The notes under the pieces are model-generated. The model saw nothing but the letters and a program-made list of their open reading frames with translations. It ran no database searches and was not told the origin of the DNA. From Candidatus Methanoperedens sp. (GTDB lineage Archaea > Halobacteriota > Methanosarcinia > Methanosarcinales > Methanoperedenaceae): DNA of 32,000 nt. Both the position numbers and the translations under genes were made by a program. Every line of letters begins with the position of its first letter. Positions within the stretch are counted from its first letter, which is position 1. The stretch lies in the NCBI GenBank assembly GCA_027460535.1, contig JAPZAR010000021.1:30279-62278 (forward strand). Reading direction: 5' to 3'. Shown one piece after another: positions 1 to 32,000 of the stretch.

Positions 1-1
1 T

Positions 2-256
2 GCGGCACTGGCTGTCGGGGGAGACCGTATAGGAGGCCAGGAACCATCGATCCAGGCAATACTCAACTTTTATGTTATAAATGAGGCCATCCCTGTGGGA
101 GGAGGCTCGTTCGGTGCAAACTTGGGTGGAGCCTTCTGGTCAAGAGACCTCGGTGCAGAGGGGGCAAGGGATGATGAGGAAGGTTTAAAAAGCATGCGCA
201 AGACTGTTAATAGATTGATGAACCTGGCTTCAATGCTGAGAGAAAATAGATTATGA
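2..256 (+). CDS. 3' end of a CDS truncated by the window edge; product not identified
   Basis: Frame 2 is open from the window edge to TGA at 254-256 (...AILNFYVINEAIPVGGGSFGANLGGAFWSRDLGAEGARDDEEGLKSMRKTVNRLMNLASMLRENRL). It is absent from the ORF track only because it has no in-window start. It ends 19 nt before the next same-strand gene. The tail loosely recalls the end of a cobalamin-binding domain, but that is only an impression. Minus-strand ORFs 70..294 and 207..515 look like shadows of it. Confidence 0.4.
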   Translation, partial: AALAVGGDRIGGQEPSIQAILNFYVINEAIPVGGGSFGANLGGAFWSRDLGAEGARDDEEGLKSMRKTVNRLMNLASMLRENRL

Positions 257-275
257 GATAAGAAAAGGTAAAGAT

Positions 276-833
276 ATGACTTTGAAGATCGCATGGGGAA
301 TCACGGGCTGCGGGGACTATCTCAAAGAGAGTATCGAGATAATGGAAGAGCTTACTAAAGAACACAGCCTCGAAGTAAAGGTATTTCTCTCGCAGGCTGG
401 CGAGATGGTGGTGAAATGGTACAAGTTGTACAATGACCTGAAAACCAGTTTCCCCAAAACCTACACTGAAAAATCGCCAAATGTTCCGTTCCTCGCAGGG
501 GATCTGCAGCTCCATAAATACGATTTTATGCTGATCATGCCCTCCACATCCAACACTGTCGGGAAAATCGCGGCCGGGATATCCGACACGCTGCTATCCA
601 GTTCAGCAGCGCAGGCCATGAAAGCGAAAGTGCCTGTCTACATTTTCCCTGCCGACCAGAAAAGCGGTGAGATCACCACGGATCTGCCAGGCGGCAAGAA
701 GCTGACTCTGACAATGAGAGATGTTGACCTCGATGCTGTTGATAAGCTTCGAAAAATGCCGGGTATCACTGTGCTGGGACACCCGGATGAGATAAGGGAT
801 ATCATAAAAAGGCATATCGAAAGCAAAAAATAA
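276..833 (+). CDS. afpA: Flavoprotein-family protein, archaeoflavoprotein AfpA-like (dihydromethanopterin reductase family)
   Basis: 185-aa ORF. It has an N-terminal KIAWGITGCGD flavin-binding loop and an MPSTSNTVGKIAAGISD segment typical of the Flavoprotein (PF02441) fold. Size matches archaeal AfpA. Family call is from motif memory, not a search. Confidence 0.55.
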   Translation: MTLKIAWGITGCGDYLKESIEIMEELTKEHSLEVKVFLSQAGEMVVKWYKLYNDLKTSFPKTYTEKSPNVPFLAGDLQLHKYDFMLIMPSTSNTVGKIAAGISDTLLSSSAAQAMKAKVPVYIFPADQKSGEITTDLPGGKKLTLTMRDVDLDAVDKLRKMPGITVLGHPDEIRDIIKRHIESKK

Positions 834-834
834 A

Positions 835-1365
835 TTAGCGCTTCTCGTATTCGAAATAACTGCAGGCATTATCGGTGCATCTGATTATTTTGCCTTTTAC
901 AGTATTTTTTATTATTTCAAGCTCGATAGCGCTTGGTTCCGCTATTCCCGGGACTGTGGCGCTGCCTGGCGAAATGAGAAGAACATCGGTTTTTTCAACA
1001 ATGGGGTGGTGGAAATGCCCGAATATCAGAACGTCAACGTTCATCTCTTTTGCAAGGTACCGGAGCCCGTCAGTACTCTCGGAGGTCAGCTGCCCTTTGT
1101 GTATGATGCCGACTCTTACACCTTCCACTTTTATGACCCTGCGCTCCGGGAGGAAATCCACGAGAAGGGGACTGTCCATGTCTCCATGGACCGCTATAAG
1201 TTTCCCCAGACCGCGAAGTTCGTTGTAGCATTCAAGGGTTTCAAAATCCCCTGCATGGATGATGATGCTTGAGCACCTGATGATAGAGATCAGTTCCCCG
1301 GGAAGCTGTGAGAGCAGGGACTGTCCGGGCTTGATATGCGTATCCGACAGGATGGAGATTTTCAT
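835..1365 (-). CDS. Calcineurin-like metallophosphoesterase, MJ0936/YfcE size class
   Basis: Motifs ILSDTHI, HAGDF, VHGDMD and IFGHFHHP are the metallophosphoesterase metal-ligand set. I moved the start to ATG at 1365 (MKISILSDTH); the ORF-track start at 1416 adds an unconserved 17-aa leader. Confidence 0.8.
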   Translation of the reverse strand: MKISILSDTHIKPGQSLLSQLPGELISIIRCSSIIIHAGDFETLECYNELRGLGKLIAVHGDMDSPLLVDFLPERRVIKVEGVRVGIIHKGQLTSESTDGLRYLAKEMNVDVLIFGHFHHPIVEKTDVLLISPGSATVPGIAEPSAIELEIIKNTVKGKIIRCTDNACSYFEYEKR

Positions 1366-1381
1366 ATTATCATTGGATTGG

Positions 1382-2722
1382 TTATTTTGCAGCAGTTGGA
1401 AGCAAACATTTTGCATTCAACCACTCGTCGATCACATCTTCCAGCTTAATATCCACTTCCTCGATCATGTACCTGACCCTCACGACAGGCTTATTGAGCT
1501 TCAAAAGCCTGCCAAGATCAATAGGAGTTCCCGCTATCACAACATCGCAGTCCGCGGCATTAATCGTCGTTTCCAGCTCTTTCATCTGGGTTGGGCTATA
1601 ACCCATAGCGGGAAGCACAGCGCCAAGATGTGCGAAATCCTCATAGACCTTATGTATCGAGCCAACGGCATTCCTTCGCGGGTCGATCACTTCCTTAGCT
1701 GCGTATTTCTTTGCAGCTATTATCCCCGCGCCAAAGGACATTCCGCCGTGGGTGAGGGTGGGGCCGTCCTCAACAACGAGAACCCGCTTTCCCTTTATCA
1801 GCTCGGGGCTCTCCACAGTCACAGCCGACCTGGCTTTTATTATCAATGCTTTCTTATTTATGGATCTGACATTCTTAATGACAAGCTCCACATCCTCTTT
1901 CCTTGCCGAATCCACCTTATTTACAATGATCACATCTGCAAGGAGCACATTGACTTCCCCGGGATAATAAGTCAGCTCATGTCCGGGCCTGAGCGGGTCC
2001 GCAATCACGATATGGAGATCCGGCCTGTAAAAAGGGATATCGTTGTTACCGCCGTCCCAGATGATAATGTCCGCTTCCCCCTCCGCTCTTTTCAGGATCT
2101 TCCCAAAATCGACACCGCTGTAGACAACAGTTCCGCAGCAGATGTATGGCTCATATTCCTCTCTCTCCTCGATGGTGCACTCGTTCCGGACGCAGTCTTC
2201 CATAGCGGCAAATCTCTGGCATTCCTGCTTCAGGAGATCGCCATACGGCATCGGATGGCGTACAACCACAACGTTGAATCCTTTTGCCTTCAATATGTCC
2301 ACCAGCTTTTGCGATGTAGGGCTCTTGCCAGAACCCGTTCTCACCGCGCATACGGAGATCACGGGTTTTTTGGACTGAAGCATCGTGCTTTTTGTCCCCA
2401 TCAGCCTGAAATCGGCTCCTGCAGCCAGCACCAGGGATGCTTTCTGCATGACCGTCTCGTGCGGGAGGTCGGAATAAGCCAGAACAACCTGGTCTATGCC
2501 ATGTTCTTTTATGAGATGCGGTAATTTCTCTTCGGGGTATATGGGGATGTCTTTAGTATACAGGGGACCCGCCATTTTCCTGGGATAAGACCGACCGGCT
2601 ATTCCAGGAATCTGTGCTGCGGTGAAAGCCACCACCTCATAGTCCTTATTATCCCGGAAAAAAACATTGAAATTATGAAAATCGCGTCCTGCTGCACCCA
2701 TTATTATAACTTTTGTCTTCAT
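1382..2722 (-). CDS. Uncharacterised P-loop protein, COG2403-like predicted GTPase
   Basis: 446-aa ORF with an N-terminal IIMGAAGRDFHNFN segment and a Walker A (CAVRTGSGKS). This resembles the archaeal predicted-GTPase family of unknown role. Its stop lies 16 nt upstream of the phosphoesterase start on the same strand, so an operon is likely. Confidence 0.6.
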   Translation of the reverse strand: MKTKVIIMGAAGRDFHNFNVFFRDNKDYEVVAFTAAQIPGIAGRSYPRKMAGPLYTKDIPIYPEEKLPHLIKEHGIDQVVLAYSDLPHETVMQKASLVLAAGADFRLMGTKSTMLQSKKPVISVCAVRTGSGKSPTSQKLVDILKAKGFNVVVVRHPMPYGDLLKQECQRFAAMEDCVRNECTIEEREEYEPYICCGTVVYSGVDFGKILKRAEGEADIIIWDGGNNDIPFYRPDLHIVIADPLRPGHELTYYPGEVNVLLADVIIVNKVDSARKEDVELVIKNVRSINKKALIIKARSAVTVESPELIKGKRVLVVEDGPTLTHGGMSFGAGIIAAKKYAAKEVIDPRRNAVGSIHKVYEDFAHLGAVLPAMGYSPTQMKELETTINAADCDVVIAGTPIDLGRLLKLNKPVVRVRYMIEEVDIKLEDVIDEWLNAKCLLPTAAK

Positions 2723-2888
2723 GAACTAACCTCAGTATTTTGATTATTTCCAACAGATTTAATTGTATTGTATATTGAAGAATTGATCGGTCCAGACGAT
2801 GAGCGAGACCCTTTGCGCCATGAATTACCTTCGAACAAATATTCACCAAAATGATTATGCTTGCTTTGAACAATTACCACAGCAAGCA

Positions 2889-3386
2889 ATGAATAGTAAG
2901 AGCATCAGTAAAATCTCAGGAAGAGTATGGAAATTCGGGGATAATATAGACACAGATGTTATTATCCCTGGCAAATACCTGCGCACAACAGATATGAGCT
3001 TATTTGCAGCCCATGTAATGGAAGGGATCGATCCCCAGTTCTCGAAAAAGGTGAAAGAATGTGATGTGATCGTGGCAGGAAAGAATTTCGGATGCGGCTC
3101 GTCCAGGGAACAGGCGCCACTGGCCTTAAAGCATGCAGGTATCAGGTGCATTGTGGCAGAGTCGTTCGCGCGGATCTTTTTCAGGAATGCCATCAACGTA
3201 GGTCTTCCGATCATAGAAGCCAAAATAGAATGCGAGGAGGGCGATATTATTGAGATAGACCTTGAAAAAGGGACGGTAAGAAATAAGGAAAAGACCTATC
3301 CAGGGACCAGGCTTCCGGATTTCCTGCGAGATATCCTGGCGGACGGCGGACTTGTGGAACATCGGAAAATGAAGGTGCAGCAATGA
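2889..3386 (+). CDS. hacB: Aconitase-family dehydratase small subunit (3-isopropylmalate dehydratase / methanogen homoaconitase small subunit, LeuD/HacB family); loop favours HacB
   Basis: Swivel-domain motifs [29 protein letters not shown] and [13 protein letters not shown] are present. The substrate loop reads YLRT, the form described for the M. jannaschii homoaconitase small subunit, rather than the Val-Tyr form of isopropylmalate isomerase. I set the start to ATG 2889 (MNSKS...); the ORF-track start at 2799 adds 30 unconserved aa. Confidence 0.85.
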
Positions 3387-4258
3387 TTTTCCCGGCAGAT
3401 TATAAAAGTGTGGGTGTGACAAGGACGGATCCGACGGAACGAATTGGATGTCCGATATATTTTTCAACAGAATACCTGATCTCAGACATGCCATCAGGAT
3501 ATTCCATATTTAAGGTTAAGAGTGATGGGGAAGGATTGTTGAAAAAACTTAACTCACTTGAACTGATAGCAAAAGGTCAACAGATAAAAAAATTTGATGA
3601 AAAACTTGATTCTCATGACAGGACCAGGCTTATCGAGTCGGCAATTCCGATTTGCAGGGGAAAGATAAACACCGTCATTTTTGAAGGTCTGGACAGGCAT
3701 ATCACTTTTGTGCAGGACCCGAGCCTTCACGAGGTTATGGAGATTGAGATAATCGACCTATCACCCCCGGAGCCGCCATGGCTTGCTTTTGCCATCCAGA
3801 GACTTGTAAAGAGCGGTATTCTGGGCGAATTGAATATAAGGTTCACCACGAAGCTGATCGACCTTCGAATATTCGAAGGGGAAAAAATGGTCTTCCCATG
3901 CCATGCTTCAGAACTCAAGGGAAAATATCTCGATACAGATATCGATATCGAAAACAATTCCGAGCTTGTGGGATGCGATATCTCAAAACAGATATTTGAA
4001 CTGCGGTTCCCGAACCTTACTTATAAGCACATCAACATGTGCCCGCTGAAGGCAGAGCTGTATATGCCTACCAGGCCATTCATTACACGATGCTGCCAGA
4101 GCAAGAAATCCGGGATGGTGAACATCAACGGCATAGATGGCGCGGTGGTACACTGGGGGGCATCTGAATACGATATCGTGGATGCGATCAGGATGCTGGT
4201 AAAAGTTTTAAGAGGCAATAAGGAAAACGATAAGATAATTGATCAGATGATAAAATGA
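3383..4258 (+). CDS. Hypothetical protein, 291 aa, no recognisable family
   Basis: Long ORF whose start overlaps the upstream stop (ATGA at 3383-3386) and whose stop overlaps the downstream start (ATGA at 4255-4258). Composition is the same as its neighbours. I recognised no catalytic or nucleotide-binding motif. Confidence 0.7.
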
Positions 4259-5262
4259 AGATCGCAGTTGTTCCGGGAGATGGCATAGGAAGAGAGGTCG
4301 TACCCGCAGCACTGTCCGTGCTCGATGCATTTGATCTTGATATCGAAAAAATACCGCTTGATATCGGTTATGGAAAATGGGAGCTGACGGGAAGTGCTAT
4401 CACCGATGAGGATATAGAAATCCTGAAGGAGTGCGATTGCGTCATATTCGGAGCAATTACTACCCCGCCAGACCCTGGCTATAAGAGTGTATTGGTGCGC
4501 ATCAGAAAAGAACTTGATCTATACGCCAATATACGCCCATTCACACCGTTGCGAAAAGTGAGGTTACCCTGTGCCAGGAAGTTCGATTTTATTATCGTGC
4601 GTGAGAACACTGAAGGCATGTATTCAGGCAGGGAAGAATTGCACGAGGATGCTGCATACACTACGCGAGTTATAACCCGCAAAGGGAGTGAAAGGATCGC
4701 AGAGCGAGCATGCATCATGGCAAAACACGGGAAAAAGCATATAACCATAGTGCATAAGGCGAACGTATTGAAATCGGATTCATTTTTCCGCGATATATGC
4801 ATCGGTGTTGCAAAGAAAAACGGGATATCATACGGCGAAATGCTGGTGGATGCAATGGCGTATGATCTGATCCTGCATCCGGACAAGTTTGATGTAATAG
4901 TGACTACGAATCTATTCGGGGATATCCTGAGCGATGAAGCCGCTGCCATGGTCGGAGGGCTTGGTCTTTGCCCGAGCGCCAATATCGGCGACTGCTATGC
5001 GCTTTTCGAGCCCATCCACGGCAGCGCGCCGGATATTGCGGGGAAGGGTATTGCCAATCCGATTGCAGCTATCCTGAGTGTCAGGATGATGCTTGAATGG
5101 GCTGGAAAGGCCAGGGAAGCAGAGTCAATAAACCGGGCTGTGGATGATGTTCTTAAGCGGGGGATAGTAACACCTGACCTTGGGGGTTCTAATTCAACTG
5201 CCGATGTATCGAACGCCGTCGCAGAATCGGTTAGCAGATTTATAGGAGAGCACCAATACTGA
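4255..5262 (+). CDS. aksF: Isopropylmalate/homoisocitrate dehydrogenase family protein (beta-decarboxylating dehydrogenase); short archaeal AksF-like type
   Basis: Motifs seen are [15 protein letters not shown] at the N-terminus, FGAITTP...LDLYANIRP, IVRENTEGMYSG, NLFGDILSDEAA and HGSAPDIAGKGIANP. The GAITTP form (not GAVGGPKW) and the hacB-type neighbour favour homoisocitrate-type AksF over LeuB, but substrate cannot be fixed from sequence alone. Confidence 0.85.
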   Translation: MKIAVVPGDGIGREVVPAALSVLDAFDLDIEKIPLDIGYGKWELTGSAITDEDIEILKECDCVIFGAITTPPDPGYKSVLVRIRKELDLYANIRPFTPLRKVRLPCARKFDFIIVRENTEGMYSGREELHEDAAYTTRVITRKGSERIAERACIMAKHGKKHITIVHKANVLKSDSFFRDICIGVAKKNGISYGEMLVDAMAYDLILHPDKFDVIVTTNLFGDILSDEAAAMVGGLGLCPSANIGDCYALFEPIHGSAPDIAGKGIANPIAAILSVRMMLEWAGKAREAESINRAVDDVLKRGIVTPDLGGSNSTADVSNAVAESVSRFIGEHQY

Positions 5263-5446
5263 AAATGATGGTTTGTAGAATTTTGCTACCAACCACGTAA
5301 ACTATAAGTGTATATTAATCATAAAAGGTTTATAAAAACTGCGAAGCGATAAACCCTAGACCAGCAGCTATGAACAAAAAACGGAAGAATTTATCGGCTG
5401 TACCAATCGGACCTCGTTATCCGTGGAATCCGCAGGAGGATAGGGG

Positions 5447-7987
5447 GTGACTGGCGATAGAAGTGCAAAACCATGGTTTCCAGGTTTTGGAGGATTAATA
5501 GGAATCAGTATAGGACTTGCAGCAATTGCCTGGGTTCTGGATTCAATTTTAGATTCTGTTATATTCCATAATGGAACTATTCTTGAGCAAATACTATCCC
5601 CAACTATCAATGAAATCGTGGTCAGGGTTTTATTTGGGTTTGTTATAATCGTGTTCGGTACCTACACACAGTTGAACATGGACAGGCGCAGGCGGGTGGA
5701 AGAGGCGCTGCAGCAATCCGAAGAAAAATACCGGATGCTGGTTGAGAATATCCAGGACGGCGTATTTATTATCCAGGATGCTAAATTTCAATTTGTCAAT
5801 GAAGCAGTTGCAAGAACGGCTGGCTACCAGGCGGGGGAACTTATAGGCAGGGAATTCAAGGATTTAGTTGCACCCGAGGATTTGGCAATGGTAGCAGGCC
5901 GCTATTCTCGAAGGCAGGCTGGAGAAAATGTCCCGTCGGAATATGAATTTCACATGATGCGTAAGGACGGGGCAAAAATCGTTGTCAATATGAATGTGGG
6001 GCTTGTAGCTTATCACGGCAAGGTGGCAAGTATGGGGATTTTGAAAGACATCACTGAACGAAAAAAAGTTGAGAAGGAAAAGGAAAAGCTCATTAAAGCA
6101 ATTAATAGCAGTACCGACGGAATCACGATTGCAGATGAAAAAGACCGTTATATCTACGTAAATGCAGCATATGCTAAGACTTTTGGCTATGCCCAGGAGG
6201 AGCTTGTTGGAAAGACCTGGCGGGAAATCACGCCTCCTGAGCTGATACCTCCAACTGAAAAAGGATTGTCCGGCACAATGCACAAAAAGGATATCGGCGT
6301 ATTCAACGGAGAGGTTCCGGGGCTTCGGAAAGACGGCACTGAAATCCCCACGGAAGTCAGGGGCACGGCTCTCTGGGATGAGAACGGCAATTATGTAGGA
6401 CATATTTGCATCGTAAGAGATATCACAGAGCGCAAAAAGGTGGAAGAGAAGCTGAAACTATTATCGGAAGCTGTGGATGAAGCCCTGGATGGAGTTATAA
6501 TAACAGACCTGAATGGTTTCAATATCTATTCGAACAAGGCTGTAGAAAATATCTACGGTTTTTCCAGCGATGAATTAAAGAGTAAGCATGTCAGCGAACT
6601 GAATTCAGACCCCGAATTTACGGGGAGGGTGATACTCCAGAATATAATAACGAAAGGAAGATGGGCCGGGGAATTCATGGCAAAGAAAAAGAATGGCCAG
6701 GAATTTCCTATCTGGCTGACTGCATCCATTGTCAAAGATGACAAAGATAAACCGATAGCAATGGTCGGTGTCATCAAGGATATCACCGAACGCAAGCATA
6801 TAGAAGAGGTTTTGCTCGAAAAAGAGGAACGGTACCGGAGTCTTTTTGAAGATTCTCCGATTTCACTATGGGAAGAAGATAGTTCTGGTATTAAAAAATA
6901 CATTGATGCTCTTAAAAGTAAAGGGATTGAAAATCTGAGAACATATTTTGACAGGCATCCGAAAGAAGTTGCCCTGTGTGCAAGCATGATGAAAGTGCTT
7001 GATGTAAATAAAGCATCAATAAATTTGTTCAAGGCAAAAAGTAAAATCGACCTTATAGACGGTTTGGAGAATATCTTCACAGATAGGTCATACGAAACTT
7101 TTAAAGATGAACTTATTGCGATTGCTGAAGGTAAAACCTCCTTTGAAAGCGAAGATATTGTTAAAACATTAACAGGCGATAAGATTCATATCAGCATGAG
7201 ATGGGTTTTAACTCCCGGCAATGAAGAAACATATTCGAAAAGATTGGTCTCTATCGTAGATATCACGGAACGCAAGCGTGCAGAAGAAGAAATAAAGAAA
7301 TATACAAGAGAACTTGAGGAATCAAATCGCATGAAAGAACTTTTTGCAGATATCATGCATCATGACCTTTTGAATCCACTCAATACCGCCAACGGCTTTA
7401 TTGAACTTCTTAAGGAAAATGAGACAATATCAAGGAAAAAAGCCTACCTTGAGACCATTGAAAGAAGTCTTGTAAAGGGAATGGAACTCATAGATAGCGC
7501 CATGAAATTTTCAAGATTTGAGAATTTGAAAAGTATTGAACTGGAAGAGCTGGATTTAAAAAATGTTATTGAAGGAGTCATTGAAGCCCTCACCCCGCTT
7601 GCGGATAATGCGGGAATTGAAATCGTGAACCGCATAACTTTGGATTTGCCTGTGAAGGCCAGTAAAATAATCGAAGAGGTTTTTTCAAACCTCATTTCCA
7701 ATGCCATAAAATACGCATCATCTGGTAAGAGAATAATTATAGAAAGCGAGGATAAGGGAGAAAACCTGCAAGTCAGGGTAATAGATTTCGGGGAAGGTAT
7801 AAAGGAAAGAGATAAGACCGTGATTTTCGAACGATTCAGGAGGGGAGGAAAAAAGGGCGTTAAGGGTTCAGGTCTCGGTCTTGCCATTGCGTGGAAGATT
7901 ATGGAATTACATAACGGGAGGATATGGGTTGAAGATAATCCCGAAGGCGGCTCTATTTTTATCGTGGAGATTCCAAATCTAAATTAA
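5447..7987 (+). CDS. Membrane-anchored multi-PAS sensor histidine kinase
   Basis: GTG start. There are two N-terminal hydrophobic segments and then tandem PAS-like modules, each closed by a DITERK linker (four occurrences). These are followed by an H-box (IMHHDLLNPL), N-box (LISNAIKY), G1 (VIDFGEGI) and G2 (GSGLGLAI). Confidence 0.9.
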   Translation: MTGDRSAKPWFPGFGGLIGISIGLAAIAWVLDSILDSVIFHNGTILEQILSPTINEIVVRVLFGFVIIVFGTYTQLNMDRRRRVEEALQQSEEKYRMLVENIQDGVFIIQDAKFQFVNEAVARTAGYQAGELIGREFKDLVAPEDLAMVAGRYSRRQAGENVPSEYEFHMMRKDGAKIVVNMNVGLVAYHGKVASMGILKDITERKKVEKEKEKLIKAINSSTDGITIADEKDRYIYVNAAYAKTFGYAQEELVGKTWREITPPELIPPTEKGLSGTMHKKDIGVFNGEVPGLRKDGTEIPTEVRGTALWDENGNYVGHICIVRDITERKKVEEKLKLLSEAVDEALDGVIITDLNGFNIYSNKAVENIYGFSSDELKSKHVSELNSDPEFTGRVILQNIITKGRWAGEFMAKKKNGQEFPIWLTASIVKDDKDKPIAMVGVIKDITERKHIEEVLLEKEERYRSLFEDSPISLWEEDSSGIKKYIDALKSKGIENLRTYFDRHPKEVALCASMMKVLDVNKASINLFKAKSKIDLIDGLENIFTDRSYETFKDELIAIAEGKTSFESEDIVKTLTGDKIHISMRWVLTPGNEETYSKRLVSIVDITERKRAEEEIKKYTRELEESNRMKELFADIMHHDLLNPLNTANGFIELLKENETISRKKAYLETIERSLVKGMELIDSAMKFSRFENLKSIELEELDLKNVIEGVIEALTPLADNAGIEIVNRITLDLPVKASKIIEEVFSNLISNAIKYASSGKRIIIESEDKGENLQVRVIDFGEGIKERDKTVIFERFRRGGKKGVKGSGLGLAIAWKIMELHNGRIWVEDNPEGGSIFIVEIPNLN

Positions 7988-8953
7988 TTTAATCAATGCA
8001 AACGCTATAGCACCTGCAAGGAGCGGGGATATGACCCAGGCAATCAGTATTTTCTTCACAGTATTGCTTTTCATTATATGCATCCCGCTATTGGCGCATC
8101 CGATACCAATGATCCCTGAAGCCACGATCTCGCCAAGTGATACAGGGATCCCAAGGATTGAGGCTGCATGGACAATTATAGCGGATGTGAATTCCACGAA
8201 CACGGCTCGAATTACACAGAGTTCGCAGATATCTTTTCCAACGGTATCCAGTACCCTGCCGCCCATGAGAAGAGCGCCAAGGCCGATCGCAAGACCAGCA
8301 AAAATCTCACCGTAAGTCACCGGGATCTGGCCAGCTCCAACAAACGGTCCTACTATGATGCCTGCATGATTGGCCCCTGCAGAAAACGCCACGTAGCAGC
8401 CTGATATGGTCAGAAGTACATTCAAGGATTTGCGTATCGAAGCTTCTGAATCATGATGGTCTGCAAGCCAGACCAAAATGTTAGTGTAAAGATATTTCCC
8501 CATAAGGTACGCGAGCAACCATGCAACAATGGGCGTAACAACCCACCAGACCATGATCGTTGCAAGAAGCGGAGTATTCAATTTAGATGCTCCGTAGAAA
8601 AATCCGATACCAATGACCGACCCAACAGCAACCTGGCTTGTGGATATTGGGACACGCAGAAGATTTGCCAGAAAAACGGTGGCCGCTGATGCCCCCACAG
8701 CAATGATGGCTCCTTTAATCAATATTGTGCCGGGAGGGAGAATTCCGCTTCCAAGGGTTTTAATAACTTCTCCACCGCCTAATACAGCCCCAAGAACTGC
8801 GAAAACTCCGATTAGTACTACCGCCTGATATTTTGTGCGGACTTTTGCCCCATAAGCGGCACCCATCGCAGCAGCAGCATTATTGCCGCCGATATTTATT
8901 CCCATAAAAAGAGCAACCGCAAGCGCGGCGAGTAAAGTTATTGTAAATATCAT
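7979..8953 (-). CDS. Inorganic phosphate transporter, PiT/PHO4 family
   Basis: 324-aa polytopic hydrophobic protein. It carries duplicated PiT-type signatures (GINIGGNNAAAAMG near the N-terminus, FSAGANHAGIIVG in the second half). Its 3' end overlaps the convergent kinase gene by 9 nt. Confidence 0.8.
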   Translation of the reverse strand: MIFTITLLAALAVALFMGINIGGNNAAAAMGAAYGAKVRTKYQAVVLIGVFAVLGAVLGGGEVIKTLGSGILPPGTILIKGAIIAVGASAATVFLANLLRVPISTSQVAVGSVIGIGFFYGASKLNTPLLATIMVWWVVTPIVAWLLAYLMGKYLYTNILVWLADHHDSEASIRKSLNVLLTISGCYVAFSAGANHAGIIVGPFVGAGQIPVTYGEIFAGLAIGLGALLMGGRVLDTVGKDICELCVIRAVFVEFTSAIIVHAASILGIPVSLGEIVASGIIGIGCANSGMHIMKSNTVKKILIAWVISPLLAGAIAFALIKLI

Positions 8954-9036
8954 AAGAAATGTCCCAAATCGAGCTGACTACTATTCTATAGTTAATATAA
9001 CGTACCGATACAGGCAAAAATTGACCCAAAATATAC

Positions 9037-9789
9037 TCAGGCTGTAAGCCTGTCAACCAGTATCCGTCCCTCTTCGGTTTTGAATATGGGGGGATCCCAC
9101 TCCTGAATTATTTTTGTCCTCTCTGCTTTTACATCTATTCTTCTAACAGGATCGTATCCGAGTTTTTCATAGACTTCCCTGTATATCAATATTCCACATC
9201 TCTGCCACACTGGTGTTTCCGCAAGGTTGATCCCATGTCGGAACACCAGTTCGTGTACTTCGCTTGCCTTCATGTTCTTGAGCCGCTGCGCAGCTTCATT
9301 TTCAGAGAGCCCGGTCTCACGCAGCGTGTAATACCCGTAGGAACTCACATGGTTCCTCCAGGTCTCGGCCTGTCTCCATAAAAGGTATTTATAAATATCT
9401 TCTTTGCCAAGGGGGATAATTCTTGAATCGAATGCTATCGGATTTTGCAGATTCAACTGGATGGTAAGCGCCGAAGAGATGAAAGCAGGTATTATTGAAT
9501 CGATCTTCTCGATCCTGTTATTATACGGTATTTCATAGAAAAAAAGATTGATCTCATCTGAAAATGTGAATGCAATTAACGGATTTAAGCCGCTGTCCTT
9601 AAAGAATACCTCTACACAATTCGCCATGGCACGCGCGAATCTTTCATCGTATGGTTTCTTAAGAGCCAATAAATCAAGCGCGCGCCTGAACCCGCGCCCA
9701 TCGATCCTGACTGCAAAAGGAGGGAAAACCTTAAGATCGGAATATATCTCCCGATCTTTCATTTCTTTTTCTGAGAAACCTTTGCTCAC
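9037..9789 (-). CDS. tRNA(His) guanylyltransferase Thg1-like protein (3'-5' nucleotidyltransferase)
   Basis: Thg1 palm-domain motifs FAVRIDGRGFRR and FTFSDEINLFF are present. Size (250 aa) is typical of archaeal Thg1-like proteins. Confidence 0.8.
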   Translation of the reverse strand: MSKGFSEKEMKDREIYSDLKVFPPFAVRIDGRGFRRALDLLALKKPYDERFARAMANCVEVFFKDSGLNPLIAFTFSDEINLFFYEIPYNNRIEKIDSIIPAFISSALTIQLNLQNPIAFDSRIIPLGKEDIYKYLLWRQAETWRNHVSSYGYYTLRETGLSENEAAQRLKNMKASEVHELVFRHGINLAETPVWQRCGILIYREVYEKLGYDPVRRIDVKAERTKIIQEWDPPIFKTEEGRILVDRLTA

Positions 9790-9792
9790 GGC

Positions 9793-10086
9793 TTATTGTT
9801 CTTCTTCATCGGATATATTATAATCTTCAGGGATCTCTTCGGGTTTCTTGAACTGGTCTTTGACATGCCTTATAAGAACAACATCTGCGACGGCAGTAAC
9901 CCATCTGAAAGGGATGACCACTCCTTTGCCGGATGCATCGAACATATCAGGATTTAATTTCGTAACAGCAAGACCTGAAACCTTTTTATCATTCAATTCA
10001 AGTACAACATCATTTACTTTTCCGATGTAAACTCCTCTGTCAGTGTAAACATTCAAACCGAATAACGTTGAAACCTCTGCCTGCAT
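9793..10086 (-). CDS. PRC-barrel domain protein
   Basis: 97-aa ORF. GLNVYTDRGVYIGKVNDVVLELNDKKVSGLAV is a typical PRC-barrel core, followed by an acidic tail. Its stop is 3 nt upstream of the Thg1-like start, so co-transcription is likely. Confidence 0.7.
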   Translation of the reverse strand: MQAEVSTLFGLNVYTDRGVYIGKVNDVVLELNDKKVSGLAVTKLNPDMFDASGKGVVIPFRWVTAVADVVLIRHVKDQFKKPEEIPEDYNISDEEEQ

Positions 10087-10183
10087 CGTATCACCTTCAT
10101 CTGAATATGAATGATAGCAATATATACTTTATTGATTTTGGACTGGCGAAGTTTTAATATTGCACTGTGATGATTAAGGCAGG

Positions 10184-11881
10184 ATGCAAACTGATGATAT
10201 AAAGCTCCTTATTAGGAAATATGCCCTGCAGAATGCTGTCAAATATAACAAGACTCCACAGGCCGGAGCAGTCATGGGCAAAGTCATGGCAAATCCTGAA
10301 CTGCGCTCTCGCGCAAGGGAAATCACATCACTTGTGGGAGAAATTCTGAATGAGATCGAAGAGATGAGACCAGGGGCATGGGAAAAAGAACTAAATGAGC
10401 TTGCCCCTGAACTTATAGCTGAATTAAAAGAAAAGAAAGAGCCTGAAAAAGGTTTGCCATCGCTTGAACTCAATGGACCTCTTGTCATGAGGTTTGCCCC
10501 AAATCCCAATGGACCTCCAACTATTGGAAGCGCCAGGGGGATAGTGGTGAACTCTGAATACACAAGAAAATACCAAGGAAAGCTCATCATACGTTTCGAT
10601 GACACCGACCCTGCGACCAAGCGACCAATGCTTGAGGCGTATGATTGGTATCTTGATGACTGTGAATGGCTCGGGGCAACACCGGATGAGGTCGTAATAG
10701 CATCAGACAGGATCCCGCGATATTACGAGATTGCAGAACAATTGATAAAAAAAAATGGGGCGTATGTCTGTTTCTGTGAACAGGAAGAGTTCAAGGCGCT
10801 CAAGGATGCGAAGAGAGCGTGCCCTCACAGGGAACAGGGCGCCGAACAAAATCTTGAATTCTGGAAAAAGATGCTTTCTGGCGGGTATAATGAGCAGGAG
10901 GCTGTGCTTCGCATCAGGACAGATATCGGCCATAAAGACCCCGCTATCAGGGACTGGGTTGCGTTCCGCATTATCAACATCCCGCATCCAAGACCGGAGG
11001 TAGGGGATAAATACTGTTCCTGGCCTCTCCTTGATTTTGAGGGAGCGGTGGAGGACCATCTTCTGGGAACGACTTTGATCATTCGCGGCAAGGACCTCGC
11101 GGACAGCGAGACCCGCCAGAAATATGTCTATAAATACATGGGCTGGACTTATCCGAAAACATTGCACTGGGGACGGGTGCAGATACACGAGTTCGGGAAA
11201 TTGAGCACGAGCGGCTTGAAGAAAGCGATAGCTGAGGGTGTTTACACAGGGTGGGATGACCCGCGTGTGCCCACGATAAGGGCGCTTCGGCGGCGGGGCA
11301 TCAGACCTGAAGCTTTGAGAAAATTCATGATCGATCTGGGACTCGGGGAGACCGATATCAGCCTGAGCCTTGACACCCTTTACGCAGAGAACAGGAAGAT
11401 AATCGACCCGATAGCGAACAGGTATTTTTTTGTGTGGAACCCGGTTGAAATGGAGATCGAGGGCGCAGAGCCGAAGATAGCAAAAGCTCCCCTTCATCCG
11501 GCGCGGGGAGGATTGAGGGAAATTCCAGCGGGAACGACGGTGCTTGTATGCAGGAGTGATGTTGAAATCCTTGGGGTCGGAGAGCGATTGCGCTTAAAGG
11601 ATCTTTACAATATCCAGATAACGAGCATCTCACCGCTGAAAGCAAAGTTCATTGGAACTGATATGGACCTTGTAAAAAAGGAGAAGGCGCGCATCATACA
11701 CTGGGTGCCTCCCGACGGGCTTAAAGTCAGGGTGCTGTCGCCGGATGGTGAGTATTCCGGGATCGGGGAGCGCGGTATTGAGAAGGAACTTGACACAGTT
11801 GTGCAGTTCGAGAGGTTCGGGTTCGTAAGGATCGATAGCGTTAGCGGGGATGAGGTCGTGGCGTATTTTACGCACAAGTGA
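10184..11881 (+). CDS. gltX: Glutamate--tRNA ligase (archaeal-type GluRS)
   Basis: Class I core motifs are RFAPNPNGPPTIGSARG (HIGH region), IIRFDDTDP and a KMSKS-like FGKLSTSG. The C-terminal anticodon-binding beta-barrel region and 565-aa length fit archaeal GluRS. Confidence 0.9.
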   Translation: MQTDDIKLLIRKYALQNAVKYNKTPQAGAVMGKVMANPELRSRAREITSLVGEILNEIEEMRPGAWEKELNELAPELIAELKEKKEPEKGLPSLELNGPLVMRFAPNPNGPPTIGSARGIVVNSEYTRKYQGKLIIRFDDTDPATKRPMLEAYDWYLDDCEWLGATPDEVVIASDRIPRYYEIAEQLIKKNGAYVCFCEQEEFKALKDAKRACPHREQGAEQNLEFWKKMLSGGYNEQEAVLRIRTDIGHKDPAIRDWVAFRIINIPHPRPEVGDKYCSWPLLDFEGAVEDHLLGTTLIIRGKDLADSETRQKYVYKYMGWTYPKTLHWGRVQIHEFGKLSTSGLKKAIAEGVYTGWDDPRVPTIRALRRRGIRPEALRKFMIDLGLGETDISLSLDTLYAENRKIIDPIANRYFFVWNPVEMEIEGAEPKIAKAPLHPARGGLREIPAGTTVLVCRSDVEILGVGERLRLKDLYNIQITSISPLKAKFIGTDMDLVKKEKARIIHWVPPDGLKVRVLSPDGEYSGIGERGIEKELDTVVQFERFGFVRIDSVSGDEVVAYFTHK

Positions 11882-11913
11882 AAGATTATATTATTTGTAC
11901 AGAATAGGTATTT

Positions 11914-12621
11914 ATGGAAAAGAGAATAGAAGTTGTAGCAGGTACTGCGGGCTGGGTTGTCCAAGATTGTGGGATTGTTTTCAAAAAGGGGGCAGACTTC
12001 AATAATCTTCAGTTCGAGGCAAACCAACCCATCATATTCGAAAGTAACACCAAGACGAAGATTCTGAAGCAATTTCATCTAAATCGATATCACTTTGTAG
12101 GTGAGATAGAGGCCATTATGGTGGATTTAATAAGTCTCGATGTTGTGAAAGATGCCGAATCTAAATTTCTCAAGGATGATTTTAATTTTGAAGAATATCT
12201 GGAGGATTGGAGGAAGAAAGGATACGGGCCAAGAACAGTAGTTCAGGAAATAATTGTAGATTGTGGTTTTCCGATCAGGTTTAATTACGGTAATGAAGGA
12301 AATATACAATTCTTGAATAACTGGGGATGGGGGCATAGAATAGACAAACTAAGGCCTGGGCTATTTGTAGCTGGAGAAATGGCTTTACATTTCCTTACCT
12401 GCGTCGATGCTGGAATTCTTCGCAAAACTGTTGACTGTAAAGTCTTGAACATTTATGAAATAATAAAGGATCCGTTAAACCAAAATTTTGGAGAGGTTAT
12501 TGAGCTTGAAGACTCCGGAAACCCTTTCAAACTTGATAAGGATGATTTATTAGTAAGATTAGGAATTAATAATATTGGAAGATTTATTCGTGATCCAAAC
12601 TGTGAGATATTAACAAAATAA
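11914..12621 (+). CDS. Hypothetical protein, 235 aa
   Basis: Uninterrupted ORF starting 33 nt after gltX. It is visibly more AT-rich than both neighbours. No recognisable motif. Confidence 0.55.
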   Translation: MEKRIEVVAGTAGWVVQDCGIVFKKGADFNNLQFEANQPIIFESNTKTKILKQFHLNRYHFVGEIEAIMVDLISLDVVKDAESKFLKDDFNFEEYLEDWRKKGYGPRTVVQEIIVDCGFPIRFNYGNEGNIQFLNNWGWGHRIDKLRPGLFVAGEMALHFLTCVDAGILRKTVDCKVLNIYEIIKDPLNQNFGEVIELEDSGNPFKLDKDDLLVRLGINNIGRFIRDPNCEILTK

Positions 12622-12693
12622 TTCTACCATGATTCTCTTGAGAACAGTATAATATTATAACCGACGGGATGGCTATATTATTTAGAATAAACT

Positions 12694-15138
12694 TTAACTT
12701 TCCATCCTCTCCCTCAACCCCCTCGCCTTCTCACCCAGCTCTTTCCGCCCATATATCCCCGCGATCAATTCCACAGCTTCAAGCGCCCTCGCAGCCTGGT
12801 CCAGGTAATTCAGAACATCCCCGGCATACGCATAAATCCCATACTGCTTCGTAAGCTCAGCGATAATGCCATCAGGCGACAATCCTTCAGCGCACAGTTC
12901 TATGACCCTCTCCGAGAATTTCCTCTCAGCGCAACCGCAGTACGGTGCATCCTTGCACCTGCAGGCCATGAACTCACGCGCAAAATCAAGCATGGTGCGA
13001 CGGAGGTTCTCTTTCAGCTTTGAAAATTCGGCAGAGGAGAAAACGATATCAAGCCCGGCGCCGAACACGCGGGTCGGGATATCAGTCCCAAGGGCATCCG
13101 ATAACTGTGAGGCATACTTGAAATACACAGCGTCCAGGGTTCCAAGCCCCGTAACAATATCAAGCGGTTCCCGTCCTTCAAGCACGGCGTCCTTGATCAG
13201 GAAAGTCTGCTCAACACTTAGGAAATGAGACGCTACGATTTTTCCAAGTTTTGTGGGAGAATATCCTGAATCCTTTTTTTCTATGAACCCGTATTCTCTC
13301 AGTTTCCCGAGCAAATAATCTAGATCTCCCCTGCCCAGCAGTAAATCATCTAATTTCCTGATATCTGAAAGTTTACGCGCTACCATGATATTGGAAAGGG
13401 TCTCTTCAAGCAATTCATCGTCCCCATACTCCACGCCAAAATGCTCAAGTTCACCGCGCAGGAGCCTGAAAGCTATCTCGTCCTCGGTATCCCCTTTTCC
13501 GAACCTCTTTTCGGGGTCTGCGAGTAGCACCACTATCCCGCGATCATGGTAATCCGGTCTCCCCGCTCGGCCCAGCATCTGCTGGAACTCCCGCACCGTG
13601 AGCCACTCTATTCCCATGGCGAGGGATTCAAAAATTACCTGCGAAGCCGGGAAATCAACACCTGCTGCAAGCGCCGCCGTCGTCACGACCACTGGCAATT
13701 CTCCTTTCCCGAATCGCTCTTCCACTTTCTTCCGCTCATTGTATGAAAGCCCGGCATGGTAAGGCAGCGCTTTTATGCCAAGCCCGTCTGCCAGCATGTG
13801 GCAATTGCGGCGTGAATTGGTAAATACAATGGTCTGACCGAGGAAGCCCTTTGATGATCTCTTGCTATATTCCTGCCTCGCAAGTCGCTCTATCAAGCGC
13901 ATCTTCTCATATTCCGGCGCGAAGATGAGGTGCCGGTCGATCGGCACTGGCCGTTCTTCAAATTCGATTAACGCCGCACCCAGTTTTTCGGCCAGCCACC
14001 CAGGTTTTCCTACAGTGGCTGAGAGATAAATGAACTGTGCGTCTGGAGAAGTAAATTTCAAACGTGCAATAAGACCATCAAGCCTGTGCCCTCTTTCTTT
14101 GTCCTCGAGCATATGCACCTCGTCTATTACCACGGTACCGATATTCCCAAGCTGTCCGCCTGACCTGAGGATGTAATCGATCCCTTCATAGGTTCCCACT
14201 ATTATGTCTGAAGATAGTGAAGTCCGGACACCTTTTGCACCGCCTGTTATCCTGCTCGTTCCAACGCGAAGAGACGTTGTGGCAACGGAAGAATATCGCC
14301 TTGTGAACTGTTCATACTTCTGGTTCGCAAGCGCCACAAGCGGAACAAGGAACAGCATCTTACCTTTTTTATTCAGGATGTTCTGGAGACCGGCAAGCTC
14401 CCCGACAAGCGTTTTTCCGGTAGCGGTAGCTGAAACGATCAACTGGTTTTTTCTTTCAAGTAATCCTGCCTCGACCGAAAGCGCCTGGACTGGCAGCAGT
14501 TCTTCCAGCTGGCGAAGGAGGATCTTTTTGAGTTCTTCGTGGACAGGCAGGTCTTTTACTTTGATATGGCGTTCAACCCTGCTTGCCTCTATCGTATCGA
14601 ATCTCGTCAGGCCGGAATCCAGTTTTTCCGGGCTGAGCATCGCAAGTACCCTGTCAAGGTCTCTGCCCTGGAGCAATAACTTGATTAGCCTGTCCTGGCC
14701 GTGCCTGCCAAGTTTCGCGGTTTTTGCTTCCCGCATTAGTTCTTTTATTGCGCATTCTTCACACACATGTTCATTGTGAAATCGGATAGGATTGCCGTCT
14801 ATCGTGGTATATTTGCCGGCAAGGATACATAGCCGGCATGTGTTCGTATAGCCATAGTCCAGCTGGTATGCTGCCAGCATTTCTTTGAACCCTGCTTCCG
14901 ATCCCTCATTCCCTTCAGCGATAAGGATTTTATCTGCAAGGCGCAGGAGTTCGATGAGTTCCTCTGGCGCCCTGTATTCTTCTTTCTCTCCCTGCCTTAT
15001 CCTGAATTTACCGACACGTGCTCCTTTTGGGGTCTTTTTTAATGTGAGGATGCCCTGGAAAACAGGTTCTTTTGCATTGTCTTTAATTGGCAGAACGAGG
15101 ATTTTTGAATTTTGCGGGTGAATGATCACAGAAAGCAT
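12694..15138 (-). CDS. Ski2-like superfamily 2 DEVH-box helicase with N-terminal zinc ribbon (ASH-Ski2/Eta-like)
   Basis: Motifs seen are Walker A (SATATGKT), DEVH (VVIDEVHML), SAT (LSATV) and motif VI (QMLGRAGRP). A CxxC...CxxC pair (CRLC ... CEEC, nt 14752-14838) precedes the core, and a second Cys cluster (CRCKDAPYCGC) sits in the C-terminal domain. The 814-aa size matches archaea-specific Ski2-like helicases. Confidence 0.85.
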   Translation of the reverse strand: MLSVIIHPQNSKILVLPIKDNAKEPVFQGILTLKKTPKGARVGKFRIRQGEKEEYRAPEELIELLRLADKILIAEGNEGSEAGFKEMLAAYQLDYGYTNTCRLCILAGKYTTIDGNPIRFHNEHVCEECAIKELMREAKTAKLGRHGQDRLIKLLLQGRDLDRVLAMLSPEKLDSGLTRFDTIEASRVERHIKVKDLPVHEELKKILLRQLEELLPVQALSVEAGLLERKNQLIVSATATGKTLVGELAGLQNILNKKGKMLFLVPLVALANQKYEQFTRRYSSVATTSLRVGTSRITGGAKGVRTSLSSDIIVGTYEGIDYILRSGGQLGNIGTVVIDEVHMLEDKERGHRLDGLIARLKFTSPDAQFIYLSATVGKPGWLAEKLGAALIEFEERPVPIDRHLIFAPEYEKMRLIERLARQEYSKRSSKGFLGQTIVFTNSRRNCHMLADGLGIKALPYHAGLSYNERKKVEERFGKGELPVVVTTAALAAGVDFPASQVIFESLAMGIEWLTVREFQQMLGRAGRPDYHDRGIVVLLADPEKRFGKGDTEDEIAFRLLRGELEHFGVEYGDDELLEETLSNIMVARKLSDIRKLDDLLLGRGDLDYLLGKLREYGFIEKKDSGYSPTKLGKIVASHFLSVEQTFLIKDAVLEGREPLDIVTGLGTLDAVYFKYASQLSDALGTDIPTRVFGAGLDIVFSSAEFSKLKENLRRTMLDFAREFMACRCKDAPYCGCAERKFSERVIELCAEGLSPDGIIAELTKQYGIYAYAGDVLNYLDQAARALEAVELIAGIYGRKELGEKARGLRERMES

Positions 15139-15267
15139 TTGTAACGCTGAATAGTTGGCTCATGTTATTAATTTTGGGTGTATGGAAATTATTGTGATCC
15201 AGAAAAAAAGATATAATATAAAAAAAGATGGAGTTTCAGATATCGCAGTCTGAAGGCCAACATTCGG

Positions 15268-18200
15268 CTAATATTCTACCTTCAAGCTCCCTATATCGGT
15301 CATCAACTCCAACAGCACAATGCCAGATGGTGTCACTTTCTGCTCCTTTTTCCCTTCAATCTTAACACTTATCTCGGTTTGATCTTTTTTCCCGCTAAAC
15401 TTTGCCTTGGCATCGAAGAGCTTCTTAACTTCGATCTCTTGCTCCAATTCATTGAGCAAGCCCTTCTCCTCAGTGTATTCCACCTGATCTCTGTTCATTG
15501 CTATGTTCGAAACTGTTCCAGCGTTGTACTGTGTGCTGATGACCTCTATTTCAGCTTCCTTGCCCTCTTTCTTGTGTCTTAAGATGAGTGTGAGCGAGTT
15601 GTTTGCAATATCCCTGAGGGCGTACTGTCTCCGTTCCCAGGCTTTTTCGTTCTGGTCTTTTTGCTCTTTCTTATCTTTATTTTCTTTCTTCGAAGGCAAT
15701 ATTATATAGTTTGTATCATTTCCAGTCTCGACGTTGTATACCCTGAAATCTTTCAAGGAGATGTCGAATCTTATTGCTGCTTCTGGAGGTGTCTTGTCAA
15801 TTTTGATCGTTTGGCTCTTAATCAATTCTACGTTGCCCGCATTATCTGTTGAGCAATAGTAAATCGTTGATATCCCTTCGCTGCTTATGTTGAACGGGGC
15901 AGTATATCGAATCCAGGTTGCATTATCCAGGCTATATTCAATCCAGTTCACGCCCGAACCACCTAGATTGTCCGTTGCCGTTAGATTCATCCGGACATCA
16001 GAAATGTACCAACCGTTATTGCCAATGCTTCCAGATAATACAGCAGTTGTTATTGGAGATACGGTATCAGAAGTGGCTATTTGTGGAATAGATGGGCCAC
16101 CGTCGTCTATGATTATGCCATTGGCTGTAAGGTCATCGTCTCCTAATCCTCCATCTGTGAGTGTTATTGTTATGGTGTTGCCATTGATGCTGCTGGGAAT
16201 AGTGTACCAATGAGTATTGTGGTTTTCTCCATATTTCCAGTAAGTTGTACCATCTGGCAGGTATTCTGGAAATGTCATTGTGAGAGTTATGCTGCCGCCA
16301 AGATTTATGCCTGTAATGTTGAATCTGAAAAGACCATAATAGAGATTTGCCTCAATTGGAGGTTGTTCAAGTATGGAATTCGGATCCACAGCTATCATAT
16401 CTTGAATAGTGCCTGCGCTTGATTGAAGGAACACGGTGCCTTTTCCGGTGATAGATTCAATATGGAATCCGGATGGTTCTATCACTGATAAACTTACACT
16501 TCCACTAACTTCTCCATTTCTTGCAGTTATTGTTGTTATTCCTGGTGAAAATGTATATGCAAAAAATATACCTTGACCCATATCAAATGTTCCCAAGCTT
16601 GAATTGCTGGAACTCCAAGTTACTATAGAGGTGATGTCATTCCCATTTTGATCCTTCGCAGTAAAGGAAATTGTATTACCCATAGCAACTGATGGCATAG
16701 CTGGTGAAATAGTTATAGTTGTGATTGATGATGAAACAGTCACATTTACACCTTCTGTTAAACTACCACTTCGTGCTGTTATTATTGCTGTTCCTGTTCC
16801 AGTTGCTGTAAACTTTGCTCCTGAATAAAATGTGTCTGTAATCGGTTCAATTGTGCCCACTGTTGGATCACTGATGATCCACGTTACAGGTAATTCCATG
16901 ATAACTCCAAATTGATCTTTGGGCATAGCGAAAAAATCCCAATTATAACCCGCAAAAATCACTCCATAATCTTGAACCTCTTCGGTGGTGGGAGAAAGTG
17001 TTAAAGATGTTAATTTTTGTTCATACGGCATTTTAAATGATACCAACGGATATCTATCAACATCAGAACCCTCTTGAATATTATAACTTGAATCACATAT
17101 GTTATTATCGTCTGAATCAATACAACCTTCAAAATTTTCATCAAAATTACTATAATGATTACCTATATTCTCGTAATCCCACTGATTCTGACCATTGCTA
17201 TAAACTAGATCCTTTAAGAAATTATTCTGATAAATTACATTGTTATTGCTGGAATCCAAATAGATACCTGCCTCATTTGCCGATAATATATTTTTAAATA
17301 TCATATTCTCTATTGAATTATAAAAATAAATACCGTCACCATTTGAAATTACAATATTTTCTGATATAAGGTTATAATCAGAGCCGTCCAAAAAAATACC
17401 TTCACGATTATTCGAGTAAACATTCCCGTTGATGAGGTTATTTCTTGAAGATTTGAGGTAAACTCCATTTTGGTTTGAAAATATATCATTATTTGTAATC
17501 TTGTTATTATTCGAATTTACCTTAATTCCTGCATAATTGAAATCATAATTAACTTCCGAGTTTGTAACTCCAAATCCTTCAAGTGTTATTCCATTTGAGG
17601 ATATTGTAATTGGACTACCAAACCCCCCAGCATCTACTATTGGCTTCCCACTGCCGGTATCAACTCCTTTTAATATAAGTTCAGGAATATTCACGTCCGC
17701 GTTTTCATGATAAGTACCGCTGTTAACAAGGATTGTATCCCCAGGATATGCTGCATCGAGAGCATCTTGGATTCTGGTATAATCACAATCACTGGGGCAA
17801 ACTGTGCGCGTAATTGGAGTTGGTATCACAGGTGTTGTGGGTAATACCAATGAAACCAATGGATACCTATCCACATTATTTGGATCCAAAGGATTGTTTC
17901 CGCTTGGAATATTATAGCTTGAATCACATATGTTATTGGAATCAGAATCAATACAACCTTCAAAATTTTCATCAAAATTGCTGTAATGATTTCCAATAAT
18001 TCCATTATCCCAATTATTATTTGATAACCCATAGTTGTCAATGGCGTTTTCACTGTTACCAAAAAAATTGTTCTGATAGATATTATTGCTATTGCTTAGT
18101 AATATTATGCCCCCCATCTGGCAACATTCCAATCTTCTTAAACCATTTAGATAGACATTATTACCCGTAATGATATTTCCTTCTTGTGAATATGCACCTC

Positions 18201-21200
18201 CTCCAACAAAAAGTCCCATATTATTTAAATAAATATTATTGTTTGAAATAATATTATTGTTAGGACTTGAATGAGTTAAAATGCCAATACCATTGGAGAA
18301 AACATTATTATTTGAAATGTAGTTATTTGTTGTAGCTATATTTATTCCTGCATTGAAGTCAGCTTCGTATTCACCACCGCTATAAAAAAATAATTCACCA
18401 CCACTATTGCTTGCATTAAATCCTTCAAGAGTAATTCCATTAGCAGAAAGTTTGATCGCACTACCAGTGCCACCAGCATCTACAATCGGCATTGTACCAT
18501 CTGTTTTCTGACCCCGAAGGGTGAGTTGTTTGTTGATATCCACATTTTCTTGATACGTTCCACTATGCACTAAAATCATATCACCAATGTTCGCTGCATC
18601 AATAGCCGCTTGAATTCCGTTGTAATTGCAATTATTTTGGCAGACAGTAAGTGTCGCAGGATTCGGATTGGGCGACCCTATTACAAGATTTATGTTTGTC
18701 GTTTTTGTCTCTCCACCACCTGTTCCAACAATGACTACTGTATAAGATCCTCGTGGTGTTGTATTTGATGTAGTGATAGTTACTCTAGTAGCTTCATTAA
18801 GCATTGCCGGATTCTGAGAAAATTTACAGGAAGTTCCTTCCGGTAATCCGGAACAGCTAAGCATAACAGGTGTAACAAAACTTCCTTGACTGATGAGATC
18901 AATTAATAGTGACATAAAACCACCAATTGCAACAGACTGAGATGGTGATTCATAAAGTGAAAGAGTGAACGTTGGATCGTTGTCCAGAACTTGGTAATAT
19001 TCCTCGTGCACCTCATTTCCATTAGCATCTTTCCATGTCTTAGAAAGATCATAACTATCATAACCCCAACTATACCAGCTACCTGAACCATCATCTGCGG
19101 TAACATACATTGGAAATGAACTTAATCTGTCACTTGGACTGGTTAACTTTTTCGACATCCATGTATATTCTTGTTGGGAATCACAATATGAACTATCTTT
19201 ATTTGGATCATAAGAGTAATCCCTTGTGCAGTTATACTTTATACTTGAATCATAATCCCTGCGGTCGCCGATATTTAAAATTTTATGTCCGGGGAGTTCA
19301 GGTGTCGCTCCAAATGACCACTGATAATAAGTTTCTCCGACTAATAAATAATATTCATCATATCCATCGCCGTCATAGTCTTTTATATGCCAGTTATTAG
19401 CACAATAAGGGCTATTAACTACAGTTTTAAGATAGTAGCCCACATCAGTATTAGAGAGATCTTTCGAAAAATCCACACAATATGAAGGAATGCCCTGAAT
19501 ACTTGATCTTGTACTGAACTGCCAGCTATATGGTGACTGCAAATTATTATTTGCCAAATCCTTAACATTTGTTCCCACCGAAACAATATACGTTGCGTCA
19601 TAATCAAGGTCTGAACTTGGAGTATAAGTCATGGTGTTGCTGTTCCAGTAAAAGCTTCCTGCAGTTGAAGGAGATATTGAAAAAGACGATTCGGCAGATG
19701 CATGATCTATTGCTTCACTGAAGGTGATGGTTATTGATGTATTTGCAGGAATATTGCTACCAGTCGGAGTATTATAAGTGATTGTCGGTGGAGTGGTGTC
19801 TGTTGGTGGAGGTTGTCCTAACGATGCGCTAAAATCCATATGATCGCTATTATCAGCGGCATCGTTTGCCCAGTCGCTCCAGAAATAACCATTGTAAGCT
19901 CTTACATGCCAATGGTAATGCTTTCCATCAACTAAGCCCCCATTTATATATTCTGCAATTGAAGGTGTAATTTGAGAAGACTCTGGATTCGAAATAGTCT
20001 TTTCAAGAACAATCTTGGTGCCGTCAGTTTTCAAGCCGCTATCCTCCCAAACTCTAATTTGATAAGCTTTGATTTTATTTAAGGATATGTCACTTAAAGG
20101 AGGCCACCATCGATACGTGGGTGTTAAAGTATTGACATGAGAATCCATCTCTGGCTCTTGTAATATTGGTGTTTTTGGTATAAGATTTATCCTTCCTTTC
20201 CCATCCAATAGTGTTTCTTTTTCATCCTCGGTCAGGACGTCGATTGCTGTATCTTTCAGGATAGTTTCTGCTGTTGGTGCATTATTTCCCATCCTCTGTA
20301 AAAGTAAAAGTGCTCCAGCAACATGGGGCGCAGCAAAAGAACTTCCAGATATATAATTTTCATAGCCATTTTCCGAAGTATTTAATGTGTATATACTCTT
20401 ACCTGGTGCTGCAAAATCTGGTTTCGCATAATCTGGGGGTACGATTTTAGGATTTTGTGGGCTGCCACCCAAAAATAAGTAATCATTAAAATCTTGAATA
20501 GAAGAGACACTAATTACCTTTACACCAGTTGATGGTGATATAGGATACTTATCATCTTTATTTCCTGCTGCGGCAACGAAACTTGTATCACTGTCTACTT
20601 TATCTGATGCATACTGAGCGATCTCGTCATAACAGCTACCCTGAAAAGAAGGGCAAATTGAGGTGACAATAACATTTGCACCATTATCTACGGCAAAATT
20701 AATTCCAGCTTCATAATCAATAAGACCCGTAATACCCTCAGCAGGCTTTATAATAATGAATTTTGCTTTTGGTGCAATTTCCCAAATAATCCCTGCAATT
20801 CCAGTTCCATGTCCTTCACTATCATCAATACCGTAAATTGCATATGGACCACGAGAGGCAATTATATTTATTTTCCAATCAACAGGATTATTTTTACCGT
20901 CCATATTCACAATTGGGTGATCTATATCTATCCCTGAATCAATTATGGCTACAATTTTGCCCTCACCATAATTTCCCCATCCCCTTTCATGCATTTTGTC
21001 AAACCCAATATTTTCAATTCCCCAATTTTCTTTATTCATACAATCCCAATATGATTTTGGGTCGTTGTTTATTAAATCTGTACCGCATCTTATATCAGCA
21101 GCACTCGCTCCGCCAGCCAGCAATAAGATTGCCAGTATTGTTATCCCAAAAACTATCCTAAGGACACGCTCTTTATTCTTTTTATTCTTAAACATCTTTC

Positions 21201-21204
21201 CCAC
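15268..21204 (-). CDS. Giant secreted multidomain protein: signal peptide, subtilisin-like S8 protease, Ig-like domains, two right-handed beta-helix modules, Big_2-like repeats, Lys/Glu-rich C-terminus
   Basis: N-terminal basic stretch plus hydrophobic stretch ending GGASA. S8 triad motifs are IIDSGID (D89), GHGTG (H132) and SGSSFAAPHVAG (S289), at nt about 20200-20982. There is an SbsA-type Ig domain (TITYNTP...ITITFSEAID) and two NosD/PbH1-like beta-helix modules rich in SNN/NNN turns. Big_2-like segments follow (ISPAMPSVAMGNTISFTAKDQNGN), then an LTDGGLGDDDLTANGIIIDDGGPS segment and a GWY...TATDNLGGSGV beta-barrel segment. Confidence 0.9.
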   Translation of the reverse strand: MGKMFKNKKNKERVLRIVFGITILAILLLAGGASAADIRCGTDLINNDPKSYWDCMNKENWGIENIGFDKMHERGWGNYGEGKIVAIIDSGIDIDHPIVNMDGKNNPVDWKINIIASRGPYAIYGIDDSEGHGTGIAGIIWEIAPKAKFIIIKPAEGITGLIDYEAGINFAVDNGANVIVTSICPSFQGSCYDEIAQYASDKVDSDTSFVAAAGNKDDKYPISPSTGVKVISVSSIQDFNDYLFLGGSPQNPKIVPPDYAKPDFAAPGKSIYTLNTSENGYENYISGSSFAAPHVAGALLLLQRMGNNAPTAETILKDTAIDVLTEDEKETLLDGKGRINLIPKTPILQEPEMDSHVNTLTPTYRWWPPLSDISLNKIKAYQIRVWEDSGLKTDGTKIVLEKTISNPESSQITPSIAEYINGGLVDGKHYHWHVRAYNGYFWSDWANDAADNSDHMDFSASLGQPPPTDTTPPTITYNTPTGSNIPANTSITITFSEAIDHASAESSFSISPSTAGSFYWNSNTMTYTPSSDLDYDATYIVSVGTNVKDLANNNLQSPYSWQFSTRSSIQGIPSYCVDFSKDLSNTDVGYYLKTVVNSPYCANNWHIKDYDGDGYDEYYLLVGETYYQWSFGATPELPGHKILNIGDRRDYDSSIKYNCTRDYSYDPNKDSSYCDSQQEYTWMSKKLTSPSDRLSSFPMYVTADDGSGSWYSWGYDSYDLSKTWKDANGNEVHEEYYQVLDNDPTFTLSLYESPSQSVAIGGFMSLLIDLISQGSFVTPVMLSCSGLPEGTSCKFSQNPAMLNEATRVTITTSNTTPRGSYTVVIVGTGGGETKTTNINLVIGSPNPNPATLTVCQNNCNYNGIQAAIDAANIGDMILVHSGTYQENVDINKQLTLRGQKTDGTMPIVDAGGTGSAIKLSANGITLEGFNASNSGGELFFYSGGEYEADFNAGINIATTNNYISNNNVFSNGIGILTHSSPNNNIISNNNIYLNNMGLFVGGGAYSQEGNIITGNNVYLNGLRRLECCQMGGIILLSNSNNIYQNNFFGNSENAIDNYGLSNNNWDNGIIGNHYSNFDENFEGCIDSDSNNICDSSYNIPSGNNPLDPNNVDRYPLVSLVLPTTPVIPTPITRTVCPSDCDYTRIQDALDAAYPGDTILVNSGTYHENADVNIPELILKGVDTGSGKPIVDAGGFGSPITISSNGITLEGFGVTNSEVNYDFNYAGIKVNSNNNKITNNDIFSNQNGVYLKSSRNNLINGNVYSNNREGIFLDGSDYNLISENIVISNGDGIYFYNSIENMIFKNILSANEAGIYLDSSNNNVIYQNNFLKDLVYSNGQNQWDYENIGNHYSNFDENFEGCIDSDDNNICDSSYNIQEGSDVDRYPLVSFKMPYEQKLTSLTLSPTTEEVQDYGVIFAGYNWDFFAMPKDQFGVIMELPVTWIISDPTVGTIEPITDTFYSGAKFTATGTGTAIITARSGSLTEGVNVTVSSSITTITISPAMPSVAMGNTISFTAKDQNGNDITSIVTWSSSNSSLGTFDMGQGIFFAYTFSPGITTITARNGEVSGSVSLSVIEPSGFHIESITGKGTVFLQSSAGTIQDMIAVDPNSILEQPPIEANLYYGLFRFNITGINLGGSITLTMTFPEYLPDGTTYWKYGENHNTHWYTIPSSINGNTITITLTDGGLGDDDLTANGIIIDDGGPSIPQIATSDTVSPITTAVLSGSIGNNGWYISDVRMNLTATDNLGGSGVNWIEYSLDNATWIRYTAPFNISSEGISTIYYCSTDNAGNVELIKSQTIKIDKTPPEAAIRFDISLKDFRVYNVETGNDTNYIILPSKKENKDKKEQKDQNEKAWERRQYALRDIANNSLTLILRHKKEGKEAEIEVISTQYNAGTVSNIAMNRDQVEYTEEKGLLNELEQEIEVKKLFDAKAKFSGKKDQTEISVKIEGKKEQKVTPSGIVLLELMTDIGSLKVEY
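17038..17811 (-). repeat. Intragenic module 2 (aa ~1132-1389): tandem duplicate of module 1
   Basis: It begins RTVCPSDCDYTRIQDALDAAYPGDTILVNSGTY and ends GNHYSNFDENFEGCIDSDDNNICDSSYNIQ...VDRYPLVS. Order and length match module 1. Confidence 0.8.
17851..18657 (-). repeat. Intragenic module 1 (aa ~850-1118): beta-helix plus Cys-containing tail
   Basis: It begins TLTVCQNNCNYNGIQAAIDAANIGDMILVHSGTY and ends GNHYSNFDENFEGCIDSDSNNICDSSYNIP...VDRYPLVS. The tail (17908-17994) is near-identical at nucleotide level to 17077-17163. Confidence 0.8.
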
Positions 21205-21568
21205 CTATCCATTGATGCATGATTACTTCTCTTTGAGCAAGTCACTCATCTTATGTTACCCGTGTAAATCGTAATTCTATAAATAAATTGTGAAATTAAT
21301 GGCTCTTCTATATTTCAACCCTAATATCTCGTTCTATAGCAACAAAGAGATTGATTTTTGACGATGTCTGTATCAGAATATACTTTTGCTCACGGAAGTC
21401 GTTATTATAGCTGTTATCTGTATAGCCAGCATCATCGCCTAATTTCATCATCGAGATTTCCATTTTTCCATTTCTCTCAGTATGATAGAGTTAATAGAAA
21501 ATGAAAAAGATTATCATTTCAGACGAAGTGTAAGATATACGAACCAAGTTCGGACATAGATGGGTTGA

Positions 21569-23140
21569 ATGGCAAAAACAAACGGAAATGGTGAGAAAGT
21601 AAAATCCATGGAAAGCTGGATCTGGGATGCAGCTTGCAGTATAAGAGGTGCAGCTGATGCGGCTAAGTTCAAAGATTACATTCTTCCATTAATATTTATA
21701 AAACGATTGTGTGATGTGTTTGACGATGAGATTGACCGCATTGCAGAAAAAGTAAAAAGCAGAACCAAAGCCCTGCACTTAGTGGAACGGGATAAATCAA
21801 TAGTGCGTTTTTACATACCCATTAAGCCCAAAGACCCTGAAAAGGAAAGAACATGGGATGTGATTAGAAAGCTGTCTGATAAAATTGGACAGCAACTCAC
21901 CGATATTCTTCGTGAGGTAGCTAAAGAGAACAAAGACCTGCAAGGAATCATTGACCGTGTTGACTTCAACGCCACCACGCACGGGCAGCGTGATATTGAT
22001 GATGACCGATTGAGCAAACTAATTGAAAAAGTTTCTGAAAAGCGATTGGGATTGAAAGATGTAGAGCCGGATATAATCGGGCGCAGTTACGAGTACCTGA
22101 TACGAAAGTTCGCCGAAGGAAGCGGACAGAGCGCCGGGGAGTTCTACACGCCAACAGAAGTGGGTTTCATCATAGCGAAGATCATGGATGCTGAGCCCGG
22201 CATGGAAATTTATGACCCATGCTGCGGAAGCGGCGGTCTGCTTATTAAATGCGAGATGGTAATGGAAGAAAAGATGGCGCTGCGCTCTAAAGAGAAGTAT
22301 GCGCCGCTTCAATTACATGGACAGGAATTTATTGCATCTACGTGGGCAATGAGTAAAATGAACATGGTAATACATGACATGGAGGGCGAAATTGAAATCG
22401 GCGACACTCTAAAAAATCCCATCTTCAAAACCGCTGGCAAACTAAGAAAGTTTGACCGTGTTGTTGCCAATCCCATGTGGAACCAGGGCAAAGACAGCTT
22501 ATCCTATATAAATGATGATTTTTTTATCAATGATGAAATGGAACGCTTCCCCGCAGGTCCTTGCGGAGGCAAGATTGACTGGGGCTGGGTGCAGCATATA
22601 TACAGCAGCCTGAACGATAAAGGTAGAGGAGGCGTTGTACTTGATACTGGAGCCGCCAGCCGGGGCAGCGGCAACCAGGGGAGCAATAAAGAAAAGGAGT
22701 GCCGCAAATGGTTTGTTGAGCATGACCTGATTGAAGGGGTTATCTACCTGCCTGAAAATCTGTTTTACAATACCTCTGCGCCAGGAATTATCATTTTCCT
22801 GAACAAAGCCAAAAAGCACAAGAACAAAATTTTCCTTTTACATGCAGGCAAGGAGTTTGAAAAGGGCGATCCCAAGAACTATATCACAAAGGAAGGGATC
22901 GAGCGCATTTCTGAGACCTATAAAGCCTTTAAAGAAGTTGAAAAATTTTCCCGGCTGGTGGGTAAAGATGAAATTGTTAAGAATGATTACAATATTTCGC
23001 CCAGCCGCTACATACAGGTTAATGATGCCTACGCCTACCGTCCCATTGAAGAGATTGTGGAGGAACTTCGCGAACAGGAAAATGAGTATGTCACCATTGA
23101 TGTCGAAGTGAAAAGCATTTTAGCAAAATTGGGGATATGA
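21569..23140 (+). CDS. hsdM: Type I restriction-modification system, DNA methyltransferase subunit M
   Basis: N-terminal HsdM helical domain (LWDAACSIRG...KDYILPLIFIKRL), SAM-binding motif I (IYDPCCGSGGLL) and catalytic motif IV (VVANPMWNQ). The stop overlaps the hsdS start (ATGA at 23137-23140). Confidence 0.95.
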   Translation: MAKTNGNGEKVKSMESWIWDAACSIRGAADAAKFKDYILPLIFIKRLCDVFDDEIDRIAEKVKSRTKALHLVERDKSIVRFYIPIKPKDPEKERTWDVIRKLSDKIGQQLTDILREVAKENKDLQGIIDRVDFNATTHGQRDIDDDRLSKLIEKVSEKRLGLKDVEPDIIGRSYEYLIRKFAEGSGQSAGEFYTPTEVGFIIAKIMDAEPGMEIYDPCCGSGGLLIKCEMVMEEKMALRSKEKYAPLQLHGQEFIASTWAMSKMNMVIHDMEGEIEIGDTLKNPIFKTAGKLRKFDRVVANPMWNQGKDSLSYINDDFFINDEMERFPAGPCGGKIDWGWVQHIYSSLNDKGRGGVVLDTGAASRGSGNQGSNKEKECRKWFVEHDLIEGVIYLPENLFYNTSAPGIIIFLNKAKKHKNKIFLLHAGKEFEKGDPKNYITKEGIERISETYKAFKEVEKFSRLVGKDEIVKNDYNISPSRYIQVNDAYAYRPIEEIVEELREQENEYVTIDVEVKSILAKLGI

Positions 23141-24327
23141 TGGAAGGCTGGAAAGAAACTGAGGTCGATAAAAATCCAGTAAATTGGGAAATGGTGCTTT
23201 TCCCTAAGTTTGTTATTCTTCAAAGAGGCAAGGATTTAACAAAGGTTAATTTTAAAACTGGAAATGTTCCGGTTGCTGGATCAAGTGGAATAATTGGATA
23301 CCACGATACAAGTTTTGTGAAAGCACCAGGAGTAACAGTTGGGAGAAGTGGTTCCTGTGGTCAAGTTTGTTATTACGAAACTGATTTTTGGGCTCACAAT
23401 ACTTCACTATATGTTAAAGACTTCAATGGAAATGATGAGCTATTCTCATACTTTTATTTAAGTTATCTTGATATTGGAAGGTATAAAACAGGGGTTTCTG
23501 TTCCTACTTTAGATAGAAATTCATTAAATAATATCAAAATCCCTCTTCCTCCCCTCCCCGAACAACGCAAAATCGCCCATGTATTAAGCACGGTGCAAAA
23601 AGCCATTGAGCAGCAGGACAATCTCATATGCACCACCAACGAGCTAAAAAAAGCTCTCATGCAAAAACTTTTTACCGAAGGCACCAGAGGCGAACCCCAA
23701 AGAAAAACCGAAATCGGGTTGGTGCCGGAGAGTTGGGAGGTTGTGAGGATTGGGGATATGTATGAGTTTACTTCAAAACCGAGAGGGTTAGACATTGGAA
23801 GCCCTGTTCCTTTTATCCCAATGGACTTGGTGCCGTTCAATGAATTGGAGATTAATAAATATGTGCTTCGGGATAAGGTTTCAAGCGGAACATATGTAGA
23901 GAATGGAGATTTACTTCTTGCCAAGATAACTCCTTCATTTGAAAATGGCAAGCAAGGTTTTGTTTCCATTGATAAACCATTTGCCTATGCAACTACTGAA
24001 GTTATTCCAATAAAGGAAAAACAAGGTTTAAGCGATAAATTCTACCTATATTATTTCCTTCTAAAAGATGATATCAGGTCACAGTTAACGGGTAAAATGG
24101 AAGGTTCCACAGGCAGGCAAAGATTGAGTAAAACAGTTTTGGAAGAAACACTTATCCCAAAACCTTCATTATCTGAGCAGATTGAAATTGCAAAAATGTA
24201 TATTTCATTCGATAAGAAAATATCTTTTTGTAACAGCAAAAAACAAACCCTCACCGCCCTATTCAAAACCCTCCTCCACGAGCTGATGACCGGGCAGCGC
24301 AGGGTGCATGAGATGGAGTTCAAGTAA
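23137..24327 (+). CDS. hsdS: Type I restriction-modification system, specificity subunit S
   Basis: Two target-recognition halves are separated by the conserved central helix (LPPLPEQRKIAHVLSTVQKAIEQQDNL...LKKALMQKLFTEG). The matching C-terminal helix is SLSEQIEIAKMY...LTALFKTLLHELMTGQ. Confidence 0.9.
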   Translation: MMEGWKETEVDKNPVNWEMVLFPKFVILQRGKDLTKVNFKTGNVPVAGSSGIIGYHDTSFVKAPGVTVGRSGSCGQVCYYETDFWAHNTSLYVKDFNGNDELFSYFYLSYLDIGRYKTGVSVPTLDRNSLNNIKIPLPPLPEQRKIAHVLSTVQKAIEQQDNLICTTNELKKALMQKLFTEGTRGEPQRKTEIGLVPESWEVVRIGDMYEFTSKPRGLDIGSPVPFIPMDLVPFNELEINKYVLRDKVSSGTYVENGDLLLAKITPSFENGKQGFVSIDKPFAYATTEVIPIKEKQGLSDKFYLYYFLLKDDIRSQLTGKMEGSTGRQRLSKTVLEETLIPKPSLSEQIEIAKMYISFDKKISFCNSKKQTLTALFKTLLHELMTGQRRVHEMEFK

Positions 24328-24410
24328 TAGCGGATTTCCAGTTCTTTTATAAAAGACAATCAATGGTCTTTATATGACTAAAGAGATAATAATAGATAAG
24401 GTGGAAAACT

Positions 24411-24659
24411 ATGAAAGCGGAAAAATTGCTTGAACGCATAACTCTTAACCCAGATGTTATGACAGGAAAACCTGTAATCAAGGGGACAAGACTTACGGTG
24501 CAGTTTATCGTGGGATTATTAGCGCATGGCGCTTCTGTGGAGGAAATCCTTGAAGAATACAAAGGATTAACCAGGGAAGATATAAGAGCATGTTTGCTTT
24601 TTGCAACAGAATCCCTTGAAAACATTACATTTATGCCTTTGACAGCAGAGGCTTGTTAG
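24411..24659 (+). CDS. DUF433 domain protein (antitoxin-like HTH) embedded in the R-M operon
   Basis: 82 aa. PDVMTGKPVIKGTRLTVQFIVGLLAHGASVEEILEEYKGLTREDIRACLLFA is the characteristic DUF433 core. Confidence 0.8.
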   Translation: MKAEKLLERITLNPDVMTGKPVIKGTRLTVQFIVGLLAHGASVEEILEEYKGLTREDIRACLLFATESLENITFMPLTAEAC

Positions 24660-24669
24660 ATGCGGTTTT

Positions 24670-27612
24670 TTGAAAAAGAAAATGACAGCGCCCAAACCAA
24701 CAGAACATAAAAGCGTCCAAGCTCGTATACTAAAATATGCACAGGAAATCGGCTGGAGGTATGTCTCGCAAAGCGAAGCCGAGCAGCGCAGAGGTTTTGA
24801 TCCATCCGGCGCTTCTCCGAGAGAGAAAGCCAAAAACGCTTCCCGCTTTTTTACCGATACTTTATTTGAAAAGGTAAAAGACTTTAATCCAAAGTTCAAA
24901 GACAGCAAAGAAGAACTCCTTCGCAAACTCAATTTGCCTTTGCCAACCATCGCGGGCAACCGGGATTTTTTACAGCATCTTCAGGGAGAAAAAACGTTCT
25001 TCAGCAAAGAGGAAAACCGTGAATTTAACCTTGTGCTGATAAACTATGGCGAGCCAGACAAAAATGTGTATGAAGTAACCGAAGAATATTATCTTTTCAA
25101 TGGGCAGTATGCCAATCGGGAGGATGTTGCATTTCTCATCAATGGCATTCCGGTTCTTGTAATCGAATGTAAAAACGCCACCAAAGACGAAGCCATTGCA
25201 ATAGGTATAGACCAGATCAGACGCTATCACCGTGAGACGCCGGAGTTTTTTTGTCCAGAGCAGATTTTCACAGCCACTGAAAGCATTGGTTTTTCGTATG
25301 GCGTAACATGGAACCTCATCAGAAGAAATATTTTTAACTGGAAAGAAGAAGAAATCGGCAATCTGGAAGTAAAAATTAAATCCTTCTGCGGCAGGCAGAA
25401 TATTCTTGATTACTTGAAAAAATTCATTATTTTTGCAGAGCAAAATGAAGAGCTGAATAAATACATTTTAGCTCAACACCAGAAAACAGCAGTAACAAAA
25501 GTATTAGAACGGGCAATCGACCCGAAAAAGACAAGAGGTTTAGTATGGCATACGCAGGGAAGCGGCAAAACCTTTACTATGATAAAAATAGCTGAACTGC
25601 TGTTTAAAGCCCCCGAAGCCGAAAAACCCACCATTCTCTTGTTGATCGACCGCAATGAACTGGAAGACCAGATGGCCAGAAATCTTGAATCGTTGGGTGT
25701 AAAAAATGTAGTACAGGCAGAGCATATAAGAGACTTGCAAAAATTGCTGAAAAATGATTATAGAGGAATAATAGTCAGTATGATGCATAAATTCCAGGAT
25801 ATGCCTGCTGATGTCAATCTTCGCAAAAACATTTATGTGCTGATTGATGAAGCGCACCGAACCACAGGAGGAGATTTAGGAACATATCTGATGGCTGCCG
25901 TCCCGAATGCTACTTTAATAGGATTTACAGGCACGCCGGTTGATAAAACAGTTCATGGTAAAGGAACATTCAAGACCTTTGGCCTTGAAGACGAATCTGG
26001 TTATCTGCATAAATATTCCATTGCAGAAAGCATTGAAGATTATACAACATTGCCCCTGTTTTATGGGATGGCTCCAAATGAGCTTTTAGTCCCCAGGGAT
26101 ATTTTGGAAAAAGAGTTTTTGAACCTGGCGGAAGCTTATGGGGTAAGCGACATCGAAGAATTGAATAAAATCCTGGAACGTGCTGTTAATACCCGCAACT
26201 TTTTGAAAGGAAAGGAACGGGTAGAAAAGGTGGCTGAATACGTGGCAAGTCATTACAAAGAAAATGTCGAGCCAATGGGCTATAAGGCATTTTTAGTTGG
26301 AGTTGACCGTCCAGCATGTGCCATGTATAAAAAGGCGTTAGATAAGTTTCTGCCCACGGAATATTCGGAAGTAGTTTACACCGGCAACAACAACGACACA
26401 GAAGACCTAAAGAAATATCACATTGACACTAAAAAAGAAAAGGAAATTAGAAAGAAGTTCACCAAAATCGGAGAACTGCCCAAGATCCTGATCGTTACGG
26501 AAAAACTTTTGACAGGTTTTGATGCACCGATTTTGTACGCCATGTATCTGGACAAACCAATGCGTGACCATACCCTTCTTCAAGCCATTGCAAGGGTAAA
26601 CAGACCATATGAGAACGAAGAAAAGGATATGAAAAAGCCTCATGGTTTTGTCCTGGACTTTGTAGGCATATTTGACAAACTTGAAAAAGCACTCGCATTT
26701 GATAGCAAAGAAATCAATTCGATAATAAAGGATATTCAACTGCTGAAACACCTGTTCAAGGCAAAGATGGAAGAAAAAGTTCCTCCTTACTTACAACTGA
26801 TTAAATTTGGTTTTAACGACAAAGACACAGATAATCTCATTGCATACTTTAGAGATAAATCCAAAAGAAAAGAATTTTTCAAATTATACAAAGAGGTGGA
26901 AATGCTATATGAAATCATTTCACCTGATAAATTCTTAAGACCATACATTGACAATTACACTACGCTTTCTGCTATTTACCAAATCGTAAGAAATGCCTAT
27001 GCAAAAAGAGTCCAGGTTGACAGGGAGTTCCAGAGAAAAACAAATGAATTGATCCAGAATAAAATAGGCATGAGCAATTTGCAGCAGGTTAATGAATTCT
27101 TTGAGATTAACGAAGAAACGATTAAAAAAATACAAGATACTCAGAAAAATGACAATACACGGGTAATCAACTTAGTAAAGAGTATTGAAAGAATTGCTGA
27201 AGAAGAATCTGATGACCCATTTCTAATTGGTTTGCAGGAAAGAGCTGCCCAAGTAGAAGAAAGCTATGAGGACAGGCAAATTACCACGCAGGAAGCATTA
27301 GAAGAAATCAGAAAGATTTATGAAGATGACATAAAACGGAAAAAAGAACAGGTAGAGAAGGGCTTTGATGGCCTAACTTTCTTCATTTACAGAACACTGC
27401 TCGACAAAGATTTCAAAAAGGCGGATGAAATAACCAAGCAAATTAAAGCAGAGTTTGTTAATAATCCGAACTGGAAATCAAGCGAAAAGGAATTGAGAGA
27501 TCTGAGAAAAGGAACATATTACGCTGTGCTTAGCGAAGAAGAGAATATTGACAGAGCTGCTGCAATTGTAGAAGATTTATTTAATCAGTTATTCAAAGCC
27601 TACAACTTATGA
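24670..27612 (+). CDS. hsdR: Type I restriction enzyme, restriction/translocase subunit R
   Basis: N-terminal PD-(D/E)xK nuclease region (DVAFLINGIPVLVIECKN), helicase motif I (WHTQGSGKTFTM), DEAH (LIDEAHRT) and motif VI (QAIARVNRP), then a long helical C-terminus. The ORF-track start is TTG at 24670; ATG at 24682 (MTAPKP) is an equally plausible start. Confidence 0.95.
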   Translation: MKKKMTAPKPTEHKSVQARILKYAQEIGWRYVSQSEAEQRRGFDPSGASPREKAKNASRFFTDTLFEKVKDFNPKFKDSKEELLRKLNLPLPTIAGNRDFLQHLQGEKTFFSKEENREFNLVLINYGEPDKNVYEVTEEYYLFNGQYANREDVAFLINGIPVLVIECKNATKDEAIAIGIDQIRRYHRETPEFFCPEQIFTATESIGFSYGVTWNLIRRNIFNWKEEEIGNLEVKIKSFCGRQNILDYLKKFIIFAEQNEELNKYILAQHQKTAVTKVLERAIDPKKTRGLVWHTQGSGKTFTMIKIAELLFKAPEAEKPTILLLIDRNELEDQMARNLESLGVKNVVQAEHIRDLQKLLKNDYRGIIVSMMHKFQDMPADVNLRKNIYVLIDEAHRTTGGDLGTYLMAAVPNATLIGFTGTPVDKTVHGKGTFKTFGLEDESGYLHKYSIAESIEDYTTLPLFYGMAPNELLVPRDILEKEFLNLAEAYGVSDIEELNKILERAVNTRNFLKGKERVEKVAEYVASHYKENVEPMGYKAFLVGVDRPACAMYKKALDKFLPTEYSEVVYTGNNNDTEDLKKYHIDTKKEKEIRKKFTKIGELPKILIVTEKLLTGFDAPILYAMYLDKPMRDHTLLQAIARVNRPYENEEKDMKKPHGFVLDFVGIFDKLEKALAFDSKEINSIIKDIQLLKHLFKAKMEEKVPPYLQLIKFGFNDKDTDNLIAYFRDKSKRKEFFKLYKEVEMLYEIISPDKFLRPYIDNYTTLSAIYQIVRNAYAKRVQVDREFQRKTNELIQNKIGMSNLQQVNEFFEINEETIKKIQDTQKNDNTRVINLVKSIERIAEEESDDPFLIGLQERAAQVEESYEDRQITTQEALEEIRKIYEDDIKRKKEQVEKGFDGLTFFIYRTLLDKDFKKADEITKQIKAEFVNNPNWKSSEKELRDLRKGTYYAVLSEEENIDRAAAIVEDLFNQLFKAYNL

Positions 27613-27935
27613 TTATGAGTAAATGGAACGATAAATCTGAATTCAAGGCAAGAGTAAAAGAGTTTGCCGGAAAAATGGATATTGAAGTAAAAGCACTTGC
27701 TATCAGACCTATGACAAACAAATGGGCTTCATGTTCTACAGATGGTAATTTGAATTTCAATAAAGAACTTCTGGACATGGACAAAGAAATTGGTGACTAC
27801 GTAATTGTGCATGAATTGTTGCATTTCAAGGTTCCCAATCATAGTAAACTTTGGAAAAGCTTAATGACTGCTTACCTGGGCGACTATGAGAAGTTAGAAA
27901 AGAAATTGAATAAAATAAAAATTGGAGAAAAATAG
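27609..27935 (+). CDS. Short YgjP-like (DUF45/M48-related) zinc metallopeptidase
   Basis: VIVHELLHFKVPNHSKLW is the HExxH...NHS signature of the DUF45/YgjP family often linked to type I R-M. The start overlaps the hsdR stop (ATGA at 27609-27612). At 108 aa it is shorter than typical family members. Confidence 0.7.
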   Translation: MIMSKWNDKSEFKARVKEFAGKMDIEVKALAIRPMTNKWASCSTDGNLNFNKELLDMDKEIGDYVIVHELLHFKVPNHSKLWKSLMTAYLGDYEKLEKKLNKIKIGEK

Positions 27936-27940
27936 AAACT

Positions 27941-28013
27941 GCCGCCCCCATCTTGTGCCAACCAGAGCCGGACAGGTGGGGAGAAGATATCGCAAACAGT
28001 GAATCGCATAACG
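27941..28013. repeat. GC-rich intergenic repeat, copy 0 (short form lacking the central core)
   Basis: It starts 6 nt after the ygjP-like stop. CCGCCCCCATCTTG (27942-27955) matches copy 1 at 30071-30085. GAGCCGGACAGGTGGGGAGAAGATATC (27965-27991) matches copy 2 at 30796-30821. The core GCAGACCCGGTGCGTGCGGCATGCG is absent. Confidence 0.75.
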
Positions 28014-28242
28014 GTATAATTTCTTGATAATATGTTCTTTCAAGATACATAAAAATAAATACTTTAGACAATATATAGATATAATAGATAAACAGAACTC
28101 ATTGGAGTTCATAAACCTCAAGGGCTAAATTGACAGGAATTGAGAACGATATCTTATTAAGGAAGATGTTGCATTTCGTAGAAAAACACATAGACGATTT
28201 ACCAGTAGCTACAAAGGATGTTAAGAAATTGAGGATTTAAAA

Positions 28243-28902
28243 ATGAAGAGATTATTATATATTCCAAATGAATCTTTGCCAAAAATTTCAAAATTTTTAT
28301 CATTAGAAAAAAAATCTATTGAAACTTTTATCAATATTTTAATTGATTCCGAGAAAAAAAGTATTGTTGATTTATATCTTTCTATCATGAATGAAATGAA
28401 TGTTTCAGATGATGATGCAGCAGCAATCTTTTCCACCTATAAATATTTGTTATTTGTTTTGGAAGAAAACAATTTAAAATTTTCCGACCTTATTCCAGAA
28501 ACAAAATATATTTTGGAAACTTCCAAGATTCCAGATTATAACAAAATAAGCAAGAATGTAGATGTTAATTCAGAACATTTTAATAATTTATTTTCTGCTG
28601 GAAGCATTGAAGAGAAATTTGCAAAAAAAGAATTTTTATCTTCCGAAACATTCAACTCAGTGGTGGATATCCATTCTATTTGTGATATACGACCTTTTTT
28701 TAATGAAGAAAGAAATGAAATTTTGGACTTTCTAAATAGTATATATATCGAATTTACGGTTCAGGATTATGCGGATAATATTAAAATAATTCCACTGTCT
28801 TTTGACGATGAAGCTTTTGAAGACCTAATCAAAGAAATTGATAATATTAAAAAGAAAAAAGAGGTTATCAATAAGAAAATATCCAAATGGAGAAAGATTT
28901 GA
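28243..28902 (+). CDS. Hypothetical protein A of three-gene cassette (219 aa, acidic, Lys-rich tail)
   Basis: ATG is preceded by GAGG at 28231-28234. The ORF is long for such AT-rich DNA. Its stop TGA (28900-28902) directly abuts the next ATG. No recognisable motif. Confidence 0.7.
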   Translation: MKRLLYIPNESLPKISKFLSLEKKSIETFINILIDSEKKSIVDLYLSIMNEMNVSDDDAAAIFSTYKYLLFVLEENNLKFSDLIPETKYILETSKIPDYNKISKNVDVNSEHFNNLFSAGSIEEKFAKKEFLSSETFNSVVDIHSICDIRPFFNEERNEILDFLNSIYIEFTVQDYADNIKIIPLSFDDEAFEDLIKEIDNIKKKKEVINKKISKWRKI

Positions 28903-29409
28903 ATGTTTAATACCCAAATTATTAATAGAAAGTTTTCAATCATCCGTGATATAAATTCATATCGGGCATCTCCAGCAAAATACAAACAAATGATACATTC
29001 AGGGAAATCTCACTTGGATAATGTTTATGATCCTTTAAATCCTGTAATAAGAATTGATAGAGGTAAAATTCGTTCTGGACGACATGCTGAAATTCATAAT
29101 CGAAGGGCTCGACCTATTGATTTCAAGAAAAAAAAGTTAAGAGTCAGGGTTTGCCCGGATATTAATAACTTAACCATTGGTGATTCCTTCAATGATTTTT
29201 ATTCTCCAGTCAATTTTAATATAAAAAAATATATAACAAAATTAGAAACAAAACATTCAGTTGATGATATAACCACTTTGGGCAGTACAACCCATGAAGA
29301 AAATTTAGAATATGATGTTTTTATTCAGATGCCTCCCATAAAAAAATGGACCGCACGGGTAAAAATAAAAAGTATAGAAAACGCAAAAATGAATATAGTG
29401 GAACCATAA
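28903..29409 (+). CDS. Hypothetical protein B of three-gene cassette (168 aa, basic)
   Basis: The start abuts the upstream stop (TGAATG) and GGAGA lies at 28888-28892. There is a basic patch (RSGRHAEIHNRRARPIDFKKKKLRVRV). No recognisable family. Confidence 0.7.
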   Translation: MFNTQIINRKFSIIRDINSYRASPAKYKQMIHSGKSHLDNVYDPLNPVIRIDRGKIRSGRHAEIHNRRARPIDFKKKKLRVRVCPDINNLTIGDSFNDFYSPVNFNIKKYITKLETKHSVDDITTLGSTTHEENLEYDVFIQMPPIKKWTARVKIKSIENAKMNIVEP

Positions 29410-29415
29410 TGATAT

Positions 29416-29946
29416 ATGGCGATTGAATATCCTTGGTACGAGGTTGTAAATTGTGATGCTGATTTAATGCAAGGTGACTTTATAAAAGGTTGTCCTATAA
29501 TTATTCCCCCTTCAGAGATACAAGAGGAAGAAGAATTTGAAGCTCGTATTCTTAAATATAATGTAATCATTTTGAGCCAATCCTGCGATATTGCAAATAA
29601 GAAAATCGATCTGGTTCTTCTTTGTCCATTCTGGCCCCTTGAAGATTTAGAGAAACAAAGTACTTTTTTTAAAAGTAGCGATGGGAAAGAAGAATTAAGA
29701 CGTGGAAATGTTACAGGATATCATTTATTAAATAAATGTGGGCTAAAAGGGTTCAAAATGGCTTATCAGGTCGTTGATTTTCGTAATATTTATAGTGTTT
29801 CTTTAGAATTTCTTTCTGATCTGACTATAAAGAAAGGTGAAAGATTGCGTTTATTACCCCCTTATAGAGAGCATCTATCTCAAAGCTTTGCAAGATTCTT
29901 TATGAGAGTAGGCCTCCCTGTAGATATACCTGCATTTAAAAAATAA
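29416..29946 (+). CDS. Hypothetical protein C of three-gene cassette (176 aa, Cys-containing, LSQSCD motif)
   Basis: It starts 6 nt after the B stop. Distinctive strings are LMQGDFIKGCPIIIP, VIILSQSCDIANKKIDLVLLCPFWP and LLPPYREHLSQSFARFFMRVGLP. I cannot name a family. Confidence 0.7.
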   Translation: MAIEYPWYEVVNCDADLMQGDFIKGCPIIIPPSEIQEEEEFEARILKYNVIILSQSCDIANKKIDLVLLCPFWPLEDLEKQSTFFKSSDGKEELRRGNVTGYHLLNKCGLKGFKMAYQVVDFRNIYSVSLEFLSDLTIKKGERLRLLPPYREHLSQSFARFFMRVGLPVDIPAFKK

Positions 29947-29950
29947 GAAA

Positions 29951-29977
29951 CAACATGCTTTTGTTGTACGCATGTTG
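29951..29977 (+). terminator. Hairpin immediately after the three-gene operon
   Basis: CAACATGC (29951-29958) pairs with GCATGTTG (29970-29977) across an 11-nt T-rich loop, 4 nt after the stop codon. Its function as an archaeal terminator is not established. Confidence 0.3.
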
Positions 29978-30050
29978 AACAAAATTGTAACCTGTCCCAG
30001 GAAGATAGTAGCCAGATCGATTCTTTTTCGCAATTATTCTTTACGAGCAG

Positions 30051-30180
30051 GTTGCTCCGCCCTCATCACCCCGCCCCCCATCTTGCTCCCTACTCCCTCC
30101 CTGCTTGCAGACCCGGTGCCTGCGGCATGCGCGGAGCCCGGAAAGGTGCGGAGAACACGATCAAATGCGGTGCGCCCAAC
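30051..30180. repeat. GC-rich intergenic repeat, copy 1 (long form, ~130 bp)
   Basis: It contains the core GCAGACCCGGTGCCTGCGGCATGCG (30107-30131), followed by AGGTGCGGAGAACACGATCAAATGCGGTGCGCCCAAC. It lies between the three-gene cassette and the first TA pair. Confidence 0.85.
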
Positions 30181-30216
30181 ATGAAATGGTTGCCTTTCGT
30201 GAGACGTTAGCTATTC

Positions 30217-30483
30217 TTATTTATAAACATCTCCTCTAAGATCAACCCTATGGATCAGGATAACCTTTTGTTCCCAGATAACTTCGTAAACAATTCTGAA
30301 CTTCCCTTTACGGATACGATACTTATTCTTTTCACCTCTTAGTTTGGTGATATCAAGGGATTTTATGGGAACCGGGTCTTCTTTCAGGACAAGCATTGCC
30401 TCTTTGAGGCGCGCCCTGTCATGTTTCTGCAGGGAAGAAATAAATTTCAAAGATTTGGCTTTGATATTTATTTCAAATGTCAT
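30217..30483 (-). CDS. RelE/ParE-family type II toxin
   Basis: 88 aa. KYRIRKGKFRIVYEVIWEQKVILIHRVDLRGDVYK is a typical RelE/ParE C-terminal core. The start overlaps the upstream antitoxin stop by 4 nt. Confidence 0.85.
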   Translation of the reverse strand: MTFEINIKAKSLKFISSLQKHDRARLKEAMLVLKEDPVPIKSLDITKLRGEKNKYRIRKGKFRIVYEVIWEQKVILIHRVDLRGDVYK

Positions 30484-30668
30484 GCATTCAATACCTTTAG
30501 TAATTCGGCTTCCGAAGCTATTCTATCCTTGCTCCTTATCGCCCTAAGGTCTTCGGCTTCAGGTTCTTCTTCCGGGATCAGCCTATCAACAAGTTTTGAA
30601 TATAAATTTGTGAGCATATCAAGGTCGGCGCGAATCTTTCTCAATTCAACCACTGTTTCGGTTACCAT
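30480..30668 (-). CDS. Putative antitoxin partner of the RelE/ParE toxin (family unassigned)
   Basis: 62-aa acidic ORF directly upstream of and overlapping the toxin gene, which is the canonical type II TA arrangement. Confidence 0.65.
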   Translation of the reverse strand: MVTETVVELRKIRADLDMLTNLYSKLVDRLIPEEEPEAEDLRAIRSKDRIASEAELLKVLNA

Positions 30669-30703
30669 GCAATATCAGTTAATATTTTAAACCTTATAAG
30701 GAT

Positions 30704-30715
30704 TTTCCATGGAAA
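30704..30715. promoter_or_regulatory. Perfect 12-bp palindrome TTTCCATGGAAA upstream of TA pair 1 (possible operator)
   Basis: It lies 36-47 nt upstream of the antitoxin start (30668, minus strand) in AT-rich promoter-like DNA (TTAATATTTTAAACCTTATAAGG). Confidence 0.35.
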
Positions 30716-30740
30716 GTATAAACTGAAGCAATTCATCAGA

Positions 30741-30844
30741 TGCGCCTCACCCCGCCCCCTCCCCGTTTGCTGATCCGGTGCGTGCGGCATGCGGGGAGCC
30801 AGGACAGGTGGAGAACATATCTCGACCAAATGCGGGCGCCCAAC
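30741..30844. repeat. GC-rich intergenic repeat, copy 2 (~104 bp)
   Basis: The core is GCTGATCCGGTGCGTGCGGCATGCG (30768-30792), followed by GGGGAGCCAGGACAGGTGGAGAACATATC...AAATGCGGGCGCCCAAC. It lies between the two TA pairs. Confidence 0.85.
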
Positions 30845-30914
30845 TTTGAAAGGTTACATTTTAAGGAGGGAATAGCGCATAGCCAACAACTTACAAACGT
30901 TGTCTACGCAGTCC

Positions 30915-31202
30915 TTACTTATATGCATCTCCTCTATGCTGGACTGAAGTTATCCTGACTTTCCTTGGATCATTATCCACAGAATAAAGAACCCTGTACT
31001 TGCCAATCCTTAATCTGTAGGTATTATCCGGGTATCCTTCCATCGGCTTAACATCAAAACCTGATCTTGGTTGAACAGGATTCTTCTCAAATTCATCAAG
31101 TAATTTTAGAAATTTCTCAACAACGTATTTTGGGACTTTTTCTAAATCTTTCTCAACCCGTTCATCGATAAGAACTTCGTATGGAGTTGTGTTTCTGCTC
31201 AC
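30915..31202 (-). CDS. RelE/ParE-family type II toxin
   Basis: 95 aa. [35 protein letters not shown] is a typical RelE/ParE core. It lies 5 nt downstream of its antitoxin. Confidence 0.85.
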
Positions 31203-31207
31203 TCATA

Positions 31208-31438
31208 TCAACTTCCACTTGAAACTCTTTTCCTCATTCGAGATTTAAAATCTTCTTTTGATATCCCTTTAAAATCAGCAAGGCGGCGATAATGTTCTTG
31301 GATATGTTCCGCGCTTATATCTTCGATTGATACCTTATTCATGAGCATATTCAGGACATCATCAAAAGTCAAGTCACCAAACTTATAATCCGATAGCCTT
31401 TCTTTAGTTTTCTCATTTATTGTAATAGTCGTTGGCAT
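31208..31438 (-). CDS. Putative antitoxin, archaeal VapB-like/PF02697-like N-terminus
   Basis: 76 aa. MPTTITINEKTKERLSDYKFGDLTFDDVLNMLM resembles the TITIxExxxxxL...SFsDvI pattern of archaeal putative antitoxins. It sits directly upstream of the toxin. Confidence 0.65.
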   Translation of the reverse strand: MPTTITINEKTKERLSDYKFGDLTFDDVLNMLMNKVSIEDISAEHIQEHYRRLADFKGISKEDFKSRMRKRVSSGS

Positions 31439-31539
31439 AATTGAAATAATTGTTTTAATTGATATTAAAGTTATTTATGTTTCAAAGCATTTCATTACCC
31501 TGACAGATTCGTTTTCACACCTGGTCTGTTTGGGATAGT

Positions 31540-31622
31540 GTTGCGCCCACCTCCCCGCTGGCAGACCCGGTGCGTGCGGCATGCGTGGGAACAGGTGCGG
31601 GGAACACGATCAAAATGTGAAC
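31540..31622. repeat. GC-rich intergenic repeat, copy 3 (~83 bp)
   Basis: GTTGCGCCCACCTCCCCGCTG is followed by the core GCAGACCCGGTGCGTGCGGCATGCG (31561-31585), then TGGGAACAGGTGCGGGGAACACGATCAAAATGTGAAC. Confidence 0.85.
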
Positions 31623-31628
31623 TTTAAT

Positions 31629-31644
31629 ATATGTTTAAACATAT
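31629..31644. promoter_or_regulatory. Perfect 16-bp palindrome ATATGTTTAAACATAT upstream of the VapB-like gene (possible operator/promoter)
   Basis: It ends 8 nt before ATG 31653. The half-site ATATGTTTA recurs immediately afterwards at 31641-31649, overlapping the palindrome's right end. Confidence 0.4.
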
Positions 31645-31652
31645 GTTTACTT

Positions 31653-31901
31653 ATGACAGCCAAGACGATAACCATCCGCGAAGATATTTACAAAATGCTC
31701 CTCTCGATAAAGGGAGCAAACGAGAGCTTCAGCGATCTTTTTGAACGGCTCATAAAATCCCGAAAAAATATTGATAAACTAAAAGAATTGAGAGGCTCTG
31801 TTGAATTCAGGAATAAAGAAACTCTTTTGAAAGAGTTATCTAATAAAAGGAAGGAGATTATTTACCCAACTTTACCCCTATCCTCTGACAACAAAATCTA
31901 A
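31653..31901 (+). CDS. VapB-like putative antitoxin (PF02697-like)
   Basis: MTAKTITIREDIYKMLLSIKGANESFSDLFERLIKS matches the archaeal putative-antitoxin pattern. I set the start to ATG 31653, because the ORF-track start at 31581 lies inside the GC-rich repeat. No PIN/VapC gene follows before the window ends. Confidence 0.65.
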   Translation: MTAKTITIREDIYKMLLSIKGANESFSDLFERLIKSRKNIDKLKELRGSVEFRNKETLLKELSNKRKEIIYPTLPLSSDNKI

Positions 31902-32000
31902 GAAAAATTATTTTTCCTAAGGCAGTAACCTTTTTATTAGAATTTCGACCAAAAAATATATATGCTTTGTTGTCATATAATACATGACAACTATGAGCTT

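Follow-up and report, generated by a model that had tools for sequence, protein, structure and literature searches.

The locus analyzed here raises the question of what is encoded by a gene that lies between two chain-elongation genes of Candidatus Methanoperedens sp. The gene is located in a 32,000-nucleotide stretch of contig JAPZAR010000021.1 (assembly GCA_027460535.1, positions 30,279 to 62,278), referred to as the window, from a genome that is 99.84% complete and encodes McrA. Every Mcr-based process, whether methane formation or the anaerobic oxidation of methane, depends on coenzyme B. The chemistry of AksA, HacAB (AksDE), and AksF, leading to 2-oxosuberate and then to the semialdehyde, is established, and the characterized elongation pathway of M. 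jannaschii includes no counterpart of the gene and has late steps without assigned genes (PMC3087415). A 2025 paper (PMC12068725) still listed the late steps as unknown, in line with an earlier note on this DNA, which had described later steps as lacking genes and had proposed that the gene studied here, named X, is a candidate for a missing step.

Gene X and the flanking chain-elongation genes

Gene X occupies positions 3383 to 4258 of the forward strand and encodes 291 amino acids with no internal stops. Its start overlaps the stop of hacB (ATGA, positions 3383 to 3386, forward strand) and its stop overlaps the start of aksF (ATGA, positions 4255 to 4258, forward strand), both as read in the earlier note. 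Among related loci, hacB was directly 5' of X in 40 of 41, with the ATGA overlap kept in 36 of 41, and aksF was 3' of X in 36 of 38, with an overlap in 17 of 38. The X-aksF junction was looser than the hacB-X junction, as gaps of 170 to 2,100 bases occurred in 10 of 38 loci. The nearest relatives of X in named genomes were those of Ca. Methanoperedens (81–89% identity). Mean pN was 0.08 and mean pS 0.70 against 37 Methanoperedens-type orthologs (a rough count, with pS near saturation); X is thus a conserved, genuine gene, and a chance reading frame was ruled out by purifying selection. A promoter and terminator scan of the locus, made with a bacterial model on an archaeal host, returned no more matches than shuffled sequences.

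The upstream gene, hacB (aksE; positions 2889 to 3386, forward strand), encodes a 165-aa homoaconitase small subunit that scored 232.1 bits against NF040625 (HacB2_Meth; cut-off 230). Its start is probably position 2889 rather than 2799, since relatives align from there. The YLRT loop, a substrate-loop signature of methanogen homoaconitase that complements the HMM score, is present at positions 2976 to 2987. The downstream gene (positions 4255 to 5262, forward strand) encodes a 335-aa aksF-type (homo)isocitrate/isopropylmalate dehydrogenase that scored 449 bits against TIGR02088 (cut-off 409.8) and carries GAITTP at positions 4450 to 4467. The best specific models for this dehydrogenase were AksF2 and AksF, both below cut-off (372 vs. 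540 bits and 353 vs. 500 bits, respectively).

A second small subunit of the leuD type, with a YLTI loop, was found on contig C24, and a separate 375-aa LeuB-like dehydrogenase was found on contig C7. Because of these paralogs, the small subunit and dehydrogenase of the window are best read, from their sequences, as a chain-elongation pair and not as leucine genes, and a leucine operon was ruled out. The earlier preference for 2-oxosuberate elongation over leucine synthesis, made from the two motifs, is upheld by the HacB2 score and the separate leucine paralogs, with the dehydrogenase remaining below the AksF cut-offs. X is flanked by genes of the elongation pathway; two others, aksA and hacA, lie outside this locus. 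The large subunit, correctly described before as non-adjacent, is encoded by hacA at C14:84159-85334, and contig C27 has a short aksA-type synthase gene, which faces the genes for a TPP enzyme and methanogenesis marker 11.

Two further loci in this genome resemble parts of clusters seen elsewhere. A second candidate coenzyme B locus at C27:36543-40069 (L135:8487-12061) comprises the aksA-type synthase facing an IorA-like TPP enzyme and marker 11, with a lipoate ligase-like gene approximately 5 kb away. An MSMEG_0568/LipS2-like radical SAM protein, with CxxxCxxC and a conserved C-terminal CxxCxxC, is encoded at C14:42217-43188 (L136:6212-7192) and is followed by a JAB-domain gene. Radical SAM genes of this type are coupled to marker 11 and X in other lineages.

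The remainder of the window contained several other features. Positions 2 to 256 hold the end of a reading frame that is presumably NADPH-flavin-reductase-like, and positions 276 to 833 encode an archaeoflavoprotein AfpA (TIGR02699, above cut-off). A 446-aa P-loop protein with no Pfam match above cut-off is encoded divergently from hacB (positions 1382 to 2722, reverse strand), is beside hacB in only some relatives, and is taken to resemble cyclic 2,3-diphosphoglycerate synthetase-like GTPases. Going by sequence appearance, a Thg1-like tRNA-His guanylyltransferase (positions 9037 to 9789, reverse strand) and a glutamyl-tRNA synthetase (positions 10184 to 11881, forward strand) follow. Positions 15268 to 21204 (reverse strand) encode a 1978-aa secreted-type protein with subtilase, Ig-like, and beta-helix domains. 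The contig end (positions 21569 to 31901) is defense-island-like, with type I restriction-modification hsdM, hsdS, and hsdR genes, three reading frames without Pfam matches after the hsd genes (positions 28243 to 29946), and small RelE/antitoxin-like reading frames (positions ~30200 to 31900).

Protein X and its relationship to XcbA

The earlier note recognized no motif in X, but the protein does have known relatives. X is a full-length member of DUF7714 (PF24830; E 2.7e-87; 292.9 bits vs. a cut-off of 25; model positions 1 to 278 of 280), a family that carries no function, and it is related to XcbA. The XcbA model NF052538 matched residues 24 to 275 of X (E 5.2e-21) with 75.2 bits, below the curated cut-off of 150, and the same model was matched by 89 of 89 aligned X-family members. 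One phmmer match, P0197, scored 354 bits on the XcbA model and is a true XcbA; its gene adjoins comA and two aspartase/fumarase-family lyases, making up a bacterial-type coenzyme M (CoM) cluster. X aligned to this operonic XcbA by BLASTP at E 2e-12 and 21% identity.

Wu et al. (2022, PMC9457059) reported that XcbA of Xanthobacter autotrophicus Py2 (NF052538) contains a [2Fe-2S] cluster (-372 mV) and forms CoM by reducing sulfoethanethioaldehyde. The two proteins are similar in length and share five Cys residues, a His, a PP motif, and a thiol-cofactor gene context. They differ in that X is flanked by hacB and aksF instead of xcbB-E, in that ComA had no match in this genome, and in that the substrate of X would be a C7 carboxylate instead of a C2 sulfonate. 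By analogy, X may work like XcbA, although the curated cut-off was not reached and the XcbA gene context is not present. The earlier note had counted homology to an unrelated characterized family against its proposal. The match found was instead to XcbA, a thiol-forming Fe-S enzyme, which strengthens the idea, and X is annotated here as a DUF7714/XcbA-related protein and predicted Fe-S thiol-forming redox enzyme.

Five near-invariant Cys residues, each conserved in 78–80 of 81 representatives, are encoded on the forward strand between positions 3899 and 4096: C173 (3899), C198 (3974), C220 (4040), and the pair C237 and C238 (4091 to 4096). All five align with Cys residues of the XcbA P0197. 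The six Cys motifs listed in the earlier note are all present, but only these five Cys are invariant in the family; C23 (CPIY) is unconserved and C91 (PICRG) is partly conserved. On the analogy of cluster binding in XcbA (PMC9457059), the five residues are candidate ligands of a [2Fe-2S] center plus one spare thiol. His106 and a D125-x-x-P-P-x-P motif (positions 3698 to 3775, forward strand; alignment of 81 representatives) are candidate active-site residues. P128 was found in all 81 representatives and H106 in 72 of them, and both were found in 16 of 16 sequences of a second alignment. D125 and P128-P129 are conserved alongside H106 in the X family, and H106 and the PP motif were also aligned in XcbA.

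The AlphaFold model of X was confident (pLDDT 97, pTM 0.89). Foldseek gave no match to the model at E 0.001, and the best VIA match had a Z score of 8.2 over 80 residues (rmsd 2.3). Altogether, Foldseek, a wide VIA search, and the Atlas returned only generic alpha/beta matches covering X residues 115 to 284, which gives no basis for calling the fold known or new. A sequence search of solved structures gave no match at E 10, and a feature-based search of the ESM Atlas gave no usable match. No paper naming DUF7714 or the locus tag MA3750, and none on X, was found in a literature search that left most subscription journals outside its reach.

Distribution and gene context of X

The distribution of X was recorded in a phylum sample of 301 genomes, in which kin are not independent and counts are therefore given without a statistic. 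X was present in 131 of 131 genomes from 13 Mcr-bearing families, nearly always as a single copy, and in 0 of 170 others. McrA was detected in 126 of the 131 X-bearing genomes. X was absent from 43 McrA-positive genomes of six families in this sample, and a broad X profile found no match in 33 X-negative genomes. Of the 14 control genomes, M. acetivorans alone had a match; M. jannaschii, the sole class I methanogen representative, had none. Since these 43 genomes and M. jannaschii are without X, it is not a universal coenzyme B enzyme.

Among the tested genomes without X, the top small-subunit match had no YLRT loop and the best aksA matches were long proteins of LeuA/CimA size, indicating that X travels with the whole elongation module. 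Three genomes with an X homolog and a radical SAM gene had no McrA match (genome completeness not known), and all three had HdrB above cut-off. Distant X homologs occurred in bacteria, including CoM operons, and in Mcr-less archaea. In the phylum sample, the close X clade was confined to Mcr-bearing families; the distant homologs include those of the three McrA-negative genomes with HdrB and those of CoM operons, and some coenzyme B users have no X. One contig with the hacB-X-aksF order (L059, DATKUV010000157.1) is labeled Nanoarchaeia, its X is 58% identical to the Methanosarcinales type, and it is probably misbinned. In Mcr/Acr-bearing genomes of families f16 and f23 (L194, L196, and L202), a single aconitase small subunit of a non-YLRT kind was found.

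X adjoined hacB or aksF in 18 of 20 genomes from distant families, and the gene order around it took two or more forms; in the other two genomes, X was still in a rearranged cluster in one and alone in one. The anticipated conservation of the hacB-X-aksF association therefore extends far beyond the genus. X was apart from aks genes in some families (L106, L165-L167, and L169).

Eight genomes contained a nine-gene run consisting of a marker-11 paralog, marker 11, a radical SAM gene, a TPP enzyme, aksA, hacA, hacB, X, and aksF. Marker 11 is TiaS-like, the radical SAM protein is MSMEG_0568/LipS2-like, and the TPP enzyme is IorA-like with no partner subunit in the run. This run adjoins core methanogenesis genes (ftr-, hdr-, and fwd-like reading frames by sequence). 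The Hydrothermarchaeota-type cluster comprises a radical SAM gene, marker 11, a radical SAM gene, X, aksA, hacA, hacB, aksF, and an acetolactate-synthase-like TPP enzyme. Because an unrelated TPP family fills the same place in this cluster, the gene content suggests that the TPP enzyme acts as a decarboxylase.

Distant X homologs were found with marker 11 and a radical SAM gene, with LipS1 and lipoate ligase (one homolog), near marker 2, near cystathionine enzymes, and near a NadA-like protein with Hdr or DsrE genes; two had uninformative neighbors. The common theme of these contexts is sulfur cofactor chemistry. Strict co-distribution of X and the radical SAM gene was considered and dropped, as a 1e-25 cut-off had hidden a distant radical SAM subtype.

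Several related loci were observed. Hydrothermarchaeota-type genomes (L114, L207-L209, and L138) carried either an aks-X-marker 11 cluster or the order mtmB-marker 11-radical SAM-X, and the L114 and L138 genomes had HdrB and no detected McrA, possibly reflecting coenzyme B use without Mcr. Family f9 includes an Mcr-less genome (G073, L147:7623-9594) with a marker 11 and radical SAM pair, which shows that this pair also occurs outside methanogens. A second XcbA-type gene was found in two genomes (G023, L160:7374-13737, and G022, L163:4465-7405); its score of 207 bits was above the cut-off in G023. In both, it is coupled to a SPASM radical SAM gene and a NadA-like protein and adjoins hdr genes or DsrE/ThiF sulfur-relay genes. 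Searches for COG1900 and ComD gave no match in the G023 and G022 genomes.

Candidate roles of X

COG1900 proteins are the only archaeal family known for aldehyde-to-thiol chemistry, and this family is absent in Methanoperedens. PF01837 (COG1900) was found in 0 of 41 Methanoperedenaceae genomes, this genome included, with positive controls, and in every one of 78 genomes from three sister families. X is the only XcbA-family gene in this genome. Cysteate synthase and a fused comDE are encoded at C36:80691-83134. Because cysteate synthase and ComDE are present and the COG1900 CoM synthase is absent, the last CoM step is, as judged from gene content, without a known gene in Methanoperedenaceae. 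The COG1900 proteins MMP16 (ComF) and L-ASST are published candidates for formation of the coenzyme B thiol (PMC12068725). They share with X the proposed net chemistry of aldehyde to thiol, whereas X itself had no PF01837 match at E 0.1. Without COG1900, Methanoperedens must use another enzyme, coenzyme import, or uncatalyzed chemistry.

The proposal that X is a candidate for a missing coenzyme B step gains support from the flanking paralogs, the conserved gene order, the distribution among Mcr-bearing families, and the homology to XcbA, and a late coenzyme B role of some kind is probable. The particular step is assigned by analogy: that X forms the terminal thiol of coenzyme B by reductive thiolation of 7-oxoheptanoate is given slightly less than an even chance. 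In this pathway, the cluster-encoded TPP enzyme would decarboxylate 2-oxosuberate to 7-oxoheptanoate, which would take up sulfide or delivered sulfur to give a thioaldehyde equivalent. X would then reduce the thioaldehyde by two electrons to 7-mercaptoheptanoate. Its putative [2Fe-2S] center would be held by four of the five invariant Cys, with the fifth serving as a transient thiol or disulfide as modeled on XcbA, and the addition of threonine and phosphate could fall to the marker 11 proteins.

Several observations weigh against this thiol-forming role. X is missing from the 43 Mcr-bearing genomes and from M. jannaschii, the cluster is present in archaea without detected McrA, and X is apart from aks genes in some families. 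Identity to XcbA is low and below the family cut-off, and the activity of XcbA itself comes from one in vitro study. M. acetivorans has X yet apparently needs a COG1900 gene: supplying CoM and methionine did not make a COG1900 double deletion obtainable, a failure that its authors ascribe to coenzyme B (PMC12068725).

Four other explanations were considered. In a late coenzyme B step, X could serve the radical SAM protein linked to marker 11 (MSMEG_0568/LipS2-like) as a sulfur or electron carrier instead of acting as a stand-alone reductase. In unrelated lineages (L114, L138, L116, and L173), whether or not aks genes are present, the radical SAM gene immediately precedes X, close orthologs of this radical SAM gene were found in 36 of 38 genomes of X-bearing families vs. 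3 of 32 others, and one X homolog is beside LipS1 and lipoate ligase. This carrier function is nevertheless unlikely, as a distant radical SAM subtype (27%) stays beside marker 11 in X-less genomes (L142 and L145-L147), the radical SAM protein has its own conserved C-terminal CxxCxxC site, and its gene is on another contig (C14) in this genome. Since the pairing persists where X is missing, the constant partner of the radical SAM gene is marker 11. Less likely still is that the elongated 2-oxoacids are used by the cluster for a different sulfur cofactor (biotin- or lipoate-like, or of an unknown kind), with X as the sulfur or redox step. The whole cluster in a genome without detected McrA, marker 11 and the radical SAM gene in the Mcr-less G073, the inclusion of LipS2 and BioB among the nearest named models of the radical SAM protein, and the many Mcr users that have neither X nor a YLRT small subunit as best match would fit such a product. 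It is harder to reconcile with the retention of X throughout the sampled genomes of 13 Mcr-bearing families, with the core methanogenesis genes adjoining the nine-gene run, with the CoB-CoM-type HdrB of Mcr-less carriers, and with the lack of biotin or lipoate genes in the run.

The tightest link of X is to hacB, seen in the conserved 4-nt overlap and in hacB-X pairs without aksF (L161 and L162), and the presence of X tracks the YLRT-type small subunit. X might on these grounds be a helper for Fe-S assembly, repair, or reduction of the [4Fe-4S] homoaconitase HacAB. That function is considered very unlikely, given homologs without a nearby aconitase (in a CoM operon, with marker 11 and radical SAM genes, with cystathionine enzymes, and with NadA-like and Hdr genes) and, in the loci read, leucine-pathway aconitases of the same genomes without an X-like neighbor. 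An equally small probability is attached to X keeping the XcbA job of forming the CoM thiol from sulfoacetaldehyde, its aks placement reflecting co-regulation of both coenzymes. The CoM gene content of this genome would suit this explanation, as would the sulfide-dependent back-up route of an M. acetivorans MMP16 mutant; however, MMP16 is the primary CoM synthase in M. acetivorans (PMC12068725), X was never beside comDE in the loci read, and it is retained in families with two COG1900 genes.

Terminal thiol formation remains the reading followed here for X. A broader version, in which X is a COG1900-independent thiol-forming enzyme for coenzyme B and, in Methanoperedens, for CoM too, with the nine-gene cluster as the complete late coenzyme B pathway, is rather improbable. 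X is a named, single-copy candidate with chemical precedent, and the genetically tractable Methanosarcina acetivorans has an ortholog located between hacB and aksF. The XcbA study found no homolog of XcbA (PMC9457059). If the assignment is true, one enzyme family would be common to bacterial CoM and archaeal coenzyme B synthesis.

Follow-up and report, generated by a model that had tools for sequence, protein, structure and literature searches.

A lineage-specific repeat at the junctions of toxin-antitoxin modules in Candidatus Methanoperedens chromosomes, a probable exchange point for module shuffling

The stretch of DNA analysed here (the window, 32,000 nt) is the contig end of a Candidatus Methanoperedens chromosome and is 100% identical to a 54-kb contig; its position 32000 corresponds to contig position 3, and 2 nt of contig remain past it. 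Housekeeping genes occupy the first 24 kb (1-24 kb), and a type I restriction-modification operon (hsdM at 21569, hsdS at 23137, hsdR at 24670) lies left of the array, with the ygjP-like metallopeptidase gene at its end (27609-27935, plus strand) forming the left array boundary. Cassette 1 (28243-29946, plus strand, GC 22-34%) is a three-gene operon encoding proteins of 219, 168 and 176 aa, for which no match was found in Pfam, NCBIfam, PADLOC or PDB. Cassette 2 (30217-30668, minus strand) encodes an antitoxin of 62 aa (30480-30668) and a ParE/RelE toxin of 88 aa (30217-30483), and cassette 3 (30915-31438, minus strand) another such pair, with an antitoxin of 76 aa (31208-31438) and a ParE/RelE toxin of 95 aa (30915-31202). 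Cassette 4 (31644-31901, plus strand) is a VapB-type antitoxin gene (Pfam PF02697, E 1.3e-14), and the contig ends about 100 nt past it. The cassettes of the window are classed as type II toxin-antitoxin by adjacent small genes with ParE_toxin and VapB matches in Pfam. The contents of the four intervals (three-gene operon, two minus-strand antitoxin and ParE/RelE pairs, VapB-like gene) are those given in a preliminary description of the locus.

The same description had proposed four related repeat copies at 27.9-31.7 kb, and repeat search and MAFFT alignment confirm three strong copies (c1, c2 and c3) and one core-deleted copy (c0), each in one of four intergenic gaps, as it had stated. The 19-nt core CCGGTGCSTGCGGCATGCG has three exact matches, each on the plus strand (30113, 30775 and 31567), where 0.01 would be expected by chance, and the 3' motif GGAnAGGTGsGGrGAACA additionally detects the short copy at 27970. 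With the repeat profile, E values of 5e-21, 2e-18 and 1e-14 were obtained for c1, c2 and c3, together with a weak match to c0 at 27966-27995 and no further copy over the remaining 27 kb of the window. The degenerate c0 (27940-27994, plus strand) lies directly 3' of the ygjP-like gene; it keeps the C-rich 5' unit GCCGCCCCCATCTTG and the 3' arm AGCCGGACAGGTGGGGAGAAGATATCGCA and has lost the invariant core, in agreement with its earlier reading as a short form, and its left junction AATAGAAACTGCCGCCCC is also found after ygjP in loci L064 and L099. The long-form c1 (30016-30163, plus strand; core match and profile) consists of module A (30016-30050; a T-run and CAATTATTCT...) and the repeat proper (30051-30163), in which a duplicated C-rich tract (30051-30107) is followed by the invariant block (30108-30138) and a 3' arm reaching 30163. 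The short-form c2 (30740-30824, plus strand; core match and profile) has no module A, and its invariant block is at 30770-30800. Finally, c3 (31505-31614, plus strand; core match and profile) combines a module A remnant (31505-31539) with a repeat (31540-31614) that carries an internal deletion 3' of the core, and it has the derived 3' end GAACACGATCAAA in common with c1 (repeat family D11). The extension AAATGCGGTGCGCCCAAC...GGTTGCC at 30164-30197 (plus strand; repeat family D9) recurs only beside the 3' ends of RelE-type toxins and is part of the RelE-type cassette, outside the family-wide repeat. The tail AAATGCGG(T/G)GCGCCCAAC previously described as shared by c1 and c2 is accordingly real, but it belongs to homologous RelE-type cassettes (D9, D12) and not to the family-wide repeat.

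When the core was followed beyond the window into public Methanoperedens contigs (collection scans and repeat profile), as the preliminary description had suggested, 45 distinct copies were found in about 20 loci, at module junctions. The repeat measures about 95 nt in its short form and about 150 nt in its long form. A full copy consists, from 5' to 3', of an optional module A (T-run and AATTATTCTAT), TGCGCC, one or two C-rich units, an invariant block of 31 nt (CAGACCCGGTGCGTGCGGCATGCGCGGAGCC) and the 3' arm CGGACAGGTGCGGAGAACATATCGCA; in about 25 of the 45 copies a run of T4-7 followed by AATTATTCTAT or AATTTATCTATAT is located 22-25 nt 5' of the TGCGCC edge. Adjacent copies are co-oriented in 29 of 29 pairs, in all 15 multi-copy loci, and at least 14 further multi-copy loci share the layout of the window. 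An array of n modules carries n+1 repeats, one of them at each outer end. Every copy recovered by context-blind core searches sits at a toxin-antitoxin or defence module junction, and neither the remainder of the window nor 7 unrelated integrase loci contain one. The arrays occupy at least three chromosomal sites; that of L064 is flanked by ygjP and asd, and other array ends adjoin asd, a decarboxylase gene, a helicase gene, an AAA_15 gene or an IS. In a second lineage (L088), a diverged repeat is found at toxin-antitoxin junctions in the same position, having only CCCTGC..GCAGAsCCG..GCrGCATG in common with the main family. Within Candidatus Methanoperedens, this non-coding repeat family belongs to the chromosomes of a single lineage.

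The array modules are nearly all type II toxin-antitoxin pairs, small and self-contained (0.5-2 kb). All Pfam matches in 28 inter-repeat intervals (90 ORFs) are to toxin-antitoxin families, and the array families comprise PIN, ParE, MazE/AbrB, DUF433+DUF5615, HEPN+NTP_transf_2 and HicA/HicB. Orientation relative to the repeat is fixed within each module type. Other lineages have the RelBE family as single loci that lack the repeat altogether; the RelBE module can therefore do without it. Furthermore, orthologous copies diverge more than the neighbouring coding DNA and many are decayed (for example c0, position 1151 of L064, and L099), which indicates that individual copies are under no strong constraint.

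Comparison of relatives revealed that the same cassettes have different neighbours in different arrays and strains. The operon of cassette 1 recurs in L013 with 90% identity, 5' of a repeat there; the unit 30093-30739, which contains cassette 2, is 91-93% identical in L069 and L050, with different neighbours; cassette 3 recurs in L074 and L062 with different right-hand neighbours; and the interval from ygjP to asd differs in module content between L064 and the window. Genome-wide scatter of the repeat and a fixed gene order, named earlier as observations that would speak against a cassette array, were not seen: the layout recurs, and cassettes are reshuffled at the repeats. Of the copy pairs with a flank in common, 19 have the left one only, 36 the right one only and 1 both (55 of 56 share a single flank), and in two such counts both flanks are common to only 1-2 of 56-67 pairs. 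For pairs that are non-independent, identity over the 32 nt left of the block is 0.79 in pairs with only the left flank in common, against 0.68 in those with only the right flank in common (p ~1e-6) and 0.67 in unrelated pairs (p ~7e-11). Over the 36 nt on the right side of the block, identity is 0.81 in pairs with only the right flank in common and 0.70 in unrelated pairs, the effect of this arm being marginal against left-sharing pairs (0.77, p 0.05). Sequence linkage thus breaks across the invariant block: what lies left of it moves together with the left neighbour, and what lies right of it tends to accompany the right one. Neighbours reassort across the repeat, and the association of the repeat with these arrays is exclusive among the copies sampled. 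The difference between two closely related contigs consists of microhomology deletions cutting into repeats, so the arrays are shaped by illegitimate events as well. Neither an excised circle nor a precise empty site was seen.

These observations suggest that the repeat is probably a lineage-specific junction repeat acting as an exchange point for the gain, loss and shuffling of modules. The invariant block would be the exchange region, and a module carrying one repeat would recombine with a resident repeat, leading to insertion, deletion or swap with polarity kept. Exchange could be carried out by a site-specific recombinase acting in trans and recognising the invariant block, or by the host homologous recombination machinery, for which 30-100 nt of identity would be available. 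Across the array loci and array ends examined, no linked recombinase was found. In a sister strain a tyrosine recombinase adjoins an array; it scores 38 bits against the IntI cut-off of 265 (TIGR02249, NCBIfam), fails the NCBIfam cut-off for XerA, and has relatives at the borders of ordinary integrated elements, none of them with a repeat closer than 10 kb. This recombinase itself belongs to ordinary integrated elements.

An expression element offers a different explanation, possible but unlikely: the repeat may be a cis-acting terminator or promoter, an insulator between toxin-antitoxin operons or a small RNA gene, inherited with its modules, with homologous recombination between copies producing the shuffling incidentally. 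In its favour, toxin-antitoxin modules need insulated transcription, the copies are always intergenic, and the spacing from module A to TGCGCC (22-25 nt) would suit a start site and TATA box of the archaeal type. The sole recurrent hairpin, GUGCGUG-CGG-CAUGCGC, is also in line with such an element, being confined to the plus strand because it needs G-U pairs. Nearly half of the copies, however, have no module A, a downstream T-run is missing from several flank types, and modules lie both ways round relative to the repeat, which therefore cannot be a single type of leader or terminator for all of them; solitary RelBE loci also function in its absence. In RNAalifold, 26 copies yield an invariant 8-bp hairpin without compensatory changes and 42 copies yield no structure on the plus strand, fold energies with RNA parameters are those of shuffles (z -1.7 to +0.5), and Rfam, which holds no attC model, gives no match with its gathering thresholds, nor with E values up to 5. 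The structured small RNA raised as an alternative in the preliminary description is thus poorly supported.

It is distinctly improbable that the repeat is a selfish non-autonomous element (MITE-, REP- or PATE-like) inserting itself into toxin-antitoxin islands, with a transposase encoded elsewhere and with co-orientation produced by strand-specific insertion. Such an element would account for a multi-copy intergenic sequence that is GC-rich and non-coding and has many decayed or internally deleted copies, for the fragmentation of assemblies at the repeat and for the 5-nt terminal inverted repeat TTGCG...CGCAA. That inverted repeat is nevertheless the longest terminal one, no palindromic stem exists and no target-site duplication flanks the copies; the only inverted repeats of at least 5 nt in the consensus are CGCGCA/TGCGCG (18 nt apart), CTGCG/CGCAG, TGCGC/GCGCA and TTGCG/CGCAA. 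All sampled copies are at toxin-antitoxin or defence junctions, with 27 kb of housekeeping DNA and the integrase loci copy-free. Strains differ by whole modules and not by repeat presence or absence between fixed neighbours, the flank-sharing pairs are almost never alike on both sides, and n modules come with n+1 complete repeats, both array ends included. The REP/MITE-like alternative mentioned earlier has consequently found little support: excess folding is lacking, the terminal inverted repeat measures only 5 nt, the duplication is missing, and dispersal through unrelated intergenic regions was not seen in the contigs scanned. A Xer/dif-type site (~28 bp, ~11-bp inverted arms, 6-8 bp spacer) is likewise absent from the consensus, whose only inverted repeats are those listed above.

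We consider it very improbable that the shuffling is an artefact in which assemblers joined unrelated modules at a shared repeat while the true arrays are fixed. The comparison loci are mostly metagenomic contigs of 1-12 kb, which means that chimeric joins may occur at some repeats, and assemblies visibly break at the junction repeats. Against this, exact identity between copies extends over at most ~31-45 nt, which is probably too short for systematic chimeric joins, and the window gene arrangement is seen again in at least 6 independent assemblies. Identical pairs also come from different collections (L011/L072 and L013/L071). Chimeras at the core would produce the covariation of arms and flanks as well, but not the co-orientation and the n+1 structure.

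That the locus is a canonical integron array (CALIN), with the repeats as attC and IntI encoded past the contig end, is scarcely credible, since attC boxes, single-strand folding and an integron integrase all fail to appear. The motif GCCCAAC closing c1 and c2 does match RYYYAAC, but the GTTGC...GCCCAAC ends run in the reverse of attC order, and 0 of 43 copies carry the boxes R''/R' (RYYYAAC and GTTRRRY, 45-160 nt apart, both strands, 40-nt flanks). Single-stranded DNA folds no better than shuffles (DNA parameters, 42 copies; mean z +0.22 on the plus and +0.09 on the minus strand). The window contains no recombinase gene and the contig ends at the array; no integrase is readable past position 32000 because the window stops 2 nt from the contig end, and the recombinase of the sister strain falls far under the integron integrase cut-off. 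Archaeal metagenome-assembled genomes do contain integrons and CALINs, but neither Methanoperedens nor Halobacteriota, the host clade, is mentioned in the main text of that survey (Ghaly et al. 2022, PMC9668308). What stands of the integron-like array first proposed is the layout, namely 70-130 nt repeats co-oriented at every cassette boundary, promoter-bearing, self-contained toxin-antitoxin cassettes and their reassortment, as in integrons. In its working the array resembles the cassette arrays of integrons and CALINs, but it is outside that family.

Several known systems resemble the junction repeat and its arrays in part. REP/BIME elements and MITEs are likewise GC-rich intergenic sequences that do not code for protein and are present in multiple copies, many of them decayed; REPs, however, form palindromic stem-loops, dispersed genome-wide and often of alternating orientation, and MITEs carry terminal inverted repeats and target-site duplications (PMC3184786), whereas the repeat here shows none of these defining traits. 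In Acinetobacter, small pdif/dif modules, many of them toxin-antitoxin pairs, are likewise bounded by short recombination sites and are shuffled between replicons in a Xer-dependent manner, by sites of 28 bp with 11-6-11 dyad symmetry and alternating orientation on plasmids (PMC6449649, PMC13141974). These modules have no adjoining integrase because the recombinase, host XerCD, is encoded elsewhere; the repeat here, in contrast, is ~95-150 nt long, has no dyad symmetry, is always co-oriented and is chromosomal. Tandem accretion at one att site (IMEX arrays at dif, tRNA islands) also gives n elements with n+1 co-oriented site copies between them. Such arrays use a single dif or tRNA site and their elements are usually kilobases long with mobility genes of their own, whereas the modules here are of 0.5-2 kb, at three or more loci and with no tRNA present. 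A likeness in layout is also offered by sedentary chromosomal integrons and CALINs (for example the Vibrio superintegron with its VCR attC sites, and the archaeal integrons of the survey cited above), which likewise have ~100-nt co-oriented repeats at every junction and small self-contained cassettes, including toxin-antitoxin pairs with their own promoters, some of them reversed, that reassort between arrays and strains, a CALIN having no neighbouring integrase. Compared with them, the repeat described here has neither R''/R' boxes nor an imperfect palindrome or folded-strand signature, and its arrays have no IntI, attI or Pc; its modules are almost all toxin-antitoxin pairs and not promoterless genes, and several arrays occupy different chromosomal sites.

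The GC-rich repeat of the window is a polar junction repeat that is exclusive to arrays of toxin-antitoxin and defence modules; modules reassort across it, linkage breaks at its invariant block, and n modules are bounded by n + 1 repeats. Four intergenic gaps of the window hold GC-rich islands, with 52-58% GC in 200-nt windows against 22-40% around them. Four related copies, named c0 (27940-27994), c1 (30016-30163), c2 (30740-30824) and c3 (31505-31614), lie in these gaps as the preliminary description had claimed, and their shared stretches were reproduced by MAFFT alignment and by repeat search. The 19-nt core CCGGTGCSTGCGGCATGCG has exact matches at 30113, 30775 and 31567, all on the plus strand, where 0.01 would be expected by chance. 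The short copy c0, also recovered at 27970 with a 3' motif search, lacks the core but retains the C-rich unit on its 5' side as well as the 3' arm. ORF and domain maps bore out that each interval holds one self-contained unit: a three-gene operon (28243-29946, plus strand), two antitoxin plus ParE/RelE pairs (30217-30668 and 30915-31438, minus strand) and a VapB-type gene (31644-31901, plus strand). The copies c1 and c2 had also been said to end in a common tail; the sharing of AAATGCGG..GCGCCCAAC stood, but the tail runs on into homologous RelE-type gene 3' ends (repeat families D9 and D12) and is thus cassette DNA outside the repeat proper. A derived 3' end, GAACACGATCAAA, is common to c1 and c3 (repeat family D11) at the place where other copies with a RelE-type right flank read ...CATATCGCGATCAAA, and this sequence pattern suggests exchange between copies within the genome. 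Shortly before the vapB start codon, at 31620-31650, the perfect palindrome ATATGTTTAAACATAT probably serves as operator and promoter for this cassette.

We searched for the core in one genome of each species and then in metagenomes, and the aligned copies were subsequently used to build a profile HMM. At the species level, 48 of the 54 genome matches were chance matches in high-GC bacteria, and beyond these only Methanoperedens-type MAGs matched; 13 further true loci came from the metagenome scan. The profile identified, on other public Methanoperedens contigs, arrays of five copies in 3.6 kb (locus L011), five in 4.9 kb (L069) and four in 3.2 kb (L054), together with two or three copies in eleven more loci including L089, and 45 distinct copies were obtained in total. 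The layout with copies at the junctions of small-module arrays was found again across the multi-copy loci. In each of these 15 loci all copies lie on one strand, so that the 29 adjacent pairs agree without exception (chance probability about 2e-9). The conserved part of the repeat reads CCCCGCCCCCTCCCTGCGC-GCAGACCCGGTGCGTGCGGCATGCGCGGAGCC-CGGACAGGTGCGGAGAACATATCGCA, and in the 31-nt block CAGACCCGGTGCGTGCGGCATGCGCGGAGCC (the invariant block) nearly all positions show conservation of at least 88%. On the right the repeat ends sharply, with module-specific sequence following ATATCGCA; on the left, where there are one or two C-rich units, its border is ragged. An optional upstream part (module A) is present in about 25 copies and consists of a T-run followed by CACAATTATTCTAT..GAGCCAG..TTGCGCC.

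Combined with ORF maps, Pfam searches of 90 ORFs located in 28 intervals between repeats returned toxin-antitoxin families only, namely PIN, ParE/RelE, MazE/AbrB, DUF433 with DUF5615, HEPN with nucleotidyltransferase, HicA/HicB and VapB. Every module type has one fixed orientation relative to the repeat; around two thirds are co-oriented with it, and RelBE and HEPN-MNT are reversed. A few intervals carry genes of no assigned family (the window's three-gene operon and a 236-aa protein in L050), and the interval L064 1199-1366 carries no gene. The operon, found also in L013 (1-968), encodes proteins of 219, 168 and 176 aa at 22-34% GC, for which no match was obtained in Pfam, NCBIfam, PADLOC or PDB; the sole match, to the third protein, is phrog_4575 (PHROGs), a family of no known function, and single-sequence AlphaFold models reached a pLDDT of 30-34, too low for use. 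We regard this operon as a candidate defence or toxin-like module. The gene-less unit between two repeats of L064 is also present in L065 and L061, and inside it lies a palindrome (L064 1261-1334) whose 37-nt arms, formed by iterated CACGGAT/ATCCGTG motifs, are 73% complementary.

The same modules occur with different neighbours in different arrays and strains, and the anticipated reshuffling of cassettes at the repeats was thereby observed. In L069 and L050 the RelBE module at 30093-30739 was found again, with 91-93% identity and other modules on either side, and the homology begins in the C-rich tract and stops just before the next repeat. The three-gene operon of L013 precedes a repeat of different form. 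The ygjP-to-asd interval of L064 holds the gene-less unit and a VapBC pair; in the window, ygjP is followed by four other modules. When 41 copies were compared in pairs, the left flank alone was shared by 19 pairs, the right flank alone by 36 and both flanks by one (17, 48 and 2 in an earlier count). Since all repeats are alike, the ends of BLAST segments are uninformative for the exact crossover point; arm identities were taken from pairwise alignments, and those based on the multiple alignment were discarded as too noisy. In the 32 nt left of the invariant block, identity is 0.79 for left-sharing pairs against 0.68 for right-sharing pairs (p ~1e-6) and 0.67 for unrelated pairs (p ~7e-11), and in the 36 nt on its right it is 0.81 for right-sharing against 0.70 for unrelated pairs (p ~5e-11) with left-sharing pairs intermediate at 0.77, the p-values being indicative only because flank-sharing pairs are non-independent. 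This pattern puts the putative region of exchange within the invariant block or beside it.

As exact-protein look-ups showed, the window forms the end of a 53,973-nt contig, to which it is 100% identical, with position 32000 at contig position 3, and the remaining assemblies of the window strain also end within about 100 nt past vapB. The source records of the proteins carry the name Candidatus Methanoperedens. Housekeeping genes at 1-24 kb, such as isopropylmalate dehydrogenase, GluRS and Thg1, identify the replicon as a chromosome. The array begins directly after a type I restriction-modification operon whose last gene is ygjP-like, and arrays adjoin at least three different chromosomal neighbourhoods. 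Both outer array ends carry a complete or nearly complete repeat, giving the n + 1 repeats for n modules; the copy adjoining asd ends at GGTGCGG, without AGAACATATCGCA. Such ends would be expected if a circle that bears a repeat inserted into a resident one. BLAST returned no match of plasmid, phage or virus origin for the repeat, and a single IMG/VR match (63% GC) was discarded as a false positive.

Several observations concern the neighbouring restriction-modification operon. Between hsdS and hsdR there is an 82-aa gene of the DUF433 antitoxin type (24411-24659, plus strand) that lacks the customary DUF5615/PIN partner; its protein is almost identical to the DUF433 protein from a cassette of array L011 (847-1095), and L101 has a complete DUF433 and DUF5615 pair just upstream of hsdR. 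The hsdR-ygjP operon occupies different chromosomal neighbourhoods in different genomes (L099 3775-4260; L100 and L101), and in L099 a decayed junction repeat accompanies it at the position equivalent to c0. The operon itself may move as a large unit with one repeat. Just upstream of it in the window, a 1,978-aa ORF (15268-21204, minus strand; Peptidase_S8, NosD/beta-helix and Big domains in the source annotation) probably encodes a surface protein.

Most close RelE homologues are on contigs of less than 5 kb, as would follow from assemblies breaking at the repeats. Within the lineage of the window, repeats of the window type again flank the RelBE module (L089 and L090), and in other lineages (L086, L091-L098) the same module is solitary, without the repeat. 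In another Methanoperedens MAG, L088, a different C-rich repeat, about 150-190 nt long (585-775, 1498-1671 and 2573-2770), stands between four toxin-antitoxin modules and has only CCCTGC..GCAGAsCCG..GCrGCATG in common with the window type; an internal direct duplication is present in both. This diverged junction repeat indicates that the junction repeat is older than the window type and evolves in concert within lineages, which fits both a site co-evolving with a recombinase and homogenisation by recombination between copies. Inside the L088-type repeat, gene callers annotated ORFs of 42 and 64 aa on the opposite strand, in a frame not kept relative to the window type. In both lineages, in L063 (right of the repeat at 2501-2572, minus strand) and in L088 (775-870), the repeat is followed by a shared stretch of about 90 nt that contains the inverted repeat GGAGGACAC...GTGTCCTC and may be a terminator or a small unit with structure.

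The sister strain L055 (GCA_027460495.1) is 99.7% identical up to window position 31474 and is without c3 and vapB. In their place, L055 1-2290 carries a truncated LigB-like ORF (138 aa) and a 368-aa tyrosine recombinase before the contig ends. After the recombinase gene come two copies of an arm-type direct repeat of its own, CAATTCCGTAACGCAA, and GC-rich DNA; the protein scores 85 bits against the NCBIfam cut-off of 220 for XerA and 38 against 265 for the integron integrase. Three of its homologues in long contigs lie at borders between housekeeping genes and unannotated element-like gene blocks, with no junction repeat within 10 kb. As a generic enzyme with its own arm-type repeats and with homologues lacking a nearby junction repeat, it was rejected as the array integrase, and the region resembles the margin of an unrelated integrated element by which the array was broken up. 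The other array ends show no recombinase; one of them (L063 11-1390) adjoins an IS transposase gene of the DDE_5 family.

The repeat on an incoming or excised module would recombine with a resident repeat, leading to insertion, deletion or replacement of the module. The catalyst may be a dedicated trans-acting recombinase or the homologous recombination machinery. Microhomology deletions that cut into repeats, as well as the decay of many copies, count against a purely site-specific picture. We consider it possible, though rather doubtful, that the arrays stem from an archaeal platform for cassette recombination that has so far gone unrecognised. Functionally analogous to the integron, this platform would have a double-strand (non-hairpin) site of its own together with a dedicated recombinase acting in trans; its specialty would be to stockpile and exchange modules for defence and toxin-antitoxin functions, and it would co-evolve with the site (window type versus L088 type).

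Alternatively, the repeat may be an expression or insulator element, or a small RNA whose plus-strand transcript would start at TGCGCC, about 25 nt after AATTATTCTAT; a scan for bacterial-type promoters and terminators gave nothing above shuffles. The structured small RNA named in the preliminary description is poorly supported: RNAalifold recovered no more than an 8-bp hairpin, invariant in sequence, from 26 copies and no plus-strand structure from 42, and searches of Rfam (gathering thresholds, and E up to 5) and for tRNA/tmRNA found no match on the repeats. Its REP/MITE-like alternative, a selfish element, is likewise poorly supported, with a terminal inverted repeat of only 5 nt, no duplication and no copy outside arrays, either in the other 27 kb of the window or in seven integrase loci. 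For a true integron, the reading first favoured, the boxes RYYYAAC...GTTRRRY appear in attC order in 0 of 43 copies, the c1 and c2 ends GTTGC...GCCCAAC present the inverse of that order, folding as single-stranded DNA (mean z +0.2 and +0.1) or as RNA does not rise above shuffles, and the consensus structure is negative, so attC sites are rejected. A dif-like site is dismissed for want of the 11-6-11 dyad. A coding function was also rejected: minus-strand ORFs (e.g. MFSAPVRAPRMPHAPG...) cross the repeats, but indels put them in three different frames among copies, and the L088-type repeat reads in yet another. A further rival, that the neighbour swaps are assembly chimeras, is improbable.

Returning to the junction repeat as a site of module exchange, a methane-oxidising archaeon here follows an integron-like genomic logic, with polar arrays, a repeat per junction and neighbour-changing modules, on a different site and without an integron integrase. 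Given a dedicated recombinase, cassette capture would have been invented independently here and could supply a tool for archaeal genetics; should homologous recombination be enough, selfish toxin-antitoxin modules would have become an exchangeable pool through a 'landing pad' that is short and conserved. Either way, the repeat accounts for the fragmentation of Methanoperedens assemblies in these regions and can be used as a sequence tag to trace the accessory pool of defence and toxin-antitoxin modules, including uncharacterised modules such as the three-gene operon. Literature searches on Methanoperedens, archaeal integrons and toxin-antitoxin arrays brought up no description of such arrays, an absence that is no proof. 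To our knowledge, integrons are the sole well-understood system for stockpiling and reshuffling single-gene cassettes, and the archaeal integrons we know of all have canonical attC sites. Although it fails the tests that define an integron or a dif module, the array works like a sedentary chromosomal integron or CALIN (a cassette array without a neighbouring integrase), and like Xer-dependent dif modules.

What the first reader, a model, noticed from the sequence alone, without database searches (positions are those of the whole stretch)
28243..29946. Compact three-gene operon of unrecognisable proteins between a type I R-M system and TA cassettes: candidate undescribed defence/addiction system
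Three co-directional ORFs (219, 168 and 176 aa) are packed head to tail. The TGA of A (28900-28902) abuts ATG 28903, and only 6 nt separate the B stop from ATG 29416. SD-like GAGG (28231-28234) and GGAGA (28888-28892) precede A and B. The block is conspicuously AT-rich relative to the R-M genes on its left and is bracketed by two copies of a GC-rich repeat (27941-28013 and 30051-30180), so it looks like a self-contained imported cassette. It sits directly downstream of hsdM-hsdS-hsdR-ygjP and upstream of two RelE/ParE pairs, which is defence-island context. I cannot place any of the three proteins in a family. A is acidic with a Lys-rich tail, B is basic, and C is Cys-containing with an LSQSCD motif. 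I saw no P-loop, DEAD/H box, HExxH, clear PD-(D/E)xK, PIN or TIR signature.
Basis: partly seen in the sequence, partly recalled or inferred. Interest (0 to 1): 0.85.

Follow-up and report, generated by a model that had tools for sequence, protein, structure and literature searches.

The report
COMMD-like, adaptor, MazF-fold toxin cassette
A small imported three-gene cassette in a methane-oxidising archaeon pairs a relative of the eukaryotic COMMD ring proteins with a widespread but unnamed two-gene module that looks like a toxin and its antidote, which gives prokaryotic COMMD-like proteins a possible function for the first time.

Summary
The three ORFs, their tight packing, the low GC content and the flanking repeats are all real. 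The proteins can be placed. C (176 aa) belongs to a very conserved, unannotated family: 3311 clusters, at least 565 genome loci, bacteria and archaea. Its predicted fold matches PemK/MazF toxins. In 75 of 75 loci, C is directly preceded by a small gene whose last ~40 residues form a conserved tail. The C-terminus of B carries this tail (E = 5.6e-15). So B-C is the conserved core and looks like an antitoxin-toxin pair. The first gene varies: a TIGR04255 protein in 41 of 75 loci, nothing in 31, and an A-type protein in 3. A is a prokaryotic COMMD-like protein. Its family profile hits the solved bacterial COMMD-like ring 9q6a at 6e-12. The function of this class in prokaryotes is reported as unknown. 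The trio moves as a unit: it sits at another locus in a sister genome, and homology breaks inside the GC-rich repeats. It lies in an array of ParE/VapB toxin-antitoxin (TA) cassettes separated by the same repeat. My best reading is a tripartite toxin-antitoxin-like addiction or abortive-infection module. No toxicity or defence evidence exists, and no library names the system.

The parts
27941..28013 (.). Short, degenerate copy of the GC-rich inter-cassette repeat. It marks the left boundary of the cassette.
   Evidence: the left ~20 nt and right ~25 nt match the full copies, and the centre is deleted; identity with L093/L094 (same trio at another locus) starts inside this repeat. L093 has a full-length copy here.
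28014..28242 (+). AT-rich leader (27.9% GC) that travels with the operon. It presumably holds its own promoter, and GAGG lies at 28231-28234.
   Evidence: ~97% identical to the leader in L093/L094, although the upstream genes differ. One search gives the GC content. The promoter itself is inferred: the sigma-70 scan is uninformative and does not apply to archaea.
28243..28902 (+). Gene A, 219 aa, acidic. A prokaryotic COMMD-like protein with a helical HN-like domain (~1-120) and a C-terminal COMM-like domain (CDIRPFF motif, beta strands at 169-185, long helix at 189-218).
   Evidence: AF2 model. Foldseek top hits are the human COMMD ring 8p0w, the bacterial COMMD-like 9q6a, and 8esd, 8f2r, 4oe9. 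The family has 136 representatives. Of 50 members, 11 hit PF07258 COMM_domain. The family profile hits 9q6a_A at 6.3e-12 over its full length.
28903..29409 (+). Gene B, 168 aa, basic. It has a lineage-specific N-terminal region (1-~125, pI 10.2) and a conserved C-terminal tail. Inferred role: adaptor or antitoxin.
29290..29406 (+). B tail (residues 130-168, LEYDVFIQMPPIKKWTARVKIKSIENAKMNIVEP). This is the module shared by every gene found directly upstream of a C homologue.
   Evidence: An HMM built only from TIGR04255-type loci hits this stretch at E = 5.6e-15, and it is the only hit among 526 six-frame segments of the window. Alignment of 85 tails.
29416..29946 (+). Gene C, 176 aa. A member of a highly conserved unannotated family with a PemK/MazF-like predicted fold. 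Inferred role: toxin or effector.
   Evidence: 3311 homologous clusters. At least 565 loci in species-representative genomes. AF2 pLDDT 72. Foldseek PDB top 11 hits are all MazF/Kid. BFVD top hits are PemK-like.
30051..30180 (.). Full-length GC-rich repeat (core 30088-30148). It marks the right boundary of the cassette.
   Evidence: identity with L006 (another Methanoperedens, C 88% identical) runs from C through the repeat core and ends just after GGAGAA (~30158).
30217..31901 (.). Neighbouring cassettes of the same array: ParE/RelE toxin with antitoxin (30217-30668, -), repeat at 30750-30810, ParE toxin with antitoxin (30915-31438, -), repeat at 31542-31602, then VapB antitoxin (31581-31901, +).
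   Evidence: Pfam. Repeats.

Best explanation
The block is a mobile three-gene cassette that works like a tripartite toxin-antitoxin, either as an addiction module or as an abortive-infection module.

C is the effector. It is a PemK/MazF-fold protein with its own conserved site (QGD, CP, SQxCD, and an Arg-rich C-terminal helix RxRLLxPYREHLxQxFARxFMRVGLP). It most likely acts on a nucleic-acid or translation target that bacteria and archaea share.

B is its cognate partner, translated just upstream. The conserved ~40-residue C-terminal tail of B binds and holds C, as MazE and Kis tails hold MazF and Kid. The variable N-terminal part of B docks to the first gene product.

A, a COMMD-like protein, assembles into a homo-oligomeric ring. 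The ring scaffolds, stabilises or senses through B, so that loss or disturbance of A or B frees C. In most relatives a TIGR04255 protein takes this first-gene role, or nothing does.

Shown:
- The gene order and the strict B-C linkage.
- The conservation of the tail.
- A is homologous to COMMD-like ring proteins.
- C has a MazF-like predicted fold.
- The cassette is mobile.

Inferred:
- All physical contacts between the three proteins.
- Toxicity of C and neutralisation by B.
- The trigger.
For: (1) Gene order and sizes are typical of type II TA modules. A small gene abuts a ~175-aa gene, with 0-6 nt gaps here. In 75 of 75 loci that have enough upstream sequence, an ORF directly precedes C.

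(2) The predicted fold of C matches MazF/Kid/PemK toxins in two libraries. PDB: top 11 hits, probability 0.96-1.0, target-normalised TM 0.55-0.59. BFVD: top hits are PemK-like, probability 0.99-1.0.

(3) The B tail is conserved while B N-termini vary. The variants are:
- 70-aa minimal forms.
- A 29-member N-terminal cluster found almost only with TIGR04255.
- Different N-termini in A-type loci.
- Fusions to RES and TPR domains.
This fits a handle for C plus a variable docking or sensing part.

(4) A is a COMMD-like protein. Solved members form octameric or decameric rings and have no known prokaryotic function (PMC13392464).

(5) Distant COMMD-like relatives also head short co-directional operons, with other downstream modules. 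One is a 91-aa protein plus a PIN-like protein.

(6) The trio is mobile and compositionally foreign. It sits in an array whose other cassettes are ParE and VapB TA modules separated by the same repeat.

(7) Relatives sit next to R-M systems, HepT/MNT, AbiEii, and AAA_15/AAA_21 ATPases.

(8) In a sister lineage C alone is disrupted after codon ~150, while A and B stay intact. This is the decay pattern expected when the toxin is the costly part.
Against: - There is no sequence-level link of C to MazF/PemK: Pfam gives no hit and hhalign gives probability 0.14% against a MazF/Kid alignment.
- Only one of five AF2 models reached pLDDT 72, and the others were 50-56. No Foldseek E-value is <= 1e-3.
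- By eye, the MazF catalytic Arg/Thr pair is not conserved in C.
- C is far more conserved (60-70% identity between archaea and bacteria) than typical TA toxins.
- B shows no recognisable DNA-binding domain, so autoregulation is unexplained.
- One B-position protein carries a RES toxin domain, which could mean the polarity is the reverse.
- Neither the window's three proteins nor a canonical TIGR04255-B-C trio give a significant PADLOC match; the only hit is A against PDC-M45C at E 0.014, 13 bits.
- Only 1 of 2.9 million viral contigs carries C.
- There are no expression, toxicity or phage data.
Confidence: 0.55

Rival explanations
1. Reverse polarity. The variable N-terminal domains of B-position proteins are the effectors or sensors. 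C is the conserved regulator, immunity protein or chaperone that holds them through the tail. A or TIGR04255 is a further regulator.
For: - One B-position protein is a RES domain (a known toxin fold) fused to the tail, and another is TPR repeats fused to the tail.
- C is unusually conserved for a toxin.
- The B N-terminus in the window is very basic (pI 10.2) and could itself bind nucleic acid.
Against: - Many loci have 66-88-aa B proteins that are little more than the tail, so they have no room for an effector.
- The fold of C matches toxins, not known antitoxins.
- In the sister lineage it is C, not B, that is disrupted.
- The RES fusion is a single locus.
Confidence: 0.13
2. It is not a conflict system. 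B-C is a non-toxic two-protein enzyme or regulatory complex, for example an RNA- or redox-related function that uses the conserved Cys57. It is spread by horizontal transfer among anaerobes. A or TIGR04255 serves as an assembly factor.
For: - Conservation is very high, with many conserved polar residues and a near-invariant SQxCD cysteine.
- One locus is embedded in a fatty-acid synthesis operon.
- Hosts are mostly anaerobes.
- Neither the window's three proteins nor a canonical trio match any defence model.
Against: - The distribution is patchy across both domains, with near-identical proteins.
- The composition is foreign.
- It behaves as a cassette, with different loci in sister genomes.
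- It repeatedly sits next to R-M, Abi, TA and transposase genes.
- The first gene is interchangeable or absent.
Confidence: 0.2
3. The A gene is a separate hitch-hiker with no functional tie to B-C. It merely lies upstream within one mobile cassette.
For: - A-type first genes occur in only 3 of 75 C loci.
- Distant COMMD-like genes have other neighbours.
- Liu et al. found no predicted COMMD-like complexes with neighbouring genes in other clades.
Against: - The A stop abuts the B start.
- A-B-C stays together from 94% down to 26% A identity. Examples are L017, L031, L093-096, L102-104, L107.
- B N-termini co-vary with the type of first gene.
- TIGR04255 occupies exactly the same position, with the same overlapping junctions.
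Confidence: 0.1

Closest known systems
MazEF / PemIK (Kis-Kid) type II toxin-antitoxin modules
   Same: - A small upstream gene abuts a downstream gene.
- The predicted fold of that downstream gene's product matches the MazF/Kid barrel.
- The conserved part of the upstream protein is its C-terminal tail, which is the part of MazE and Kis that binds the toxin (established knowledge of these families).
- It sits among other TA cassettes.
   Different: - C is ~60 residues longer.
- C has no Pfam PemK hit and no profile similarity.
- C has a different conserved site (SQxCD, Arg-rich C-terminal helix). The MazF Arg/Thr pair is not evident.
- B has no AbrB or RHH DNA-binding domain.
- There is a third gene.
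- Cross-domain conservation is far higher.
Prokaryotic COMMD-like proteins (Liu et al., Nat Commun 2026, PMC13392464; PDB 9q6a)
   Same: A has the HN plus COMM architecture and the right length. The profile of its family matches 9q6a over the full length at 6.3e-12.
   Different: The published work reports no function and found only a T6SS-like neighbourhood in Myxococcota. Here the gene is translationally packed with a TA-like pair and sits in a mobile cassette. Ring formation by A is not tested.
TIGR04255 - B-tail protein - C modules (unnamed; the majority form of this system)
   Same: The B tail and C families are identical, and the three-gene layout with overlapping junctions is the same.
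   Different: The first gene is a 257-aa TIGR04255 protein with no detectable relation to A (hhalign probability 0.57%). The B N-terminus belongs to a different cluster.
Tripartite TA systems, such as toxin-antitoxin-chaperone (TAC, SecB-like) and omega-epsilon-zeta (from my own knowledge, not tested here)
   Same: A third protein acts on the antitoxin through a dedicated extension of the antitoxin. It controls stability or expression without being toxin or antitoxin itself.
   Different: The third component here is a COMMD-like or TIGR04255 protein encoded first, not a SecB-like chaperone or a repressor. No contact has been demonstrated.
Integron gene cassettes / attC arrays
   Same: A series of short cassettes, mostly TA modules, are each followed by a copy of a ~100-nt repeat. 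Homology breakpoints lie inside the repeat, and a tyrosine recombinase is nearby in a sister strain.
   Different: The repeats do not fold as hairpins on either strand (z from -0.9 to +1.1). The recombinase scores far below the IntI and XerA cut-offs.

Membership tests
PemK/MazF toxin family (PF02452) | Sequence match to the family profile | tested here: not met
   No Pfam hit at E <= 1. hhalign of the C family against a MazF/EndoA/Kid alignment gives probability 0.14%. The typed MazF sequences were validated against PDB.
PemK/MazF toxin family (PF02452) | SH3-like MazF/CcdB barrel fold | tested here: met
   Foldseek against PDB: the top 11 hits are MazF/Kid, probability 0.96-1.0, TMt 0.55-0.59. 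BFVD: top hits are PemK-like. Caveat: the model has pLDDT 72, only one of five models was good, and E-values are 4e-3 or worse.
PemK/MazF toxin family (PF02452) | Catalytic Arg (beta1-beta2 loop) and Thr/Ser after beta3 | tested here: inconclusive
   Only a by-eye register (GDF..., YNVIILSQ, LVLLCPFW) is available. It puts Tyr/Lys and Cys-Pro at those places. No residue-level structural alignment was available.
PemK/MazF toxin family (PF02452) | Cognate small antitoxin gene directly upstream | tested here: met
   75 of 75 loci have an abutting upstream ORF.
PemK/MazF toxin family (PF02452) | Sequence-specific endoribonuclease activity and growth arrest | not testable with these tools
   Needs expression and RNA cleavage assays.
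COMMD-like proteins (HN + COMM domain) | Helical N-terminal domain followed by a COMM domain (three strands plus a long helix) | tested here: met
   The AF2 model has helices over 9-139, strands at 169-174 and 180-185, and a helix at 189-218. Residues 123-176 have low confidence, so the first COMM strand is not resolved. Top Foldseek hits are 8p0w_J, 9q6a_B, 8esd_N, 8f2r_B and 4oe9 (E 0.05-3, probability up to 0.93).
COMMD-like proteins (HN + COMM domain) | Sequence homology to established members | tested here: met
   A profile of 50 A-family members hits 9q6a_A (COMMD-like MBK5214510) at 6.3e-12 over residues 24-234. It also hits 9za1 at 5.8e-4 and human COMMD4 at 0.024. Of 50 members, 11 hit PF07258 and 4 hit HN-domain models. 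The window protein alone hits nothing.
COMMD-like proteins (HN + COMM domain) | Homo-oligomeric ring (8-10 subunits) built from COMM-domain dimers | not testable with these tools
   No multimer prediction is available here. Rings are shown for other members in PMC13392464.
TIGR04255 family | Match to the TIGR04255 model | tested here: not met
   A and its L017 relative give no NCBIfam hit, whereas the first genes of canonical loci score 1e-38 to 1e-41. hhalign of A against TIGR04255 gives probability 0.57%.
B-tail / C two-gene module (unnamed) | C-terminal ~40-aa tail motif (E/H)xDhhV(R/K)MPPKKxY...IxKAxPxIVEP in the gene directly upstream of a C homologue | tested here: met
   An HMM built from TIGR04255-type loci only hits window B residues 130-168 at 5.6e-15. 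It is the sole hit in the window. There are 6 nt between B and C.
Integron cassette array | attC sites that fold as imperfect hairpins, plus an IntI integrase | tested here: not met
   Folding z-scores are -0.9 to +1.1 on both strands. The nearby recombinase scores 38 bits against a cut-off of 265 for TIGR02249.
Known or candidate anti-phage systems (PADLOC-DB 2.0.0) | Any component matching a system model | tested here: not met
   Only A against PDC-M45C at E 0.014, 13 bits. The canonical trio gives no hits. DefenseFinder was not available.

The most novel reading that the evidence does not exclude
Prokaryotic COMMD-like rings are a recurrent front component of small mobile conflict modules. 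They act as an oligomeric scaffold or sensor that controls interchangeable downstream effector pairs: here a B-tail adaptor plus a MazF-fold toxin, and elsewhere a small protein plus a PIN-like protein, and others. In the B-C system this role can also be taken by the unrelated TIGR04255 protein. If so, the ancestral job of the COMMD fold, before eukaryotes recruited it for endosomal trafficking, would have been regulated assembly of toxin or immunity complexes.
Probability: 0.3. Interest if true: 0.8.

Novelty: new variant of a known kind. Interest (0 to 1): 0.66.

Why it matters
(1) It defines a large, cross-domain, unannotated two-gene module (B-tail protein plus a PemK/MazF-fold protein). 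The module has thousands of members and is absent from Pfam, NCBIfam, PADLOC and the searched literature. It gives a testable toxin-antitoxin hypothesis and a clear interaction handle, the 40-residue tail.

(2) It gives the sporadic 'TIGR04255 family protein' annotation its first conserved partners.

(3) COMMD-like proteins of bacteria and archaea were reported in 2025-2026 as ancestors of a eukaryotic trafficking complex, with prokaryotic function unknown. A tight operonic link to a TA-like pair makes that function directly testable.

(4) The repeat-delimited TA cassette array in Methanoperedens may reveal a non-integron way of shuffling cassettes.

Tried and rejected
- Direct Pfam, NCBIfam, PADLOC and PHROGs scans of A, B and C gave nothing significant. 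The exception is C against phrog_4575 (unknown function, 4.5e-8).
- Sequence-profile searches of PDB gave no credible hit for C, for the close A alignment, or for TIGR04255.
- A as a divergent TIGR04255 was rejected.
- C as a sequence-level MazF was rejected.
- The GC-rich repeats as attC hairpins or a known RNA were rejected. The downstream recombinase as an integron integrase was rejected.
- A four-cysteine metal cluster in C is not supported. Only C57 (99%) and C26 (95%) are near-invariant, while C70 and C108 are at 85-87%.
- A phage-borne origin is not supported: one locus in 2.9 million viral contigs.
- Sigma-70 promoter and terminator scans gave counts equal to shuffles and do not apply to archaea.
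- The literature has no paper mentioning TIGR04255, and none links COMMD-like proteins with toxin-antitoxin systems.
- The first metagenome scan, with the diverse A alignment, failed for lack of a conserved stretch. A narrower alignment worked.
- The supplementary tables of Liu et al. were not available.
Full report
**1. Observation**

The A stop abuts the B start, and six bases separate B from C. GAGG precedes A at the stated position. The GGAGA before B lies at 28889-28893, one base off.

The block has 29.5% GC and GC3 of ~22%. The window has 41.8% GC, and hsdM/hsdR have GC3 of 40-48%. It is therefore compositionally foreign. A is acidic (pI 4.95), B is basic (pI 9.93) and C carries ILSQSCDI.

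Pfam confirms hsdM, hsdS, hsdR and a YgjP-like ORF upstream. Downstream it confirms two ParE/RelE toxins with antitoxins, then a VapB.

The GC-rich repeat is real: three strong copies where zero are expected by chance. However, the copy left of the operon is a shortened one, and the repeat also follows each of the next two TA cassettes.

**2. Source**

B is 100% identical to a protein of a Candidatus Methanoperedens MAG. The same locus is found in several assemblies (L087-L091).

**3. Protein C**

Direct family scans are empty, apart from phrog_4575 of unknown function. Yet C has 3311 homologous 90%-identity clusters. It also has at least 565 loci in species-representative genomes. Hosts span Methanosarcinales, Asgard and DPANN archaea, and Chloroflexota, Planctomycetota, Nitrospirota, Firmicutes and others. 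Identity to the window protein is 45-88%.

Residues conserved in at least 95% of 82 distinct sequences are:
- Q19-G20-D21
- C26-P27
- S54-Q55-x-C57-D58
- R95 and G97
- D121-F122
- R143-x-R145-LL-x-P149-Y150-R151-E152-H153 ... R160 ... M163-R164-VGLP

An AlphaFold2 model has pLDDT 72, but only one of five models was good. It finds MazF, EndoA and Kid as its eleven best PDB matches: probability 0.96-1.0, target-normalised TM 0.55-0.59, E from 4e-3. It also finds PemK-like phage proteins as its best matches in BFVD.

Sequence profiles do not connect C to MazF (control). I therefore claim a MazF/CcdB-type fold, not membership of the PemK family.

**4. Protein B and the B-C pair**

Full-length B has only six relatives. 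Its last ~40 residues, however, recur in the gene directly upstream of C everywhere.
- Of 75 loci with at least 1.3 kb of upstream sequence, 75 have an abutting upstream ORF.
- An HMM built only from TIGR04255-type loci hits window B residues 130-168 at 5.6e-15. This is the single hit among 526 six-frame segments of the window.
- The same HMM recognises most of the other upstream proteins.

The N-termini differ:
- Tail-only proteins of 66-88 aa occur in several B-C-only loci, among them the 70-78-aa forms of Methanothrix-type loci.
- One N-terminal cluster of 29 occurs almost only with TIGR04255.
- A-type loci have unrelated basic N-termini.
- One tail is fused to a RES domain and one to TPR repeats.

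B-C is therefore the conserved core. The tail is a modular handle, and I infer that it binds C.

**5. The first gene**

Among the 75 loci, 41 have a TIGR04255 family protein as first gene. Three examples scanned against NCBIfam score 1e-38 to 1e-41. Thirty-one loci have none, and three have an A-type protein. A is unrelated to TIGR04255 by HMM and by hhalign.

A exhaustive profile search found 136 representatives of the A family, all ~210-240 aa. The evidence that A is COMMD-like is as follows:
- The AF2 model of A has a confident helical N-terminal domain, two beta strands and a long C-terminal helix.
- Its best PDB matches are the human COMMD ring, the bacterial COMMD-like octamer 9q6a, other COMMD complexes and the COMMD9 N-domain.
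- Eleven of 50 family members hit Pfam COMM_domain, and four hit COMMD HN-domain models.
- The 50-member profile hits 9q6a over its full length at 6.3e-12.

A is thus a prokaryotic COMMD-like protein. Liu et al. 2026 (PMC13392464) show that such proteins form homo-octameric or decameric rings. They state that the functions of these proteins in Bacteria and Archaea are unknown. The only context they noted was T6SS-like genes in Myxococcota. No paper in the library links COMMD-like proteins to toxin-antitoxin systems, and none mentions TIGR04255.

**6. Is A tied to B-C?**

The evidence for a tie:
- A-B-C stays together in relatives from 94% down to 26% A identity. These are L017, L031, L093-L096, L102-L104 and L107.
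- The same abutting junctions are kept.
- B N-termini co-vary with the type of first gene.

More distant COMMD-like genes (23-27% identity) lack B-C. They still head short co-directional operons with other partners:
- a 91-aa protein plus a PIN-like protein (PF01850, 1.3e-4, just under the curated cut-off)
- a ~290-aa protein
- a ~90-aa plus a ~190-aa pair
- a ~170-aa plus a ~250-aa pair

This is the pattern of a conserved front component with exchangeable back ends. It rests on few loci.

**7. Mobility and context**

In another Methanoperedens genome, the trio and its 230-bp AT-rich leader are ~97% identical to the window but lie next to Trm112, HD and RecQ genes. Homology starts inside the GC-rich repeat. 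On the right side, homology with a third genome runs through the repeat core and stops just after GGAGAA. The repeats therefore mark the cassette ends.

The repeats do not fold as hairpins on either strand and match no Rfam family. The nearby tyrosine recombinase of a sister strain is not an integron integrase. The array resembles an integron in logic only.

In the sister lineage, C is cut after LLPPY and loses its most conserved helix. Three independent contigs end 20-90 bp later, which points to insertion of a multicopy element. A and B remain intact there.

TIGR04255-type relatives lie beside the following:
- methyltransferase and CfrBI genes, and a HepT/MNT pair
- Eco57I/MmeI-type R-M systems with AAA_15/AAA_21 ATPases
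- AbiEii

One relative lies inside a fatty-acid synthesis operon. Only one viral contig carries C.

**8. Mechanism**

I commit to a tripartite toxin-antitoxin-like module (confidence 0.55).
- C is the effector.
- B neutralises C through its tail.
- A, or TIGR04255 elsewhere, holds or senses B through the B N-terminus.

Shown: linkage, tail conservation, the identity of A, the predicted fold of C, and mobility. Inferred: all contacts, toxicity and the trigger.

Three rivals remain open:
- reverse polarity, with B N-termini as effectors (0.13)
- a non-conflict enzyme complex (0.2)
- A as an unrelated passenger (0.1)

**9. Novelty and score**

The kind of system (TA or abortive-infection module with a MazF-fold toxin) is known. 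The families, the three-part layout with an interchangeable first gene, and above all the COMMD-like component are not described in any library or paper I could search. I rate it a new variant of a known kind, with interest 0.66.

Noticed in passing
window 27941-28013, 30051-30180, 30750-30810, 31542-31602; L093 6995-7090; L006 ~1040-1100: A ~100-nt GC-rich direct repeat separates every cassette of a TA-rich array: A-B-C, ParE pair, ParE pair, VapB. Homology breakpoints between genomes fall inside it. There is no hairpin signal and no Rfam hit. It may be a recombination site of a non-integron cassette system.
   Followed up: partly
L087 10770-12338 (same locus as the window in GCA_027460495.1, beyond the second ParE cassette): In this strain the sequence after the second ParE cassette differs from the window. 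It holds a fragment of a LigB-type dioxygenase and a 368-aa tyrosine recombinase. The recombinase is weakly XerA-like (85 bits against a cut-off of 220) and is not IntI. This suggests an island border or cassette turnover.
   Followed up: partly
L093 8514-9056, L094 2360-2860, L095: In a sister Methanoperedens lineage, C is truncated after LLPPY (codon ~150). All three assemblies break 20-90 bp later, as if a multicopy element had inserted. A and B are intact.
   Followed up: partly
L035 367-1488; L046 5000-5974: The B tail occurs fused to a RES toxin domain (PF08808, 4e-8) in a Chloroflexia MAG and to TPR repeats in a Planctomycetes MAG. Each fusion lies directly upstream of a C homologue.
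   Followed up: partly
L004 6730-7995; L125 9735-10922; L126 7371-8540: In three contigs, the TIGR04255-B-C trio is followed ~210 bp later by an AAA_15/AAA_21 (DUF2813-type) ATPase and preceded by an Eco57I/MmeI-type R-M gene. These may form a larger conserved defence island, or even a larger system.
   Followed up: no
L109 557-1982: A distant COMMD-like gene is followed by a 91-aa ORF and a PIN-like protein (PF01850, 1.3e-4, 23.0 bits against a cut-off of 23.6). This is a second TA-like back end behind a COMMD-like gene.
   Followed up: partly
window 27609-27935: The YgjP-like ORF (108 aa) covers only positions 113-206 of the 207-position Pfam model, and it overlaps the hsdR stop. It is either a short form or a remnant.
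   Followed up: no
window ~24411-24659 (+), between hsdS and hsdR: A small DUF433 gene (82 aa) is called here in the sister assemblies (L087 3509-3757). DUF433 proteins are often antitoxin-like partners.
   Followed up: no
window 15268-21204 (-): A 1978-aa protein with Peptidase_S8, NosD/beta-helix, Big_5 and Big_2 domains lies just upstream of the R-M system. It is probably a surface protease or adhesin.
   Followed up: no
L005 / L009 5684-6519: In a Nitrospirota MAG, a B-C pair without a first gene is inserted between fabG and acpP of a fatty-acid synthesis operon. A Cas6 gene lies 2.4 kb downstream.
   Followed up: no
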